Under the pieces are notes generated by a model that made no database searches, had not been told where the DNA came from, and saw nothing but the letters and a program-made list of their open reading frames with translations. A DNA stretch of 64,000 bases, from NCBI GenBank assembly GCA_046292875.1, contig JBKBQD010000008.1, positions 17,567 to 81,566 of the forward strand. Reading direction: 5' to 3'. Shown here one piece after another: positions 1-64,000 of the stretch. The translations under genes and the position numbers were made by a program. The DNA is from Fimbriimonadaceae bacterium (lineage in GTDB: Bacteria > Armatimonadota > Fimbriimonadia > Fimbriimonadales > Fimbriimonadaceae). How positions within the stretch are numbered: the stretch's first letter is position 1; the number at the start of each line of letters is the position of its first letter.

Positions 1-1
1 C

Positions 2-2524
2 TATGCCGTCGGCTATGCCACGGGCGGCCTTTGGGTGACCCGCAACCTCGGCACCACCTTCAGCCCGCTGTTCGATCGAGAAGTGACGTCATCCATCGGC
101 TCGGTTCTCGTCTGTGATGCTCCTGCGGACTGGAAAGGCTGGACCGACGACGAGAAAAAGGGCAAGTCCAAGAAAGAGCTCGCCGAAGCGGGCAAAGCCA
201 AAATTTTCTGGGTCGGCACCGGAGAGGGCAATGGCCGCAACTCCTCGTCCTGGGGCAACGGGGTCTACCGCAGCACCGACAGCGGCAAGACTTGGACCTG
301 CATGGGGCTAGAGGATTCGCACGACATTCCCCGCATGGCGGTCCACCCGACCGACCCCGACACGCTGTACGTCGCGGCCCTCGGTCACCTTTGGGGCGCG
401 AATGCCACCCGCGGTGTCTACAAAACGACCGACGGCGGCAAATCCTGGGAGCGCGTGCTCTTCATCGACGATGACACCGGATGTGTCGACGTGATTCTCC
501 ACCCGAGTCAGGCGGATGTCGTCTATGCCGCGATGTACGCCCGTCGCCGCACTCCTCATGGCTTCACCAGCGGCGGTCCCGAGGGCGGTATCTACCGAAG
601 CACTGACGCGGGAAGAACCTGGCAGAAGCTCGGAGGGGGACTGCCCGCCACGACCGGGCGCATCGGACTGGACATTTTCTTGGCAAACCCGAAGGTGATC
701 TATGCCGTGGTGGAGTCGAACGAGGGCGGCGGCCCCAGTATCCGCGATGACCGCTACCGCGAAGGGGGAATCTTCCGCAGCGACGACGGCGGCGACACCT
801 GGACGCGCCTGAGCGTCCGGAGCCCCCGCGCCTTCTATTTCAGCAAGATCAAAGTGGACCCCAAGGACGACCAGCGGGTGTACCTGCTGGGCTGGACGAC
901 CGAGGTGAGCGACGATGGAGGACGCACGTTCCGGCAGGGTTTCGCCGACAAGCTCCATGCCGATCACCACGCCATGCTCATCGACCCGAATGACACCGCC
1001 AACCTGGTCATCGGGACAGACGGCGGAGTGAACCCTTCCTTTGACCGCGGGGCAACCTGGCAGTTCTTAAACACGATGGCCGTGGGCCAGTTCTACAACG
1101 TTGCCGTGGACCTTTCGCACCCGTATCGGGTCATGGGCGGCCTTCAGGACAACGGCAGCTGGCTTGGGCCGAGCGCGACCAACCGCAACGTCAAAGACGA
1201 GCACGAAGGCGGAGAGCCCGACACGGGCATCACGAATGCCGACTGGACTTTTGTCCTCGGCGGCGACGGCTTTCACTGCGACTTTGATCCCACGGACTCC
1301 GATTGGGTCTATGCCGAATGGCAGGGCGGCAACCTGAATCGCATCAATCTGCGCACGGGTGAACGACTCTTCATCGCGCCCGAGGCGCGCGAGGGCCAGC
1401 CCCGATTCCGCTTTAACTGGAACACGCCGTTCTTTGTCTCGAAGCACGACCCAACCGTGCTCTATATGGGCGGCAACTACGTCTTTCGACTTCGGGATCG
1501 CGGCGCACGCTGGGAGCGAATCAGCGACGACCTGACCACCCGCGACATTGCCAAAGTCGAGACCGTTGGGTCGCACGCCGAGACCCACGGCACCGTCGTG
1601 ACCCTTGCCGAATCCGAGCTTGACGCCAACGTCCTCTGGGCCGGGACCGACGATGGCCTGATCTGGGTCACCCGGGACGGCGGCAAAACCTGGACCAACG
1701 TGACCCCGAAGGAAGTCAACGGCTGGTACGTCTCGCGGGTCGAAGCCTCGCACCATGAGCCGGGCCGCGCCTATGCCTCTATCGACGGCCATCGCTCCGA
1801 CATGATGGACCCCCTCATTCTTGCCACAGATGACTACGGACAGACATGGCGCGACGTCACCGGCGACCTTCCCAAGGGCCGAAGCGTCAAGGTGGTTCGC
1901 GAGGACCGGACGGCGCCGAATGTCCTCTATGCCGGAACCGAACAGGGCTTCTACTTGAGCGTGAACCGTGGGACGACCTGGCTCCGTGCCCATGGCAAGG
2001 CCCTTCCCACGACACCCGTGGACGACATCGTTCAGCACCCGCTCGAGCTTGACCTCATCCTGGGCACGCACGGCCGCAGCATCTGGATTCTGGATGGGGA
2101 CCCGCTCCGCTTTCTGACCCCGGAAACCACCGCCCAGGAGGTGGCGCTTTTCGACCCTTTACCAGCGACGCCTCGGATGCGGCTCCACTATAACGGTCTG
2201 TGGACCGATCAGGTGTTCCGGGGCCAAAACCCGCCCATCGGTGCGCAGATCGACTACTGGCTGGCCGAGTTTCCGAATGACGAGGTCAGCATCAAGGTCT
2301 TCGATGCCAAAGACCGCGAGATCCGCAAACTTGCCGGAGGGACAGCGCAGGGACTGAACCGGGTCGTGTGGGACCTCCAGCCCAAGGAAAGCATGCGCCT
2401 GCCCGATCAGGGGCAGGAGCCCTCCGCGCCCTTCTTCGTCCCGCCCGGCCGCTATCGACTCGAACTCTGGGTTGGCGATGCGAAAAAGGCCGTGGCCAGC
2501 GCCGAAGTCCTGGCCTTCACGTAA
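2..2524 (+). CDS. BNR/Asp-box repeat beta-propeller protein (sortilin/VPS10-like, glycosyl-hydrolase-like), 5' end cut by window edge
   Basis: The frame is open from base 2; YAVGYATGGLWVTRNLG precedes the listed Met. Repeated Asp-box motifs SxDxGxTW are present: STDSGKTW, TTDGGKSW, STDAGRTW, SDDGGDTW, TRDGGKTW, TDDYGQTW. Confidence 0.7.
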   Translation, partial: YAVGYATGGLWVTRNLGTTFSPLFDREVTSSIGSVLVCDAPADWKGWTDDEKKGKSKKELAEAGKAKIFWVGTGEGNGRNSSSWGNGVYRSTDSGKTWTCMGLEDSHDIPRMAVHPTDPDTLYVAALGHLWGANATRGVYKTTDGGKSWERVLFIDDDTGCVDVILHPSQADVVYAAMYARRRTPHGFTSGGPEGGIYRSTDAGRTWQKLGGGLPATTGRIGLDIFLANPKVIYAVVESNEGGGPSIRDDRYREGGIFRSDDGGDTWTRLSVRSPRAFYFSKIKVDPKDDQRVYLLGWTTEVSDDGGRTFRQGFADKLHADHHAMLIDPNDTANLVIGTDGGVNPSFDRGATWQFLNTMAVGQFYNVAVDLSHPYRVMGGLQDNGSWLGPSATNRNVKDEHEGGEPDTGITNADWTFVLGGDGFHCDFDPTDSDWVYAEWQGGNLNRINLRTGERLFIAPEAREGQPRFRFNWNTPFFVSKHDPTVLYMGGNYVFRLRDRGARWERISDDLTTRDIAKVETVGSHAETHGTVVTLAESELDANVLWAGTDDGLIWVTRDGGKTWTNVTPKEVNGWYVSRVEASHHEPGRAYASIDGHRSDMMDPLILATDDYGQTWRDVTGDLPKGRSVKVVREDRTAPNVLYAGTEQGFYLSVNRGTTWLRAHGKALPTTPVDDIVQHPLELDLILGTHGRSIWILDGDPLRFLTPETTAQEVALFDPLPATPRMRLHYNGLWTDQVFRGQNPPIGAQIDYWLAEFPNDEVSIKVFDAKDREIRKLAGGTAQGLNRVVWDLQPKESMRLPDQGQEPSAPFFVPPGRYRLELWVGDAKKAVASAEVLAFT

Positions 2525-2527
2525 GAC

Positions 2528-2568
2528 AAAGGCCCCGCTCCGGAACGCCGGAACGGGGCCCTTCTTTG
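2528..2568. terminator. bidirectional intrinsic terminator between convergent genes
   Basis: Inverted repeat GGCCCCG (2531-2537) / CGGGGCC (2554-2560) with inner TCCGG/CCGGA pairing. It is A-rich on the left and has CTTCTTT on the right. It lies between the stops of the BNR gene (2524) and atpD (2580). Confidence 0.6.
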
Positions 2569-2579
2569 AAGAAAACCGA

Positions 2580-4118
<1,539 letters not shown>

Positions 4119-5663
4119 CTACAGCCCCAGCTTCGGCCAGAGGTCGTCCACTTTCTTGACCACGTCGGGCGCCATGCGAATCAGTTTCGGATAGTCCCGG
4201 CGAAACCCGTTTTCCGCTGGCCACTTGTGGGTGCAGTCGAAGCCGATCTTGCCTCCGAACCCCTCAACCTGAGCAGCGTGGTCCAGCTGGTCCACTGGAC
4301 CGCGCGTCATCAGGACATCGCGCCCGGGGTCGCAGTTCGCGCCAATGCGGAACAGCACTTCGCCGACATCCTGGACGTTGCAGTCCTCGTCAAATACGAA
4401 GATGAACTTGGTAAACATCAGCTGTCCCAGGCCCCAAATGGCGTTCATCACTTTGTAAGCGTGCCCGGGGTACTTCTTTTTGATCGATACAAAAGCCACG
4501 TTATGGAAGCATGCGTCGACAGGAAGATTCATGTCGACAATCTCCGGAACCGTCACCCGCACTAAGGGAAGAAAGATGCGCTCAACGGCCTTCCCCATCC
4601 AGCCGTCCTCCATGGGCGGCACCCCAACAATGGTGGCGGGGTAGATCGCCTTCTCGCGCTTCGTAATGGCCGTCACGTGAAGCACCGGAAACTGTCCCGC
4701 CAGCGAGTAGTAGCCCGTATGGTCACCAAAGGGTCCTTCCAGTCGCGTTTCGCTCGGATCGACGTAGCCTTCGATCACAAACTCGGCATCCGCTGGCACG
4801 CGGATGTCCACCGTCTTGGCCTGGACCAGGGGCACGCCTTCCCTTCGCAGGAATCCGGCGAACAGCATTTCGTCGATCATGGGAGGCAGCGGAGCGATCG
4901 CACTAAACGTCAGCGCGGGATCGCCCCCCAGTGCCACGGCAACCTCGATGCGCCGACCCATCTCGCCCGCCGTGCGCATGTGATCCGCACCGACCTTATG
5001 CATTTGCCAGTGCATGCCCGCCGACTTTTCGTCATACACCTGGATGCGATACATTCCAACGTTACGTTTGCCCGTTTGAGGGTCGTGTGTAAACACCAAG
5101 GGCAAGGTGATAAAGGGTCCGCCGTCTTCCGGCCAACACGTGAGCACGGGCAGCTTGGTCAGGTCGACTTTATCGCCCACTTCGACCAGTTCCTGACTCG
5201 CCGCATCGTTCACCCGCTTGGGTGGCACCCCTTTCAGCTCTGAAATCAATCTCCCAAAGGTTTTTAGGGCCTCGATGGGGCCTCGTGGCAGCTCGGGTTT
5301 GAGCAGGTTCTCGATCCGCTCCGCGTGCTCGCGCACATCGCTCACGCCCAAGGCAAGCGCCATACGCCGCTCCGAACCCAAGGCATTGATGGACACCGGG
5401 TGCGCATAACTCACCGAACTGCTGGGTCGCGCCTCGGGGTCGATCGATGGCTGACCCATCACGGCGCTCATCGGGTTGGGCGTCCCCAGCCGCATGCCAC
5501 GGCCTTCGGGCCGCTCAAAAAGCAGCGCCGGGCCGCCCGCCTTCATGACGCGGTCGGCGATCTCGGTGATCTCCAAGTAAGGTGAGACCGGCTCGGCGAT
5601 GCGCTTCAATTCGCCCTTGCTTTCCAGCGTTTCAAGAAAGTGCCGGTAGTCGCGATATCCCAT
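4119..5663 (-). CDS. UbiD-family (prenyl-FMN dependent) decarboxylase
   Basis: 514 aa. The N-terminus YRDYRHFLETLESKGELKRI and the region GPFGDHTGYY are typical of UbiD / menaquinone-biosynthesis decarboxylases. Confidence 0.8.
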   Translation of the reverse strand: MGYRDYRHFLETLESKGELKRIAEPVSPYLEITEIADRVMKAGGPALLFERPEGRGMRLGTPNPMSAVMGQPSIDPEARPSSSVSYAHPVSINALGSERRMALALGVSDVREHAERIENLLKPELPRGPIEALKTFGRLISELKGVPPKRVNDAASQELVEVGDKVDLTKLPVLTCWPEDGGPFITLPLVFTHDPQTGKRNVGMYRIQVYDEKSAGMHWQMHKVGADHMRTAGEMGRRIEVAVALGGDPALTFSAIAPLPPMIDEMLFAGFLRREGVPLVQAKTVDIRVPADAEFVIEGYVDPSETRLEGPFGDHTGYYSLAGQFPVLHVTAITKREKAIYPATIVGVPPMEDGWMGKAVERIFLPLVRVTVPEIVDMNLPVDACFHNVAFVSIKKKYPGHAYKVMNAIWGLGQLMFTKFIFVFDEDCNVQDVGEVLFRIGANCDPGRDVLMTRGPVDQLDHAAQVEGFGGKIGFDCTHKWPAENGFRRDYPKLIRMAPDVVKKVDDLWPKLGL

Positions 5664-5801
5664 GCTCTGGAGAGTCTACGCGAACCGCGCGCGGCCTGAT
5701 TCGTTGGATGACGGATGCGATTTTCGCGTGTTCCGGCAGGATGATGCGGCTCGCAAGCCGAAAGCGAACCCGTCCGCAAGTTGCGGGTGAGGACTTTGAT
5801 C

Positions 5802-8315
5802 ATGCCTTTTGCTCCCCTCCGTGTCGCTCGTCTCACCGCGTTCACGGTCGCCGGTATGGCGATCCTGGCCGCATCGGCGTCGGCTCAAGAAGGCGTTCGT
5901 GCCCCCGTCGTCAACGCGAACTGGAAACTGGCCGACCGCTATACCGCCGAAGCGCTTCGGCCATTTATTTATAGTTCAAATGTGACGCCCGGTTGGATCA
6001 ACCGCACCGACACGTTTTGGTATCTCTGGCGGGATGCCAATGGCGTGACCTTTTGGCGCGTCGACCCCAAGGCAAAGAAGAAGGAGCCCCTATTCGATAC
6101 CGACCGGATGGCCGAGCATCTCACCCAGGCAACATCACGCCCCTACGACCGGACCAACTTGCCGATTACAACGGTCACTTTTGATGAGAACAACACCGAC
6201 CTTGTCCGCTTTACCTTGGACAATATCCGCTACGAGTACGATCGCAAGGAAGACGTCCTGCGCAATCTGGGGCGTGCCCCTCGGCCGCCTGCCGGTGGTG
6301 CCGGACCGGGCGCGGGTGGTGGCGGCGGAGGCGGCGGACGCTTTGGAGGCGGCGGTCAAGGTGGCCCTCCGGGTCAGCAAGGCGGGCAGGGCCAGGACTT
6401 TCGCAACTTCTCGCCGGATCGGCGCAGCTATGTCTATGCGATGGACCATAACCTTTACTTCGTTGAAGTCATCGACGGTAAGGACTCCGAGCCCAAACAG
6501 CTAACGACCGACGGTGTCCAGTACTACAGCTTTGGCGCGCGCGCCCAGGGCCAGGGCCAGCAGCAGCAACAGCAACAGCAGCAGCAGCAGCAGCAAGACC
6601 AACAAGAGCAGCAAGAACAAGATCAGGAGCAGCAGCAGCAAGCCCAGCGCGAGCAAAGGGTAAGGCCGAATGTCACCTGGTCGCGGGACTCCAAGTTCTT
6701 CTATGTGACGCGCAACGACTCGCGCAACGTAAAAGAGCTCTTCCTGGTCAACTCCTTGAGCATGCCGCGGCCAACCTTGATGACCTACAAGTACGCCATG
6801 CCGGGGGAAGCCGACGTCGCCCAGATCGAGCTTTGGACCTTCAACCGCGACACCAAGGAGCTCACGAAGGCGCCGGTGGAAAAGTGGAAGGATCAGCGTC
6901 TCTTTGACCTCCATTGGCCCAACGCTTCCGATCGCATGCGCTTCGTGCGCCGAGACCGGCTCCAGCGCAACTTGGAACTTTGCGAAATGGCGCTCCCCTC
7001 GCAAGAAATCAAGGTCCTTCTTTCGGAAAAGACGGAAAATGCGTTCCTCGAAACGCAGAACGTGCGCTATGTCCGACCCGGAGGCGACTTCGTCTGGTTT
7101 TCCGAACGCACGGGATGGGGACATTACTACCTGTACGCCCACGACGGCACGCTGAAAAACGCCATTACTACCGGCCCTTGGCGGGCTTCCCAAATCGTTG
7201 ATCTCGACGCCGATAAGGGCCTGATTTGGCTCCGCGGCAATGCTCGTGAACCGGAAGAGAACCCCTACTACCGTCACCTCTACCAGGTCAAACTTGACGG
7301 CACGAATCTCACGCTCCTTGATCCTGGCGATGCCGACCATAACTCGGTGCTCTCACCTTCCAAGGAGTTTGTGGTGGATGTGAGCTCGCGCACGGACATG
7401 GCCCCCAAAGCGGTCCTCCGCAACAACAAGGGCCAGTTGGTGATGGAGCTGGAAGAAATGGATCTCTCCCGTTTGAAAGAGATGGGATGGACCATGCCCG
7501 AGACCTTTGTCGTTAAAGCTGCCGATGGGGTGACGGACATCTATGGCAATATGTGGAAACCGACGGACTTTAGCCCGTACAAGAAGTACCCGATCATCGC
7601 GCACGTCTATCCTGGACCTCAGACCGAGAGCGTTTCCTCCACCTTCTCGGCGACCTCCAACAATCAACGGTTGGCGCAGCTGGGATTCGTTGTCATTCAG
7701 ATCGGCAATCGCGGCGGCAATCCGGCGCGTTCCAACGCCTACCATAGTTACGGCTATTACAACCTGCGCGACTACGGCTTAGCCGACAAGAAGGCGGGTA
7801 TCGAGCAGCTTGCCGCTCGGCACAGTTGGATCGACGTGGAGCGAGTCGGCATCTATGGCCACTCCGGCGGCGGTTTCATGACCGCGGCCGCGCTCCTGCA
7901 GCCCCCCTACAATGACTTCTTCAAGGTCGGCGTCTCCAGCGCCGGCAACCATGACAACAACGTCTACAACCAGAACTGGAGCGAACAGCATCATGGACTG
8001 CGGGAAGTGATCAAGGACGGCGAGACCACCTTCGAAATCAAGGTTCCGGCCAACCATGAGCTCGCCGCAAACCTGAAGGGCAAACTGCTGCTGGTCCATG
8101 GCGACATGGACAACAACGTCCATCCGGTGGGCACCATTCGTCTCGTTGATGCCCTCATCAAGGCCAACAAGCGGTTTGACCTGATGATCATGCCGGGCAA
8201 GGCGCATGGCTTCGGCGATATGCAGGGCTACTTCAATCGCATGATGATGGAGTACTTCTGCGAGCACCTGCTCGGCGATTACTATCGCGGGGTTGCCGAC
8301 ATCCGCGGCAACTAG
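5802..8315 (+). CDS. S9B dipeptidyl-peptidase IV-like serine peptidase with low-complexity inserts
   Basis: ATG at 5802 follows a GAGGA Shine-Dalgarno; the listed ORF start at 5781 is TTG. A signal-like N-terminus is followed by a propeller region. The C-terminal alpha/beta hydrolase has nucleophile GHSGGGF, VHGDMDNNV and GKAHGF. Confidence 0.8.
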   Translation: MPFAPLRVARLTAFTVAGMAILAASASAQEGVRAPVVNANWKLADRYTAEALRPFIYSSNVTPGWINRTDTFWYLWRDANGVTFWRVDPKAKKKEPLFDTDRMAEHLTQATSRPYDRTNLPITTVTFDENNTDLVRFTLDNIRYEYDRKEDVLRNLGRAPRPPAGGAGPGAGGGGGGGGRFGGGGQGGPPGQQGGQGQDFRNFSPDRRSYVYAMDHNLYFVEVIDGKDSEPKQLTTDGVQYYSFGARAQGQGQQQQQQQQQQQQQDQQEQQEQDQEQQQQAQREQRVRPNVTWSRDSKFFYVTRNDSRNVKELFLVNSLSMPRPTLMTYKYAMPGEADVAQIELWTFNRDTKELTKAPVEKWKDQRLFDLHWPNASDRMRFVRRDRLQRNLELCEMALPSQEIKVLLSEKTENAFLETQNVRYVRPGGDFVWFSERTGWGHYYLYAHDGTLKNAITTGPWRASQIVDLDADKGLIWLRGNAREPEENPYYRHLYQVKLDGTNLTLLDPGDADHNSVLSPSKEFVVDVSSRTDMAPKAVLRNNKGQLVMELEEMDLSRLKEMGWTMPETFVVKAADGVTDIYGNMWKPTDFSPYKKYPIIAHVYPGPQTESVSSTFSATSNNQRLAQLGFVVIQIGNRGGNPARSNAYHSYGYYNLRDYGLADKKAGIEQLAARHSWIDVERVGIYGHSGGGFMTAAALLQPPYNDFFKVGVSSAGNHDNNVYNQNWSEQHHGLREVIKDGETTFEIKVPANHELAANLKGKLLLVHGDMDNNVHPVGTIRLVDALIKANKRFDLMIMPGKAHGFGDMQGYFNRMMMEYFCEHLLGDYYRGVADIRGN
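6544..6657 (+). repeat. in-frame CAG/CAA-rich codon repeat (poly-Gln/Glu tract) inside the DPP-IV-like gene
   Basis: Runs of cagcagcag / caacag encode QGQGQQQQQQQQQQQQDQQEQQEQDQEQQQQAQREQ. Confidence 0.9.
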
Positions 8316-9733
8316 CGCCCCGGTCCAGGGCCGGTGCCGTCCCTGGACCACTTTAACAGATCGGTGTGCGTGACGACGAGGGGGCTTTGAAAGATGGCCT
8401 TGAGTCGCTCGTTGGGCGTCATCTTGGGACCAAGCTCGCCCGACCAGGTCACGAAGTAGCTGTATCGCACGCCAAAGCGCTCCGCTCGCGGCACGTCAAA
8501 CGCGCCGCCAAACTCGGTCAGGGCGATCAGTTTCCTGCCGTCGTAGGCCTTGAGCATCCGGTCCCATAGTTCGCACACGGGATCGCGGGCATCGGCCGGG
8601 TAGGCATCGACTCCGATGACGTCGACATAAGCATCGCCGACATGCCAATCAAGCTGATGGGCCGAGGAAACCCAGATCAGGTTGTTCAATCCGTGGTGGT
8701 GCGTCAGCCGATCGAACATCAGCCGCCACAAAGCGATGTAGGGTTTCGGCCCTTTGGCGCCCCACCAGAACCACGCGCCGTCGGCTTCGTGGAGGGGCCG
8801 CCAGAGCACGGGAACGTCGGCATCGCGAAACTTCTTGAGTTCCTTGGCAATCTCGTCGATATCGCGCAAGATCAGCCGATGCTCCTCGGACGATGAGTCA
8901 GACATCGCCTTGGAAACATCGAACGTCGTGGCATTGGAATAGAAGCCGCGCCACCACAAGGCATTGACCTTGTTGCCTTCCGCGTCCTCATATTCTTTAT
9001 CGAGCAGTCCGGAAGGTGCGTTCCAATGCCAGGAAAGGGTAATCCAGTGCCCATGGCCAGCCATCTCGATGAGCTTTTCGCTCAGGCCCTTGGGGTCGGC
9101 CCCACGCTCGACCCGCGAAGGTGAATAGTCCATCAGGTCTTCGCCGATGATCGCCGGGGCGCGCTCCGCATGGCGAAGCAGGTAGACCAGTTCCTCCAGT
9201 CCATACTGTCCGCTCACGGTCCTTTTGCCGTAGTTCTCGGTGAGGCGGCGCATCACGGCTTGGGATTTGGCCGAGGCATTCGGCGTGACCAAGCGGGCCG
9301 GCACCGGCTTGGGCCGGATAACGGTCTCGATCCGCCGGACTTCGAGCGCATCCAGGTCAAAAAAGCCCCATCCGCGCTCGACGGTCAGATCCGACGGGCG
9401 ACCGATCAGTTCCACCCGCCCGGCGTCGTGCCATTTCCAGTCCTCACCGGTCGGCAAGAAGTGCCCCGAGTACCGATACCCTCCGGACTCCAGGACAAAC
9501 CCTTTCGGTTGCTCGCTGCGATAGCGGAGCCGCACTTCGTAGATGCCGGGGGGCAGGTCCATCGAGTACCGCACCGATGCGCCCTCGGCCTCAAAGCCGG
9601 TCAGGTAGCCGCCGCCCGTGAATCCGCCGACCTCGGTCTCAACGCGCACGCCGTTCTGCAGCGCGCCAATCTCGGCTTCGATGCGCGTCCATTCCGCCTG
9701 GATGCTCAGGGCCAAAAGCGGCAGCAACAGCAT
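8312..9733 (-). CDS. GH26 beta-mannanase-like glycoside hydrolase with N-terminal carbohydrate-binding-like domain
   Basis: 473 aa with a signal peptide. WHWNAP and LWRPLHEADGAWFWWG motifs are typical of GH26. The N-terminal ~130 aa form a beta-sandwich-like module (GGYLTGFEAEGASV). Confidence 0.7.
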   Translation of the reverse strand: MLLLPLLALSIQAEWTRIEAEIGALQNGVRVETEVGGFTGGGYLTGFEAEGASVRYSMDLPPGIYEVRLRYRSEQPKGFVLESGGYRYSGHFLPTGEDWKWHDAGRVELIGRPSDLTVERGWGFFDLDALEVRRIETVIRPKPVPARLVTPNASAKSQAVMRRLTENYGKRTVSGQYGLEELVYLLRHAERAPAIIGEDLMDYSPSRVERGADPKGLSEKLIEMAGHGHWITLSWHWNAPSGLLDKEYEDAEGNKVNALWWRGFYSNATTFDVSKAMSDSSSEEHRLILRDIDEIAKELKKFRDADVPVLWRPLHEADGAWFWWGAKGPKPYIALWRLMFDRLTHHHGLNNLIWVSSAHQLDWHVGDAYVDVIGVDAYPADARDPVCELWDRMLKAYDGRKLIALTEFGGAFDVPRAERFGVRYSYFVTWSGELGPKMTPNERLKAIFQSPLVVTHTDLLKWSRDGTGPGPGR

Positions 9734-9758
9734 GCCGTCATTCTATCGCGACCTCTGC

Positions 9759-10688
9759 CTAGGCCGTCCAAACATAGGGTTCGGCGTCGGTCAAGATGCG
9801 GCCCCGCTCGTCCCTGGCTTCATAGAGGTAATCCGGAAGATTGAAGATGGCCGCGTGGTGACGCGGGGTGTAGTACCGTGTCGCGACGCCTCGCTCGGCA
9901 AACCGCTTCGCGATCTCCGACTCGGTCAGCGCCATGGGGTCGTACTTCTTCGAGGCAAGGATAAAGCCCCAAGGCAGCATGAAGGTCGTCACGAAGGCGT
10001 GATAGCCGCTGACAAAGGGGAACACGTCCGACATCGACTCCAAGGTCTTGAGGCACGATACGAAGCAGTCGGGATAGTTCATGTTGGTGCAGCCGGCTTG
10101 CAGTGCCAGCACGCCGTCGTCGGCCAAGGCGTCGGCACAAATCTGGAAGTACTCCTTGGTGAACAGCATCTGTCCAGGTCCCTCGTCATGGGGATTGGGC
10201 AGGTCGCTGAGAATCACGTCAAATCCCGCACCGCTCCGCTCAGCCAGCCAAGCGCGCGCATCGGTATGGATCAGCGTCGTGCGCGGATCCTCAAAGGCGC
10301 CTTGGTGCCACTCGGGCATGTGCACCTTCACCATATCGACCAGTTCTTCGTCGATGTCGACCATGACGGCCTCCTCGACGGTGTTGTGCGCCAGCGCCTC
10401 TCGCAGCGTCGCACCTTCGCCACCGCCACAGACCACCACCCGACGCGGGTTCGGGTGGACGGTCATCGCGGGCTGGCTCATGCACTCATGGAAGACGTGC
10501 TCGTCGAGCAAGGACGTTTGGATGTTGTGGTCCAAAAAAAGCGACTTGCCGAATCGCGGCACCTCGGCAATCTGGTAGGTCTGGTAGCGGGTCTTGCCCT
10601 CCAGAATCATTTTGTCGACGGAGAAGAGCCAAGTCACCGCTTCGGTGTGGGTTTCGGCGATGTACATGCCGGTCGCTTGTGAGGACAT
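9759..10688 (-). CDS. speE: polyamine aminopropyltransferase (spermidine synthase)
   Basis: 309 aa with VVVCGGGEGATLRE, VMVDIDEELV and DVILSDLPNP motifs. Confidence 0.85.
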   Translation of the reverse strand: MSSQATGMYIAETHTEAVTWLFSVDKMILEGKTRYQTYQIAEVPRFGKSLFLDHNIQTSLLDEHVFHECMSQPAMTVHPNPRRVVVCGGGEGATLREALAHNTVEEAVMVDIDEELVDMVKVHMPEWHQGAFEDPRTTLIHTDARAWLAERSGAGFDVILSDLPNPHDEGPGQMLFTKEYFQICADALADDGVLALQAGCTNMNYPDCFVSCLKTLESMSDVFPFVSGYHAFVTTFMLPWGFILASKKYDPMALTESEIAKRFAERGVATRYYTPRHHAAIFNLPDYLYEARDERGRILTDAEPYVWTA

Positions 10689-10752
10689 TGCGGCGCATAT
10701 TATCCCGGTATTCCGTTAATGGCGCGTTCCTTGCATCGGCCAAAATCTCGGT

Positions 10753-11490
10753 ATGTGGTCTCGGATCGGAACGACGGCGGCACTGACCGCGTTTTCGGCA
10801 TTGGCTCTGGGCGCGGATTCCACTTCGGATAGCCGAAAGTGGGTGCTTTTTTATGACTTTTATGGCGATGCGCAATGGAGCCGCCTGACTGGCCTTGGCA
10901 CGGCGCAGCTTCTGCGTGGGGGCTATCGCAGTGGCGACCAAGAGGTCTTCCTCTTTCTCCGCAATGAGTACTACGACTCTTCCGGCTCCGACCAGCCCTT
11001 CAGCTTCGCTTCGCGCGGCACGTCCCTGTCGGTGGGGGCGCGGCAATGGCTGCCAGGCCGCAAGTGGTTCGTCCAGGGCACGGTGGGCCGCTACATCGCG
11101 GGCGCGAACCGCGACAAGAACGACATTCGCATCGGCGTCGCCGGATTCGACGAGTGGCGCCACAAGAACAACATCACCGACATGTACGCCGAGGCGTTCT
11201 GGGTCGACGTCGCTGACGATGCGCTGGGCTACCTGCGCGTCCGCAGCGGCCCGGTGCTGAGTTCGACGCCCACGAGCCGCCTCTGGGCCTATGGCGTCGG
11301 CCACCTCTATGCCACCGCAAACGGCAAGAACGGCACGGAGAACCGCGTCGAGGCCGGGATCGGGCTTGGACAACTGCTGGATAACCGGGCCTGGATCATT
11401 GGGGAACTGCGCGTTGGCTACATCTACCGCGGCACCGCCGACAAGCGCACCTACTTTAATCCGGTGATTCTGATCGCCGTCAGCTTCTAG
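10753..11490 (+). CDS. hypothetical secreted protein, possible outer-membrane beta-barrel
   Basis: It has a signal peptide (TAALTAFSALALGA), alternating Gly/aromatic-rich segments and a C-terminal aromatic residue (..IAVSF). Confidence 0.4.
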   Translation: MWSRIGTTAALTAFSALALGADSTSDSRKWVLFYDFYGDAQWSRLTGLGTAQLLRGGYRSGDQEVFLFLRNEYYDSSGSDQPFSFASRGTSLSVGARQWLPGRKWFVQGTVGRYIAGANRDKNDIRIGVAGFDEWRHKNNITDMYAEAFWVDVADDALGYLRVRSGPVLSSTPTSRLWAYGVGHLYATANGKNGTENRVEAGIGLGQLLDNRAWIIGELRVGYIYRGTADKRTYFNPVILIAVSF

Positions 11491-12497
11491 ACCACGCGAA
11501 TCGCCGGGCCGTCGCTTGACCACGGCCCGACGACGCGGCCGATGCAGACCGCACCCGGAACGGGCTCAGCGCTGAAGAGCGCGAGTCCGCCACTGGTTTG
11601 CGGGTCGACCGCCAGAACTCGGCGCCAGTCGGGCACATCTTGGGCGAATATCAGGTGCTCGCCAAGGTATTCGCGGTTTCTGCCGGCCCCGCCAGCGACC
11701 GCGTCGAGCGCAATGAGCCGCTCGACTCCTGGCAGCACGGGCCACGCCGCCGAATCGAGCACCAGGCTCACGCCTGAGCCACGTGCAACATTGAAGAGGT
11801 GTCCCGCAAGACCAAATCCCGTCACATCGGTGGCGCACCGGACGCCGGCTGCCAATCCAGCTTCGCATGCCTCGCGGTTCAGTTGGCTCATCACCGCGAT
11901 CGCCCCCTCCAATTCCGCGTCGGTGGCCAGGCCAAACTTGGCTCCCGTCGTGATCACGCCCGTGCCCAAGGGTTTGGTGAGCCAAATGCGATCTTCGGAA
12001 CGAGCCGCAGTGTTGACGAAAGCCCGATCCGGGTCCACGAGGCCCGTGACCGCGACCCCAAACTTGGGCTGTGGGTCCTCGACGCTGTGCCCACCGAGCA
12101 CCACCGCGCCGGCTTCCGCCGTCTTGTCGCGGGCGCCGAGGAGAATCGCGGCCCAGACCTCAGGCGGCGCCGCCTCGGGATCGAAACAGGCGATGTTCAG
12201 CGCCGTTAGCGGTCGACCTCCCATGGCGTAGACGTCGCTGATCGCGTTGGCCGCTGCAATGGCCCCAAAGGCATAAGGGTCGTCCACGATCGGTGGAAAA
12301 AAGTCCACGGTTTGGACGAGCACCTCTCCCGACGGAAGGCGGTATAGCCCTGCGTCGTCGGAGGTCTCAAACCCGACGAGAACGTTCGGGTCCACCTCGG
12401 CGGGGAGGCGCGACAGCACTTCGCGCAATTGGCCGGGGCGGAGCTTTGCCGCGCACCCCGCACAGGCCACCATTTGCGTCAAGCGCACTTCAGCCAT
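11487..12497 (-). CDS. selD: selenide, water dikinase (selenophosphate synthetase), Cys-type
   Basis: 336 aa. The N-terminal LTQMVACAGCAAKL aligns with the SelD GCGCK active-site loop, with Cys and Lys retained and no in-frame TGA. The rest has an AIR-synthase-like fold signature. The ATG overlaps the upstream stop (TGATG). Confidence 0.8.
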   Translation of the reverse strand: MAEVRLTQMVACAGCAAKLRPGQLREVLSRLPAEVDPNVLVGFETSDDAGLYRLPSGEVLVQTVDFFPPIVDDPYAFGAIAAANAISDVYAMGGRPLTALNIACFDPEAAPPEVWAAILLGARDKTAEAGAVVLGGHSVEDPQPKFGVAVTGLVDPDRAFVNTAARSEDRIWLTKPLGTGVITTGAKFGLATDAELEGAIAVMSQLNREACEAGLAAGVRCATDVTGFGLAGHLFNVARGSGVSLVLDSAAWPVLPGVERLIALDAVAGGAGRNREYLGEHLIFAQDVPDWRRVLAVDPQTSGGLALFSAEPVPGAVCIGRVVGPWSSDGPAIRVV

Positions 12498-13654
12498 CAG
12501 GTCGTGAGCCAGCTCTTCCAGTAGTCTGGGTCCTCAATGGCCAGGGACTCCTGCGTCATCTTCAGCGGATGGAAGGTGTCCAGCATGACGGCAAGCTCCT
12601 CCGTCTGTTTCGCCCCGATACTGCGCTCGACAGCGCCCGGCTGCGGCCCGTGGGGGATTCCCAGCGGATGCAGCGTGATGGACCCCTCCTCGATGCCGCG
12701 CCGCGACCCGAACTTGTCATTGCAGTAGTACAGGACCTCGTCCGAATCGACGTTCGAGTGGTTGTAGGGAATGACGATCGCGTCGGGATGGAAGTCCAGC
12801 ATGCGGGGGCAGAACGAGCAGATCACGAAGTTGTGCCCTTGGAAGGTTTGATGGATCGGTGGCGGCATGTGGAGCTTGCCGACGATTGGCTGAAAGTCGT
12901 TGATGTTGAAAGCATAGGGGAAGACGTAACCGTCCCAGCCCACGATGTCGAAGGGATGGTAGGGATACGTATAGGTGGTGTGGCGGTTCCTTGCCCGGAT
13001 CACGACCTTGTAGGCGCCGCGCTCATTGAACGTGACAAGTTCGCTGGGCGGCCGAAAGTCACGCTCTTTGAATGGCGCGTGTTCCAGCAGCTGCCCGTAC
13101 TCGTTGCGATAGCGCCGCGGCACCTCCACTGGACCGAAGCTCAGAATAACCAAGACTCGGACGGGAAGCGCATCAAATCGTATGCGCCAGATGGTCCCGC
13201 GCGGGATCACAAGATAGTCCCCTTCGCGAAACGGAATCGAGCCAAACATCGACTCCAGCACCCCGCTCCCGTCGTGGACGAAGAGCACTTCGTCGCCGTC
13301 AGCATTTTTGTAGAAGTGCGGCATTTGGTCGGCGACATGGGCAAACACCATGTGCGTGTCGCTGTTCCCCATGAGGGTAATGCGTCCGGTGATGAGGTCG
13401 CCCCGAGGCGGAATCTGCGCGGTCTTCAGGTGGCGATGCCGCAGGGGCTCGTCCTCAAGAAAGGTCGGCGCGACGCTGGGCCCGGCCTCCCATGCCGAAA
13501 CTTCGGTCGGCATGTGGATGTGGTACATCGTCGACATGGGGCCGCTGAAACCCCGCGTGCTGAACAATTGCTCCGTGTAGAGCCCACCATCGGGCTTGCG
13601 GAACTGGATATGGTGCTTGTGGGGCAGATCCCCCAATCGGACGTATCGCGGCAT
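12497..13654 (-). CDS. hmgA: homogentisate 1,2-dioxygenase-like cupin dioxygenase
   Basis: 385 aa. The motifs YTEQLFSTRGFSGPMSTMYH and HPLGIPHGPQPG are typical of the HgmA family. Confidence 0.7.
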   Translation of the reverse strand: MPRYVRLGDLPHKHHIQFRKPDGGLYTEQLFSTRGFSGPMSTMYHIHMPTEVSAWEAGPSVAPTFLEDEPLRHRHLKTAQIPPRGDLITGRITLMGNSDTHMVFAHVADQMPHFYKNADGDEVLFVHDGSGVLESMFGSIPFREGDYLVIPRGTIWRIRFDALPVRVLVILSFGPVEVPRRYRNEYGQLLEHAPFKERDFRPPSELVTFNERGAYKVVIRARNRHTTYTYPYHPFDIVGWDGYVFPYAFNINDFQPIVGKLHMPPPIHQTFQGHNFVICSFCPRMLDFHPDAIVIPYNHSNVDSDEVLYYCNDKFGSRRGIEEGSITLHPLGIPHGPQPGAVERSIGAKQTEELAVMLDTFHPLKMTQESLAIEDPDYWKSWLTT

Positions 13655-13683
13655 TTGTCCCCAATTCTACTGGGGTCGCGATT

Positions 13684-14082
13684 CTAATGGGCGAAGAGCG
13701 CCGTGAAGACTTCGGCGTCGAAGGGCTTCGTGAGGTAATGATTCGCGCCTGCCTCAAGGGCCTGGCGCACATCCGCTTCCTCGGTGGCCGTGGTCAGCAC
13801 CACAATCGTGCATGCCTCGGAATCCGCCCGCTCGCGAACGCGCCGAATGACGTCGAAACCATCTTGGAAAGGGAGGACCAAATCGACGATCAGGATGTCG
13901 GGCGGACAGGCTTCTGCTTTGGCGATCGCGTCCTCGCCATTGTCAGAGGTCTCCACGTCATATCCCAAACGCTGGAGATTGACCTCGACCAGGCGCAGAA
14001 TGTGCGGCTCATCGTCACAAACAAGGACTCGGCGGCCCTTGCCCGGGGACTCGGCGGTGGGTGCGATCATCGGGGGTTCCAT
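13684..14082 (-). CDS. single-domain response regulator (CheY-like receiver)
   Basis: 132 aa with VLVCDDEP, ILIVDLVLP (phospho-acceptor Asp) and YLTKPF. Confidence 0.85.
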   Translation of the reverse strand: MEPPMIAPTAESPGKGRRVLVCDDEPHILRLVEVNLQRLGYDVETSDNGEDAIAKAEACPPDILIVDLVLPFQDGFDVIRRVRERADSEACTIVVLTTATEEADVRQALEAGANHYLTKPFDAEVFTALFAH

Positions 14083-14221
14083 GGGCGAGCGACGGTGCTT
14101 GCTGATGTAGCTATGATACGCACGGTGGCCGTGTCGGTTGGGTCAACGCCTCGAAATTGGGACTTAAATACTATAGGGCTGGACAGATCGCTCCGCCCAG
14201 CCCATCAACCCCCGCGTTCGC

Positions 14222-14587
14222 TTAGCTGAGGTAGATCTTCGAGAGCACGACTTGAACAGCGCCAACGCGATGTCCGGCGTCCTGCAGTTCCGTGCGAGCC
14301 TTGCCAGCCGAGCCCTCGCAGCCGAAGAAGCGATAGCCCTCTCCAACAACCCAGACCTTGAACTTGGCCAGTTCGCCCTTAGCGTTGCAGCAGCCCGGAT
14401 CGCCCTTGGCAAGCGGCTTCTCTTCGGTGCTCTTGCAACATGCAGGAGCGCCGTTGACGGTCTTGTCGTCCTTCTTGTCCTGTGCGTCGCAGCAGGCAGC
14501 GGGCGGGGCCTTCTCTTCGGCTTTCTGTTGAGCGCCGGCAACAGCAACGCCGGCCATGAGTACGAGTGCAAAAATCCACTTGGTCAT
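14222..14587 (-). CDS. small secreted Cys-pair-rich protein, unknown function
   Basis: The ATG at 14587 follows AAGGTG. It has a signal peptide (WIFALVLMAGVAVAGA) and three CC doublets (ACCDA, ACCKS, GCCNA). Confidence 0.5.
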   Translation of the reverse strand: MTKWIFALVLMAGVAVAGAQQKAEEKAPPAACCDAQDKKDDKTVNGAPACCKSTEEKPLAKGDPGCCNAKGELAKFKVWVVGEGYRFFGCEGSAGKARTELQDAGHRVGAVQVVLSKIYLS

Positions 14588-14679
14588 CAAGTTCACCTTG
14601 AACCCAGATTGTACCGTTGTAACCTCGTCCGAGCAAGTCCAGTGGGCCTGAAATGCTACAATTTCGGCTGCCCAATCGT

Positions 14680-14755
14680 GGGGGTATAGCTCAGTTGGGA
14701 GAGCATCTGCTTTGCAAGCAGAGGGTCAGGGGTTCGAGTCCCCTTACCTCCACCA
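14680..14755 (+). tRNA. tRNA-Ala (anticodon TGC), CCA encoded
   Basis: The cloverleaf was folded by hand. The acceptor is GGGGGTA/TACCTCC with the G3:U70 Ala identity pair, the anticodon loop is CTTGCAA and the T-loop is GGTTCGAGTCC. Confidence 0.95.
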
Positions 14756-15090
14756 GTTCAGTCCAGGGGCATTCTCCTGTCTCATTCTTGGGGCCCTGAA
14801 GAGGCATCGCCCGATTTTTCGCTCCGGCATCCTTCACGCGAAGACGTACTTCCGTTGAAGGCCTGGAACCGGGAGATGCCTGTCATCTCCTTCGGCGAAT
14901 CTAAGGCTGAAGGCGTTCCCGATGGCTCATGGCGCTGACACGGCCATCAAAACGCGCAGAGTCGCGGAAACGCCTTGGGAGTACGCCGCACCGGTCTTTG
15001 CGTATTGCAAATAGCCTTACGCAGAGGGCCGCAAGTCCCGGGCGACCACCCCACCCGACGTTTGAGACAGAGGAATATCATAAAGGACCC

Positions 15091-15855
15091 ATGTGGATCG
15101 CTCTTCTCGCGGGGCTCGCCCTCAACCAGCCAGGCAAACTATTTCTCGTTGGCGGTGGCACGACGCCGCGCGTCGTCGCCCAGCGGTTCATCGAGGAGTG
15201 CGGCGGCCCGGACGCGCTCATCCTCGTGCTGCCCCTGACCAGCCAAGAGCCGGAGACCAGCACCGGGTCGGCCGATTTCCTCCGCGAAGAAGGCGCGCGA
15301 AACGTCATCTCGTTCCAGTATTCCGCTCCGACCCATGCCCAAAAGTCAGAACTGGCGTCCCAGCTCACCCGTGTCAAAGGCATTTGGGTACCCGGCGGTG
15401 TCCAAAGTCGGCTGATCGACCGACTCGGCAAGGGTTGGGTGGACGCCCACCTTAAGCCTGCCATCGAACATGGCGCCCATTACTACGGCACCAGCGCGGG
15501 CGCCATGCTCGCGAGCGACCCCATGATCGTGGGCCCTGGCGAAGCACCGGATACCGCTGAAATCGGCCCGGGCATCGGTCTGACGAAGTGGCTGATCGAC
15601 ACCCATTTCGGCGATCGCGGACGCGAGGCCCGACTGCGCCACGCGATGTCACAGGCCAAGAACGCCTATGGGTTGGGACTCAATGAAGGGGGTTGGGTCG
15701 TGGTTCGCGGCGATGTGATCCTTGAATCCCATGGCGGGGTGACCGTCATCGAGCCAGCCGATCCGTCCCGAAGAGCGCCTGAGCCGCCCGAGGGTGATCG
15801 AACATCATCTGGTGATCGTGGGCCACGGCTCGGGCTTCAACGACCCGCCAGTTGA
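15091..15855 (+). CDS. peptidase S51 / cyanophycinase-like protein
   Basis: Start chosen at MWIALLAGLAL (signal-like). It has LVGGG, IWVPGG and the nucleophile motif YGTSAGAM. The 3' end overlaps the convergent gene by about 110 nt. Confidence 0.65.
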   Translation: MWIALLAGLALNQPGKLFLVGGGTTPRVVAQRFIEECGGPDALILVLPLTSQEPETSTGSADFLREEGARNVISFQYSAPTHAQKSELASQLTRVKGIWVPGGVQSRLIDRLGKGWVDAHLKPAIEHGAHYYGTSAGAMLASDPMIVGPGEAPDTAEIGPGIGLTKWLIDTHFGDRGREARLRHAMSQAKNAYGLGLNEGGWVVVRGDVILESHGGVTVIEPADPSRRAPEPPEGDRTSSGDRGPRLGLQRPAS

Positions 15856-16612
15856 ACGGCCATCCTCGGGCTTCCGCCAGTTCCTTGGCGACCTTGAACA
15901 CGGCGAGATTGCGTTGGTACCGCCCTTCGCCCTGCTTCATGGCCTCCGGACTCTCGTCAAAGTACTGATCCGGCACCGAGTCCAGCGTGCCGACATAGAG
16001 CGTCAGCGGCTGCGCCAGATAGTTGCGGATCACGTCGTCGCTGCTCAATTCTGCGGGCAGGTTTCCAAATCCATAACCGAACGGCATGTCGCGGGTCGGA
16101 AACAGCGCGGAACCCGCGTTGGCGGCCACGATCCGTTCGGCGTCGGTGCCATAGAACCCCGCCAACCGGACCAGGAACTGGCCTCCCGCCGAGTGACCGA
16201 TCAGCCAGTAGGGCATCTTGGGCTTCCCTTCCCGATCGCGAATCTGCCGAGCAATCTCAGGGATAAACGCATAAGTCCACTCGTCCCGGGGTGCGGCCGA
16301 ACCGTCGCGCCGCGTAATGCCGCCGCGCTGGTAACGGATGCTGGGGAATCGCTCGGCGTCGAATAGCGGAGCGACGATCAGGGCGCCGAACCGCTCGCCC
16401 ATTTTTTGCGCGTTGGTGCGGTACTCCTCGGCGTTGCGCAGCGTGCCGTGCAATACCATGATCATTCGCTCGCCCCGGTAATTCGCGGGCTTGTAAGTGA
16501 AGACTTCGAGCGGGGTGCTCTTCACGTTCAGCGTGACCTTCGCCTGCCCAACGGGCAGGGCCTCCATCCCGAGGGCAAGACCGGCTATCAAGGCGGCAAG
16601 CATGGCATTCAT
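15746..16612 (-). CDS. alpha/beta hydrolase (esterase/depolymerase-like)
   Basis: It has a signal-like N-terminus (MNAMLAALIAGLALG) and the nucleophile elbow GHSAGG. The start is uncertain (16612 or 16660). Confidence 0.6.
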   Translation of the reverse strand: MNAMLAALIAGLALGMEALPVGQAKVTLNVKSTPLEVFTYKPANYRGERMIMVLHGTLRNAEEYRTNAQKMGERFGALIVAPLFDAERFPSIRYQRGGITRRDGSAAPRDEWTYAFIPEIARQIRDREGKPKMPYWLIGHSAGGQFLVRLAGFYGTDAERIVAANAGSALFPTRDMPFGYGFGNLPAELSSDDVIRNYLAQPLTLYVGTLDSVPDQYFDESPEAMKQGEGRYQRNLAVFKVAKELAEARGWPFNWRVVEARAVAHDHQMMFDHPRAAQALFGTDRLAR

Positions 16613-16658
16613 TGTAGTCGTTGACGCCTCGGCCCGCGGACACCTCGTAGTACGCTTC

Positions 16659-17117
16659 ATGGTGATCTCGGCTCTCGTCGCTCTTTCGTCGCCGTTCGTC
16701 GTCTTCGAGTCGGAACGCTATTCGTTTGAGGTGCCGCGTGGCTGGGCCGTTGGCCGAGAGACCCCATGGGGCGCCCGCGACGTTATTCCCGAGCGCGGCG
16801 CGGGAAAACTGGGGGCCATGACCGCCGGTCCAACTCGGGCAAGCTGGGATGACTTGTACCGTACCAGCCTTTACTTCATTAAGCGGGAAGCGGACGGAAA
16901 GGAAACCCCCTACCGTGTGGGCAAGACCAAAGGCGGGTACGAAAGCATCTCTTTCGAGATCATCAATAACCAAGGCTGGGCCGATCGGCGTTATACGCTG
17001 ATCCGGAACAAGCGCGGCTACGCGCTGGCATTGAGCGTGAAGATCCCTTCGCGCGAAGCGGAAGCAGACTACGTGCGATGGTTTAGCCACATGGTGAATA
17101 CCGCCCGGCTTAAATAA
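16659..17117 (+). CDS. hypothetical protein
   Basis: The ORF has coding-like third-position G+C and a hydrophobic N-terminus (MVISALVALSSPFVV). I recognise no family. Confidence 0.4.
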   Translation: MVISALVALSSPFVVFESERYSFEVPRGWAVGRETPWGARDVIPERGAGKLGAMTAGPTRASWDDLYRTSLYFIKREADGKETPYRVGKTKGGYESISFEIINNQGWADRRYTLIRNKRGYALALSVKIPSREAEADYVRWFSHMVNTARLK

Positions 17118-18531
17118 CTTTCGCCAGGCAGTCGACCGCGAACTTCCCGCTCAGGGTGACCATCGGGAGTCCCGCTCCGGGCTGGACGGAGCCGCCACAA
17201 AAGGCGCGTCGAGGATGCTGGGGGTCCCAGTTCGCCAGCGGGAAAAGCCCAAAGGCGCGCTGCCTCTGAATGGGACCATAGAGCGAGCCGCGATAGTTAC
17301 CGTGCTGCGCCTGGAAGTAAGGGGGATCTTGCACGCGCTCGAACACAACGTCTTTGTCCGACCAGTGAAGACCGTGAACTTCGAGCCGTTGCTTGACGTA
17401 GGCGCGATACTCAGCGCGCTTGCTGGCCCAGTCGATCTCTGGACCTTCGGCTGGCACGGTGACGACGGCGAAAAGGTTCGTGCAGCCAGGCGGCGCGGCT
17501 TTCGAGTCGAGTTTTTGGGTGGCGTTGACGTAGACGATCGGCGGGTTGGGAAACCGGTTCGAGTACAGAGCGTCAAAGCCATCCTGAAATCGGCGGGGCA
17601 CCAAAAGGTTATGGTGATCCAGGTTTCCGACCTCGCCTCTCACGCCGTAGTGCAGCGTAAAGTAGCTCATGCTCGGTGTTGGTTCGTTTTGCTTTAGGGC
17701 GGTGAGCTTATCGATGTTGCAGATCACGCCATCTGCGACAAGGCGCTCACCGGATTCCAGCCGGATCTCCCGATCCGAAACGAACGAGTCAAAGCGCGTA
17801 TGGAATCGAAACTTCACGCCAAGCTCGCACGCTAATCGATAAAAAGCTTGAGGAATCTGTCGCACTCCTCCGTTGGGGAATGAGACACCCCGACGCAACA
17901 TATAGTAGGGAATCAAGAGAGCCCCGGGCGCCGCATCGTCATAGGTTTGCCCGCTGTAACTTGGAAACCCATAGAAGAAGGCGCGCAGCAACGGCGACTG
18001 GAACCAGCCATCAATCATCTTGCGATAGCTGAGAAAGGGATTGAATTGAAGGCCAAATCGCATCAAGCCCGGTCGCGCGAAGTCGCGAACAGTCAGGATG
18101 GGCCGGCGAAAAACGGCGTCTTCGACCCCCTCGGCGACGCGGTCCAACCGCTCCATCATCGATCGAAATGCAGGAACGTCACTCGGGGCAAGGTCATTCA
18201 GCAGGCGAACACAATCATCGGCATTCGACGGAAGATCGATCGTCGCACCGCCTTCGATCATGACGCGCGACAGCGTGTCGAGCCGATGAAAGGTCAGGTA
18301 GTCGCTGGGGCGCCGCCCCGCATCGCGAAAGACTTGATCATAGATCTCCGTGAGAATGATGATGGAAGGCCCCGGGTCCAACCAGAAGCCCTCGGTCTCG
18401 ATACCGGCCGCCTTGCCGCCTGGCCGATCGTGCTGCTCGATGACCAGGACATCCCAGCCGCGAAGGCGGGCATAGATCGCGGCGCTCAGTCCGCCCATAC
18501 CAGCGCCAATTACCGTTACACTTTTGGCCAA
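17110..18531 (-). CDS. phytoene-desaturase-family FAD-dependent oxidoreductase (CrtI/CrtD-like)
   Basis: 473 aa with the N-terminal dinucleotide fold VTVIGAGMGGLSAA...GGK and the C-terminal GGSVQPGAGLPMV typical of the CrtI family. Confidence 0.75.
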   Translation of the reverse strand: MAKSVTVIGAGMGGLSAAIYARLRGWDVLVIEQHDRPGGKAAGIETEGFWLDPGPSIIILTEIYDQVFRDAGRRPSDYLTFHRLDTLSRVMIEGGATIDLPSNADDCVRLLNDLAPSDVPAFRSMMERLDRVAEGVEDAVFRRPILTVRDFARPGLMRFGLQFNPFLSYRKMIDGWFQSPLLRAFFYGFPSYSGQTYDDAAPGALLIPYYMLRRGVSFPNGGVRQIPQAFYRLACELGVKFRFHTRFDSFVSDREIRLESGERLVADGVICNIDKLTALKQNEPTPSMSYFTLHYGVRGEVGNLDHHNLLVPRRFQDGFDALYSNRFPNPPIVYVNATQKLDSKAAPPGCTNLFAVVTVPAEGPEIDWASKRAEYRAYVKQRLEVHGLHWSDKDVVFERVQDPPYFQAQHGNYRGSLYGPIQRQRAFGLFPLANWDPQHPRRAFCGGSVQPGAGLPMVTLSGKFAVDCLAKVI

Positions 18532-18656
18532 TGTCTGGGCCTACGATGCCGCCCGGCCGCACGTTCCACATCATGCGAATGACGATGGCTCACCTCGGTA
18601 TCCCACCGGAGTCCGACCTGCCAGCGGGCGCCGCCGGGCTGATTTGAGCCTGAGTT

Positions 18657-18732
18657 TGGAGCCGACGACCGGATTCGAACCGGTGACCTGCTGTTTACGA
18701 AACAGCTGCTCTACCGCTGAGCTACGTCGGCT
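18657..18732 (-). tRNA. tRNA-Thr (anticodon CGT), CCA encoded
   Basis: The reverse complement folds as AGCCGAC..GTAGCTCAGCGGTAGAGC..GCTGT-TTCGTAA-ACAGC..ACCGGTTCGAATCCGGT..CGTCGGCTCCA. Confidence 0.9.
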
Positions 18733-18734
18733 CG

Positions 18735-18809
18735 TGGAGCCCCCGACGAGAATTGAACTCGTGACCTTTCCCTTACCAAGGGAATGCTCTACCTCTGAGC
18801 TACGAGGGC
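18735..18809 (-). tRNA. tRNA-Thr (anticodon GGT), CCA encoded
   Basis: The reverse complement is GCCCTCGTAGCTCAGAGGTAGAGCA-TTCCC-TTGGTAA-GGGAA..ACGAGTTCAATTCTCGT-CGGGGGCTCCA. It lies 2 nt from the neighbouring tRNA-Thr. Confidence 0.9.
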
Positions 18810-18878
18810 GGGCCGGTCGCAAAGGATACCCGCCAGAGCGCGTTTTTCGGCGTGGACATGCTACACTTATCGTCGCCT

Positions 18879-18964
18879 GCGCGGGTGGTGAAATTGGTAG
18901 ACACGCTACCTTGAGGTGGTAGTGCCCACAAGGCGTGAAGGTTCGAGTCCTTTCCCGCGCACCA
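18879..18964 (+). tRNA. tRNA-Leu (anticodon GAG), long variable arm, CCA encoded
   Basis: GCGCGGG..GTGAAATTGGTAGACAC..CTACC-TTGAGGT-GGTAG, variable arm TGCCCACAAGGCG, T-arm GAAGGTTCGAGTCCTTT, then CCCGCGCACCA. Confidence 0.9.
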
Positions 18965-18972
18965 GGCCTCCC

Positions 18973-21633
<2,661 letters not shown>

Positions 21634-21781
21634 CGGTGCATAGCCTCCGTGCCGCAGCCTCGCCGGGCCGAGCGCAGATGGTTTTCAGAACCGCAGGGGC
21701 GAGGAGCGTTCTCGGCTGGCAGTGTACCTTTGCTACATGGGGTCTGCGAAATGCGATCAGAGAACGGGCAAAATAGGCGAT

Positions 21782-22831
21782 ATGAGCGGACCCAGCACGG
21801 TCATGACCGGCCACGGCTTCTACAACCAACATAGCCTGGAGCAAGCACTGGCAGCCGAGGCGGCCATCGGCATGGTCCAGCGCGCCTCCGAAGTGATTCC
21901 TTTGGACGGAACCGCGGTGTGCTGCGCCGACTTTGGGTGTGCGCAGGGACACAACTCCATGCACCCGCTCCGCGTCCTGATCGAGGGCGTTCGCCGACGG
22001 GCGTCAGAGGTGCCGATCATGGTCGTTCATACCGACTTGCCGGGCAACGATTTCACAACGCTGTTCCGGACGCTCGATGATCCGACGCAAAGCTATCTGT
22101 TCGGCCGAAAGAACGTCTATGGGTTTGCCGAAGGCAAAGGGTTCTACGGCAACGTGTTCCCCGATCACTTGGTGGCGTTTGGCTGGTGCTCCATTGCGAC
22201 CCACTGGCTGAGCCAAGTCCCCACCGGCTTGCGGGATCAAATCTTCAGCCCATTGGCCAGTCCCGAAGAAAAAGCCCGATGGCGCGACCAGGCCAACCAA
22301 GACTGGAGCGACTTCCTGACCAACCGTGCCCGGGAGATGAAGCCAGGCGGCGAGATCGTGCTGGTGAACCGGATTGCCGACGACGAGGGTATCACCGGCG
22401 CCGAGGGCATCATGTCGTTGGCCAACGACGTGATCCGGACGCTCGTCGATAAGGGCACGATCACCGCCGAGCAGCACGCCAAGATGGCCCTCCCAACCTT
22501 TTATCGCACCGAGTGCGAATACCTGGACCCCATCCAAACGGGCGAGTTTGCGGACCGCTTTGAAGTCATCGAGCACGAGGTGGACGTCTTGCCGGACGCC
22601 TATTACGCCGAAACGGCCGCAAAAGGCGACAGCATCGGTTATGGACTGGCAGCCGCGGGCTTCTTCCGTGGATTCAGCGAGGCGCCCCTGTTTGGATCGC
22701 TGGGCCAGGGCGGCAAGCCGATCGCGGACGGATTCTATGCCCGGCTCGCGGCCCTGATCGCCCGTCACCCGGACCAAGCCAAAACGTCGTGGCGCATCAT
22801 GGCGATGCGAATCCGCCGCAAGGATCTTTGA
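21782..22831 (+). CDS. SABATH-like SAM-dependent carboxyl methyltransferase (Methyltransf_7-like)
   Basis: ADFGCAQGHNS, TDLPGNDFTTLF, GKGFYGNVFP and IATHWLSQVP parallel the plant SABATH motifs ADLGCSSGPN / NDLPGNDFN / GSFYGRLFP / SLHWLSQVP. The start is uncertain (21782 or 21803). Confidence 0.65.
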   Translation: MSGPSTVMTGHGFYNQHSLEQALAAEAAIGMVQRASEVIPLDGTAVCCADFGCAQGHNSMHPLRVLIEGVRRRASEVPIMVVHTDLPGNDFTTLFRTLDDPTQSYLFGRKNVYGFAEGKGFYGNVFPDHLVAFGWCSIATHWLSQVPTGLRDQIFSPLASPEEKARWRDQANQDWSDFLTNRAREMKPGGEIVLVNRIADDEGITGAEGIMSLANDVIRTLVDKGTITAEQHAKMALPTFYRTECEYLDPIQTGEFADRFEVIEHEVDVLPDAYYAETAAKGDSIGYGLAAAGFFRGFSEAPLFGSLGQGGKPIADGFYARLAALIARHPDQAKTSWRIMAMRIRRKDL

Positions 22832-22832
22832 G

Positions 22833-23252
22833 ATGAAACCGCTCTTGCCCTTGACCTGCCTCGCGACCGCCATTTTGGGAACCGCTGGCTGCGGCGGCAC
22901 GAAGGTGAACGCATCTTTCGTGGTGAGCGGCGTGTTTGAAGCGGACGTTCCCGATTTCGACGCGCACGGCCCAACTCTCGTGACCCTCAAGAGCCAGGAC
23001 CGCGGCGACTTCATTCGCGCCGTGCTGCAGATCAAGATTTGGGGGAATGGCACGCAGCCCAAGCGACTCTTCACGGTGCAATTTGACGGTCCCAAAAAGC
23101 CGGACCAAACGGTCGTCTGGACCAACGAGTTTCCTTCGGATCTCGGAACAATTCACTTCGTCGGGCGCCTGGTTGGCGAGGACCTTGAACTGAACTATCA
23201 GGGCAAAACCTCGGGCAGTGTCACGCTCGACCGCACCGGCGACTTTCGATAG
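22833..23252 (+). CDS. hypothetical lipoprotein
   Basis: It has a lipobox-like signal (LATAILGTAGCGG). I recognise no family. Confidence 0.45.
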   Translation: MKPLLPLTCLATAILGTAGCGGTKVNASFVVSGVFEADVPDFDAHGPTLVTLKSQDRGDFIRAVLQIKIWGNGTQPKRLFTVQFDGPKKPDQTVVWTNEFPSDLGTIHFVGRLVGEDLELNYQGKTSGSVTLDRTGDFR

Positions 23253-23295
23253 TCGCCGCGGCCGCCTTGCACTGAACCGGTACAATTCGCCGCGG

Positions 23296-25125
23296 ATGTC
23301 CGCCCCCCTTGTACGCAACATCGGCATCATCGCGCATGTCGATCACGGCAAAACCACGCTGGTTGACGCGATTTTTCGCCAAGCCGGGCTGTTTCGCGCC
23401 AATCAGGTCGTCCAAGACCGGGTGATGGACCGGAACGACCTGGAACGCGAAAAGGGCATCACGATCCTCTCCAAAGTCGCGAGCATTGAATACAAGGGCG
23501 TCAAGATTAACATCGTCGACACACCGGGCCACGCGGATTTTGGCGGCGAGGTTGAGCGGGTGCTCAGCATGGTGGATGGCGTGCTGCTCGTCGTCGATGC
23601 CTGCGAAGGCCCCATGCCGCAAACGCGCTTTGTGCTCAAAAAGGCCTTTCAGCATAAGCTCAAGCCGATCGTATGTATCAACAAGGTCGACCGGGACGGC
23701 GCAAGACCGCATGAGGCATACGACAAAACCATTGACCTCTTTATCGACTTGGGCGCTGACGAAGACGATCTCTTCTTCCCGCACCTTTACACGTCGGGGC
23801 ATGGCGGTTTTGCGCGCGTTTCTCCTGATGGGGGCGAGTCGGATATGCGGGAGTTGCTGGAGACGATTCTCAATGCCGTGCCGCCGCCGGACGTGCAGTT
23901 GGAAGGCCCCTTCCAAATGCAGGTCACCAATCTTGACTTTTCCGACTACCTGGGCCGAATGTTCGGGGGCAAGGTGCTGCGCGGCAGCGTAAAAGTCGGC
24001 GACCGGATGACGCTTTTGCGACGGGGCAACGCCGTCGGCTTCAATGTCACCAAGCTGTGGGTGTATCAAGGGATCCGGCTGGTCGAAGTGGATGAGGTGT
24101 CCGCTGGCGAAATCGCCATGCTGGCCGGATATGACGACGTCCTGATCGGCGACACGGTGGCTGACCCGAGCGCGCCAGACGAGCTGCCGCCCGTCGAAGT
24201 CGAGCCCCCGACGCTCAGCATGACCTTTTATGCCAACAACTCCCCATTGGCGGGAAGAGATGGCGGCAAGTTCCTGACGATTCACAAGATTCGCGAGCGC
24301 TTGGAGAAAGAAGCCAAGGTCAGCGTCGCCTTGCAGATCGACCCCGACTCGCCCGCCGACGCGGTCAAAGTGTTCGCGCGGGGCGAGCTTCAGCTCGCGA
24401 TCCTGATCGAGACCATGCGCCGCGAAGGGTACGAGATGGCCATCAGCCGCCCGAAAGTGATTCTGCGCAAAGACGAAGACGGTCAAGTCATCGAACCTTA
24501 TGAGTCATTAACGCTCGAACTTCCTGATGATGCCGTCGGACCGGTGATGGAAGAACTCAGTCGCAGAAAAGGCGAGATGGTCGATATGAGCAAGGACGAA
24601 CATGGCGGTAGCCGCTTGGTGTACTCGATCCCGACCCGCGGCTTGATTGGTTTCCGATCCAACTACCTCACCTTGACGCGCGGTCTCGGGACCATGGCGC
24701 ATCTGTTTGATGGTTACAAGCCGTATCGCGGCGAGGTCGTGTCGCGGTCCAGGGGTTCGCTCATCGCCAAAGACCCGGGCAAAATGACGCGCTACGCGTA
24801 TGAGGACGTCCAGGAAAGGGGCACCCTCTTTTACGAAGTCGGCACCGAGGTGTATGGCGGCATGATTATCGGCGAGTGCGCGCGCGACGAAGACATGGTG
24901 GTCAATATCACCAAGACAAAAGCCGCGACCAACATGCGCAGTTCAACGTCAGATGCGACGACCGTGCTGGACGCCCATCGCGAGTTCTCGCTCGAGCAGG
25001 CGCTGAGCTGGCTTCGCGACGACGAGCTGCTGGAAGTGACGCCCAAGATGCTCCGGTTCCGAAAAATCGTGCTTGATCACAGCGAGCGTCGCGTTGCCGA
25101 GCGGCGTGCCGAGGCCGTCGCCTAA
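23296..25125 (+). CDS. typA: translational GTPase TypA/BipA
   Basis: Start chosen at [22 protein letters not shown]. It has G motifs DTPGH and NKVD, and the length is about 609 aa. Confidence 0.95.
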
Positions 25126-25766
25126 AGCGCGCCTCGGATCGCGGCAACCCCTTCGCGAAAGGTTCCGTGGACTTCGCGGACACCCGTCGCGGTCACCAGC
25201 TCAGCCACATTGGCGGCGCGAATCCCGCCAGCCGGCAAAATGCCGACACGATCCCCAAAACGTTGCTGCATGGCGGCGAGGGTCGCCAGACCCTCGGGAG
25301 CATGCGGTGCCCCGCCGCTGGTCAGCAATCGTGAAAACCCAAGTTCGACGGCGGCTTCGGCCACGGCAAGGGGATCCGGCGAGGCATCGATCGCCCGGTT
25401 GAGCACGGTCTCCATCGCAGTTGCCGCTCCGATCATCCGAGCACATGCCTCAGAGTCCAGCGCGCCATCCGGTCGGAGAGCGCCAAACGCCACCCCGGTC
25501 ACCCCTTCCTGACTGAGCAGGGCAATGTCTCGGACCATTGCCTCGATCTCAAGAGCCGAGTAGACAAAGTCCCCGCCGCGGGGCCGGACCGTGACGATCA
25601 CCGGAATCGCCACCCGGTCGAGCACCTCCCGGATCACTCCCAGGGAGGGTGTCAAACCATCGAGCTCCATGGCAGCGTTGAGTTCGAGCCGATCCGCGCC
25701 CTCGGATGCCGCCGCAACGGCCCGATCGACCCCATCCACGCAAACCTCGATGAGTGTGCGCCCCAC
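25122..25766 (-). CDS. cutC: copper homeostasis protein CutC family
   Basis: 214 aa with LIEVCVD..A..GADRLELN and TSGG motifs. Confidence 0.75.
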   Translation of the reverse strand: MGRTLIEVCVDGVDRAVAAASEGADRLELNAAMELDGLTPSLGVIREVLDRVAIPVIVTVRPRGGDFVYSALEIEAMVRDIALLSQEGVTGVAFGALRPDGALDSEACARMIGAATAMETVLNRAIDASPDPLAVAEAAVELGFSRLLTSGGAPHAPEGLATLAAMQQRFGDRVGILPAGGIRAANVAELVTATGVREVHGTFREGVAAIRGAL

Positions 25767-25827
25767 GGCCCATGGGTGTACCTGTTGAGGGGCGCGATCC
25801 GCCGGTCGGGTTTGCTATCCTACGCGC

Positions 25828-26631
25828 ATGAGCACTGCGTCACCCGCTCAACCTTTCGTCCCGCCCGTTGCCGATACGCCGACCGGCCGTCAATTTGCCG
25901 AAGACGGATACTACGTGGCCAAAGGCGTGTTCCAAGGCCAGACTTTGAAGGAACTGGAGGAGGACTTCGATCGCATCGTGGCCCAAATTTCGGGCTCTGG
26001 TGAACACATCAACGCCACTTGGGGCGGCCCAGAAATGGAGCGGCTCGGCGCGCGGGACCTGGTGGTGCTTCATACCCACAACGTGCAGCAATACAGCGCG
26101 CGCTGGAATCGGGCCCTGCTGGATGAGCGCTTCTTGGACGCGGCGCGCCAGATCCTCGGCAACGACATCGTGCTCCACCACACCAAGCTCTTCCAAAAGC
26201 CGCCGGAAAAAGGCGCGCCGTTCCCCATGCACCAGGACTGGGACTACTTCCCAACCATCAATGACAGCATGATCGCCGGCATCATTTGCGTCTCCGAAGC
26301 CACCGACGAGATGGGCTGTCTGCGCGTGTATCCGGGCAGCCACAAGCTCGGCAAAATCGAGGGGACTTCGGGTCAGCACGAAAGCGATCTGCTTGCCCAC
26401 TATCCCCTGGAGAATGCCACTCCGCTTGAGGCCGAGCCCGGCGACGTGGTGTTCTTCCACTACTTCACCATCCACGGCTCAATGCAGAATCGCTCGGCCA
26501 AAACGCGCAAGACGGTTCTGGTCCAGCTGCATCGGGGCGACGACCGCGTCGTGGACGGCAACCATCACCCGAATGAGAAACTGGTCCTGAGCGGCTGGAA
26601 CTACCACACGACACGCCACTCGGTGGAATAG
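25828..26631 (+). CDS. phytanoyl-CoA dioxygenase (PhyH) family Fe(II)/2-oxoglutarate oxygenase
   Basis: 267 aa with the HQDWDYF (HxD) facial-triad context, a later FTIHGS His, and the length and order typical of PhyH. Confidence 0.7.
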   Translation: MSTASPAQPFVPPVADTPTGRQFAEDGYYVAKGVFQGQTLKELEEDFDRIVAQISGSGEHINATWGGPEMERLGARDLVVLHTHNVQQYSARWNRALLDERFLDAARQILGNDIVLHHTKLFQKPPEKGAPFPMHQDWDYFPTINDSMIAGIICVSEATDEMGCLRVYPGSHKLGKIEGTSGQHESDLLAHYPLENATPLEAEPGDVVFFHYFTIHGSMQNRSAKTRKTVLVQLHRGDDRVVDGNHHPNEKLVLSGWNYHTTRHSVE

Positions 26632-26634
26632 CTC

Positions 26635-27612
26635 GTGGAACTGGCTCGGCGTCGGTACCTCGCCATGGACCGCGAGTTCGCGTGGACTCGACGGGGCGAT
26701 GCCGACCCGGTCCACTGGGGCGACGCCCTTCGCGCCCGGTTGGTGGATCTTCTCGGAATCGAGGCCCAGCCAGAGCGGCGCGACTTCGCGCTGGGCGAGC
26801 CGGTTCGTTGTGACGGCTTTGACCGCATCCCGGCATCGTTCGACTCGCCCATCGATGGCGCCGGATTTGGCTACTTGCTGGTGCCGCACGGCCACGCCGG
26901 CCGCGCCCCTGCGATACTTTGCCTCCCGGGCCATGGGATCGGCGTCGATGGAGTGGTTGGCTTGCGCGACGACGGCTATTCCACGGCGTTTGCCGTCCGC
27001 TGCGTGCGGCGCGGCTACGTGGTCTTTGCCCTGGAGCAAATGTCGTTCGGGCATCGCTGCTCGCGAGAAACGCCTGATGGCGGCTCCACCTGCTTCCGCG
27101 ACTCCACCGCCGCGCTGCTGTTGGGGGAGTGCATGGTCGGATGGCGGGTGCGCGATGCGCGGATCGCCCTCACCTTTCTCTCAGAGCGTGTGGAGGTTGA
27201 TGCGGACCGGCTGGCGGTAATGGGCATTTCCGGAGGCGGCACCACGGCCTTCTTTACGTCGTGCGTCGATACGCGAGTCGCCGCGGCCATGATCAGCGGC
27301 TACTTCAACACTTTTGCCGACTCGATTCTCGGCGTGGACCACTGTGTGGACAACTATGTGCCGGGCTTAGGGACCGTGGCCGAGATGCCGGATCTTGTCG
27401 CGGCGATCGCACCAAGGGCGCTGATCACGGAGTCGGGAACCGAAGACCCGATTTTCCCGCTGCCTGCCTACCGAGGCGCCTGTGCATGGGCCGAGTCCAT
27501 TTACGATGCCCACCGCGCTCGATCACGATTTCATGCCACGGTGTTCGAGGGCGGTCACGTGTTTCACGGAGAGGAAACGCTCCCGGTGCTCGATGGGTAT
27601 CTCGCGCCGTAA
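26635..27612 (+). CDS. alpha/beta hydrolase (acetyl-xylan-esterase/dienelactone-hydrolase-like)
   Basis: It has the nucleophile elbow GISGGG and a C-terminal GGHVF His context. The GTG start is uncertain. Confidence 0.55.
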   Translation: MELARRRYLAMDREFAWTRRGDADPVHWGDALRARLVDLLGIEAQPERRDFALGEPVRCDGFDRIPASFDSPIDGAGFGYLLVPHGHAGRAPAILCLPGHGIGVDGVVGLRDDGYSTAFAVRCVRRGYVVFALEQMSFGHRCSRETPDGGSTCFRDSTAALLLGECMVGWRVRDARIALTFLSERVEVDADRLAVMGISGGGTTAFFTSCVDTRVAAAMISGYFNTFADSILGVDHCVDNYVPGLGTVAEMPDLVAAIAPRALITESGTEDPIFPLPAYRGACAWAESIYDAHRARSRFHATVFEGGHVFHGEETLPVLDGYLAP

Positions 27613-27661
27613 TGCTTCTGCGCTGGTTTGAGCCCGTCTGCGGAACTCGAGCAAGCGAAAG

Positions 27662-28615
27662 CTACGGAACCAGCGTGCCGTCCATGATGGCGGCCACGGC
27701 CGCATTGACCGCAGTCCGAGCATCGGCCGGATACTCGTCGGCAAAGGCGGTAAGCCCAAGGGCTTGCTTGCGAAAGCCGACGGTCTCCGACGTCGCCATG
27801 CCGCCGCGCTTGAAGTCCTCGATGCCCGCCGCCATGAGTCGGCCCGTTTGCAGCACAACGCCCACCATCACTTCGGGTTGCCCCTCGACGAGCGTCGGCA
27901 TCGACCGCAAGCGGTAGGCGCGAGCGTCGGGACGGGTCAGCAGGGCCTCATGCACGCCGACGTAGGCGCCATCGACAAGAACGATAAACCCATCGACTCC
28001 CAGGGCCAAGAGCTCTTCGGCGGCTGACTTGCCAAATGCGGGCGTGTCCCAGTCGGGGGTCTTCCGTACGGTGACCGTCGCGGCTGGATTGACCGAGCGC
28101 GCCCCGGCCAATGCGGTTTCGAGAATCGAGTCCGGTTCGTTCTGCTGCAAGATGAGTCCGAGGTTGCCACTCGGTGAACCGGCGGCCGCCATCACGCCCA
28201 TGACGTAGCCGATCTCGCGCTCATTGAAGTAGTAAGAGCGCCAGTTGGGACCACTTTCCCTGCCGTTGATCTGGATGAAGGAGGACGCCGGGAAGCGCGC
28301 GCTCACGCTCCGCACGGCGTCGGTGAACTCGCTGCCATGGGCAAAAATGAACGTGAAACCGTCCTTGGCAAAGCTTTCGAGCGCCGCGACTTGACCCGGG
28401 CCGGACACGTTTTCTCGCAGGCTCACCGCGAATCCGCTGCGCGCCAGGTCTTCGAGGCCAAGATAGGCGGACTGATTCCAGCCGCCATCGTGGGCGTCGC
28501 CCGACATGACGAGTCCAACCGACTCGAAGGCAGGGGGTGTCGGGGGCGAGGTCGACGAACCGGCGCACCCGATGAGCACCATCCATGCCATGAAGCTAGG
28601 AATCCAAAGCCGCAT
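27662..28615 (-). CDS. BMP-family (PnrA-like) ABC transporter substrate-binding lipoprotein
   Basis: Start chosen at MRLWIPSFMAWMVLIGCAGS (lipobox). It has the periplasmic-binding-fold pattern FIFAHGSEF...GFIVLVDGA. Confidence 0.6.
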   Translation of the reverse strand: MRLWIPSFMAWMVLIGCAGSSTSPPTPPAFESVGLVMSGDAHDGGWNQSAYLGLEDLARSGFAVSLRENVSGPGQVAALESFAKDGFTFIFAHGSEFTDAVRSVSARFPASSFIQINGRESGPNWRSYYFNEREIGYVMGVMAAAGSPSGNLGLILQQNEPDSILETALAGARSVNPAATVTVRKTPDWDTPAFGKSAAEELLALGVDGFIVLVDGAYVGVHEALLTRPDARAYRLRSMPTLVEGQPEVMVGVVLQTGRLMAAGIEDFKRGGMATSETVGFRKQALGLTAFADEYPADARTAVNAAVAAIMDGTLVP

Positions 28616-28814
28616 CGAATGGATTTTAGCCCGAGGAGACTGAACTCCAATTGGTGAGGTGGACGGTACAAGGTCCCCTAAGCATAGGAAGCGGCCCAAA
28701 GGGCATTTAGCCTGTAGCATGCTCAAAAGCGCACGAGCGTTAACATGTGCGCCGCCTTCACCCTAGTGCCGCCGGTACACTGGGTCCTTCCACCACGCTC
28801 AGGGAACTCGAACC

Positions 28815-30980
28815 ATGCCGCTCCACTATCTGCAAGACCTCTGGGACGACGCTTTGGCCGCAGGGATGGATGAGCCGGACTTGCTCACCTACCGCTCCAA
28901 CCTGCTGGGCAGCGACCTGCGCCTCACCAACTTTGGCGGCGGCAACACTTCGGCCAAGGTCCGCGAAGTCGACCCCGTCACCGGCGACGAAGTCGAGGTG
29001 CTGTGGGTCAAGGGCAGCGGCGGCGACCTCGGCTCGATCAAGCGCGACGGCTTTGCCACTCTCTACATGGATCGCCTGCTGGCCCTGAAGCGGCAGTACC
29101 AAGGCGTCCATGAAGAGGACGCGATGGCGGACCGCTACATTCACTGCACCTTCAACGCCAACCCTCGCGCGGCCTCCATCGACACCCCGCTTCATGGCTT
29201 TTTGCCCTTCAAGCACGTGGACCACCTGCACCCGGATTGGGCCATCGCCCTTGCCGCTTGTGCCAACGGACCGGCGCAGCTGGAGCGGCTTCGCGCGGAA
29301 ACGGGACTTCATCTGGTCTGGCTGCCCTGGAAACGCCCTGGCTTCGAGCTTGGCCTCTGGCTGGAAAAGGCCGTACAGGACCATCCCGACGCCGACGGCA
29401 TCATTCTCGGCTCGCATGGACTCTTCACATGGGGCGACGACGCAAAGTCGTCCTACCAAAACACCTTGCGCGTTATCGACGCCATCGGCGCCTACGTCGT
29501 GCCGCGCATCACCGCTCAGGGTGACACACTCTTTGGGGGTCAGGTGGCCCCAGTCCGGGAGGACGCGCGCGCGCTGGCTCTCTCAGTCTTGCCCGCGATT
29601 CGGGGCATGGTCGGGCACGGCATCGGCCATTGGGTGGCGAGCGACGACGTCATGCGCTTCGTCAACTCGGCGGACGCCGATCGGCTGGCGTGGCAGGGCA
29701 CCAGCTGCCCCGACCACTTTGTGCGGACCAAGGTTCGGCCGCTGTTTGTCAAGTGGGATGCCGCCACGGGCGATGCCGGTTCGTTGATCGCTGCGGCCAA
29801 AGAGGGCATGGAGGCTTACCGTCGGGATTACGCCGACTATTATCAAGCGCACAAAAGCGCGGATTCCCCCGCCATGCGCAACCCGAACCCAACCGTGGTG
29901 CTCATTCCCGGAGTCGGGATGCTTAGCTTTGGCAAGAACAAGACGGAAGCGCGGATCACGGGCGAGTTTTATGTCAACGCGATTCACGTGATGGAAGGAG
30001 CCACCTCGCTGGGCGACCTGCCGCCCCAAGAGGGGTTGCTGCCTAACCGTGTGGTGAACAACTATGTGGCCCTTGACCCGGCCGAGGCGTTCGGCATCGA
30101 ATACTGGTCGCTCGAAGAAGCGAAGCTGCGGCGGATGCCTCCGGAAAAAGAGCTCAGTCGCAAGATTGCCTTGGTCCTGGGCGCGGGGCCTGGCATTGGC
30201 CGGTGCGTGGCCGAACGACTGGCAGCGCAAGGCGCCCATGTTGTGGTCGCCGACCGAAACGCTACGCTGGCCGAGGAGCTGGCGGCTCACCTTCAGGCAA
30301 AGTTCGGAAAGGAGGTGGCCACGGGATGGGCGGCCGATGCGACCGACCCCGCGTCCCTTGCGTCGCTCATGGAGGGCGTCGTCGCGTCTTTCGGAGGACT
30401 CGATATCTTGATCGACATCGTGGGCATATTCATCCCGCCCGGTGAGGACGGCAAGAACACGGTCGACCAGTGGCGCACCACCTTCGACGTCAACGTGACC
30501 TCCATGTACTTGGCGTCCGAAGCGGCGCATCGCGTGTTCGTGGCGCAAGGGACTCCCGCCGCCATCGTCCACACGACGAGCGTCAACGCCGTAGTTCCTA
30601 AGAAGGGCAGCCTGGCCTATGACACCTCCAAAACGGCGCTCAACCATTTGGTGAGGGAGCTCGCCATGGAATACGCCCCGCTCGTCCGAGTCAACGCCGT
30701 TGCTCCTGCAACCGTGGTGGCGGGCAGTCAGATGTTCCCGCGCGACCGGGTGATCTCATCGCTCACCAAATACGCCATCCCCTTTGATCCCGCGGATTCA
30801 GACGAAACCTTGCGCGATCGGCTCAGCGCGTTTTATGCCCAGAGGACGATGCTCAAGCGCGCGGTGACGCCGGAACGTGTTGCCGATGCCCTGGTGGCCT
30901 TGGCCACCGATCGCTTCGAACTCACCACCGGACAAGTCGTGAACGTCGACGCGGGCCTCCATGAAGCCTTTTTGAGATAG
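28815..30980 (+). CDS. bifunctional class II aldolase (rhamnulose-1-phosphate aldolase-like) / short-chain dehydrogenase
   Basis: 721 aa. The N-terminal half resembles aldolase/adducin (NFGGGNTSAK). The C-terminal half is an SDR (LGAGPGIGR Rossmann motif, YDTSK catalytic Tyr-Lys). Confidence 0.8.
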   Translation: MPLHYLQDLWDDALAAGMDEPDLLTYRSNLLGSDLRLTNFGGGNTSAKVREVDPVTGDEVEVLWVKGSGGDLGSIKRDGFATLYMDRLLALKRQYQGVHEEDAMADRYIHCTFNANPRAASIDTPLHGFLPFKHVDHLHPDWAIALAACANGPAQLERLRAETGLHLVWLPWKRPGFELGLWLEKAVQDHPDADGIILGSHGLFTWGDDAKSSYQNTLRVIDAIGAYVVPRITAQGDTLFGGQVAPVREDARALALSVLPAIRGMVGHGIGHWVASDDVMRFVNSADADRLAWQGTSCPDHFVRTKVRPLFVKWDAATGDAGSLIAAAKEGMEAYRRDYADYYQAHKSADSPAMRNPNPTVVLIPGVGMLSFGKNKTEARITGEFYVNAIHVMEGATSLGDLPPQEGLLPNRVVNNYVALDPAEAFGIEYWSLEEAKLRRMPPEKELSRKIALVLGAGPGIGRCVAERLAAQGAHVVVADRNATLAEELAAHLQAKFGKEVATGWAADATDPASLASLMEGVVASFGGLDILIDIVGIFIPPGEDGKNTVDQWRTTFDVNVTSMYLASEAAHRVFVAQGTPAAIVHTTSVNAVVPKKGSLAYDTSKTALNHLVRELAMEYAPLVRVNAVAPATVVAGSQMFPRDRVISSLTKYAIPFDPADSDETLRDRLSAFYAQRTMLKRAVTPERVADALVALATDRFELTTGQVVNVDAGLHEAFLR

Positions 30981-30984
30981 CGCC

Positions 30985-31383
30985 ATGGCCCCAGCTGATG
31001 TCGTACGCGAGCTCTATCGTCGATTTGGCGGAGGAGACGTCGACGGGGCACTGGCTTTATTCCTGGCCAACGCCACGCTTGAGATCGTCGGCGAGCGAAC
31101 CGACGTGCCGTATTTCGGTCGGTGGTCCGGACATGCTGGTCTACGTGAGTTCTACGCGTTGGTGGCGGAGACCACCGACGTGCAGGAATACGTTCCCGAG
31201 CAGTGGATCGAGACCGCGTCGGGCGTCATCGTGATCGGGCATGAAGCCGTCACCGTCAAGGCATCGGGGAAAAGCTATCGCTCACCGTGGATTGCCGTCT
31301 TTCGATTCGAAGGGGATCGTATCGCGTCCGTACGCGAGTTTTTCGACACGGCGACCATGGCGCGAGCCTTTAGAACGGACTGA
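30985..31383 (+). CDS. SnoaL-like / NTF2-family protein
   Basis: 132 aa with the pattern VRELYRRFGGGDVDGALALF...W..F.F.GDRI typical of SnoaL-like folds. Confidence 0.55.
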   Translation: MAPADVVRELYRRFGGGDVDGALALFLANATLEIVGERTDVPYFGRWSGHAGLREFYALVAETTDVQEYVPEQWIETASGVIVIGHEAVTVKASGKSYRSPWIAVFRFEGDRIASVREFFDTATMARAFRTD

Positions 31384-31404
31384 AATTACGGCTATGCTGA
31401 AGGC

Positions 31405-33024
31405 ATGATCGCCTGCCTCATCGCCGCATTCAGCCTGCAGCCGGCGGATTTGGTCATCGAAAACGCCCGCATCTGGACCGACGGGCGGACGTACTTCGCA
31501 TCGACCCTCGCCGTCCGGGATGGCGCGTTCGTCCACGTTGGGGACGCGGACCCGTCGCTCATCGGGCCGGAAACGAAGCGGGTGGACGTGGGCGGCGCAC
31601 TCGTGGTGCCGGGACTCTTTGACTCGCACATCCACATGCTGAATGGCGGGATGCAACTGAGCCGATTGAATTTGCGTGACGCCACGGACAAAGAGGATTT
31701 CGTCGCCAAGGTACGCGACTGGGCCGCGAAACTCGGACCCGGGGAGTGGATCCTGGGCGGTCGATGGTCCACGGAAAGCTGGTCGACTCCCGAACTCCCC
31801 CATCGCGCCTGGATCGATGCCGCCTCTGGGGGGCGACCGGCGTGGCTTTCCCGGATGGATGGGCACTCCGGCCTCGCCAATTCTGAGGCGCTTCGGCGCG
31901 CAGGCATCACGCGAGAGGGTCCCGCCGATCCCCCCGGCGGCGTCATTGATCGCGACCCGCAGACCGGCGAACCCACCGGCATTCTGCGCGAGACGGCGAT
32001 GGGGCTCGTCGCACGGCTCGTGCCCGCCGAAAGTGCCGATGACCGGCTGGCTGCCCTCAAGCGTGCGATCGACTACGCGTCAGAGCACGGCATTACCTCG
32101 GTCAGCGATGTCACCTCGATGGCCGACCTGCCGATCTATGAGCGACTGGCGCAGGAGGGTCCCGCGAAGGTCCGATTGCACCTCTATCCCACCTCGGACG
32201 ATTGGACGGCGGCCGCTCAAGCTGCGAATCGTTTTCAGGGTCTGCCCGGATTTATCGAGATCAAGGGATTCAAAGCGTACATGGACGGCAGTCTGGGGTC
32301 GCGCACCGCGTACATGCGCGCGCCCTTTCTGGGCAACCCGCCCGATCGTCCCGACTGGCGCGGTCTCCCCATGCCCGGCGTGCTCGAAGGGCTCATGGAG
32401 CGGAATGTTCGCGCGGCTGACCAAGCCGGATACCAGGCCATTGTCCACGCCATCGGCGATGAGGGCAACCATCTGCTGCTGAACATTGTCCAGAGCGCAA
32501 CCCGCGATCCTCGGCAAGCCCGCGCCCGCAGCGAGCACGCCCAGCACCTCTTGCCCGAAGACATCGAGCGGTTCGCCCGGCTTGGCGTCATTGCCTCCAT
32601 GCAGCCGTACCACAAGGCAGACGACGGCCGATATGCCGAAGACTACATCGGAAAAGAGCGCTGCCACAGCAGCTACGCCTTCAAGTCGCTGCTCGATGTC
32701 GGGGCCGTCGTGGCGTTCGGCTCCGATTGGCCCGTCGTCACGCTGAACCCCTTTCTCGGGCTGGAAGCCGCGGTTACCGGCAGAATCCTCAGCGGAGTGA
32801 TTTGGGAGCCGCAGGAGAACATCCCGCTCGCCGAAGCGCTGCGGTGCTACACCTCTGCCGCGGCCTATGCGGTCAAGCGCGAATCCGATCTTGGCCGCAT
32901 CGCGCCCGGTTATCAGGCGGACTTCATCGTCTTGAACCAGGACCTCTTCGTTCCACCCGTTAAGTGGGACAAAGTCAAGCCCACCGCCGTGTACGTTGCC
33001 GGTCGCCGGGTTCTTGGCATGTAG
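31405..33024 (+). CDS. amidohydrolase-3 family metal-dependent hydrolase
   Basis: 539 aa with PGLFDSHIHM (HxH metal site), HAIGD, and GSDWPV near the C-terminus. Confidence 0.8.
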   Translation: MIACLIAAFSLQPADLVIENARIWTDGRTYFASTLAVRDGAFVHVGDADPSLIGPETKRVDVGGALVVPGLFDSHIHMLNGGMQLSRLNLRDATDKEDFVAKVRDWAAKLGPGEWILGGRWSTESWSTPELPHRAWIDAASGGRPAWLSRMDGHSGLANSEALRRAGITREGPADPPGGVIDRDPQTGEPTGILRETAMGLVARLVPAESADDRLAALKRAIDYASEHGITSVSDVTSMADLPIYERLAQEGPAKVRLHLYPTSDDWTAAAQAANRFQGLPGFIEIKGFKAYMDGSLGSRTAYMRAPFLGNPPDRPDWRGLPMPGVLEGLMERNVRAADQAGYQAIVHAIGDEGNHLLLNIVQSATRDPRQARARSEHAQHLLPEDIERFARLGVIASMQPYHKADDGRYAEDYIGKERCHSSYAFKSLLDVGAVVAFGSDWPVVTLNPFLGLEAAVTGRILSGVIWEPQENIPLAEALRCYTSAAAYAVKRESDLGRIAPGYQADFIVLNQDLFVPPVKWDKVKPTAVYVAGRRVLGM

Positions 33025-33025
33025 G

Positions 33026-34540
33026 CTATAGCCCATCCCATGCCGCACGGGCGGCACGGGCCGCGGTGCGCCGCAAACGAGGCGCCATATCGATGACGGA
33101 CTCCAAATCAAGATCGGGAATCGTGACGTCACCTGCCGCGGTCTGCACCGTCAAGTGGCAGAGGCGGAGCTGCCGCTGACCAGGGCTTTGCTGAATGCTG
33201 ACCACTTGGACCTTGTCGAGCGGAACCATGACGAACATCCGTCCCAGCACGCCGGACCGCAAGCCGATCATGTCGTCGTTGCGAAACCAGAACGTATTCC
33301 GGCAGCTGAGGTAAGTCGCCACAACGACCCCTGCGATCACCACGCAGGATTCCCAGCGATGCTCTGGCGGCAGAAATCGAAACACGGCCACGAGCCCTGA
33401 CACGACCGGAATCGCCAGAATGCGCAGCCGACGCTGAAATGCTTTCGAACTGATCGGAGCCCACGGCTGGGTGTCCAGCCGTGAGAGGGGCAAGAAGATG
33501 CGTGAGAATGCGGGAGCCTCACTGAGCGGCAAAAGCGGTGCAATGACGGCTGAACCAGCGGCTTCTTTGTCTTGGAAGGAGCCTGCGGTGCTAACCGTGA
33601 TTTGGCAAAGGCGAAGCATGCGCTGAATGACGGTCTGACGAATGCGCAGCATCTGCAGGCGCTGGAGCCGCACCACGCTTTCGACTTGGTTGATGAGCCC
33701 GTACTTGCGCCGGATGCGCCCATCAACGTCGCTCAGCGTGAAGTTGCTGTACGTAAGAAGGGCACTCGCCACAGAATAGATCCATCCGAGGAGTAGCAGT
33801 CCGACCAGCGCAAGTGCCACCCATTGCCAGTTCGTGCCGTTCGCCGAAGTGGTGCGCACCGTGGTGACGGCCGTCCGGATGAACTCCGTCGAGGATTGGG
33901 TCAAAAAGAAGATCACCGAAAATCCGGCCGCTACGATCACCCCCGCGCGGTTCTCGCTGGCACCCAACATGACCGTTTCCGTCATTCCGAGCTTGAACAG
34001 CTCCCTCTCACGAACCGGCGCGACGACCGGCGGCGCATCCTGCGGACTTTGCGGTTCCGTTTCAAGCACAAACTCTGGTGCGCCCGCTCGGCCGAGCGTG
34101 GTCAGTGCATGCTTCAGCCGGTCGGCCTCCTCGAGCGTGACCGCCGAAAACGTCACCTCGGCGCCCGTGCCCGAAGCGGTCTCGACCTCGACATCGGTCA
34201 AATGAAGGAGTCGATGGAGCCAGGAACGTTTCAGGTTGATGTTTTGAATCCGCTCAAGGGGAACCGTGCGATCCTGGCGATGCAGAATCCCGCTCTGGAC
34301 GCGGAGTTTGTCGCCTTCAATCCAATATCGGAACGAGATGTAGTGCAGAACCGCGGCAAAGACCGCAAAAAGGCCAAGGGCGGCAAAGAAGAACTCCATG
34401 GTGTCGCCGCGCCCCCCGATGAAGCGGAGGAAGACAAACAGCACGATCAGATAGAGAAATCGCCCAACGGTGGCGGCTAAAGCAAGAATGATCGTGCCCG
34501 GCGCCAACCGGCGCACGTCAGAGGGAGGCAGGTTGGTCAC
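33026..34540 (-). CDS. membrane protein with repeated bacterial PH (bPH_2) domains, YdbT-like
   Basis: 504 aa. Three repeats pair TM hairpins with a PH-like segment, in the YdbT architecture. It overlaps the upstream YdbS-like gene. Confidence 0.65.
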   Translation of the reverse strand: MTNLPPSDVRRLAPGTIILALAATVGRFLYLIVLFVFLRFIGGRGDTMEFFFAALGLFAVFAAVLHYISFRYWIEGDKLRVQSGILHRQDRTVPLERIQNINLKRSWLHRLLHLTDVEVETASGTGAEVTFSAVTLEEADRLKHALTTLGRAGAPEFVLETEPQSPQDAPPVVAPVRERELFKLGMTETVMLGASENRAGVIVAAGFSVIFFLTQSSTEFIRTAVTTVRTTSANGTNWQWVALALVGLLLLGWIYSVASALLTYSNFTLSDVDGRIRRKYGLINQVESVVRLQRLQMLRIRQTVIQRMLRLCQITVSTAGSFQDKEAAGSAVIAPLLPLSEAPAFSRIFLPLSRLDTQPWAPISSKAFQRRLRILAIPVVSGLVAVFRFLPPEHRWESCVVIAGVVVATYLSCRNTFWFRNDDMIGLRSGVLGRMFVMVPLDKVQVVSIQQSPGQRQLRLCHLTVQTAAGDVTIPDLDLESVIDMAPRLRRTAARAARAAWDGL

Positions 34541-35078
34541 CCAGCATCTCCTCCTTCAGCCCTGCGGCCGCGGCCTGTGAAAGTCCGGGGATGGAGAGTG
34601 TCGCCCCTACGCCTCCCGCCACGAAGACGCTCACCGAGCAGAGCCCCAACTTGCGCTGAAGCGGCCCGCTCGTGATGTCGAGGTGCTGAACCCGACGCCG
34701 AGGGATATAGACTTCGGTCCTCCAAAAGATGCCGCGCTTCACGCCGAGGTCATCGTCGGTGACGCGATACTTCCAACAATCGTAGCTGCGATTGACCAGG
34801 AGGTACGAGATCACGGCAACGAGGACGCTCGTCGCAAGAGCTCCTAAGGCAAAGTTCAAAAAGACGGTGCGCTCACCGCGGATGAAATACAGAACAAGCG
34901 GAACGATCCAAGCTGGCGCGAGCCATGCCGCGCTCAGAAGGGCATAAAATCGCCAAAGCCTCCTCACCATGGGGTCGAGGCTGAGCCAAACACCTGGCTC
35001 GGGACGATCGGAATGCTCCGGGCCAACGTCCAACTCTGGCGCGCCAAGGTCCACGATGTCCGAGAGGAAGTCGTTCAC
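34518..35078 (-). CDS. bPH_2 domain membrane protein, YdbS-like
   Basis: 186 aa with two TM helices followed by a PH-like segment (YRVTDDDLGVKRGIFWR). It is paired with the YdbT-like gene. Confidence 0.65.
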   Translation of the reverse strand: MNDFLSDIVDLGAPELDVGPEHSDRPEPGVWLSLDPMVRRLWRFYALLSAAWLAPAWIVPLVLYFIRGERTVFLNFALGALATSVLVAVISYLLVNRSYDCWKYRVTDDDLGVKRGIFWRTEVYIPRRRVQHLDITSGPLQRKLGLCSVSVFVAGGVGATLSIPGLSQAAAAGLKEEMLGDQPASL

Positions 35079-35152
35079 GTCGTCTCCGTACGTCCATACG
35101 CAGGACGCCGCGTTAACGATTCGAGGGAGGCCGGGGCGGTATCCTGCCCGCG

Positions 35153-36663
35153 ATGGCGACTGGCGGTTCTGCGACCCCGGCTTGGATTGCGATCTTTGGC
35201 GCGACCGGCGACCTGGCTCACCGAAAGCTGATTCCAGCGCTCTTCAATCTCTTTCTTGATCGGCGGCTGCCCAAGCGGCTCCGCATCTGTGGTGTCGGGC
35301 GTCGAGGCGATCGCGCGTGGATGGTGGAGTCGATGCGCGAGGCGGTCATCCAGCACTCGCGACGCGGCGCGCCCGACGATGTCGCATGGTCCAAGTTCGT
35401 CGAAAGCTTTGACTACATCACCGGCCCTTTCGACGCGGCCTCGACCTACGAGGAGATTGGGCGCCACATTGCCGCCTCGGAAAAAGAGTGGGGGGAGAGC
35501 GCGGTGCGCATCTATTACCTCTCCACGCCACCGGACCTCATCGAGCCGATCATTCATGGGCTCGGCGACGTGGGATTGGCGGAAGACGCCAAGCGGGACC
35601 GCGTCGTGATCGAGAAACCGTTTGGACATGATTTGGCCTCCGCTGAATCGCTCAACCGGGTCGTGTCGAGCGTCTTCGATGAGCCTCAGGTGTATCGCAT
35701 CGACCACTACCTGGGCAAAGAGACGGTGCAAAACATCCTGGCTTTTCGCTTTGGCAATGCCCTTTGGGAGCCCATCTGGAACCGCCGCTATGTGGACCAC
35801 GTGCAGATCACCGTCGACGAGGATGGGGGCGTTGGGAGCCGCGGCGGATACTACGAAGACGCAGGCGCCCGCGCGACATGCTGCAGAACCATCTCCTCCA
35901 ACTGCTCTGCATGGTCGCCATGGAGCCGCCCGTGTCGTTCCGAGCAGAGGAGGTCCGCAACCGCAAGGTGGACGTCCTCAAGGCGGTGCGTCCGATTCCG
36001 CCTGCTGAGATTGGCCGCTACGCCGTCCGCGGTCAGTATGGCCCCGGCTGGGTCCGCGGCGAGCGAGTCCCGGGCTACCGCCAAGAGCAGGGCGTCGATC
36101 CAAAGTCAACGACCGAGACCTATGCCGCCATGAAGCTGCAGATTGACAATTGGCGCTGGCAGGATGTCCCCTTCTATCTGCGCACCGGCAAGCGCATGGC
36201 AGCCAAGGTGAGCAGCATTTCCATCCAGTTCAAGCCGGCCCCGCTGCAGCTGTTTCCGTCGGTTTCCGCCGAAGCCTGGGAACCGAATCGTCTGGTCATG
36301 GAGCTTCAGCCCAAAGAGGAGATCACCCTGCGGTTCCAAGCCAAGCGTCCCGGGCGAGGGATGACGCTGGAGACGGTTGGCCTCAGTTTTTGCTACGCCG
36401 AGTCGTTCAAGGTGCAGCCGCCAGAGGCATACGAAACTTTGCTCGCCGACGTGATCGCCGGAGATGGCACCCTCTTCATGCGGGCCGACCAAGAGACCGA
36501 AGCCTGGAAGATCGTCTCGCCGGTACTCGAGGCATGGGCCGAACATCCCCCCAGCGACTTTCCTAACTACCCCGCGGGATCGTGGGGTCCCGAAGCAGGC
36601 GAGGCGCTCATCGCGCGGGACGGTCGGGCATGGCATGCCCTTCTGCAGGAGGAGGAGCGGTGA
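35153..36663 (+). pseudogene. zwf: glucose-6-phosphate dehydrogenase, reading frame broken by an apparent 1-nt deletion near 35870
   Basis: The N-terminal ORF (35153-) carries [12 protein letters not shown] and RIDHYLGKE. The C-terminal part (to 36663), in another frame, carries [10 protein letters not shown]. The junction GYYEDAGA|xRDMLQNH has only 2 nt (35870-35871) where one codon is expected. Confidence 0.85.
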
Positions 36664-37379
36664 TAGGCCCCATCTATCTCGGCGAAGACCCCACCGAAGT
36701 CGCCGAGTTTGTTGCCTTGCGGTTGGCTTCCATTGCCGTGCGATGCGCCCGCGACGAAGGCCTCTGCCGCATTGCTCTGAGCGGCGGATCCACCGCGCTG
36801 ACACTTCTTGACGTCCTTGCGGACCGTCCGTTTCGCGACCATATGCCGTGGGGCCAGATCATCCTGTTTCAAGTGGATGATCGCGTGGTCGAGCCGGACA
36901 GCAACGGATCCAATGCCAAGGCCGTCCGCGAGCGCCTGCTGGAGCCGCTCGGTGACCGCTCCCCGGTCTTCCACCCGATGGTGCTCGACCCTTCCGATGC
37001 GTCGGCAGCCAAATCCTACGAGAGATTGATCAAGGAGATCGGCCCGATCGATGTCGCCGTCATGGGGATGGGCGAGGATGGGCACACCGCGTCGCTGTTT
37101 CCCGGGTTTGAGTCGGAGTGGACCGAGACAAAGTCGCGAGTCCTTTTCACGTCGGGACCGCCGCCCTATCCGCGGCGCATCACGCTCAGTCCCATGACGC
37201 TGGCCAAGACCGGACGTTTATTGTTTATGGTGACCGGAAAGACGAAAGGCCCGGCCCTCGCCAACCCCGACACCGTCGCCGCCCGCGTTTCTTTCGTGGC
37301 GCAGAAAGCCGAATGGTGGCTCGACGAAGCGGCGTATGCGTCGATGCAGTCTTGTGTCCGCGCGGACGCCCCGGCGTAA
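36660..37379 (+). CDS. pgl: 6-phosphogluconolactonase
   Basis: The GTG at 36660 overlaps the zwf stop (GTGA). It has ALSGGST and MGMGEDGHTASLFP motifs. Confidence 0.85.
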   Translation: MIGPIYLGEDPTEVAEFVALRLASIAVRCARDEGLCRIALSGGSTALTLLDVLADRPFRDHMPWGQIILFQVDDRVVEPDSNGSNAKAVRERLLEPLGDRSPVFHPMVLDPSDASAAKSYERLIKEIGPIDVAVMGMGEDGHTASLFPGFESEWTETKSRVLFTSGPPPYPRRITLSPMTLAKTGRLLFMVTGKTKGPALANPDTVAARVSFVAQKAEWWLDEAAYASMQSCVRADAPA

Positions 37380-37715
37380 CGCCCTCTCAACGCCGGGCGG
37401 GCGACACTCGTTACGTTCGCGATCGGCTATTGGCTGTTCCGCTCTCCCTCGCTCTTACCTCTTTTCCGAACGTGGAGATGGAGGGTAATGCGGGAAGGCG
37501 GTTGAGCGGGAGTCAGGCACAGGCACCGCATCAAAGTCCATGTCGCGGACGTGTTCTTGCGACAAACGATCGAACTCAAGGAGGTTGAGGAAAACACCTG
37601 TCGGACGTCCTTCGCGCACTCCCGCTAGGGCTGCATCGACCTCGAAGACAGATCGCTTCCACCCTTCAGAGCCTTTAAAGCGTGACCCATACGTCCGGAA
37701 TGGACAGTCAAGAGG

Positions 37716-37762
37716 TGGTGGGCGGTACAGGACTTGAACCTGTGACCCCTACAGTGTCATTG
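37716..37762 (-). repeat. orphan 47-nt copy of the 3' end of tRNA-Val(GAC); distal att-type direct repeat
   Basis: TGGTGGGCGGTACAGGACTTGAACCTGTGACCCCTACAGTGTCATTG is identical base for base to 42518-42564. No 5' half of a tRNA follows it. Confidence 0.9.
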
Positions 37763-37940
37763 GCCAAAAACCCGCCTCGCAAGTTCAAGCACAGACTCAA
37801 AAAGGTCTAGGTTGCAGCCATTTAGTTGGTGAACTTCGGATCATAAGTTGACGAGCAAGTTGCTTGTCTGAGCTCGGGAGCAGAGCGCTGCGTCGGGCTC
37901 TGGTTTGGTTCCGGGGCACTGAAGCAAATGGATAGGACGG

Positions 37941-38552
37941 TCAATAAACGAAGCCCCCGCCGTCGACTCCATTCTCGGTTGAGTAATTGTTTGCGCTGCC
38001 ACTGATTGCCGCCTCCAGGGCGGGCCACAGATAGTCGTTTCGGCCCCAAGATGGATCAACAATCTCGACAGACCAGCACGTCGCCAGATCGCGGCTGACG
38101 CTTGGGTGAAGTGCTTCATAGTCTTCAATACCGAAGCCCCCGCCCAGCCAAAGGCAAGGCTCCTTATTCTCGTTCACGCAGCCCACAAGCCGCAAGTAAC
38201 GGGGGTCCATCACGGGCCAGACAAAGGTGATCAAGTCGTATTCAAGCCCAAGACAGTAGAGTCGCATGGCAAGGTTCTCCCGCGCTGCGCCCGAGACGAA
38301 CGCTCGCTGTTTCCAAGATTCTCCGGTATCTCCAGGCTGCGAACAGTCCGTTAGGAACCCCGCTCTGTTCGCCTTTGCCAATAGGGCAGCCAGACCGCCA
38401 GTCTCGTCGTCGATGGCGGTCTGAGTGAAACCATCGATTTTGCCCTCGAGAAACTGAGCAGTCAGTTCACAAAGGTCATCGAAGGATCGGACGTTCTCCC
38501 ACGGTGTGCCTTCGAAGTCGTACACGGTTGACATTCTATTCTGGTCCGACAA
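37941..38552 (-). CDS. hypothetical protein, DUF6919-like (recognised from memory only)
   Basis: 203 aa. The segment FDDLCELTAQFLEGKI...DDETGGLAALLAKANRAGFLTDCSQPG resembles a family of unknown function seen mainly in actinobacteria. It is divergent from the TIR-APAZ gene. Confidence 0.55.
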   Translation of the reverse strand: MSDQNRMSTVYDFEGTPWENVRSFDDLCELTAQFLEGKIDGFTQTAIDDETGGLAALLAKANRAGFLTDCSQPGDTGESWKQRAFVSGAARENLAMRLYCLGLEYDLITFVWPVMDPRYLRLVGCVNENKEPCLWLGGGFGIEDYEALHPSVSRDLATCWSVEIVDPSWGRNDYLWPALEAAISGSANNYSTENGVDGGGFVY

Positions 38553-38690
38553 CTCTTGTTGGAGGCAAGTCGCGAAATTGAAGCAGAATGATCGTAAGAG
38601 ATGTATAGCTGCGCCTCCAGGAAATCTGGCACGGTGACGTGGTAGTTACCAAGCTTGTCGTGCAGCAAATTGGGTAAACACTAGTGCGCC

Positions 38691-40013
38691 ATGATCTTCG
38701 TAAGTCATGCCAATCCAGAGGACAATCGCATCGCGCTGTGGCTCGCGACTAAGCTTGCAGCTGAAGGCTTTCCCGTGTGGTGCGATCTTATCGACCTAAT
38801 CGGGGGTGAGACCTTCTGGGGGGATATTGAAGACGCTATCAAGAACCACGCCGAGAAGGTTATCGTGCTGTTGTCGACATCTTCGGGCAAGCCCGGAGTC
38901 AAAGACGAGATAAATTGTGCAATTCAACGAGAGAGGCGCGAAAACCTCAAGGACTTCGTTATCCCGTGTCGAGTCGATGATGTAGCGTTCGATTCCAATA
39001 TCCAGATAGCTCGAAAGAACATCATAGATTGCCACGGCTTGGGCTGGGCTGAGACGCTTCGTCGAGTGCTCGCAAAGCTCGAAAAGGATGGGGTTGCAAA
39101 AGATCCCAAGGTGAACCCATCTTTGATCAATTCGGCGTGGAGTGCGCTCTTCCCGGCAGGCAGCGGTGTGACCGATGATCCTGAGCTCTATGACACGAAT
39201 CGGATTGCTATCAAGACCTTACCGAAGACGTTGTGGGCAAACGACGCCGGCGCCCCTGGAGCGGACGATTTTTTCCCCGTCACGGCTTCAGTTTTTGAAG
39301 GACGCCGGCTGAGCTTTCAAGCACGAAATCCACGAGCTTCCCTCTTCGGTAGAGACCCTGAGTTCATGCAACCGATGAACATCGAACTCGACGATTTCAT
39401 ACAAGGAGGTTGGGATGAGCTCGGGGTGGATTCGCGACGTGCGCGGCATGTGGTGGTGGAGTTACTCAGCAAATCATGGAGTCGATACCTTAGGGGTCGA
39501 AATCTAGAACCGTACGACTTATCCGGCTTTCGATCGATATTCTATTTTCACAAAGAGAATCTTCCAGCCGGCGAGGTCATAACCCAACTCCCGGAAAGAC
39601 CAGCGCGTCCTCGGAGCCTGTGGGGTGAGCATACAGTGCCCCGTAGCGCTAGACGCGAGAGTAGGTTCTATCACTTGGCTTGGGAGGGGCGGGTCGACGA
39701 TGATAATGGTTGGCATCTAATGTTGCTGCCGCACATCGTATGGACGTCCGATGCCCTTCGCGCTACATATGAAAAAGATGAGCAGCATCGGCTGAGGCGC
39801 AGGCAATGCAAGGGCTGGTGGAATGACCGATGGCGCGGTTTTCTCTACGCCACCCTCACCTGGGCAGCGGAGGGAAAGGAAACAATTGAGATTCCGGTCG
39901 GGGATCGTCAGACTATGACACTCGCCAATGCACCTTCGCGACTGCTCTCACCAGTGACACACGCCCGAGTCCAAGGAGTGCTGGAGGATGACGGCGAAAA
40001 CGCCGATGAGTGA
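38691..40013 (+). CDS. TIR-APAZ protein (SPARTA NADase effector subunit)
   Basis: 440 aa. The N-terminal TIR-like signature is MIFVSHANPEDNRIALWLATKLAAEGFPVWCD...EKVIVLLSTSS...VKDEINCA. About 300 aa follow with no enzymatic motif (APAZ-like). The stop overlaps the start of the downstream short pAgo. Confidence 0.85.
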   Translation: MIFVSHANPEDNRIALWLATKLAAEGFPVWCDLIDLIGGETFWGDIEDAIKNHAEKVIVLLSTSSGKPGVKDEINCAIQRERRENLKDFVIPCRVDDVAFDSNIQIARKNIIDCHGLGWAETLRRVLAKLEKDGVAKDPKVNPSLINSAWSALFPAGSGVTDDPELYDTNRIAIKTLPKTLWANDAGAPGADDFFPVTASVFEGRRLSFQARNPRASLFGRDPEFMQPMNIELDDFIQGGWDELGVDSRRARHVVVELLSKSWSRYLRGRNLEPYDLSGFRSIFYFHKENLPAGEVITQLPERPARPRSLWGEHTVPRSARRESRFYHLAWEGRVDDDNGWHLMLLPHIVWTSDALRATYEKDEQHRLRRRQCKGWWNDRWRGFLYATLTWAAEGKETIEIPVGDRQTMTLANAPSRLLSPVTHARVQGVLEDDGENADE

Positions 40014-41508
40014 CCTAATCTACATTCGGGAGCCTCGGTTGCTTTTCGCTCATGGCCAAGCGATGGAACACCCACGCGACGGGTTGGCCCTCTTTGGGCC
40101 ATACAAACAGGCGAAAGGGGGCATCCGGATTGGTTACGCTGGCCCCCATTCAGGGCTCAGGGTTGTGGAGAAGTTCCTGACCCGATTATCAAAACCGGTC
40201 AAGGTAGCAAAGGAGAAGGAACTGCGCGTCCCATTTCCAGGATTTGAAGCGGTCTTTGGGTGCCCGCTAGCGTCCGAACCGGTGGCGGCCGCGATTGTCA
40301 ATGATCAGAACCTCCTGAGCACCCTCACTATCAAGGAGCCGCACCAGCGCGTGCATAGCGCAGTGGGTCTCTATGTTGACGCCATACTGCATTGGATCAA
40401 CTCCAATGACGTCACTCCTGATCTCTGGATCGTGTTCGTCATTCCCGAAGTATTCAAGCACTGTCGACCGCTACAGGCAAGGCTTCGCTTGGATGATGCC
40501 GAAGTCCCTTTCTCGATCACCGCCAAACAAGCGCGGCTGTATTGCCAGGCTCCCTCCTTGTTTGAAGAAGATATGGTGCCGATGGCCGCGTTTGAATACG
40601 AACCCGACTTTCATAGCCAAATCAAGTTCCGCCTGCTAAAGGATCGAGTGGTAACTCAATTGTTGCGCGAGGAGACTACCCATCTTCTGCTCGACTACAA
40701 CTTCGATTCCTCTAAGCCGTCCGAGCAAACGCAAGCGAACGACTTGTCGTGGCGATTCTCGACCGCAATATACTACAAAGTACATGGAGCTCCGTGGAAG
40801 CTCGCAAATCTCCGATCCGGAGTGTGTTATCTCGGCTTAGTCTTCAAGAAAGCTCAAGGCAATGATGAACGGGCAGCCTGCTGCGCAGCACAGATGTTTC
40901 TTGATTCTGGGGACGGCGTTGTCTTCCGCGGCGCTGTCGGGCCTTGGTACAACCCCAAGCGACGTCAGTTTCACCTCACAACTGAAGCCGCATCAGAACT
41001 GTGCGCCCTCGCGGTGAATGCCTACGAAGAGGATTTCAAGCGACGTCCCAATGAACTCTTCATCCACGGCCGATCAGGATTCAACGACGAAGAGTGGGCT
41101 GGGTTCTTAGAAGGGGCTAAAGGTGTCGGCCATGTCGGAGCAGTGCGAATCAAAGACGCAGCCAAACTGCGGCTTTATGCCAATGGTTTACTAACCCCTC
41201 TTCGGGGATTGGCCTGGCAATCGGGCGAGCGGTCGGCAGCCCTGCTTACCCACGGGTTCGTTCCAAGGACCCAAACTTACGCAGGCAGCGAGGTCCCGGT
41301 CCCATTAGGTGTAGACGTCCTGCGGGGCGATTCATGCCTGCAAACTGTACTGTCGGATGTCTTGTCCCTCACCAAACTGAACTACAACTCCTGCAATTTC
41401 GGAGACGGATCTCCCGTGACATTGCGATTTGCAGACAACATTGGCGAGATACTTACTGCAGGAAAACAGCAGCACATTCCACCGTTGCCCTTTAAGCACT
41501 ACATCTGA
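40006..41508 (+). CDS. short prokaryotic Argonaute (MID-PIWI only), SPARTA sensor subunit
   Basis: About 500 aa. The N-terminus MSDLIYIREPRLLFAHGQ..RDGLALFGPY and the C-terminus PVTLRFADNIGEILTAG..PPLPFKHYI-stop match what I recall of SPARTA-type short pAgos. It is too short for N/PAZ domains. An alternative ATG lies at 39988. Confidence 0.85.
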   Translation: MSDLIYIREPRLLFAHGQAMEHPRDGLALFGPYKQAKGGIRIGYAGPHSGLRVVEKFLTRLSKPVKVAKEKELRVPFPGFEAVFGCPLASEPVAAAIVNDQNLLSTLTIKEPHQRVHSAVGLYVDAILHWINSNDVTPDLWIVFVIPEVFKHCRPLQARLRLDDAEVPFSITAKQARLYCQAPSLFEEDMVPMAAFEYEPDFHSQIKFRLLKDRVVTQLLREETTHLLLDYNFDSSKPSEQTQANDLSWRFSTAIYYKVHGAPWKLANLRSGVCYLGLVFKKAQGNDERAACCAAQMFLDSGDGVVFRGAVGPWYNPKRRQFHLTTEAASELCALAVNAYEEDFKRRPNELFIHGRSGFNDEEWAGFLEGAKGVGHVGAVRIKDAAKLRLYANGLLTPLRGLAWQSGERSAALLTHGFVPRTQTYAGSEVPVPLGVDVLRGDSCLQTVLSDVLSLTKLNYNSCNFGDGSPVTLRFADNIGEILTAGKQQHIPPLPFKHYI

Positions 41509-41642
41509 TTCAGTACAGACCGATGGAAACGCGTGCCGCAGAGACTGATGCAGGCGATCCATCGCGACCTAGGAATCGTATCCGGCCTTTACCCCGGCGA
41601 AACGGCCGCGTAGGGGCTTGAAGCAACGGTATCCTCAGCAGA

Positions 41643-42191
41643 ATGAACGCTGGCCCGCGAGAGGAGTCTAAAACTGCGGTAATCACGAGGGGCTACTGGG
41701 GTGAACAAGTAATGTCCTTGGTTCCAGATTCCGCAATGCCACTTTCTACAGAGGAATCTGAGTCGATCTCAATTGGATTTCCGGTTCCGTCCGAGAACCA
41801 GCCGACTCACCTAGATGACCATATATGCTACCACAATTCGAGGCAATTTGTGCTGAGTTATCCCGAAGAATTGTGGTATGTGGACGGATTTGCGGGCCTA
41901 GACATAGGCCCAACCAGTGGGCCCGATGGCAACCGCTATCCGACATACGATCTTGGGTTGCACGCCTGGTGTGTAAACAAATTGGCTCTGGTCGTTGACC
42001 CTTCCTGGAACCCTGACGGCAACTATTACATGGGGATTGCCATTCGTCGTCAGCTCGTCCGAGAACATCTGGACAGCAAGAACCAAAGAGGGGCAGTCCA
42101 TCAGAGCTATCTCAATGAATGGCACGAACTAACCAAAGAGGAGCGCTTGGCTATGAAGCAGGAACTCAAGGATTGGTGCGGAGCCACGTAA
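41643..42191 (+). CDS. hypothetical protein (islet cargo)
   Basis: 182 aa (or from M24 at 41712). I recognise no family. It contains LHAWCVNKLALVVDPSWNPDGNYY, which echoes a motif in the 37941-38552 protein. Confidence 0.45.
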   Translation: MNAGPREESKTAVITRGYWGEQVMSLVPDSAMPLSTEESESISIGFPVPSENQPTHLDDHICYHNSRQFVLSYPEELWYVDGFAGLDIGPTSGPDGNRYPTYDLGLHAWCVNKLALVVDPSWNPDGNYYMGIAIRRQLVREHLDSKNQRGAVHQSYLNEWHELTKEERLAMKQELKDWCGAT

Positions 42192-42239
42192 TGGGGATCC
42201 CCTCTGGCATCGACACGTTGGTGTCCCTCACCGACTCAC

Positions 42240-42517
42240 ATTCCGATATATAGTCGGTCCAAAGCCGTTCGCGGGAAAAAGCATTACGCCTGCCTCGTCG
42301 AAGATCTCCGCGACAGCTTCGCCACGAACCACGTCCGAATGGGAACGGACATCAAGTCGATTTCCGAAATGATGGGCCACCACAAGCCCTCCTACACGCT
42401 GGACAAGTACGTCAAGACGGACGAGGCGACGATCCGGGCCGCGCAGGACAAGTTGACGGATAAGCTACACGAGGCGCGCACGGCGGAGCCGGAGTGGCTC
42501 CCCGCAGGTTCAAAAGA
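42240..42517 (+). pseudogene. tyrosine recombinase (phage-type integrase) C-terminal remnant
   Basis: The in-frame translation ..RGKKHYACLVEDLRDSFATNHVRMGTDIKSISEMMGHHKPSYTLDKYV.. matches the integrase box II region (HDLRHTFAT...LGH....T...Y). The first His is replaced (E-D-L-R-D) and no upstream catalytic domain remains; there is a stop at 42189. Confidence 0.65.
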
Positions 42518-42592
42518 TGGTGGGCGGTACAGGACTTGAACCTGTGACCCCTACAGTGTCATTGTAGTGCTCTACCACTGAGCTAACCGCCC
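42518..42592 (-). tRNA. tRNA-Val (anticodon GAC), CCA encoded; integration target
   Basis: The reverse complement is GGGCGGTTAGCTCAGTGGTAGAGCA-CTACA-ATGACAC-TGTAG-GGGTC-ACAGGTTCAAGTCCTGT-ACCGCCCACCA. Its 3' 47 nt are the proximal direct repeat. Confidence 0.9.
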
Positions 42593-42669
42593 GGGGAGGC
42601 TCAAGTATGGCCCGGCGGGGGAGCGTCCGTCAAGTCAACCAGCCCCTGCACGGGTACGATTCTGGGCAC

Positions 42670-42745
42670 GGCCTCGTAGCTCAGTGGATAGAGCGCCTCC
42701 GTCCTAAGGAGGGCGTCGGGGGTTCGATTCCCTCCGAGGCCGCCA
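42670..42745 (+). tRNA. tRNA-Arg (anticodon CCT), CCA encoded
   Basis: GGCCTCGTAGCTCAGTGGATAGAGCG-CCTCC-GTCCTAA-GGAGG-GCGTC-GGGGGTTCGATTCCCTC-CGAGGCCGCCA. Confidence 0.9.
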
Positions 42746-42794
42746 CGACGCGAGATTCGACCGCTGAGGCGGTCAGACCCATCAAGCCAAGGGC

Positions 42795-43262
42795 ATGTCC
42801 TCCAAATTTCTCATCACTGGCATGTCCGGTACCGGCAAGTCGTCGGTGATTGCCGAGCTTCGCCGCCGCGGGTTCCGGGCCATGGATGCTGATGATGGAT
42901 TTTCAGAATCAGGTCCGGAGGGGGACTGGGTGTGGATTGAACCCAAAGTCGCACAGCTTCTTGCTGATCCGCATGGCGGCACCCTCTTTTTTTCGGGGTG
43001 CGCGTCGAATCAAGGCCGTTTTTACGACGACTTTGATCAAGTGATTTTGCTCGTTGCGCCGGTGGAAGTGCTTTTGTCCAGGTTGGAACAACGTCAAACC
43101 AACCACTTTGGCAAGACTGATGCAGAGCGCGCTCGAATCCTCGTCGACCTGGAAACGTTTGAGCCAGTGTTGCGCAGGACATCGGACGTGATCATCGAAA
43201 CATCGGTTCCGCTTGCTGAAGTCGTGGACCAAATACTGTTGTCCGCCGGACTGTCTGAGTGA
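42795..43262 (+). CDS. P-loop NTPase (small AAA/kinase-like ATP-binding protein)
   Basis: 155 aa with Walker A ITGMSGTGKSS at the N-terminus. The size and layout resemble shikimate/adenylate-kinase-like proteins. Confidence 0.6.
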   Translation: MSSKFLITGMSGTGKSSVIAELRRRGFRAMDADDGFSESGPEGDWVWIEPKVAQLLADPHGGTLFFSGCASNQGRFYDDFDQVILLVAPVEVLLSRLEQRQTNHFGKTDAERARILVDLETFEPVLRRTSDVIIETSVPLAEVVDQILLSAGLSE

Positions 43263-43489
43263 CCAGATGTCTTCCAATGAAGTAGCTGAGGCTGGTCGAT
43301 CCATCTCGATGCTCTCTTGTGGCCACTGGATTCCGTGAGGCATTTTGCGATACCTATAGACTTAACCCATTCTTTACCTACCTTTCATCCAACCGAACAG
43401 AGACGTCGGGAGGGAGGCGACACCTTCCGAGGTTGCCTGGCGTTTCCTGAAGCAGGACGTCATCGAGCGGCATGCAAGCCAGAACCCAC

Positions 43490-43966
43490 TCAGTACATCG
43501 CTTTGTCGCCGTACAGTGTCTGGATGAACGCCAGTTGACCCAAGTGATACGTCGTGTTCCAGTACGGAAACGACATCAAATCGGCCATGGATTGGGGTAA
43601 GTCATTGGCAAAGGTAAGGCGAATCTCCAGGCCCAACTCGTCCTGGGGAAACGTGCGGACCAGCTCATAGAATCGGTCCAGGTTCTCTCTCAGCACTGCC
43701 TCGCATTTGTCGAAGGTATCCCAGCTCCCCATCAGGGCCGCGTCTGCCGCCATGCGCTGCTCGTCGTATTCCATGCACGCCCGTGCCGCAAGCATTTCGA
43801 TGGCCCAGGTCGGAGCCATGGCGATCTCCTGCATCAGGGCCAAAGGCGTGCGTCCGACGCCCAGCACACTCCAGGTCCGTTTGTCTTCGGGGGTGTGGCG
43901 CATGTAGGCAAGAAAGGTCTGGTGGGCCTCTTCCGTCAGGCGAATCATTTGGTCGGTATAGAGCAT
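43490..43966 (-). CDS. DinB-family protein
   Basis: 158 aa. The C-terminal YHLGQLAFIQTLYG matches the DinB-fold HxGQ motif. Confidence 0.55.
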   Translation of the reverse strand: MLYTDQMIRLTEEAHQTFLAYMRHTPEDKRTWSVLGVGRTPLALMQEIAMAPTWAIEMLAARACMEYDEQRMAADAALMGSWDTFDKCEAVLRENLDRFYELVRTFPQDELGLEIRLTFANDLPQSMADLMSFPYWNTTYHLGQLAFIQTLYGDKAMY

Positions 43967-44116
43967 GGGCGTTCATATTAGCCGACATACGTATGCTCTT
44001 TTATCAAAATGCTTGCATCATCTTAGCGTCATCGATCTTGGGACGACTGGGATCACGCGACAAAGCATGCAGTGCGGTCAGGGCAGGTTTTGCGAGCCGC
44101 AGGTACCCTCGCGCCT

Positions 44117-45133
44117 ATGGTTTCACGCGCCTTCATCGAAGGGATGCCGAAAGTCGAGCTGCACGTCCACTTGGAAGGGGCGATTCGCCCCGAGACCGTG
44201 CTCAAGCTGGCGAAGAAGAACAGCGTCTCGCTGCCGGCCGACACGGTGGAGGGCCTGCGCGAGTGGTATCAGTTCCGCGACTTCCCTCATTTTGTCGATG
44301 TCTATGTCTCCGTCACGAAGACGATCAAGACCGCCGATGACGTCGAACTCATTGCGCGCGAGTTCCTGGAGGGCCAAGCGGCACAGCATGTCCTCTATAC
44401 GGAAGCGACCTACACGGCGGCCACCGTGCAGGAAATGGTCGGCATCCCCTGGGAAGATCAGTTTCGCGCCCTGCAGCGTGCCCGCGAATACGGGGCGCGA
44501 GAACTCGGAACCCACGCCGGATGGGTCATTGACATTGTTCGCGGACACTCGCCCGAGCGCGCCCTGGAAGTCGCCCAGTGGGCCGTGCGCGGTCGCGAGT
44601 ATGGCGTCGTCGCCCTCGGCCTAGCCGGCGAGGAACGACGCGGCGGAGCGCCGGAATACCGCCAGGCCTTCGATCACGCACGCGAACATGGGCTGCCCAT
44701 CATCCCTCACGCGGGGGAAACGCAGGGGCCGTGGAGCATCATCGAGTCGATGGACGTGATCCACCCAACCCGGCTTGCCCACGGTGTCCGCGCCATCGAG
44801 GACCCGGCGCTAGTCGCCCGACTGCGAGAAAACGGCGTCGTCCTCGATGTCTGCCCGTCAAGCAACGTCTGTCTGAACGTGGTTCCCGACCTCCCCCGTC
44901 ATATGCTCCCCCAACTGGTCGATGCGGGCCTGAGAGTCACCATCAACTCCGACGATCCTCCCATGTTCGACACGACGCTCACCGAAGAATTCGTCCGTGT
45001 GACCGAGGCGTTCGGGTTCACTCGCGAGCACCTCCGCGCCTTTACCGACACCGCCGTCGAAGCGGCGCTGGTCGATTCCGACAACCGTGATGAGTTCGCC
45101 GGGAAGGTCGCTGATTATTTTGCGACCCGCTAA
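44117..45133 (+). CDS. add: adenosine deaminase
   Basis: Start chosen at MVSRAFIEGMPKVELHVHLEGA (the HxH metal site). It also has IPHAGE and INSDDPPMF motifs. Confidence 0.9.
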   Translation: MVSRAFIEGMPKVELHVHLEGAIRPETVLKLAKKNSVSLPADTVEGLREWYQFRDFPHFVDVYVSVTKTIKTADDVELIAREFLEGQAAQHVLYTEATYTAATVQEMVGIPWEDQFRALQRAREYGARELGTHAGWVIDIVRGHSPERALEVAQWAVRGREYGVVALGLAGEERRGGAPEYRQAFDHAREHGLPIIPHAGETQGPWSIIESMDVIHPTRLAHGVRAIEDPALVARLRENGVVLDVCPSSNVCLNVVPDLPRHMLPQLVDAGLRVTINSDDPPMFDTTLTEEFVRVTEAFGFTREHLRAFTDTAVEAALVDSDNRDEFAGKVADYFATR

Positions 45134-46113
45134 AGGTCCATGTCGGAGCTATGACCGGGGAATAGCTTGGCCGTGGGATCCAGGTAAGTCTTCGCAAAGC
45201 AGACCGCCGTCACGGCTTCGCCAACCCCTGTGGCGATGAGTTTCAGCTTTTCGGGATAGGTACACACGTCGCCAACCGCAAAGACGCCGGGCAGATTGGT
45301 CTCGCACTTGGCATCCACCACGATCTGGTTTTTCTCGATCTCCAGTCCCCAGCCCTTGATCGGGCCAAGGCTCGATTTGAACCCAATATTCACCACAAGG
45401 GCATCGGTGGGGACGAGAGTCTGGCTCTTGTCACGCGTGTCTTCCAGAGTGACCGCGGTGAGTCGCTCCGTTCCGTGCAGTTCCTTGACGACTTTGAAGA
45501 GGTGCATCGGCACCCCAAGTTCCCTGACTTCTTCGATCGACTCCTCGTGAGCGCGGAACTGGTCACGGCGGTGGACCAGCGCAATGGACGCGCATACCGG
45601 GTGTAGATTCAAAAGCCAGTCAAACGCACTGTCGCCGCCCCCGACGATGAGCACATGGCGCCCGGCAAAATGCGCTTTCTCACGCACGCCGTAGTGAACT
45701 CCGCGGTCCAGGAACTCATCCTCACGTTCAACGCCGATCTTGGTGGGGCTGAAGGCACCCGCGCCCGCGCTGATGATGACCGTACGGGCACGGATTGCCG
45801 ACCCGTCGTCCAGTCCGACTCGGTAGCCCTCCTCGCTTCTTTCGAGCGACGAGGCGGTGCGGCCAAGCGCCACCCCGGGAGCAAACCGGGTGCCCTGGGC
45901 AATCATTTCTCTCGCCAGATCCTTTGCCAGCACGCTCGGAAAGCCGGGCATGTCATAGACGAACTTTTCCGGATAGAGCGCCGTAAGCTGTCCGCCGAGG
46001 TCGGGCAGACTGTCCACGATGGTGACCGACATGCCGCGAAGCCCTGCGTAGAACGCCCCAAAGAGGCCGACTGGCCCGCCGCCGATAATGAGAACGTCAA
46101 CCGGATGCGACAT
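45130..46113 (-). CDS. TrxR-like ferredoxin-NADP+ reductase (YumC type)
   Basis: 327 aa with DVLIIGGGPVGLFGAFYAGLRG, GGQLTALYPEK..YD and a second GGGDSA NADP fold. No CxxC redox motif is present. Confidence 0.8.
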   Translation of the reverse strand: MSHPVDVLIIGGGPVGLFGAFYAGLRGMSVTIVDSLPDLGGQLTALYPEKFVYDMPGFPSVLAKDLAREMIAQGTRFAPGVALGRTASSLERSEEGYRVGLDDGSAIRARTVIISAGAGAFSPTKIGVEREDEFLDRGVHYGVREKAHFAGRHVLIVGGGDSAFDWLLNLHPVCASIALVHRRDQFRAHEESIEEVRELGVPMHLFKVVKELHGTERLTAVTLEDTRDKSQTLVPTDALVVNIGFKSSLGPIKGWGLEIEKNQIVVDAKCETNLPGVFAVGDVCTYPEKLKLIATGVGEAVTAVCFAKTYLDPTAKLFPGHSSDMDL

Positions 46114-46236
46114 TGATGCGAACCCGGATGAAGGTACCCGCTCGGCCCGGGATAGATTCGGCCCTGTCGTTCGTTACGGTACGTGTTGAACCGACGGATA
46201 GGCCGATTTCGGTAGAATCACGGTTCGTTCGAGGGC

Positions 46237-46755
46237 ATGATGAAGCAACTGAGTATTTGGATCGGCGCGGGCGCGATCATTGCCGTGGCCGCCATGAGCG
46301 TGGCCCAAGGCCAAAATGCGGCCAAGGCCATGGAGGGCAAGAGAGTGCCCGCTTTTACCATGACGACGGTGGACGGAAAGACGCTCGACAGCAAGAGCAC
46401 TGCCGGCAAGGTCGTCTTGATCGACTTCTGGGCGACGTGGTGCGGCCCCTGCAAAGAGCTTTCACCAGGCATCCAGAAGCTGCATGAGACCTACGCCTCG
46501 AAGGGGCTCACGGTGATCGGTGCCGCCACCAGCGACCGCAATACCGCCGCCATCAAGCGCTACCCGACCGAGCACAAGTACACGTTCACCTTCACGCTTG
46601 GCGATGCCAACGACAAGCTGGCCAAGGAGATGGGGGTGACCGGACTGCCGACGATCTTTGTGATCGACAAGCAGGGTGTGGTGCGCCATGTCGAGGTTGG
46701 AAGTTCGGCTCGCACGATCGCCAATCTCGAAGACGCGATCAAAAAGCTGCTCTAA
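46237..46755 (+). CDS. TlpA-family thiol:disulfide oxidoreductase (thioredoxin fold)
   Basis: It has a signal peptide, the FWATWCGPC active site and GLPTIFVID. Confidence 0.85.
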   Translation: MMKQLSIWIGAGAIIAVAAMSVAQGQNAAKAMEGKRVPAFTMTTVDGKTLDSKSTAGKVVLIDFWATWCGPCKELSPGIQKLHETYASKGLTVIGAATSDRNTAAIKRYPTEHKYTFTFTLGDANDKLAKEMGVTGLPTIFVIDKQGVVRHVEVGSSARTIANLEDAIKKLL

Positions 46756-47384
46756 TCAAGCGACAGTTCGCGAAACTGCACTTCGACCCAGCGCATCACC
46801 TCTTCCGGGGTGGCAGCTGGGTCGAACTTTTTGGGCTCTCCCCAAATGCACTGCACCGTGCGAAAGGCGGGTCTGGGGATCACTTTGCCGTACGGAATCA
46901 CCCGTTCTGAGTTCCTAAAGGACGCGCAGAGGATCGGCACATCGGCCATGCGCGCGATGAGCGCCGCGCCAGGCTTCAGGGGGAGAGGCTCACCGCCGAT
47001 GCGCACCCGCCCTTCGGGAAAGACTACCACGGGGTAGCCCTGCTTGAGGTACCAGACGGCCTGACGAAGCGAGGCGCGATCCGGCGCATCGGGGTCAACC
47101 GGAAACGCGCCCAGCTGTGGGATCAGCCGGCCCAGCCAACCCATCGAAAACAGGTCGCGCTTGGCCATGAAGAAGAGCGGGCGAGGCGACCCATATTGAA
47201 TCAGGACCGGGTCAAAGTCGCTCGGATGGGTCGCCAAGATGAGCACGCCGCCCTTGCGCGGTACGCGATACGCTCCCACCACCTTGAGCGGACCGAGAAT
47301 GAAAAACAGCGGCCACAGCAAGACCCTCAGCACGGGAAGTCCATATGGCGCATACCACCGGGCGTGAAGCGGGTACTCAGCCAT
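46752..47384 (-). CDS. plsC: 1-acyl-sn-glycerol-3-phosphate (lysophospholipid) acyltransferase
   Basis: 210 aa with the HxxxxD motif (THPSDFDP) and the FPEGRV motif. Confidence 0.8.
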   Translation of the reverse strand: MAEYPLHARWYAPYGLPVLRVLLWPLFFILGPLKVVGAYRVPRKGGVLILATHPSDFDPVLIQYGSPRPLFFMAKRDLFSMGWLGRLIPQLGAFPVDPDAPDRASLRQAVWYLKQGYPVVVFPEGRVRIGGEPLPLKPGAALIARMADVPILCASFRNSERVIPYGKVIPRPAFRTVQCIWGEPKKFDPAATPEEVMRWVEVQFRELSLD

Positions 47385-48564
47385 GTGCGGCCTCGATCAG
47401 CCGCTGAAGCGCCGCCGGATACAGGCGATGCTCCAGTTCAAGCACTCGCGCGGCCAGCGTTTCGGGGGTGTCGGTCGGGAGGACGGGGCATCGCTCTTGA
47501 AGGACGATCGGCCCTTCGTCATACTCGGGCGTCACGAGGTGGACGGTCGCTCCCGACTCGGCCTCTCCCGCGGCCAGGACCGCTTCGTGGACGTGGCGCC
47601 CGTACATCCCTTTGCCGCCGAACTTGGGCAGCAGCGCCGGATGGATGTTCAGAACATGGCCCGCGTAGGCGTCGAGCACTTCCACCGGCAGAAGTCGGGT
47701 GAAGCCAGCCAAGCAGACCCATGACACGTTTTCCGCGCGGAGAACCTGCAGCAGGCGCGCGCCGTAGTCCTCGCCCGGTGCGACCACCGCCACCGGCGTT
47801 CCCGAAGCACGTGCGAACGTGGCGGCCGGTGAATCGCCCACGGGCGAGATGACCACCGCGACCTGCGCCTCCAACTCGCCCGAGGTAGACGCCTGGATGA
47901 GGGCGCGCATGTTGCTTCCCCTGCCTTTCGGCCCGACCAGAATGGCGACCTTGGGCCGGACAAGGCGGGAAAGAATGGCATTCAGGGCCTCGTGGGCCAC
48001 TGCCTCCGGCGCGTTCGCCGCGTTCAGCACCGTCCACTTCAGCGGGTCTGCCGCTGCCTCGGCCCGGAAACCCTCGCGCACGCGGTGATGAAACTCGAGC
48101 GACTCCGCGTCGATCCGGTCGCGCTGCTCCAAACGCGCCAATCCTTCCTCGCTCGACAGATCGAAGAGGAGCTTCAGGTCTGGGGTCAGCCCACCGGTAG
48201 CCGTAGCGTTCAGCTGCCGCAGCCAGTCAAGATCCCATCCGCGCCCATAGCCCTGATAGGCGAGAGTGCTGTCGGCAAATCGATCGCAGAGCACGACGGT
48301 GCCGCCGAGCAGCGCGGGTCGGATGATCGTCGCGACATGCTGGGCTCGGTCGGCCAGAAAGAGAAAGAGTTCGGCCGACGGTTCGACCTCGCCGCCCTCA
48401 AGCAGCAGCGCGCGCACCTTTGCCCCGAACGCCCCGGCCCCCGGCTCGCGGGTGGTGAGCACCTCGTGACCGCGCGAGCGCAACTCGGCGGCAAGCGTCG
48501 CGACGGCGGTGGACTTCCCTGCACCCTCCGGGCCCTCGAACGTCACGAAGAGGCCACGCGCCAT
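47377..48564 (-). CDS. fusion protein: dTMP kinase (N-terminal) + phosphoribosylglycinamide formyltransferase (C-terminal)
   Basis: This is a single 395-aa ORF. Residues 1 to about 200 are Tmk (FVTFEGPEGAGKST, DRFADS). Residues from about 205 to 395 are PurN (KVAILVG..GSN, NIHPALLPKFGG, VTPEYDEGPIV). Confidence 0.8.
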   Translation of the reverse strand: MARGLFVTFEGPEGAGKSTAVATLAAELRSRGHEVLTTREPGAGAFGAKVRALLLEGGEVEPSAELFLFLADRAQHVATIIRPALLGGTVVLCDRFADSTLAYQGYGRGWDLDWLRQLNATATGGLTPDLKLLFDLSSEEGLARLEQRDRIDAESLEFHHRVREGFRAEAAADPLKWTVLNAANAPEAVAHEALNAILSRLVRPKVAILVGPKGRGSNMRALIQASTSGELEAQVAVVISPVGDSPAATFARASGTPVAVVAPGEDYGARLLQVLRAENVSWVCLAGFTRLLPVEVLDAYAGHVLNIHPALLPKFGGKGMYGRHVHEAVLAAGEAESGATVHLVTPEYDEGPIVLQERCPVLPTDTPETLAARVLELEHRLYPAALQRLIEAAHG

Positions 48565-48570
48565 AGGCGA

Positions 48571-50031
48571 TCAGAGATTGATGCCGATGATGGGCAAAAC
48601 GTGCTGTTGGAACAAGACCACGGCGGCAAAGCCAGCCAGGCACAGCACGCACGTGGTCACCACGCCGGGCCGCGGCCGCATCGGCTCGGACGCTGAAGGG
48701 AGCCCCTCGTCGACCAATGCCGCTCGCATGATCGCGATGTAGTAGTACACGCTGATGGCCGAGGTCGCGGCCAACACGATGGCAAGCCATGATTCCTGGG
48801 CCTGGATGGCGCTTTCGAAGATCATCAGCTTGCCGAAGAACCCGGGCAGAATCGGCACGCCGATCAGCGAGAGCGTGAACACCACGAGCGACCAGGCCGC
48901 GAACGGCGACCTCGTTTTGAGGCCGCACAAGTCCTCCAGCCGGGTGCGCTCGGTGCCATTGCGCGCGACGAGCGAGACCACCGCAAAGGCGCCGACCGTG
49001 GCCAGCGTATACACCAGCAAGTAGTAGATGGTCGGCGTTGCGCTCACCTGCTGCGGATCCTTGAAATGCGCCACCACCGCAACCAAGACATAGCCCGCGT
49101 GAGCAATGCTGGAATAGGCCAGGATGCGCTTGATGTCCGTCTGCACGCAGGCGATCAGGTTGCCGACGACCATGGTGAGCACGGCCAGCCAAGAGAGCAC
49201 CGGCAGCCAAAACTCTTGCAGCGGCCCTGCCGATTGGAGCACGCGCCAAAGGGCGGCAAAGGCGGCGATCTTCGACGCCGCGGCCATAAACGCCGTGACG
49301 TTCGTCGGAGCGCCCTGATACACGTCGGGCGTCCATTGGTGGAACGGCACGAAGGCAGCTTTGAAACCTAGCCCGATCAAGATGAACGTAAAGCCGAAAT
49401 AGATGAGCGCCTTGGCTCCAGCCGCACCCGCCTGCAGGGCAAAGAACACGTCGGGCAAGTGGAGGGTGCCGGTCCCGCCGTAAATCAGCGCGATGCCGTA
49501 GAGGAAGAAGCCAGTGGCGAATGAACCCAGCAGGAAGTACTTCATCGCCGACTCCTCCGACTTCGTTTCGGAGCGGCTCATGCCCGCCATGACGTAGAGC
49601 GAAATCGACAGCACCTCGAGCCCAATGAAGAGCATCAGCAGGTTCTGGGTGGTCGCCATGATCATCGCGCCGGCCGTCGCCCAGAGCGCCAGCGGATAGA
49701 ACTCCCCAAAGGCGATGCGCTTTTCGCGCAGGTAGCCCTCGCTGAACACGATCGAAAGGAACGCCCCGATCAGAATCAGCAGCTGCATCGACGAGCCGAA
49801 CCCGTCAAAAAAGACCATGCCGCCAAAGGTCGTGAAGAAGCCTTCGGTCATGGTTTGAATCACGGCCATCATCGCCGTCGCCAGTCCAATGAGGCTGACC
49901 GCAACGATCGGCTCGTTCGGCTTTTTGGGCCGAAACATCTCGATGACCAGCGCCAGCACGCCCGCTACGGCGACCAGGATCACGGGCCGAAGCGCGAGCC
50001 AATCGATTTCGGGCGGTTTCGTTTCAAACAT
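48571..50031 (-). CDS. nuoN: NADH-quinone oxidoreductase subunit N
   Basis: 486 aa, polytopic, with NuoN/ND2-type motifs (FKAAFVPFHQWTPDVYQGAPT). Confidence 0.9.
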   Translation of the reverse strand: MFETKPPEIDWLALRPVILVAVAGVLALVIEMFRPKKPNEPIVAVSLIGLATAMMAVIQTMTEGFFTTFGGMVFFDGFGSSMQLLILIGAFLSIVFSEGYLREKRIAFGEFYPLALWATAGAMIMATTQNLLMLFIGLEVLSISLYVMAGMSRSETKSEESAMKYFLLGSFATGFFLYGIALIYGGTGTLHLPDVFFALQAGAAGAKALIYFGFTFILIGLGFKAAFVPFHQWTPDVYQGAPTNVTAFMAAASKIAAFAALWRVLQSAGPLQEFWLPVLSWLAVLTMVVGNLIACVQTDIKRILAYSSIAHAGYVLVAVVAHFKDPQQVSATPTIYYLLVYTLATVGAFAVVSLVARNGTERTRLEDLCGLKTRSPFAAWSLVVFTLSLIGVPILPGFFGKLMIFESAIQAQESWLAIVLAATSAISVYYYIAIMRAALVDEGLPSASEPMRPRPGVVTTCVLCLAGFAAVVLFQQHVLPIIGINL

Positions 50032-50036
50032 GGCGA

Positions 50037-50648
50037 TTATCGGGCTGGGGTTGTAGCGCCCGCCTCCAAAAGTTGGATGACGTCATGGCCTCCGGTCTCC
50101 AAAATGAAGTCCGCGCCCTGACGGTTGGTGGCAATCTTCGCGCGGCACATGCGGCGCATTTCGTCCACGTCGGCCGAGGATGCCTCCGAGTCCCAGGCGA
50201 ATACGGCGCACGGCAGGTCGCTCAAAACGTCGAGATAGGCGTCGCGCCCGACCACGAAGGCGAACACCGGCTTGGACGCACTCTTGATCAGTTCGCGATC
50301 CGTTTCCAAGAGCCAGCCGCCGTAGCCCATGGGGCTGGTCCACAACTCGCAAGCGCCGTGAATGGTGTACGCGATGCCGTCGACGTCCCCGGCAGCGGCG
50401 ATGCAGCGGCGCGTCTCGTCTGCCGCGCGACGGACTTCGCGGTCGGAAGCGTCCGGATCGTGATCAAAGAGGTCGCTCAGCCGAACGCCTTGCTCCAGCG
50501 CGACACCGAATGGGTTCTTGACATGTGTCAGTCTGAACTCGCCGTCAATCCCTGCATCAGCGGCAACACCGGGCAGGAACGAAACGCTTGGCGCACGGTC
50601 CACCGTTACGCCGGCCAAAGCCGCCGTCACTCGCTCGCGGGACGTCAC
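50037..50648 (-). CDS. hypothetical soluble protein inserted between nuoM and nuoN; weak URO-D-like features
   Basis: The GTG at 50648 lies 6 nt after GGAGG and overlaps the nuoM stop (GTGA). The stop lies 5 nt before the nuoN ATG. Third-position G+C is high. The N-terminus SRERVTAALAGVTVDRAP resembles the start of uroporphyrinogen-decarboxylase-like proteins, but the ORF is only about 203 aa. Confidence 0.5.
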   Translation of the reverse strand: MTSRERVTAALAGVTVDRAPSVSFLPGVAADAGIDGEFRLTHVKNPFGVALEQGVRLSDLFDHDPDASDREVRRAADETRRCIAAAGDVDGIAYTIHGACELWTSPMGYGGWLLETDRELIKSASKPVFAFVVGRDAYLDVLSDLPCAVFAWDSEASSADVDEMRRMCRAKIATNRQGADFILETGGHDVIQLLEAGATTPAR

Positions 50649-52372
50649 AATCCGCCTCCCGCCATCGCCACGGTCTCGCCCGTGGGCGGGCTCGGCTGGC
50701 TGTACAGATTGGCCGGTGCAATCGTCCGCACGACGCGCACGGGGCCACCGACGGCAGAGGCGTCGCGGGTCTCGACTTGCACCAAGTCGCCTTTCTCGTC
50801 GATTTCCAACTCCAGCTGCTTCCATGACGGCCGCATGCCCGCCGGATTGACCGCCATCATGCGGGCCGCGCCAATGCTGGCCTCCATGGGTTTAAGGAAC
50901 GTGTTCGGGTAAAGGCCGCCCCAAAGGGCAAAGAGCACGAGGGAACCCACGAGCGCGATTTCCCAAGGCTTGAGGTCTTTCAGCCGCCGGTTCTCGGGAT
51001 GGGTGACCGGGCCATAGAACATCTTCTGATACATCCACAGCAAGTACACCGCCGCCAGCACCACGCCAAACATGGCCGCCACCGCGATCCCGACGTTGAG
51101 GCCGTTCCAGCCGAGGTAACTCGCTTGGAAGGTCCCGAGCAGCGCCATGAACTCGCCGACAAAGCCGTTCGTGCCGGGCAGGCCCACGCTGGACAGCATG
51201 ATGATCAGGAACAGCGCCGCGTAGATCGGCATCTGCGACTTGAGGCCGCCGTACTCACTGAACAGCCGGGTGTGCCGCCGCTCATAGATCAGGCCAATGA
51301 GCAAGAACAGCGCGCCAGTGCTGATGCCGTGGTTCAGCTGCTGATAGGCGCCGCCCATGATGCCCATATGGGTCAGCGAGAAGATGCCGACCAAGATGAA
51401 GCCCATGTGCGCGACGGACGAATAGGCGACCAATTTCTTCACGTCTGGCTGCACCGCCGCCACGATCGCCCCATAGAGGATGCCGATGACCCCCAAGATC
51501 ATGATCGGCAGCACCATCTGGCCGATCACGTCGGGAAACAGCGGCAGGGAGAATCTCAGGAATCCGTAGGTGCCCATCTTCAGGAGCACGCCCGCCAGGA
51601 TGATCGAGCCCGCCGTCGGCGCTTCGACGTGCGCATCGGGCAGCCAGGTGTGGAAGGGGAACGCCGGGCACTTCACCAAGAACGCCACAGCAAACGCCCA
51701 GAAGAGCAGCGCCTGCAAGTGCATCGCGCCGGTCCACAGCTTGCCGTCCGCGACCGCGTCCTGAATCTCGATGATGCTGAAGGTCGCCACACCAGTCGCC
51801 TGCTTGTGGAGCAGGTAGATCGCGACCATGCCGACCAGCATGAAGATCGACCCGGCAAAGGTGTAGATGAAGAACTTCACCGAGGCGTATCCGCGCCGCT
51901 CGCCGCCCCAGATGGCGATGAGGAAATACATCGGGATCAGCGTCGCCTCGAAGAAGGCGTAAAACAGGATCATGTCGAGCGACACGAAGACGCCCAGCAT
52001 GGCCGTCTCCAGGATCAGCATCAAGATCATATAGGTCTTGACCCGCTCCTTGACGTACACGCTGAAGACCGTCGAGATCGCCATCAGGAACGTGGTCAGA
52101 AGGATGAGCCAGATGCTGATGCCGTCAACGCCGATGCTGTAGTGAATCCCCAGGTTCGGGAGCCATTCCGCAAACTCGCGAAGCTGGAAGTGATAGGTGT
52201 CGCCCTTGAATTGCGACAGCAGATAGAGCGACGCGCCAAAGGTCGCCACGGTGCCGAGAATCGCCGTTCCGCGCACCGCCTTGAGGTTCGCGCCGGGTAC
52301 GAATCCCAGCACGATCGCAAAAAGGATGGGCAGAAAGACCACCAGCGTCAGGATGCCAATGCCGCCCGCCAT
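50645..52372 (-). CDS. nuoM: NADH-quinone oxidoreductase subunit M, with about 75-aa C-terminal soluble extension
   Basis: The start MAGGIGILTL overlaps the nuoL stop (TAATG). NuoM/ND4 motifs are present (FLVKCPAFPFHTWLPDAHVEAPT). The tail after ..YPNTFLKPM is hydrophilic. Confidence 0.9.
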   Translation of the reverse strand: MAGGIGILTLVVFLPILFAIVLGFVPGANLKAVRGTAILGTVATFGASLYLLSQFKGDTYHFQLREFAEWLPNLGIHYSIGVDGISIWLILLTTFLMAISTVFSVYVKERVKTYMILMLILETAMLGVFVSLDMILFYAFFEATLIPMYFLIAIWGGERRGYASVKFFIYTFAGSIFMLVGMVAIYLLHKQATGVATFSIIEIQDAVADGKLWTGAMHLQALLFWAFAVAFLVKCPAFPFHTWLPDAHVEAPTAGSIILAGVLLKMGTYGFLRFSLPLFPDVIGQMVLPIMILGVIGILYGAIVAAVQPDVKKLVAYSSVAHMGFILVGIFSLTHMGIMGGAYQQLNHGISTGALFLLIGLIYERRHTRLFSEYGGLKSQMPIYAALFLIIMLSSVGLPGTNGFVGEFMALLGTFQASYLGWNGLNVGIAVAAMFGVVLAAVYLLWMYQKMFYGPVTHPENRRLKDLKPWEIALVGSLVLFALWGGLYPNTFLKPMEASIGAARMMAVNPAGMRPSWKQLELEIDEKGDLVQVETRDASAVGGPVRVVRTIAPANLYSQPSPPTGETVAMAGGGL

Positions 52373-54606
52373 TAGTTTGCTCCTCCGCCACGCGTCAGCA
52401 TATAAACGAGGTAGGCCACCAGCGCGACGCTGCCGAGCAGCATCATGAGCGCATAGCCGCGCGCATATCCCGTCTGGAACACGCGCAAGACCTTCGCCAA
52501 TCCACCGGTCACCGCGGCAACGCCGTTGACGGTCCGGTCGATCATGCCCACGTCCACGTCGCGATAGAGAATGCCGGCCAACTCGTCGCCGCCTTCCACC
52601 GATGCGGTCACCATCGCCTCGTCGTAACCGAATTGATGGAGGGCCGCACGTCGGAAGGGATTCCACTTGGACATATCCCAGCCTTCTTTGGCGGGGAGTC
52701 CCTTCCAATAGAAGAGCAGTCCGAGGAGCGTGCCCAAACTTGCCGCGATAATCGAAAGGTAAAGCAAGTCAATCGGCATGTCTTTCGGGTGGCCGTAGAC
52801 GTACTCCTTGGAAATGGTCGCCAGACCGTCAGGATAAAGCCAGTGCTCAAAGAGGTGGCCCTGATATAGGAAGTATCCGCCGCCGATCGAAAGTACGGCC
52901 AGCACCACGAGCGGCAGGATCATGCTGATGGGCGCCTCTTTCGGCGTGAACGACTCGTCCAAGTGCGCGTGGTGGTGATCGTCGTGCTCACTCGCCTCGC
53001 GCCGCTCCTGCTCCTCGGCGGTCATGAAGAAGCGGTGCTCGTCGGGGCCATGGTCATGATGCGCATGGTCGTGATGATCCGCATGATGGTCGTGGTGGTC
53101 GTCGTGGTGCGCGTGGTGCCCGGCGTGCGCTGGTATGAGACGCCAGCGCTCCTCCTTACCGAAGAAGGTCAGCATCGTCATGCGGAACATGTACCAAGCG
53201 GTGAGCATCGCACCAAACAGCGCCACCCATCCAATGGTGACGCCGAGGCTGTAGCCGTCATAGGTGGCTGCCTTGTTGCCAAACAGGGCGCCCAGAATCG
53301 CCTCTTTGGAATAGAAACCGGCGAACCCCAAACCAGGCGGAATCGCCAAACCTGCGATGGCGATGGTGCCGATCACCATCGTCCAGCATGTCCACGGCAG
53401 GTACTTGCGCAGATTGCCGTAGTTGCGCATGTCCTGGTCGTGGGCCATCGCGTAGATCACCGCGCCCGAGCCGAGGAAGAGCAGCGCCTTGAAGAAGGCG
53501 TGGGTCGTGACGTGGAACATGCCGGTCCAAAAGCCCGCCGCGCCGCAGCCCATGAACATGAAGCCCAGCTGCGATACGGTCGAATAGGCCAGCACCTTCT
53601 TGATGTCCGTCTGTCCAAACGCAATCAGCGCGGCAAAGATCGCGGTGAAACACCCGATCACCATCACCACGGCTCGCGCCGTCGGCGAAAGCTCGAAGAT
53701 CACCGCCATGCGGTTGAGCAAGAACACGCCCGCGGTTACCATCGTGGCGGCGTGAATCAGCGCCGAAACGGGGGTCGGGCCCGCCATGGCGTCGGGAAGC
53801 CACAAGTACAGCGGAAACTGCGCGGACTTGCCCATCGCGCCAACGAACAGCAAGAGCGCGATCGCCGTGGCGATGGCTGGCTTGTCGCCGAGCACGGCCA
53901 TCGCATTCGGCAAGATCACGTCGTAGCTGAGGAAGCGCTCGGTGTCGCCGCCCAACAGGTGGCGGTTCACGGCAAAGGTCACCAGCAACAGCGCCATGCC
54001 CAGCATGAGGCCCCAGTCGCCAATGCGGTTGACGATGAACGCCTTGTTCGCCGCGCGCGAGTTGGCCAGGTCCTTGTACCAATAGCCAATGAGCAGGTAG
54101 GAACAGAGGCCCACGCCTTCCCAGCCAATGAAGAGCAGAGGAAGGTTATTGCCGAGGACCAGCACCAGCATGAAGGCGACGAACAGGTTCAGGTAGGTGA
54201 AAAAGCGCGGATAGTCCCGATCCTCGGCCATGTAGCCGGTGGCATAAAGATGGATGAGCGAGCCGATGCCGGTGATGATGAGCACCATCGTCATCGAAAG
54301 CGGGTCGATCCGCAGCTCGAACGGGATCGAGAGCCCAAACACGCGAATCCACTCGAAGAGTGTCACGATCTCGAGCCGGTGGTGCTCGTTCATCGCGATG
54401 AGGTCCATCGTGACCTTCGCACCCAACACGAACGACAGCGCGATCGGCGCGACGGCCAGGAGGCCCATCGTCCACTTGCCCTTCTTCGGACCGAGCATGG
54501 CGACGACACGGCCGCCAAACAGCGCCTGGATGATCGAACCCAGCAGGGGGAGAAAGAGCACGAGCCAGATCAGTTGCTTGGTTCCTTCGCTCATTGGGTC
54601 ATCCAC
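52372..54606 (-). CDS. nuoL: NADH-quinone oxidoreductase subunit L, with His-rich insertion
   Basis: 744 aa with NuoL/ND5 motifs (GKSAQFPLYLWLPDAMAGPTPVSALIHAATMV). A His/Asp-rich segment of about 60 aa precedes the C-terminal region. Confidence 0.9.
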   Translation of the reverse strand: MDDPMSEGTKQLIWLVLFLPLLGSIIQALFGGRVVAMLGPKKGKWTMGLLAVAPIALSFVLGAKVTMDLIAMNEHHRLEIVTLFEWIRVFGLSIPFELRIDPLSMTMVLIITGIGSLIHLYATGYMAEDRDYPRFFTYLNLFVAFMLVLVLGNNLPLLFIGWEGVGLCSYLLIGYWYKDLANSRAANKAFIVNRIGDWGLMLGMALLLVTFAVNRHLLGGDTERFLSYDVILPNAMAVLGDKPAIATAIALLLFVGAMGKSAQFPLYLWLPDAMAGPTPVSALIHAATMVTAGVFLLNRMAVIFELSPTARAVVMVIGCFTAIFAALIAFGQTDIKKVLAYSTVSQLGFMFMGCGAAGFWTGMFHVTTHAFFKALLFLGSGAVIYAMAHDQDMRNYGNLRKYLPWTCWTMVIGTIAIAGLAIPPGLGFAGFYSKEAILGALFGNKAATYDGYSLGVTIGWVALFGAMLTAWYMFRMTMLTFFGKEERWRLIPAHAGHHAHHDDHHDHHADHHDHAHHDHGPDEHRFFMTAEEQERREASEHDDHHHAHLDESFTPKEAPISMILPLVVLAVLSIGGGYFLYQGHLFEHWLYPDGLATISKEYVYGHPKDMPIDLLYLSIIAASLGTLLGLLFYWKGLPAKEGWDMSKWNPFRRAALHQFGYDEAMVTASVEGGDELAGILYRDVDVGMIDRTVNGVAAVTGGLAKVLRVFQTGYARGYALMMLLGSVALVAYLVYMLTRGGGAN

Positions 54607-54976
54607 GCAGCAAGTTCAATTCGTCGACGTCCACGCTGTTGCGCAGGCGATAGATCGCCATGATGATGCCCAGCCCGACGGCCACCTCGGCAGCTGCGAC
54701 CGCCATCACAAAGATCACCATCATCTGACCAGCCATCCAGCCCTGCGCCGCCTCACCGGGAGTGCCGTAAAAGTACGGCTGATAGCGCGCAAAGGCAAGG
54801 AAAGTCAGGTTCACGGCGTTCAGCATCAGTTCGATGCACATGAAGATCACGATCGGGTTGCGGCGGACGATGACCCCGACCACCCCGGTGCAAAACATAA
54901 AGAGCCCAAGGGCCAAATAGCCCCAAAGCGGTACGCCCTGCGAAGGAACGGTCAGATCAATGGCGACCGGCGGCAT
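54599..54976 (-). CDS. nuoK: NADH-quinone oxidoreductase subunit K
   Basis: 125 aa with three TM helices and the motif RRNPIVIFMCIELMLNAVNL. Confidence 0.85.
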   Translation of the reverse strand: MPPVAIDLTVPSQGVPLWGYLALGLFMFCTGVVGVIVRRNPIVIFMCIELMLNAVNLTFLAFARYQPYFYGTPGEAAQGWMAGQMMVIFVMAVAAAEVAVGLGIIMAIYRLRNSVDVDELNLLRG

Positions 54977-54979
54977 CCG

Positions 54980-55504
54980 CTATATCCTCCTCTTGGCGAG
55001 CAGAATCGCCCCAACAATGCCGACCAGCAACAGCACGCTCGCCACGAGGAACGGCCACGCATAAGTCGTGAACAACGTCATGCCAATCGCTTGCGGCGAG
55101 CCGTAGGCGTCATTGGCATTCGGAATCGACATGTGGCGCAGAGGCCAGATCACCTGCGAGAACACCAGCACGAAGAGCGCCAGGCCCGCGACTCCGCCAA
55201 TGAGTCGCTTCAGGTCGCGACGCTCCGCCAGCATCGACGGCGCCCCCAAGTTCAGAAGCATGATCACGAAGAGGAACAGAACCATGATCGCCCCGGTATA
55301 GACCAGGATCTGCGAGATGCCGAGGAACTCCGCGTTCAGTGAGAAGTAAATGAACGCCAGGAAGAAGAAGTTGACGACCAGACAGAGCGCCGAGCGAACG
55401 GCGTTATTGAACGCCACGACCCCAACGGCAGCCAACGCCGCCACGGTCGCCAGGCCGCCAAAGACCAAGAACTCCAGGCTGATGTTCGGCAAGGCCACGT
55501 TCAT
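54980..55504 (-). CDS. nuoJ: NADH-quinone oxidoreductase subunit J
   Basis: 174 aa, polytopic, with NuoJ/ND6-like motifs (YTGAIMVLFLFVIMLL). The ATG overlaps the nuoH stop (ATGA). Confidence 0.85.
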   Translation of the reverse strand: MNVALPNISLEFLVFGGLATVAALAAVGVVAFNNAVRSALCLVVNFFFLAFIYFSLNAEFLGISQILVYTGAIMVLFLFVIMLLNLGAPSMLAERRDLKRLIGGVAGLALFVLVFSQVIWPLRHMSIPNANDAYGSPQAIGMTLFTTYAWPFLVASVLLLVGIVGAILLAKRRI

Positions 55505-56787
55505 GGCGTCACCTCAGCCTCTTGCGCTGCCGAAGACTCCCGCGCTGGATCGACCAGCCGGATGGAGCGTCGATACTCACCGCCATCCGCAGGCTTGCGA
55601 GACCGCAAGATCCCGCCAAACAGGGCCAGCGCCAAACCGACGCCGCCGAATGCCACCACCCAGCCAGCCGCGTCGCCATAGAGCCGGGTCACCACGATCC
55701 AGCACATCACGACGATGAAGTTCGCCACGGCAAGCGGCAGCAGCGACTTCCAGCCGAGCGACATCAACTGGTCATAGCGGAGCCTTGGAAGGATGGCCCG
55801 CAGCCAGACATAGAACGTGATTCCCGTGAAGCACTTGCCGATAAACACCATCGGCGCGATCCAGTAGTTGAGGCGGCCCATCAAGTCCCAAACCAGAGCC
55901 CAACCCGGGAAGTTCAGCATCAGGTACTCCCAATTGAACGGCAGCATGTTGTAGCCGCCGAGGAACAGCGTGCCAAAAATGCCGCTGAACAGGAACATCG
56001 CGGCGTACTCGCCCATGAAGAACACCGCGAACTTCATCGACGAGTACTCGGTGTGGTAGCCCGCGATGATCTCGTTCTCTGCCTCAGGAAGGTCGAACGG
56101 CGCGCGGTTGGTCTCCGCCACCATGCAAATCAGGAAGATCAAGGCCGCCAGGAATCCGAACGGCGTGAAGATAAACCAGCCCTGGACCGCCGGGAGAACG
56201 CCGTAAAGCGGCGCTTCCTGCGCGATCACGATGTCCGTCATGCGAAGGGAGCCGGACGCCAGGACAACCGTCGCGACCGAAACGCCCATGGCCAGCTCGT
56301 AGCTGATCAGCTGGGCGCTTGCCCGCAGGCCGCCCATCAGGGAGTACTTGTTGTTGGAGGCGTAGCCGGCCAGCACCACGCCGTAAACGCCCAGCGAACT
56401 GATCGCCAAGACAAAGAGCACACCGATATTGGCGTTGCTCACCGGGGTCAGCAGACCATAAACCCCGTGCGGCGGCCCCCAGGGAACGGTCCCGGCAAGG
56501 GCAAACGCGGGAAAGAGCGCTACCGCCGGCGCAAGGAAATAGATGACCCGGTCGACAGACTTTGGCGTGATGTCTTCCTTAAGGAAGAGCTTGATGCCAT
56601 CAGCCAATGGCTGAAGCAAGCCGAACGGCCCGACCCGGTTCGGACCCAGACGGTCCTGCATAAAGCTGAGCAAGCGGCGCTCCCACCAAATCAGGACCGG
56701 CACAATGGCCAGGATCAAGATAAGGAGCAACAGGACCCGAATGAGTCCCAATGCCAGGGGGTGAAGGCCTTGCAGCCACGCTTCCAT
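55501..56787 (-). CDS. nuoH: NADH-quinone oxidoreductase subunit H
   Basis: 428 aa with NuoH/ND1 motifs (WWERRLLSFMQDRLGPNRVGP, NRAPFDLPEAENE). It has a hydrophilic C-terminal tail. Confidence 0.9.
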   Translation of the reverse strand: MEAWLQGLHPLALGLIRVLLLLILILAIVPVLIWWERRLLSFMQDRLGPNRVGPFGLLQPLADGIKLFLKEDITPKSVDRVIYFLAPAVALFPAFALAGTVPWGPPHGVYGLLTPVSNANIGVLFVLAISSLGVYGVVLAGYASNNKYSLMGGLRASAQLISYELAMGVSVATVVLASGSLRMTDIVIAQEAPLYGVLPAVQGWFIFTPFGFLAALIFLICMVAETNRAPFDLPEAENEIIAGYHTEYSSMKFAVFFMGEYAAMFLFSGIFGTLFLGGYNMLPFNWEYLMLNFPGWALVWDLMGRLNYWIAPMVFIGKCFTGITFYVWLRAILPRLRYDQLMSLGWKSLLPLAVANFIVVMCWIVVTRLYGDAAGWVVAFGGVGLALALFGGILRSRKPADGGEYRRSIRLVDPARESSAAQEAEVTP

Positions 56788-56866
56788 GAACCGCGCATAA
56801 CTGTACCCGCGTCCCGCGCGTGATAAGGTCTGCTGCCGCGGCGTATGAATTGGGCTTGGCCATCAC

Positions 56867-58018
56867 ATGTACACTCAGCCCATGAGCGCGCCGGCAGAAA
56901 TGAGTCCGGTCGCCGTGTATGTCCACACTCCGTTCTGTCCCACGAAGTGTGGTTACTGCGATTTCAACAGCTACGCCATGTCCGGCCCGATCGTCGAGAG
57001 GACCGTCTACGCCATTGAGCGGGAAATCCGTTCCTCCCCGGTGGCCGGGCGACCCGCCAAAACCGTGTTTTTTGGCGGCGGCACGCCCACCCTGCTCGAG
57101 GCGAATGACCTCGCGCGGCTGTTGCGCGCGGTGTTTGACACCCATCCGCCGCTACCGGACGCCGAGGTCACCTCAGAGGCAAACCCCGGAGCCGTCGACG
57201 CCGCCAAGTTCGTCGCCATGCGCGAGGCGGGTTTCAACCGCGTCAGCATCGGAGCTCAAAGCTTTCGTTCCGATGATCTCGTGCGGCTGGGCCGTGTTCA
57301 CGCCGTCGACGATGTGGGGCGTGCGGTTGCCGCGGCCCGCGCCGCCGGGTTCGACAATCTGAATCTCGACCTGATGTTTGCCCTCCCTGGACAAAGCGTC
57401 CCCGCCTGGCGGCGCAATCTCGACCGGGCCCTTGCGCTTGAGCCCGAACACCTCAGTCTCTACTGCCTGACCTTGGAGCCCAACACACCGTTTTATAAGG
57501 AGTGGCTCCGTGGAACCCTGGTTCAGCCGGACGAGGAGGCCCAGATCGAGATGTACGACGTCGCCGTTGAGGCCACCGCGGCCGCAGGGTTCGCCCTCTA
57601 TGAGATCAGCAACTTTGCGCGGCCTGGTCGGGAGTGTCTCCACAACCTCTGCTATTGGCGCGGCGAGGACTATGCCGGCTACGGTCCTGGCGCAGTCGGC
57701 TGCTTGACGACGGGAGCCGGTCGCGTGAGAACCACGAACGTGAAGCACCCACTGCGATACTGTGAGGCGGTAGAAGCCGACACACCGCTGGCCTGTGAGA
57801 CAGACCCGCTGAGTCCCGAGGACGAGGCGCTGGAACGGGTGATGCTCGGACTCCGGCTCGCCGAGGGAATAGCGGCCAACGACCCGGCGCTCACCGACTA
57901 CGGCATGAACCGCGCCGTCGATCAGGGCTGGGCCATCGTGAAGGACAGTCGTCTCCGCCTTACCCCGACGGGGCGCCGACTCCACCACGAGGTGGTGCTG
58001 TTGGTGATGAAAGCCTAG
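56867..58018 (+). CDS. hemW: radical SAM heme chaperone HemW (HemN-like, oxygen-independent coproporphyrinogen oxidase family)
   Basis: It has the CxxxCxxC cluster (HTPFCPTKCGYCDFNS), GGGTPT and a HemN_C-like C-terminus. The start is 56867 or 56882. Confidence 0.85.
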   Translation: MYTQPMSAPAEMSPVAVYVHTPFCPTKCGYCDFNSYAMSGPIVERTVYAIEREIRSSPVAGRPAKTVFFGGGTPTLLEANDLARLLRAVFDTHPPLPDAEVTSEANPGAVDAAKFVAMREAGFNRVSIGAQSFRSDDLVRLGRVHAVDDVGRAVAAARAAGFDNLNLDLMFALPGQSVPAWRRNLDRALALEPEHLSLYCLTLEPNTPFYKEWLRGTLVQPDEEAQIEMYDVAVEATAAAGFALYEISNFARPGRECLHNLCYWRGEDYAGYGPGAVGCLTTGAGRVRTTNVKHPLRYCEAVEADTPLACETDPLSPEDEALERVMLGLRLAEGIAANDPALTDYGMNRAVDQGWAIVKDSRLRLTPTGRRLHHEVVLLVMKA

Positions 58019-58183
58019 TCCTTCATTTGCCGCTGCCCAAACGCAATCCGTCAAAAACGCACAGCATTCGGCGTTTTTGGCGAAGACGCCTCAGCGCGCG
58101 AATCTACACTTTCTAGTGAAGTTTGGGCGCGCCGCCTGGAAAGCATAGACGCGCCCGGGCCGATCCCTTGATTGGAGACCTGC

Positions 58184-58969
58184 ATGAAGAAGCTTAGCCC
58201 AAGTACGCGCGCCTTTACGCTCATTGAACTCCTCGTCGTCATCGCGATCATCGCGATTCTTGCCTCGATCCTCTTCCCCGTATTCACTCAAGCCAAGGAA
58301 GCCGCCAAGAAGACCGTCTCGCTGAGCAATGTGAAGCAGCTTGGCCTCGCCTCAACGCTCTACTTTGCCGACTACGACGACACCGTCTATCCCGCGTATT
58401 ACTTTGACTCCGGGCAGTCCGACACCCCGAACTTCGGCGTGTTTCGCTGGCCGAACCTCCTGACGTCCTACACCAAGTCGCGGCAGGTGTTTCGCTCACC
58501 GTCGGATACCCGGACCGTCGTTTCGGCGATCTGCGGCACCACGGCAACGACCTGCCTTGACCCTTCCAACCCCTACCTCGAATATGTGTGGAGCCTGCTG
58601 CCCAGCTATGGGCTCAACTGGACGGCCCTGGCCCCCGATTACCGCTGGCTCCCCGGGACACCGCTCAATACGATGTCCACGAACTTTTCGCGAGGAATCA
58701 GCTTGACGACCGTTGAGGCGCCCGCCGACACGCTCATGCTCGTCGACAGCACCTGGGGCGACCCGATGAATCCCACGACCTTGGCCTACGGCTATTACGT
58801 CGTCAATCCGCCTGCGCTCTGGACCGGCGCTCCGCCGCTCACCCGAACTTCGTACGGCTGGACCCTGCCCCGCCACAACAATATGGCGATGACGACGTTC
58901 GTCGACGGCCATGCCAAGCTGGTCCCGCTCGGCAAGCTGCGCGATGAGACGATCTGGGATCGCGAGTAG
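58184..58969 (+). CDS. prepilin-type N-terminal cleavage/methylation domain protein, DUF1559 / H-X9-DG family
   Basis: It has [26 protein letters not shown] (a type IV pilin-like leader) and a C-terminal [13 protein letters not shown] (H-X9-DG). Confidence 0.85.
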
Positions 58970-58970
58970 C

Positions 58971-59126
58971 ATGAACTGGCGTTGGTGGGTGATTGGCCTC
59001 GGCGTGGTCGCGCTGGCCTTCATGGTGGTGACGCAGATCCTGATGCGGCCGGACCCGTCGATCCCGACAGAGCCGGTCGAGGCGGGGGCCATGCCCATGC
59101 ACGACGCTCCTGAGAAAGGGACCTAA
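58971..59126 (+). CDS. small single-pass membrane protein (hypothetical)
   Basis: The ATG lies 1 nt after the upstream stop. It has one TM helix (WWVIGLGVVALAFMVV). There is no family call. Confidence 0.3.
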   Translation: MNWRWWVIGLGVVALAFMVVTQILMRPDPSIPTEPVEAGAMPMHDAPEKGT

Positions 59127-60220
59127 GCGCGCTCGGCAAGTTCCACAATTGCGGCCGCGGCGCGATCGATGGCGTCGCTGCCGCCCAGAAGCTGGTCCAG
59201 CTCCGTGAACGCCGCCAGTTGTGCCCGCCGGGTTTCGGTGTCCCCGAGAAGGCGATCCACCCACCCACGAATGGCGACGGGCGTCGCGGCTTCCTGAATC
59301 AGTTCGGGAACGACCTCGCGCTCCAGGATGAGGTTCGGAAGCGCAATAAACGGAATGTGCATGAAGGGCTTCCGCAACCGCCCCTCAATCACCGCCACGC
59401 CTGCCAGTCGGTACACCACCACCATCGGGCAATGGGACAGGGCAGCTTCGAGCGTTGCCGAGCCGCTGCACACCACCGCGGCGCGCGCCCGCCGGAGCAC
59501 GCCGACCGTATCGCCCTGGGTAAAGGTGTCCTTTCTTCCGGGCACAAGGCGCTCCCACATCGCGCGAAGCACGCCCGCATTCAGCGAGGTCGCCACAGCA
59601 AATTCAACGGGCACATCGAGGTCCCGCACGGCCCCCGCAATCGCCGGGAGATTGGCGCGGATCTCATGGCTCCGGCTGCCAGGCAGTACGGCCAACCCTG
59701 TGCCCGCTTCTTGGCCACGCGCGGCGATGCGCTGCTTGAGCGGGTGGCCATACCAGCGGGCGTCGGCCCCATAACCCCGAAGGATCTCTGCTGACCATGG
59801 AAAGGGCGTCACCACGATGTCGCTCACTTTGGGGATATGCTGCCCCTGTCGCGTTCGCCGCCAGCTGCCGGGCGGCACGAAGTACAAGACCTTCCAGCCG
59901 TGCGCTTTGGCGAAGCGGGCCAGCCTGACGTTGACAAAGCCAAAGTCGATCGGCACGAAGACGCCCTTCGGGCCCTGGGCCAGACGTCGCTTGGCGCGCC
60001 GATAGCCCGCAAGGACACGCGGTCCGACGCCGATCGACGAGATGATGCCGATGGCCCCCCAGTGACTGCTGTCCGCCACAAGCGTTGCCCCGGCCTCTCT
60101 GGCGCGCGCGCCGCCGACGGCTTCAAAGCGCGCTGCCGGAGCCAGCGCGCGAACGCCTTCGATCAGCTCTGCGGCATAGGCGTCGCCCGAGGCCTCGCCA
60201 GCGGAAAAGAAGAAGGTCAC
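59123..60220 (-). CDS. lpxB: lipid-A-disaccharide synthase
   Basis: 365 aa with the N-terminus FFSAGEASGD and a GT19 layout. It overlaps the lpxA stop. Confidence 0.85.
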   Translation of the reverse strand: MTFFFSAGEASGDAYAAELIEGVRALAPAARFEAVGGARAREAGATLVADSSHWGAIGIISSIGVGPRVLAGYRRAKRRLAQGPKGVFVPIDFGFVNVRLARFAKAHGWKVLYFVPPGSWRRTRQGQHIPKVSDIVVTPFPWSAEILRGYGADARWYGHPLKQRIAARGQEAGTGLAVLPGSRSHEIRANLPAIAGAVRDLDVPVEFAVATSLNAGVLRAMWERLVPGRKDTFTQGDTVGVLRRARAAVVCSGSATLEAALSHCPMVVVYRLAGVAVIEGRLRKPFMHIPFIALPNLILEREVVPELIQEAATPVAIRGWVDRLLGDTETRRAQLAAFTELDQLLGGSDAIDRAAAAIVELAERA

Positions 60221-61005
60221 GGCTGATCGCCGCGGCCGGATTTGCCACGATAAAGCCGCTCCATAAAGGCCAGCAGGTACGCCACTTCTTCGGTGTGCGT
60301 CACTTCATTTCGCACGGCCTCGATAGCGTGGCGCAGGCTCAGTTCGGATCGAAACAGGATTTTCGCCGCCTTGTGCAGCGCCATCCGGTCGGGCGGCGAG
60401 ATGCCAATGCGTCGCAGTCCGACGGCATTGATGTCATAAACCTTTTGGTCAATCCCTTCGGTGATCATGTAGGGCGGGCAGTCGCGCGTGATGCGACTCA
60501 CGCCACCCACCATCGCGAACTTGCCGATGCGCACATATTGGTGAATCCCCGTCATGCCACCGACGGTGACTTTTTCCTCGATCGTGACATAGCCCGAAAC
60601 GCCGACGTTGTTGGCCAAGGTCACGAATTCGTGGAGGACGGCGTTGTGCCCCACATGAACGAAGGCCATGAGATAGCAATCGTTGCCGATGCGGGTCGCG
60701 TGCCCTTCGCCCGTCGCGCGATGCAGCGTCACGTACTCGCGGATCATCACGCGGTCCCCGACGATCAAGTACGTCGACTCGCCTTGATAGCGCCGGTCCT
60801 GGGGGTCGCCGCCCAAAACCGCGCCCTGGCCGACAAAACACTCCACCCCAACTTGCGTTCCCGATTTGATCGTCACGTGCGAGTCCAGTCGCGTCGCATT
60901 TCCAATCTGGACATCGCCCTCCACCACACAAAAAGGACCCACGGTCACCCCTTCGCCGAGTTCGGCGCGAGGATCGATGACCGCAGACGGGTGGATTTGG
61001 GTCAC
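60217..61005 (-). CDS. lpxA: acyl-ACP--UDP-N-acetylglucosamine O-acyltransferase
   Basis: 262 aa. IHPSAVIDP opens hexapeptide repeats, followed by the C-terminal helical domain. Confidence 0.9.
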   Translation of the reverse strand: MTQIHPSAVIDPRAELGEGVTVGPFCVVEGDVQIGNATRLDSHVTIKSGTQVGVECFVGQGAVLGGDPQDRRYQGESTYLIVGDRVMIREYVTLHRATGEGHATRIGNDCYLMAFVHVGHNAVLHEFVTLANNVGVSGYVTIEEKVTVGGMTGIHQYVRIGKFAMVGGVSRITRDCPPYMITEGIDQKVYDINAVGLRRIGISPPDRMALHKAAKILFRSELSLRHAIEAVRNEVTHTEEVAYLLAFMERLYRGKSGRGDQP

Positions 61006-61014
61006 AAATTTCCT

Positions 61015-61443
61015 CTACGGCGCAATGAGTTTGAAGCTCATCTCCATCGTGGCCACCGTCTCGCCGTCAACCGTCGCGGAGCCTTTGATCTTGCCGACGT
61101 CGTTGCGGAACCACAGCAGCTCGACTTCCGAAATCAGCTGGTCACCGGGGACGACGGGCCGTCGAAACTTGACGTGTTCAATGCCACCGATCAACGGGAT
61201 CTTGCCCTTGTGCTCGGGTGTGCTCAAAATCAGGATGCAGCCTGCCTGAGCGATCGCCTCGACGATCAGCACGCCCGGCATGATGGGCTTCCCGGGGTAA
61301 TGGCCCTGAAAGAAGGGTTCGTTGATGGTGACGTTCTTGAGCCCCTTGGCCGTGCGTGGCGCATCGACTTCGAGAATCCGATCAATGAGAAGCATCGGAA
61401 AACGATGCGGGAGAATATCCAGGAGTTCGTCGATCTTGACCAC
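61015..61443 (-). CDS. fabZ: 3-hydroxyacyl-ACP dehydratase FabZ
   Basis: The GTG start gives VVKIDELLDILPHRFPMLLIDRI, and FFQGHYPGKPIMPGVL (hotdog-fold active site) follows. The longer listed ORF is probably an upstream extension. Confidence 0.85.
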   Translation of the reverse strand: MVKIDELLDILPHRFPMLLIDRILEVDAPRTAKGLKNVTINEPFFQGHYPGKPIMPGVLIVEAIAQAGCILILSTPEHKGKIPLIGGIEHVKFRRPVVPGDQLISEVELLWFRNDVGKIKGSATVDGETVATMEMSFKLIAP

Positions 61444-61504
61444 GGCGTACCTCGACCCCGGCGTCGGGGCCCCCAGTGTATACCCGCGAAGGGCTGCTGC
61501 TCCC

Positions 61505-62404
61505 CTACTCGGTCGCCGGCCGGCGCGGATTCCGCTTGAAGAACTCCCAAATGTAGTCCGTCGCGACAAAGGGAGTTTTCGGCGGGCGTGGCCAATCGTG
61601 GTCGCCATTCTTCAGCGTGACCAATACGATTTCAACACCGGCCTTGGCATCAGGAAATGAATCGACGATCACCGCGCCGTCGAGCAGCTCGGACTTCTTC
61701 GGGGTGGTCTTGCCTCCGAGTTCGCTCGCCCAGAATCGCACGCCGTTCGGCGCGCTGGTCACCCGAAGGCCGGTCTGCTCGTCGTCATAGCGCACCAAAG
61801 GATCGGCATCGCCATGAATCATCAAGACCGAAATGGGCGCTTTGGGCGCGCCGATCCGGCGCTGCCCCTCGGCGGTATGCACACCGATCGTCCCGGCCAC
61901 CGAAGCGATCGCCGCCAGTTTGCCGGCCAAGCGGCTCCCCATGTCCAGCGACATCATGCCGCCGTTCGAGTGGCCCGTCATGTAGATCCGGTCCGGGTCC
62001 ACCTTCACCTCTTTCTCGACTTCTTCAATCATCCGCGTCAAAAAGGTGTGATCATCGGCGCCGGGCCGGCCGAGTCGGAAAAAGCCCATGTTCCACCCCT
62101 GCGGCCGTCCCAAACCATTGGGGGTCACCAGGAAGAACCCTTCGGCGTCGGCCTTGGCCGCAAAACCCGTGTAGGCCTCGACAATGTCCGCGCTGCCGGT
62201 GTAGCCATGCAACAGGACCACCAGCGGAAGCGGCTTTGTCCCGTCATAGCTCGGCGGAACCCGCAGGTTGTACGTGCGCTCGTCCTCACCAATGGCAAGC
62301 GTCCGCGCGTGCCGCCCCGGCTTGACGTCTTCGGTCGGAACGGCGACGGCGTGGCACGCTCCCACCGCCCATACGGCCACCATCAGAGCGGCATATCGTG
62401 ACAT
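61505..62404 (-). CDS. secreted alpha/beta hydrolase, PHB-depolymerase-family esterase-like
   Basis: It has a signal peptide (MSRYAALMVAVWAVGACHA), LVVLLHGY and the nucleophile GHSNGG. The start is uncertain (62404-62413). Confidence 0.65.
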   Translation of the reverse strand: MSRYAALMVAVWAVGACHAVAVPTEDVKPGRHARTLAIGEDERTYNLRVPPSYDGTKPLPLVVLLHGYTGSADIVEAYTGFAAKADAEGFFLVTPNGLGRPQGWNMGFFRLGRPGADDHTFLTRMIEEVEKEVKVDPDRIYMTGHSNGGMMSLDMGSRLAGKLAAIASVAGTIGVHTAEGQRRIGAPKAPISVLMIHGDADPLVRYDDEQTGLRVTSAPNGVRFWASELGGKTTPKKSELLDGAVIVDSFPDAKAGVEIVLVTLKNGDHDWPRPPKTPFVATDYIWEFFKRNPRRPATE

Positions 62405-62498
62405 CGGCATCATCCTATTCTGACGAACGCGCCGGACGCCGGTGCGCCTCCCAACGTATAATTTCATCAAGAAGCGTTCACGAGCGCTTTTCATCGCC

Positions 62499-63587
62499 AT
62501 GCTCCAGGCGCCACTGCCCGATCGATACGCCGGCCTCAGCGACGAAACACTTTACGACCGAATCCAGGCCGCCAAAAGGGCGCTGGGGGACGCGGCGGTC
62601 ATTCTTGGCCACCACTATCAGCGCGACGAAATCATCGTGCACGCCGACTTTCGCGGCGACTCGTACAAGTTGGCCAAGGACGCGAACCAGCGTCCCGAAG
62701 CCCGATTCATCGTCTTCTGCGGCGTGCACTTTATGGCCGAAACCGCCGACATCCTGACGCCCGAGAGCCGACAAGTGATCCTGCCCAATCTGGCTGCCGG
62801 ATGCTCGATGGCCGATATGGCCAACATCTTTCAGGTCCGCACGTGCTGGCAGGCACTCGGCGAGCATGTCGATGTGGACCGCGTCGTGCCCGTTACCTAT
62901 GTCAACTCGGCCGCCAATCTCAAGGCGTTCGTTGGCGAACGCGGCGGGACCTGCTGCACATCGACCAATGCGCAAGCCGCCGTCAAGTGGGCCCTCGGTC
63001 AAGGCGAAAAAGTCTTGTTCTTCCCGGACCAGCACCTTGGCCGCAACACCGGCGTCGCCCTTGGCTACGACCCTGACCGCGACATGATCGTTTGGGATCC
63101 GTTCAAGCCTCTGGGTGGCAACACCCCCGAGGACCTGCGCCGCGCAACCTTCATCCTTTGGAAGGGGCACTGCAGCGTCCACAAGAGGTTCACCGTCGAG
63201 CAGATTGCCAAAGCCCGCGAAGAACACCCCGATGTCACCGTCTTGGTCCATCCCGAATGCTCCCTCGAAGTCGTTCGCGCGAGTGACCTGAACGGCTCCA
63301 CCGAGCGAATCATCCGCTACGTCACCGACGCGCCCTCCGGCACGACTTGGGCCATCGGCACCGAGATCAATTTGGTCAACCGTTTGGCCAAAGAGCATCC
63401 CGACAAGACGGTGTTCTGCCTCGATCCGATGATCTGTCCCTGCTCGACCATGTATCGCATTCACCCTTCCTTCCTCTGCTGGGTCCTGGAAGAGTTGGTC
63501 GAGGGTCGCGTCATGAACGTCGTTCGCATCCCCGACAAGATCGCCGCTCACGCCCGCGTCGCGCTGGACCGCATGCTGAGCGTCTAG
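62499..63587 (+). CDS. nadA: quinolinate synthase
   Basis: Start chosen at MLQAPLPDRY. FCGVHFMAETA, HPEC and CPCSTMY motifs are typical of NadA. Confidence 0.9.
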   Translation: MLQAPLPDRYAGLSDETLYDRIQAAKRALGDAAVILGHHYQRDEIIVHADFRGDSYKLAKDANQRPEARFIVFCGVHFMAETADILTPESRQVILPNLAAGCSMADMANIFQVRTCWQALGEHVDVDRVVPVTYVNSAANLKAFVGERGGTCCTSTNAQAAVKWALGQGEKVLFFPDQHLGRNTGVALGYDPDRDMIVWDPFKPLGGNTPEDLRRATFILWKGHCSVHKRFTVEQIAKAREEHPDVTVLVHPECSLEVVRASDLNGSTERIIRYVTDAPSGTTWAIGTEINLVNRLAKEHPDKTVFCLDPMICPCSTMYRIHPSFLCWVLEELVEGRVMNVVRIPDKIAAHARVALDRMLSV

Positions 63588-64000
63588 GCGCCAATCTGCG
63601 CCGCCAACCGCCGAGCGCGCTCGCGGCCCGCCTCGGTAAGCCGCAAGGACCCCTGCTGTTGCGTCACCAGCCGACCGTCCAATGCTCGGCGGACGACCGT
63701 CTCGGCTGCCGTGCGGCGAGTGCCCAGGATTTCGGCGAGGTGCGCGAGCGTGGCTTCCTCTTCCTCGCGAGCCGTGCCCTCATGCTGGGCCAGATGCATC
63801 ACCACCACGTCCACGTCAAACGAACGCTGCTGGTCACGCTGACGCTTCAGCTTCGCCACCAGCCCGGCCCGCGGCGAAAAGAGGTACGCCAGAGCAAAGA
63901 GACCTCCCAGCGCCACGGCGATCATCCCGCTCACGGAAACGTCGCCCACGCGCGCCAGACTAAACCCCAGCCATCCGCCCGTCATCCCCAAAACCACCGC
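63584..64000 (-). CDS. 3' part of a metal ABC transporter (ABC-3 family) permease with C-terminal DtxR-like winged-helix extension; 5' end beyond window
   Basis: The last TM segment ends in ..ALGGLFALAYLFSPRAGLV, a typical ABC-3 C-terminus. A helical segment of about 90 aa follows (TLAHLAEILGTRRTAAETVVRRALDGRLV) that resembles a DtxR/MntR N-terminal HTH. The frame is open to the window edge. Confidence 0.5.
   Translation of the reverse strand, partial: AVVLGMTGGWLGFSLARVGDVSVSGMIAVALGGLFALAYLFSPRAGLVAKLKRQRDQQRSFDVDVVVMHLAQHEGTAREEEEATLAHLAEILGTRRTAAETVVRRALDGRLVTQQQGSLRLTEAGRERARRLAAQIGA

What the first reader, a model, noticed from the sequence alone, without database searches (positions are those of the whole stretch)
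37716..42592. About 4.8-kb islet integrated at the 3' end of tRNA-Val(GAC), bounded by a perfect 47-bp direct repeat
Seen in sequence:
- 37716-37762 and 42518-42564 are identical: TGGTGGGCGGTACAGGACTTGAACCTGTGACCCCTACAGTGTCATTG.
- The right copy is the 3' 47 nt, including CCA, of an intact minus-strand tRNA-Val. The left copy is an orphan fragment with no tRNA 5' half.
- By eye, the DNA between them is clearly less G+C-rich than the flanks. My rough visual estimate is low-50s percent against low-60s percent; I did not compute it.
- The gene content (unknown gene, SPARTA pair, unknown gene, integrase scrap) is unrelated to zwf-pgl on the left or tRNA-Arg on the right.

Established knowledge: tyrosine-integrase islands insert into tRNA 3' ends and duplicate the att core in exactly this way, with the integrase gene next to the tRNA.

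Inference: the SPARTA operon was acquired horizontally on this element.
Basis: partly seen in the sequence, partly recalled or inferred. Interest (0 to 1): 0.75.

Follow-up and report, generated by a model that had tools for sequence, protein, structure and literature searches.

The report
Decayed tRNA-Val island carrying SPARTA defence
A 4.8-kb piece of foreign DNA carrying a SPARTA (short Argonaute/TIR) defence operon sits in the 3' end of a tRNA-Val gene of a Fimbriimonadaceae genome; a close relative has the same site empty, so this is a real but ordinary, now-crippled integrative island.

Summary
37716-37762 and 42518-42564 are an exact 47-bp direct repeat. The right copy is nt 29-75 of an intact minus-strand tRNA-Val(GAC); the left copy is an orphan. 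The 4,755 bp between them are 54.6% G+C against about 62% in the flanks, and are the strongest tetranucleotide outlier in the window (z 8.9).

A roughly 95%-identical relative (Logan contig L035) has pgl, 334 nt, tRNA-Val and tRNA-Arg with nothing inserted, which is an empty site.

Island genes:
- DUF6919
- TIR-APAZ plus short pAgo (bona fide SPARTA; TIR catalytic Glu conserved)
- an unknown 182-aa Cys/His/Asp-motif protein
- the last ~88 codons of a tyrosine integrase, 5'-truncated and frameshifted

Fuller relatives of that integrase also lie against tRNA-Val(GAC), and their last 16 codons are the att core itself.

The element is mosaic. Only the two SPARTA genes are shared with the three closest SPARTA loci (70-78% DNA identity). 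The DUF6919 end with its att arm recurs at 85% identity with other cargo.

It is best read as a decayed, CIME-like tRNA island with a defence cargo: a new member of a known kind. Main caveat: the window comes from a MAG, and no reads were available to check the junctions.

The parts
37716..37762 (.). Distal att copy: an orphan duplicate of the 3' 47 nt of tRNA-Val(GAC), with no tRNA 5' half beside it.
   Evidence: Exact repeat. No tRNA is called here. In the empty site of L035 this position is the single tRNA copy.
37763..37940 (.). attP-derived arm between the orphan core and DUF6919. It carries three AAGTT-containing motifs that may be recombinase or RDF binding sites (inference).
   Evidence: The first 60 nt are 95% identical to L044/L045, higher than the 85% over the whole shared end.
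37941..38552 (-). DUF6919 protein (194-203 aa depending on the start chosen). It is the conserved 'far-end' backbone gene of this element family, and its fold resembles the SAM-binding regulatory domain of MTHFR.
   Evidence: Pfam PF21897, E 5e-36. 85% DNA identity to L044/L045, where it is again about 180 bp from the att core but lies next to different cargo. Found on 39 plasmids and 0 phages. Fold description from PMC11701544.
38691..40013 (+). TIR-APAZ, the SPARTA NADase effector subunit (440 aa).
   Evidence: Pfam TIR_2, E 1e-18. PADLOC Aga_TIR-PNTD1-PNTD2, E 2e-100. Matches PDB SPARTA TIR-APAZ chains at E 2e-40. E73 aligns with the catalytic E77.
39988..41508 (+). Short prokaryotic Argonaute (506 aa, MID-PIWI). 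It overlaps TIR-APAZ by 26 nt.
   Evidence: PADLOC pAgo_I, E 5e-173. Full-length match to the SPARTA pAgo chains 8ifk_B and 8fex_B, E 1e-125.
41643..42191 (+). Unknown 182-aa protein from a small family with invariant C62, H107 and near-invariant D119. It may be a papain/transglutaminase-like Cys-His-Asp enzyme (inference only).
   Evidence: 33 distant homologues besides the window's own protein. Invariant columns. No hit in Pfam, PDB sequences or Foldseek. AlphaFold2 model: mean pLDDT 70, core residues 60-180 mostly confident.
42303..42567 (+). 3' remnant (about 88 codons) of a tyrosine integrase. The 5' three quarters are deleted, and an extra C in the C-run at 42501-42504 (CCCC against CCC in L038; the alignment puts the gap at about 42505) shifts the frame. 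The original frame runs through the whole att core and stops at TAG 42565-42567, which is supplied by the tRNA body.
   Evidence: Pfam Phage_integrase positions 130-170 of 172, E 9e-6. 88% DNA identity to L038 from 42305 onward. Frame-corrected translation ends ...EWLPQVQKMVGGTGLEPVTPTVSL*, as in P0125, P0126 and L042.
42518..42564 (.). Proximal att copy, which is nt 29-75 of the functional tRNA-Val.
42518..42592 (-). Intact tRNA-Val(GAC), the integration target.
   Evidence: ARAGORN. Rfam, 70.8 bits.
42670..42745 (+). Neighbouring tRNA-Arg(CCT). It is not part of the islet, but it is a second integration site of this locus in a relative.
   Evidence: Homology of L043 to the window starts inside this tRNA at 42708, preceded by at least 8.6 kb of foreign DNA.

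Best explanation
The segment is the remnant of a small integrative element that uses a tyrosine integrase specific for tRNA-Val(GAC).

How it got there (inferred from established tRNA-island biology): the element's attP carried a copy of tRNA nt 29-75, that is anticodon stem-loop to CCA. Recombination with the chromosomal tRNA gene rebuilt an intact tRNA next to the integrase end. It left an orphan 47-bp copy at the far end, next to DUF6919.

What the sequence shows:
- In this family the integrase gene overlaps the att core, and its last 16 codons are the core.
- Here the integrase has lost about three quarters of its 5' part and carries a frameshift, so the islet cannot move by itself.
- With two perfect att copies it is structurally a CIME-like element. 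A related integrase supplied in trans could still excise it (inference).

Its cargo is an intact SPARTA operon. By homology to CrtSPARTA and MapSPARTA, the short pAgo uses small RNA guides to detect invading, highly transcribed plasmid DNA, the complex oligomerises, and the TIR domain depletes NAD(P)+ (abortive defence). The host acquired SPARTA horizontally on this element, after the split from a ~95%-identical relative whose site is empty.
For: - Repeat and target: exact 47-bp repeat with an intact tRNA.
- Empty site: L035 is 95.4% identical across 11.1 kb and runs straight from the left flank through one core copy into tRNA-Val and tRNA-Arg.
- Composition: G+C is 54.6%, below the minimum (59.6%) of all 99 host windows of the same size. 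Tetranucleotide distance z is 8.9. GC3 is 0.57-0.64 in the island genes against 0.72-0.78 in host genes.
- Integrase remnant. Its homologues P0125/L038, P0126 and L042 all abut tRNA-Val(GAC) and read through the core. L042 holds at least 289 aa (PHROG phrog_1 'integrase', E 2e-45) and shows a recognisable Arg (ETGMRQQE), H-x-x-R (HGIRASY) and GHH...DKY when its translation is read by eye.
- SPARTA identity and catalytic Glu.
- Mosaic structure: DNA similarity to the three closest SPARTA loci stops at the borders of the two genes (38673/38690 to 41504/41508, 70-78%), and DUF6919 and orf182 are absent from those loci. The DUF6919 end plus att arm recurs with an ABC-transporter cargo.
- Independent data: a Logan contig from run SRR31360857 is 100% identical to the island and breaks inside the two repeat copies.
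Against: - The window matches a metagenome-assembled genome: identical proteins are named as a Fimbriimonadaceae MAG on a 131-kb contig. The 47-bp core is 100% identical in at least two other sequences, L040 and L042. A mis-join through the core is therefore conceivable, and no read-level evidence was available.
- No excised circle was seen, no empty junction in the same sample, and no cognate intact integrase in the 64-kb window. Present-day mobility is unproven.
- The route of arrival is not resolved: integration of a complete element followed by decay, or arrival of an already defective islet.
- SPARTA points towards the tRNA here but away from it in L040 and L039. SPARTA is therefore not a fixed part of one collinear element.
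Confidence: 0.85

Rival explanations
1. Assembly chimera. The island belongs to another Armatimonadota genome of ~54-55% G+C in the same metagenome. It was spliced into this MAG contig through the 47-bp tRNA-Val core, which is identical across lineages.
For: - The window corresponds to a MAG.
- The core is 100% identical in L040 and L042.
- The island's G+C (54.6%) matches that of the loci carrying its closest relatives: L039 54.0%, L040 55.1%, L044 55.8%.
- The k-mer graph contig L001 stops inside the repeats, so that dataset does not resolve the junctions.
Against: - A chimera would need two independent mis-joins, one at each repeat copy, placed so that they mimic an integration with the integrase remnant on the tRNA side and the orphan copy on the far side.
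- The island and the host flank are found as exact protein matches in the Logan collection. The island contig is from run SRR31360857; the run that holds the flank proteins was not shown.
- The locus is demonstrably a hotspot, with other insertions in close relatives.
Confidence: 0.07
2. The islet is real, but it did not arrive through its own integrase. It was already defective (CIME-like) and either (a) was integrated in trans by a related integrase, or (b) was copied from a sister strain by homologous recombination in the flanking core genes.
For: - Truncated integrases of this family recur next to tRNA-Val with different cargo: P0125 has 165 aa. P0126 has 77 aa, starts within about 10 codons of the window's truncation point, and lies next to MarR-MFS genes.
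- Both att copies are still perfect while the integrase is badly damaged.
- The integrase scrap has GC3 0.81, unlike the cargo at 0.57-0.64, which suggests different histories.
Against: - One deletion plus one indel can happen quickly.
- A perfect 47-bp orphan is not informative on age. At most about one substitution is expected since the split from L035, given 4.6% divergence.
- No cognate integrase was seen in the 64 kb available.
- The DNA of the P0126 contig could not be retrieved, so the truncation points cannot be compared.
Confidence: 0.3
3. The segment is ancestral to the lineage and was lost by precise excision in the L035 strain, rather than gained here.
For: With only one empty-site relative and no outgroup, polarity is not formally established (the next pgl homologue is at 36-41% identity).
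Against: - The strongly foreign composition has not ameliorated.
- The L036/L043 strains, which are equally close, also lack the segment.
Confidence: 0.08

Closest known systems
tRNA-inserted genomic islands and integrative elements with tyrosine integrases (P4-like islands; actinomycete pSAM2/SLP1-type elements; the anticodon-loop sublocation class of Williams 2002, which I recall from memory)
   Same: - Direct repeat equal to the 3' part of a tRNA, from the anticodon stem to CCA.
- tRNA regenerated at one end, with the integrase gene at the tRNA-proximal end.
- Foreign base composition.
- Empty site in a relative.
   Different: - Very small (4.8 kb).
- The integrase is reduced to about 88 frameshifted codons.
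- No xis, replication or transfer genes.
- In this family the integrase ORF overlaps the whole att core, so its C-terminal tail would differ between the integrated form (…TVSL*) and the excised form (…TVSLAKNPPRKFKHRLKKV*).
CIMEs, cis-mobilizable elements (ICEberg 2.0, PMC6323972; PMC10201445)
   Same: Flanked by intact attL and attR, but lacking functional integration and transfer genes, which is the published definition.
   Different: - CIMEs were defined in Firmicutes as ICE derivatives that are mobilised by accretion with a cognate ICE.
- No helper element is known here, and mobilisation is untested.
- The host is Armatimonadota.
SPARTA (short pAgo clade S2A; CrtSPARTA and MapSPARTA, Koopal et al. 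2022, PMC9097488)
   Same: - Two-gene operon, TIR-APAZ followed by a ~500-aa MID-PIWI pAgo.
- Full-length alignment to the solved complexes.
- Catalytic TIR Glu conserved.
   Different: - The pAgo matches solved and other database homologues strongly (E 1e-125) but shares at most 48% identity with any database homologue outside its own small subclade. That subclade has 3 other members at 78-87%.
- The host phylum is Armatimonadota.
- Activity is untested.
SSV1-type archaeal integrases with attP inside the int gene (recalled from memory)
   Same: attP overlaps the integrase coding sequence, so integration changes the int ORF.
   Different: In SSV1 the gene is split and inactivated on integration. 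Here only the codons after the core would be exchanged (a 15-aa tail), and the catalytic domain stays intact.

Membership tests
tRNA-integrated tyrosine-integrase island | Direct repeats that duplicate the 3' segment of a tRNA gene, with an intact tRNA at one end | tested here: met
   Exact 47-bp repeat equal to tRNA nt 29-75. The tRNA is called by ARAGORN and Rfam.
tRNA-integrated tyrosine-integrase island | Functional tyrosine integrase gene at the tRNA-proximal end | tested here: not met
   Only the last ~88 codons remain, and they are frameshifted. The position and orientation match those of the fuller homologues L038 and L042.
tRNA-integrated tyrosine-integrase island | Unoccupied attB in related genomes | tested here: met
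   L035, at 95.4% identity, has pgl, 334 nt, tRNA-Val and tRNA-Arg.
tRNA-integrated tyrosine-integrase island | Base composition or codon usage different from the host | tested here: met
   G+C 54.6% against 61.9%. Tetranucleotide z 8.9. GC3 0.57-0.64 against 0.72-0.78.
tRNA-integrated tyrosine-integrase island | Excision to a circular attP form | not testable with these tools
   No reads were available. The k-mer contig L001 is uninformative because it breaks inside the repeats.
CIME (cis-mobilizable element) | Intact attL and attR, without functional recombination or conjugation genes | tested here: met
   The repeats are perfect. Of the five ORFs, only an integrase scrap relates to recombination, and there is no relaxase or T4SS gene.
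CIME (cis-mobilizable element) | Mobilised by a cognate element's integrase | not testable with these tools
   No cognate integrase occurs in the 64-kb window. The rest of the genome was not available.
SPARTA (short pAgo clade S2A) | Short pAgo of about 500 aa (MID+PIWI only) | tested here: met
   506 aa. PADLOC pAgo_I, E 5e-173. Aligns residues 7-506 to 1-507 of 8ifk_B and 8fex_B.
SPARTA (short pAgo clade S2A) | TIR-APAZ encoded immediately upstream in the same operon | tested here: met
   38691-40013, overlapping the pAgo by 26 nt. PADLOC E 2e-100. PDB TIR-APAZ chains E 2e-40.
SPARTA (short pAgo clade S2A) | Catalytic glutamate of the TIR NADase (E77 in CrtSPARTA and MapSPARTA) | tested here: met
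   E73 in 'GVKDEINCA' aligns with the E of 'GVLKELAVA' in the solved chain. The role of E77 is taken from PMC9097488.
SPARTA (short pAgo clade S2A) | PIWI lacking the DEDX catalytic tetrad; guide-dependent NAD(P)ase activity | not tested
   The tetrad positions were not inspected, and biochemical activity cannot be tested here.

The most novel reading that the evidence does not exclude
The islet may be one member of an undescribed family of tRNA-Val(GAC)-specific integrative elements of Armatimonadota and their relatives. In this reading:
- The integrase gene ends inside the att core, so the enzyme's C-terminal tail switches between the integrated and excised states.
- The far end always carries a DUF6919 (MTHFR-regulatory-domain-like, putatively SAM-binding) gene.
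- The middle is an exchangeable cargo slot (SPARTA here; an ABC transporter or MarR-MFS genes elsewhere).
- Integrase-less derivatives such as this one are moved in trans as defence-carrying satellites.
- DUF6919 would then be an element-maintenance or anti-defence factor rather than cargo.
Probability: 0.25. Interest if true: 0.45.

Novelty: new member of a known kind. Interest (0 to 1): 0.3.

Why it matters
- It gives a clean natural 'before and after' pair, an empty and an occupied attB at ~95% identity. This shows that a SPARTA operon moves as cargo of a site-specific element in a poorly studied phylum (Armatimonadota).
- It shows that SPARTA behaves as a precise two-gene cassette exchanged between different tRNA-linked vehicles.
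- It flags DUF6919, a 'dark' family whose fold resembles the SAM-binding domain of eukaryotic MTHFR, as a gene linked to mobile elements.
- None of this changes current concepts. Defence systems on tRNA-inserted islands are the rule.

Tried and rejected
- **Genome collection scan with pgl.** No relative above 41% identity, so no empty site was found there.
- **Exact look-ups.** The 265-aa pgl ORF and the NCBI version P0121 are not on record.
- **A second islet at tRNA-Arg in the window.** I suspected one because 42750-44000 has low G+C and the AAA_18 kinase has GC3 0.60. I rejected a recent insertion, because L043 is collinear at 96.3% from 42708 onward and no repeat of the tRNA-Arg end was found.
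- **An orphan tRNA-Val core downstream of SPARTA in L040.** None found with up to 3 mismatches.
- **Viral contigs searched with the L042 integrase.** No relatives.
- **Island DNA against plasmids and phages.** Apart from one weak 157-bp plasmid hit (69% identity, E 5e-6), the listed matches cover only the tRNA.
- **orf182.** No significant hit in Pfam, NCBIfam, PADLOC or PHROGs. The profile found nothing among PDB sequences. Foldseek of the AlphaFold2 model found nothing at E <= 0.001. The Cys-His-Asp reading therefore stays an inference from the conserved columns.
- **Promoter and terminator scan of the islet.** Not above shuffled expectation.
- **DNA of the JGI contig carrying P0126.** Could not be fetched.
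Full report
**1. Observation.**
Positions 37716-37762 and 42518-42564 are identical 47-mers, and neither side extends as a perfect match. With up to 3 mismatches the pattern occurs only at these two places, against 0 expected in shuffles. The repeat finder adds an imperfect 8-nt extension on the left (TCAAGAGG / TCAAAAGA), giving 55 nt at 96%.

ARAGORN and Rfam call an intact tRNA-Val(GAC) at 42518-42592 on the minus strand and tRNA-Arg(CCT) at 42670-42745. Nothing is called at the left copy. The repeat is tRNA nt 29-75, that is from the 5' strand of the anticodon stem to the encoded CCA.

G+C is 54.6% between the repeats, against 62.7% and 62.0% in the flanks.

**2. Source.**
Proteins of the window are identical to entries of an NCBI MAG named Fimbriimonadaceae bacterium: a 131,233-bp contig with locus tags ACK4XJ_11210 to ACK4XJ_11240. 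The family belongs to Armatimonadota.

The lineage is isolated. Apart from one 90% cluster, the best pgl homologues are at 36-41% identity.

**3. Genes.**

| Coordinates | Strand | Product | Evidence |
|---|---|---|---|
| 37941-38552 | - | DUF6919 | E 5e-36 |
| 38691-40013 | + | TIR-APAZ | |
| 39988-41508 | + | short pAgo, 26-nt overlap with TIR-APAZ | PADLOC pAgo_I 5e-173; PDB SPARTA chains 1e-125 |
| 41643-42191 | + | unknown 182-aa protein | see below |
| ~42303-42567 | + | tyrosine-integrase C-terminus | Pfam positions 130-170 of 172, E 9e-6 |

- E73 of the TIR domain aligns with the catalytic Glu, E77 in CrtSPARTA and MapSPARTA.
- The 182-aa protein has 33 distant homologues (besides the window's own protein), with invariant C62 and H107 and near-invariant D119. 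Its AlphaFold2 model has mean pLDDT 70. No library or fold match was found.

**4. The integrase remnant and its family.**
Database relatives of the remnant are rare. There are three:
- P0125, 165 aa, on L038
- P0126, 77 aa, on a JGI contig where it lies next to MarR-MFS genes
- the ORF of L042, at least 289 aa (PHROG phrog_1 'integrase', E 2e-45; a recognisable Arg, H-x-x-R and GHH...DKY when the translation is read by eye)

On the contigs whose DNA is held (L038 and L042), the gene abuts a minus-strand tRNA-Val(GAC), and the ORF runs through the entire att core: …EWLPQVQKMVGGTGLEPVTPTVSL, then a TAG supplied by the tRNA body.

DNA homology of the window to L038 (88%) begins at about 42305. 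The 5' three quarters of the gene are therefore gone. An extra C in the C-run at 42501-42504 (CCCC against CCC) also shifts the frame.

In a circular attP form the ORF would instead continue 15 codons into the DUF6919-side arm. That form is inferred, not observed.

No other relative of this integrase is present in the 64 kb.

**5. Empty site and hotspot.**
- L035 (Logan, SRR12908344) aligns at 95.4% with window 26665-37762 and then continues directly with 42510-42739. The order there is pgl, 334 nt, tRNA-Val, tRNA-Arg, with a single core copy.
- In two other runs, L036 and L037 are 96% identical but leave the window 31 bp after pgl (37410) and enter unrelated genes.
- L043, from the same run as L036, re-enters the window inside tRNA-Arg at 42708 after at least 8.6 kb of foreign DNA.

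The locus therefore exists in at least three states among ~95-96%-identical genomes.

**6. Composition.**
Among 4,755-bp windows, the island has the largest tetranucleotide distance from the rest of the window: 0.312 against a mean of 0.138 with sd 0.020, so z is 8.9. Its G+C is below the minimum of all 99 host windows.

GC3 is 0.57-0.64 for the four island genes and 0.72-0.78 for host genes. The integrase scrap is at 0.81.

**7. Mosaic build.**
The pAgo has only three close relatives (78-87% identity); the next best are at 48% or less. DNA similarity of those loci to the window is confined to 38673/38690-41504/41508, which is the two SPARTA genes. DUF6919 and orf182 are absent from all three.

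| Locus | SPARTA context |
|---|---|
| L040 | 2.5 kb downstream of a tRNA-Val(GAC) with the identical core; no orphan copy found |
| L039 | an orphan tRNA-Val core lies ~1 kb past the pAgo, at the contig end, in an element with a 541-aa serine recombinase |
| L041 | just downstream of tRNA-Glu(CTC), whose 3' 19 nt are repeated 118 bp away |

Relative to the tRNA, SPARTA points the opposite way in the window compared with L040 and L039.

Conversely, L044 and L045 share the DUF6919 gene, the 180-bp arm and the core with the window at 85% identity. The first 60 nt of the arm are 95% identical. Both carry other cargo.

DUF6919 occurs on 39 plasmids, 36 of them from Streptomyces, and on no phage. 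It has been described as similar to the SAM-binding regulatory domain of MTHFR.

**8. Mechanism.**
*Shown:* the att duplication, the rebuilt tRNA, the empty site, the foreign composition, a remnant of a tRNA-Val-associated integrase, and an intact SPARTA operon.

*Inferred from established knowledge:*
- Integration was by integrase-mediated attP x attB recombination within the 47-bp identity. The crossover was probably in the anticodon loop (Williams 2002, from memory).
- Integrase was later lost by deletion and frameshift.
- SPARTA acts as RNA-guided, target-DNA-activated NAD(P)+ depletion (PMC9097488).
- The current structure fits the published definition of a CIME, with intact attL and attR and no recombination or transfer genes. 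Trans-mobilisation is untested.

**9. Caveats and rivals.**
- **MAG chimerism.** A mis-join through the conserved core cannot be excluded without reads. I rate it ~0.07, because it needs two coordinated mis-joins that reproduce the correct polarity.
- **Route of arrival.** Whether the islet arrived complete or already defective is open. A perfect orphan copy is uninformative given 4.6% divergence from L035.
- **Ancestral presence with loss in L035.** This is unlikely given the composition and two further relatives without the segment. It would not change the conclusion of foreign origin.

**10. Verdict.**
The finding is correct and well supported. It is an ordinary phenomenon (a defence cargo on a tRNA-inserted island) in an unusual host, with some tidy details:
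- an integrase ORF that ends inside the att core
- a recurrent DUF6919 end
- SPARTA as an exchangeable two-gene cassette

I rate it a new member of a known kind, with interest of about 0.3.

Noticed in passing
window 35153-36663 (indel at 35870): zwf is split into two overlapping frames by a 1-nt deletion (GCGCCC-GCGCG against GCGCCCTGCGCG). L035 and L036 encode an intact 503-aa G6PD. This is either a real pseudogene or a consensus error in the MAG.
   Followed up: partly
L036 10752-20720, L037, and L043 1-8591 (window equivalents 37410 and 42708): In strains ~96% identical to the window, the stretch from 31 bp after pgl to the middle of tRNA-Arg(CCT) is replaced by more than 18 kb of unrelated genes. 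These include a 1031-aa Tubulin_2 protein and a 1076-aa protein. An orphan 3' 38 nt of tRNA-Arg remains at the right junction. This suggests a large island at tRNA-Arg plus a deletion that removed tRNA-Val.
   Followed up: partly
L041 7297-7492 and 11569-11587: The 78%-identical SPARTA operon sits directly after tRNA-Glu(CTC). The last 19 nt of that tRNA are repeated 118 bp downstream at 95%, and weakly (74%) about 1 kb past the pAgo. This may be another tRNA-linked mini-islet, or tandem att scars.
   Followed up: no
L039 1509-3134 and 12503-12546: The 87%-identical SPARTA lies in a block of small genes with a 541-aa serine recombinase and an Mrr_cat protein. The contig ends in an orphan tRNA-Val core that carries a compensatory pair of changes in the T-stem (CTGG…CCAG instead of CAGG…CCTG).
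   Followed up: no
L040 5772-11146: On a 942-kb JGI contig (55% G+C), SPARTA lies 2.5 kb downstream of a tRNA-Val(GAC) with the identical 47-bp core, behind Cupin_2 and aldo-keto-reductase genes. No second core copy is found. The pAgo is called as a shortened 381-aa gene.
   Followed up: partly
window 42795-43262 and 43490-43966: The AAA_18-type kinase gene just right of tRNA-Arg has foreign-like composition (G+C 54.7%, GC3 0.60). It is nevertheless conserved in the relative L043. The neighbouring 158-aa ORF has no family hit and is fragmented in relatives (129 aa and 32 aa).
   Followed up: partly
JGI 3300071325, 6,163-bp contig (no DNA held): A 77-aa integrase scrap that is 81% identical to the window's scrap and starts within about 10 codons of the same point. 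It follows MarR and MFS-transporter genes, so a similar decayed end sits next to a different cargo.
   Followed up: no
L038 15-296: Upstream of the 165-aa truncated integrase is a small ORF with weak HTH_17/MerR similarity (E 0.002). It could be an excisionase-like gene of this element family.
   Followed up: no
window 37708-37715 against 42510-42517, and L035 11046-11053: The 8 nt outside the core on the CCA side are similar in the native chromosome (TCAAGAGG here, TCAATAGA in L035) and on the island side (TCAAAAGA, which codes the integrase residues …QK). The matches are 6/8 and 7/8. The attP identity may once have extended beyond the tRNA end, or this may be chance.
   Followed up: no

What the first reader, a model, noticed from the sequence alone, without database searches (positions are those of the whole stretch)
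38691..41508. SPARTA-type defence operon: TIR-APAZ NADase plus short (MID-PIWI) Argonaute
Seen in sequence:
- The two same-strand genes are translationally coupled; the stop of gene 1 overlaps the ATG of gene 2 within ATGAGTGA at 40006-40013.
- Gene 1 (440 aa) opens with a TIR-like signature: MIFVSHANPEDNRIALWLATKLAAEGFPVWCD, EKVIVLLSTSS, VKDEINCA. By my count the candidate catalytic Glu is residue 73.
- About 300 aa follow in gene 1 with no enzymatic motif, consistent with an APAZ domain.
- Gene 2 (about 500 aa) has the N-terminus LIYIREPRLLFAHGQ..RDGLALFGPY and ends ..PVTLRFADNIGEILTAG..PPLPFKHYI-stop. I recognise both ends from short prokaryotic Argonautes.
- 500 aa leaves no room for N and PAZ domains.
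- FHSQIKFRLLK is a candidate MID 5'-phosphate pocket.

Established knowledge: the TIR-APAZ + short pAgo pairing defines SPARTA systems. In these, guide-RNA-directed recognition of invader ssDNA drives oligomerisation and TIR-mediated NAD(P)+ hydrolysis, an abortive-infection-like response and plasmid loss.

Inference:
- Both ORFs are intact, so this copy is probably functional.
- It is the only clear defence system in the window.
- It sits on a minimal tRNA islet with two unknown neighbours, apparently in a lineage that is not among the experimentally studied hosts.
Basis: partly seen in the sequence, partly recalled or inferred. Interest (0 to 1): 0.9.

Follow-up and report, generated by a model that had tools for sequence, protein, structure and literature searches.

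The report
SPARTA defence operon on tRNA-Val island
This is an intact but ordinary copy of the already well-studied SPARTA anti-plasmid defence system (a TIR-APAZ NAD-destroying enzyme paired with a short Argonaute), carried on a small decayed genomic island next to a tRNA-Val gene in an uncultured Fimbriimonadaceae bacterium.

Summary
Two overlapping same-strand genes (38691-40013, 440 aa; 40006-41508, 500 aa) encode a TIR-APAZ protein and a short MID-PIWI Argonaute.

- **Family match:** both match PADLOC SPARTA models (E 1.9e-100 and 5e-173). Both align end to end with the solved Map/Crt/Bab SPARTA structures (E 2e-40 and 1.5e-125).
- **Key residues present:** TIR catalytic Glu (E73) and NAD-stacking aromatics; TIR interface residues W43/K51/R108; MID 5'-phosphate pocket H203/K207/Q218/K258; RNA-guide contacts R221/T224; pAgo dimerisation residues; C-terminal Ile; acidic TIR-APAZ tail.
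- **No nuclease site:** the PIWI DEDX positions read V279/F322/R356/D477.
- **Selection:** both genes are under strong purifying selection (dN/dS about 0.04-0.11).

New here: the operon lies in a 4.8-kb low-GC island. The island is bounded by 55-nt direct repeats of the tRNA-Val 3' half and carries an integrase stump. The two unknown neighbours never co-occur with SPARTA elsewhere, so they are cargo.

The family is very common: at least 595 loci in GTDB species representatives, across many phyla. This is a new member of a known kind, of low interest. Its only mild peculiarity is a very short (16 aa) autoinhibitory tail.

The parts
37708..37762 (.). Distal att-like direct repeat: a duplicated 3' half of tRNA-Val. 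37716-37762 is 100% identical to 42518-42564. It marks the left edge of the island.
   Evidence: the repeat finder family D1: 55 nt, 96% identity, spacing 4802. Exact 47-nt match.
37941..38552 (-). DUF6919 gene (203 aa). Island cargo, not part of the SPARTA system.
   Evidence: Pfam DUF6919, E 5.1e-36. No PADLOC hit. Absent from all 83 other SPARTA loci. GC3 0.64.
38691..40013 (+). TIR-APAZ gene (440 aa), the NADase effector subunit.
   Evidence: PADLOC Aga_TIR-PNTD1-PNTD2, E 1.9e-100. PDB MapTIR-APAZ 8fex_A and Crt 8ifk_A, E about 2e-40, residues 2-435. The AF2 model's top 35 Foldseek hits are all SPARTA TIR-APAZ chains.
38694..39068 (+). TIR domain (aa 2-126). Holds catalytic E73 (nt 38907-38909), NAD-stacking F42 and F100, BB-loop W43, and tetramer-interface K51 and R108.
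   Evidence: Pfam TIR_2, E 1.1e-18. Residue mapping to Map F45/E77/Y105/W46/R54/R114. Residue roles from PMC10355822 and PMC10899771.
39069..39962 (+). Linker plus APAZ domain (aa about 127-424). Retains N170, R370 and K374, equivalent to Map/Bab N174, R362 and K366.
   Evidence: Full-length alignment to solved TIR-APAZ chains. APAZ-only chains superpose at TMt 0.80-0.85, rmsd 3.0-3.6 A. Residues.
39963..40010 (+). Acidic C-terminal tail ARVQGVLEDDGENADE (aa 425-440; 6 of 16 Asp/Glu). Presumed autoinhibitory plug of the nucleic-acid cleft, and unusually short.
   Evidence: family median 42 aa; 2nd to 6th shortest of 83. Published range 16-46 aa and 21-45% acidic (PMC10899771).
40006..40013 (+). 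ATGAGTGA: 8-nt overlap of the pAgo start codon with the TIR-APAZ stop codon (translational coupling inferred).
   Evidence: The same geometry occurs in L001-L003. Overlaps of 1, 4 or 8 nt occur in 61 of 82 SPARTA loci.
40006..41508 (+). Short pAgo gene (500 aa; MID about aa 1-264, nt 40006-40797; PIWI about aa 265-500, nt 40798-41505). This is the guide-binding sensor subunit.
   Evidence: PADLOC pAgo_I, E 5e-173. PDB Crt 8ifk_B 1.5e-125, Map 8fex_B 1.1e-124, Bab 8qlo_B 2.7e-122, residues 1-500 vs 1-507. 5'-P pocket H203/K207/Q218/K258 and C-terminal I500. DEDX positions V279/F322/R356/D477.
41643..42191 (+). Unknown 182-aa ORF. Island cargo, not part of the system.
   Evidence: No significant Pfam, PADLOC or NCBIfam hit. 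Absent from all 83 other SPARTA loci. GC3 0.57.
42300..42425 (+). Tyrosine-integrase stump. Only the C-terminal catalytic-Tyr region survives (EDLRDSFATNHVRMGTDIKSISEMMGHHKPSYTLDKYVK).
   Evidence: Pfam Phage_integrase, E 8.8e-6, profile positions 130-170 of 172. Frame translation.
42518..42592 (-). tRNA-Val(GAC), the integration target. Its 3' half plus 8 nt (42510-42564) is the proximal att-like repeat.
   Evidence: ARAGORN. The repeat finder D1.

Best explanation
The locus is a complete SPARTA (short prokaryotic Argonaute / TIR-APAZ, clade S2A) defence operon, acquired horizontally on a small tRNA-Val-integrated island that has since lost its integrase.

**Shown by sequence and fold**
- The upstream gene encodes a TIR domain with the catalytic Glu, then an APAZ domain, then a short acidic tail.
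- The overlapping downstream gene encodes a MID-PIWI Argonaute. It has an intact 5'-phosphate/Mg2+ guide pocket and no nuclease tetrad.
- Both genes are under purifying selection.

**Inferred from the characterised Map, Crt and Bab systems**
1. The two proteins form a 1:1 heterodimer.
2. The pAgo loads 5'-phosphorylated small RNAs derived from transcripts.
3. Pairing of the guide with complementary ssDNA of a highly transcribed, multicopy invader displaces the acidic tail and restructures the PIWI domain.
4. Heterodimers then dimerise through pAgo and tetramerise through their TIR domains, forming composite NADase sites.
5. These sites hydrolyse NAD(P)+ to ADPR(P) and nicotinamide.
6. NAD depletion stops growth or kills the cell, so the invader is lost from the population.
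For: **Architecture**
- Two same-strand ORFs with an 8-nt stop/start overlap.

**Family matches**
- PADLOC Aga_TIR-PNTD1-PNTD2 1.9e-100 and pAgo_I 5e-173; Pfam TIR_2 1.1e-18.
- Full-length HMMER matches to solved SPARTA chains: TIR-APAZ 2e-40; pAgo 1.5e-125, 41-43% identity.
- Much weaker matches to SPARHA (4e-45), SPARDA (about 1e-27) and SPARSA (3e-21) pAgos.
- AF2 model of TIR-APAZ (pLDDT 81.7): top 35 Foldseek hits are all SPARTA TIR-APAZ chains.

**Conserved residues**
- TIR: E73 (invariant in 121/121), F42, F100, W43, K51, R108.
- MID: H203, K207, Q218, K258, R221, T224, R154.
- pAgo dimer interface: D135, Y257, K497.
- C-terminal Y499-I500.
- APAZ: N170, R370, K374.
- DEDX positions read V/F/R/D (anchor from PMC11156904).
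- Tail is 37.5% acidic.

**Selection and context**
- dN/dS 0.04-0.11 against three relatives.
- The same gene pair in the same order in 82 of 83 related loci.
- Island evidence: 55-nt repeats of the tRNA-Val 3' half, integrase stump, GC 0.52-0.57 vs 0.60-0.65, GC3 0.57-0.64 vs 0.72-0.85.

**Mechanism**
- Taken from PMC9097488, PMC10899771, PMC10355822 and PMC11156904.
Against: - No experiment exists on this copy. Heterodimer formation, guide loading and NADase activity are all inferred.
- TIR-APAZ is only about 25% identical to MapTIR-APAZ.
- The autoinhibitory tail is half the usual length.
- Two basic MID residues that contact the tail in BabSPARTA (R243, H251) are not basic here: E240 or a gap, and D246. 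Regulation may therefore differ in detail.
- R54 of the TIR tetramer interface is Lys here.
- No promoter or terminator consensus stands out, so expression is unproven.
- dS is near saturation, so the dN/dS values are rough.
Confidence: 0.88

Rival explanations
1. The operon is a silent or decaying relic. It arrived on an island whose integrase is now destroyed, and it is no longer expressed or no longer active, even though the reading frames are still open.
For: - The integrase is reduced to about 40 residues.
- No recognisable sigma-70 promoter or terminator around the operon.
- The nearby zwf gene shows an apparent frameshift, so pseudogenes or assembly errors do occur in this contig.
Against: - Both ORFs are full length, with every catalytic and interface residue tested intact.
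- pN is far below pS in all six pairwise comparisons for each gene, and dN/dS is 0.04-0.11 where measurable.
- Loss of an island's integrase is common and says nothing about its cargo.
Confidence: 0.06
2. The system is SPARTA-like in architecture but differs in output or input. For example, the short tail and altered MID surface could make it hypersensitive or differently gated. It could prefer DNA guides. Its TIR could make a signalling nucleotide instead of simply depleting NAD.
For: - The tail is 16 aa against a family median of 42.
- Tail-truncated Map/BabSPARTA are hyperactive and bind guide about 20-fold tighter (PMC10899771).
- The R243 and H251 equivalents are not basic.
- CrtSPARTA can also use DNA guides (PMC11851103 abstract).
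- TIR-APAZ is only 25% identical to Map.
Against: - The RNA-guide 2'-OH contacts R221 and T224 and the whole 5'-P pocket are conserved.
- The tail length and acidity are still inside the published S2A/S2B range.
- The tail vs R243 covariation across 83 loci is weak and depends on the alignment.
- No downstream effector gene that could sense a signal is conserved next to the operon.
Confidence: 0.05
3. It belongs to a different short-pAgo system type (SPARSA, SPARDA, SPARHA or an S2B system) or is a stand-alone TIR gene next to an unrelated Argonaute.
For: PADLOC also lists weaker hits to other pAgo and APAZ models, for example Aga_SIR2-PNTD1-PNTD2 at 3.8e-28.
Against: - The effector domain is TIR, not SIR2, DREN or HNH.
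- The best PDB matches are SPARTA by a wide margin: 422 bits against 157 or less.
- Foldseek ranks 35 SPARTA chains ahead of any other system.
- The APAZ region is fused to the TIR domain in one ORF, and its stop overlaps the pAgo start.
Confidence: 0.01

Closest known systems
MapSPARTA (Maribacter polysiphoniae), CrtSPARTA (Crenotalea/Thermoflavifilum thermophila) and BabSPARTA (Bacillales bacterium): the characterised clade S2A short pAgo/TIR-APAZ systems
   Same: - Gene order TIR-APAZ then pAgo on one strand.
- Protein sizes 440 + 500 aa against about 450 + 507 aa.
- Full-length collinear alignment.
- TIR catalytic Glu; MID H-K-Q-K 5'-phosphate pocket; RNA-guide contacts.
- pAgo dimer and TIR tetramer interface residues.
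- C-terminal Ile that completes the Mg2+ site.
- Non-acidic residues at three of the four DEDX positions.
- Acidic TIR-APAZ C-terminal tail.
   Different: - Only 41-43% (pAgo) and about 25% (TIR-APAZ) identical.
- Tail of 16 aa instead of 34.
- The R243 and H251 equivalents are acidic or absent.
- R54 is K51, Y105 is F100 and Y505 is H498. The last two are the majority residues of the family.
- Host is Armatimonadota rather than Bacteroidota or Bacillota.
Unnamed Fimbriimonadaceae-type SPARTA subclade (metagenomic loci L001, L002, L003)
   Same: - 76-87% amino-acid identity.
- Identical 440 + 500 aa lengths.
- The same ATG...TGA 8-nt overlap.
- The same 15-16 aa tail.
- tRNA-adjacent location: tRNA-Val in L001 and L003, tRNA-Glu in L002.
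   Different: - DNA similarity stops exactly at the operon ends (38690-41508).
- Flanking genes are unrelated in each locus. L001 has a serine recombinase and an Mrr-like gene; L002 and L003 have housekeeping genes.
Other short pAgo systems: SPARSA (SIR2-APAZ), SPARDA (DREN-APAZ), SPARHA (HNH-APAZ)
   Same: - Short MID-PIWI Argonaute plus an APAZ-fused effector.
- Activation by oligomerisation after guide-directed target binding.
- An abortive-infection-type outcome.
   Different: - The effector domain here is TIR.
- Sequence and fold similarity are much lower: pAgo E 4e-45 to 3e-21 against 1e-125; APAZ Foldseek E 4e-11 to 1e-7 against 1e-33.

Membership tests
SPARTA (clade S2A short pAgo system) | TIR-APAZ gene and short pAgo gene adjacent in one operon on the same strand | tested here: met
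   38691-40013 and 40006-41508, both on the + strand, with an 8-nt overlap. The same arrangement occurs in 82 of 83 related loci.
SPARTA (clade S2A short pAgo system) | Argonaute is 'short': MID and PIWI only, with no N or PAZ domains | tested here: met
   The 500 aa align 1-500 against 1-507 of the solved short pAgos 8ifk_B, 8fex_B and 8qlo_B. There is no room for extra domains.
SPARTA (clade S2A short pAgo system) | PIWI lacks the DEDX catalytic tetrad | tested here: met
   Positions equivalent to SPARTA V284/Y328/R362/N484 (CbAgo D541/E577/D611/D727 according to PMC11156904) are V279/F322/R356/D477. Only the fourth is acidic, as in Map and Bab.
SPARTA (clade S2A short pAgo system) | MID 5'-phosphate binding pocket and C-terminal carboxylate conserved | tested here: met
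   H203, K207, Q218 and K258 match Map H207, K211, Q222 and K263 (PMC10355822). R221 and T224 match R225 and T228. The protein ends in Y499-I500.
SPARTA (clade S2A short pAgo system) | N-terminal TIR domain with the catalytic glutamate (Map/Crt E77) | tested here: met
   Pfam TIR_2, E 1.1e-18, residues 2-126. E73 aligns with E77 and is invariant in 121/121 homologues. F42 and F100 align with F45 and Y105.
SPARTA (clade S2A short pAgo system) | APAZ domain fused C-terminally to the TIR domain | tested here: met
   PADLOC TIR-PNTD1-PNTD2 covers residues 2-436. HMMER match to solved TIR-APAZ over 2-435. The AF2 model superposes on APAZ-only chains at TMt 0.80-0.85.
SPARTA (clade S2A short pAgo system) | Acidic C-terminal tail on the APAZ protein (16-46 aa, 21-45% Asp/Glu) | tested here: met
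   16 aa with 37.5% Asp/Glu. This is at the lower length limit reported in PMC10899771.
SPARTA (clade S2A short pAgo system) | Residues needed for pAgo-pAgo dimerisation and TIR-TIR tetramerisation | tested here: met
   pAgo D135, Y257, K497 and H498 match D133, Y262, K504 and Y505; His is the commonest residue at that last position. TIR W43 and R108 are conserved, and R54 is the conservative K51.
SPARTA (clade S2A short pAgo system) | Closer to S2A pAgos than to those of other short-pAgo clades | tested here: met
   422 bits to SPARTA pAgos, against 157 (SPARHA 9om4), about 100 (SPARDA) and 78 (SPARSA 8in8) (chain identities). This is a proxy, since no tree was built.
SPARTA (clade S2A short pAgo system) | 1:1 heterodimer that tetramerises on guide-RNA/target-ssDNA binding and then hydrolyses NAD(P)+ | not testable with these tools
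   Needs co-expression, SEC or cryo-EM and an epsilon-NAD assay. Only monomer structure prediction was available.
tRNA-integrated genomic island | Direct repeats formed by duplication of the tRNA 3' end, an integrase next to the tRNA, and atypical composition | tested here: met
   55-nt repeats at 37708-37762 and 42510-42564, overlapping the 3' half of tRNA-Val. Integrase C-terminal stump at 42300-42425. GC and GC3 drop inside the island. The integrase is truncated, so the island is probably immobile.

The most novel reading that the evidence does not exclude
The Fimbriimonadaceae subclade (this window plus L001-L003) may be a naturally 'de-repressed' SPARTA variant. Its autoinhibitory tail is cut to 15-16 residues, and the MID residues that dock the tail in BabSPARTA (R243, H251) are replaced by acidic or absent residues. 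This could give tighter guide binding and a lower activation threshold than Map, Crt or Bab SPARTA. Such a variant might suit a slow-growing host and could be useful for SPARTA-based nucleic-acid detection.
Probability: 0.15. Interest if true: 0.35.

Novelty: new member of a known kind. Interest (0 to 1): 0.2.

Why it matters
It matters little for biology. SPARTA has been defined since 2022, more than 40 PDB entries cover it, and related pAgos occur in at least 595 species-representative genomes.

There are three practical points.
- The public annotation of this MAG calls the pAgo a 'hypothetical protein' and truncates it by 53 residues, because its start overlaps the upstream gene. Neither Pfam nor NCBIfam has a model that recognises it. 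SPARTA pAgos of this kind can therefore go unnamed by pipelines that rely on those libraries, although PADLOC finds them.
- The locus is a clean example of a two-gene defence module moving between tRNA-linked islands.
- The subclade's very short regulatory tail could be a natural test of the published tail-autoinhibition model.

Tried and rejected
- **Exact-sequence contig look-ups** for the window's pAgo and for P0001 found nothing on record.
- **A single-protein scan of genome contigs** found no close relative. The alignment-based rescan worked.
- **Pfam on the pAgo**, even at E <= 10, gave no Piwi hit, and NCBIfam gave none. This is a limit of the libraries and does not count against a PIWI domain.
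- **Promoter and terminator scans** gave counts no higher than shuffled sequence, so the operon's regulatory signals remain undefined.
- **DUF6919 and the 182-aa ORF as accessory components:** rejected. Neither occurs in any of 83 other SPARTA loci, and DNA similarity to the closest relatives ends at the operon borders.
- **A disrupted L003 orthologue** (called as 381 aa): rejected. It is an intact 500-aa ORF, so the short call is a gene-calling artefact.
- **Covariation between tail length and a basic residue at Map R243** across 83 loci: only a weak trend (median 27 vs 35 aa). The alignment is unstable in that loop and the loci are not phylogenetically independent.
- **The PADLOC hit PDC-M51B** on ORF 47377-48564 is just a thymidylate-kinase domain.
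- **Two paper-reading runs** failed on term syntax, and one Pfam call failed on a wrong frame.


Full report
**1. The observation**

The window holds two same-strand ORFs exactly as described. One is 38691-40013 (440 aa). The other ends at 41508. The first ORF's TGA (40011-40013) and an ATG at 40006 lie inside ATGAGTGA. A second in-frame ATG at 39988 would give 506 aa. The family N-terminus (MKELIYIEEP in the solved proteins; MxxLIxxPEP consensus) matches MSDLIYIREP from 40006.

**2. What the proteins are**

*Gene 1.*
- It has a Pfam TIR_2 domain at residues 2-126, E 1.1e-18.
- Over residues 2-436 it matches the PADLOC TIR-APAZ model Aga_TIR-PNTD1-PNTD2, E 1.9e-100.
- It aligns over 2-435 with the solved MapTIR-APAZ and CrtTIR-APAZ chains, E about 2e-40.

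*Gene 2.*
- It has no Pfam or NCBIfam hit at all.
- It matches PADLOC pAgo_I at 5e-173.
- It aligns end to end (1-500 vs 1-507) with the Crt, Map and Bab short pAgos: E 1.5e-125, 1.1e-124 and 2.7e-122, at 41-43% identity.
- The next-best solved pAgos score far lower. They belong to SPARHA, SPARDA and SPARSA: 157, about 100 and 78 bits, against 422.

*Fold check.* An AlphaFold2 model of gene 1 built from 59 family sequences has mean pLDDT 81.7. Its 35 best Foldseek PDB hits are all SPARTA TIR-APAZ chains, with E down to 8.6e-34. APAZ-only chains superpose at TMt 0.80-0.85 and rmsd 3.0-3.6 A.

**3. Residue-level tests**

I rebuilt the Map, Crt and Bab sequences from the printed HMMER alignments. 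I then aligned them with about 120 database homologues of each protein.

*TIR-APAZ:*

| Map residue | Here | Note |
|---|---|---|
| E77 | E73 | invariant in 121/121 |
| F45 | F42 | NAD stacking |
| Y105 | F100 | Phe is the family majority |
| W46 | W43 | BB loop, invariant |
| R54 | K51 | TIR tetramer interface |
| R114 | R108 | TIR tetramer interface |
| N174 | N170 | APAZ |
| R362 | R370 | APAZ |
| K366 | K374 | APAZ |

*pAgo:*

| Map residue | Here | Role |
|---|---|---|
| H207 / K211 / Q222 / K263 | H203 / K207 / Q218 / K258 | 5'-phosphate pocket |
| R225 / T228 | R221 / T224 | RNA-guide contacts |
| R152 | R154 | 5'-nucleotide contact |
| D133 / Y262 / K504 | D135 / Y257 / K497 | pAgo dimerisation |
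| Y505 | H498 | His is the commonest residue here |

The C-terminus is Y499-I500.

The roles of these residues come from PMC10355822 and PMC10899771.

*DEDX.* For the tetrad I used the structure-based statement in PMC11156904. There, SPARTA V284, Y328, R362 and N484 occupy the positions of CbAgo D541, E577, D611 and D727. Here they are V279, F322, R356 and D477. Three of the four acidic residues are missing, as in the whole family.

*Tail.* The TIR-APAZ C-terminal tail is ARVQGVLEDDGENADE: 16 aa, 37.5% acidic. That is inside the published 16-46 aa and 21-45% range. It is short against a median of 42 aa in my sample.

**4. Is it maintained?**

I compared the window with three orthologous pairs (L001-L003, 76-87% amino-acid identity). 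pN is 0.05-0.14 and pS is 0.40-0.85 in all comparisons for both genes. dN/dS is 0.04-0.11 where dS is not saturated. This argues against a decaying relic.

**5. Context**

- The window matches an NCBI Fimbriimonadaceae MAG (Armatimonadota). There the TIR-APAZ is named only 'TIR domain-containing protein'. The pAgo is a 'hypothetical protein' called 53 residues too short.
- A 55-nt direct repeat (37708-37762 and 42510-42564; 47 nt exact) duplicates the 3' half of tRNA-Val(GAC) at 42518-42592.
- Next to the tRNA lies a tyrosine-integrase stump: Pfam Phage_integrase, E 8.8e-6, covering only profile positions 130-170 of 172.
- Between the repeats GC is 0.52-0.57, against 0.60-0.65 outside. GC3 of the four enclosed genes is 0.57-0.64, against 0.72-0.85 for typical host genes.
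- The flanks are housekeeping genes: zwf, 6-phosphogluconolactonase, adenosine deaminase and a pyridine-nucleotide oxidoreductase.
- The operon is therefore cargo of a 4.8-kb tRNA-Val island that has lost its integrase.

*The neighbours are not part of the system.* DNA similarity to the closest relatives begins and ends at the operon (38690-41508). The two island neighbours (DUF6919, 37941-38552; an unknown 182-aa ORF, 41643-42191) occur in none of 83 other SPARTA loci.

*The relatives are also tRNA-linked:* tRNA-Val in L003 and at the contig end of L001, and tRNA-Glu in L002.

**6. How common it is**

- More than 4,100 database proteins match the pAgo at E <= 1e-10.
- These span Acidobacteriota, Planctomycetota, Verrucomicrobiota, Chloroflexota, Bacteroidota, Pseudomonadota, Bacillota and an Abditibacterium (Armatimonadota).
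- They include Thermoflavifilum thermophilum, the current name of Crenotalea thermophila, the CrtSPARTA source.
- In 82 of 83 fetched loci a TIR-APAZ gene sits directly upstream on the same strand. The one exception is cut by a contig end.
- Stop/start overlaps of 4, 8 or 1 nt account for 61 of 82 loci. The coupling geometry seen here is therefore the family norm.

**7. Mechanism**

*Shown:* domain architecture, catalytic and interface residues, absence of a nuclease site, and purifying selection.

*Inferred from the characterised systems* (PMC9097488, PMC10899771, PMC10355822, PMC11156904):
1. The two proteins form a heterodimer.
2. The pAgo loads 5'-P small RNA guides.
3. Recognition of complementary ssDNA from highly transcribed multicopy invaders displaces the acidic tail.
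4. Heterodimers dimerise through pAgo and tetramerise through their TIR domains.
5. NAD(P)+ is hydrolysed, followed by growth arrest or death.

**8. Rivals**

- *Silent relic (0.06):* contradicted by selection and intact residues.
- *Variant with altered gating, guide preference or product (0.05):* the only hints are the short tail and non-basic residues at the Bab R243 and H251 positions. The covariation test was weak.
- *Another short-pAgo type (0.01):* refuted by the TIR domain and the score gaps.

**9. Other claims**

PADLOC scans of 30 other large ORFs of the window found no other convincing defence component. The one notable hit is a thymidylate-kinase domain. This supports 'the only clear defence system in the window' for the ORFs tested.

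**10. Verdict**

Both the observation and the interpretation are correct. The finding is an ordinary, un-annotated member of a well-known and very widespread defence family in a lineage where it has not been studied. No paper in the library mentions both TIR-APAZ and Armatimonadota. Novelty: new member of a known kind. Interest: about 0.2.

Noticed in passing
window 35153-36663 (junction at about 35870): The glucose-6-phosphate dehydrogenase gene (zwf) is split into two overlapping ORFs in different frames. Frame 1 reads ...YYEDAGA up to 35869, and frame 2 resumes with [10 protein letters not shown] at 35872. That leaves 2 nt where one codon is expected, so this is an apparent 1-nt deletion. 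It is either an assembly error or a pseudogene.
   Followed up: partly
window 40006-41508; L003 7644-9146: Public gene calls truncate this pAgo: NCBI gives 447 aa and JGI gives 381 aa for the L003 orthologue. The full 500-aa frame is open, and its start overlaps the upstream stop. Neither Pfam nor NCBIfam has a model that recognises it, so it is labelled 'hypothetical protein'.
   Followed up: yes
L001 10503-10546; L002 6215-6291; L003 3772-3846: All three closest relatives of the operon also lie within 0.4-2.5 kb of a tRNA gene (tRNA-Val, tRNA-Glu, tRNA-Val), with otherwise unrelated flanks. This suggests that this SPARTA subclade travels on tRNA-targeting islands.
   Followed up: partly
L001 1-6000: Upstream of the L001 SPARTA operon lies a run of small unknown genes, an Mrr_cat-domain gene and a large serine recombinase (Resolvase, 541 aa). 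It looks like a larger mobile or defence island.
   Followed up: no
window 42670-43750: To the right of tRNA-Val lies a tRNA-Arg(CCT) at 42670-42745. It is followed by a second low-GC stretch (0.53-0.56) with an AAA_18 kinase-like ORF (42795-43262, GC3 0.60). This may be a second small islet at the neighbouring tRNA.
   Followed up: no
window 47377-48564 (-): A single 395-aa ORF combines a thymidylate kinase domain (residues 9-191) with a Formyl_trans_N domain (206-386), which is an unusual fusion. It produced a spurious PADLOC PDC-M51B hit.
   Followed up: partly
window 9618-13687: Several long ORFs here overlap each other and have low GC3 (0.55-0.63) compared with the host norm of 0.72-0.85. 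Either the wrong frames were picked by my crude ORF selection, or this is another foreign segment.
   Followed up: no
window 18657-18964: A tight tRNA cluster: tRNA-Thr(CGT) and tRNA-Thr(GGT) on the minus strand and tRNA-Leu(GAG) on the plus strand, all within about 300 bp.
   Followed up: no
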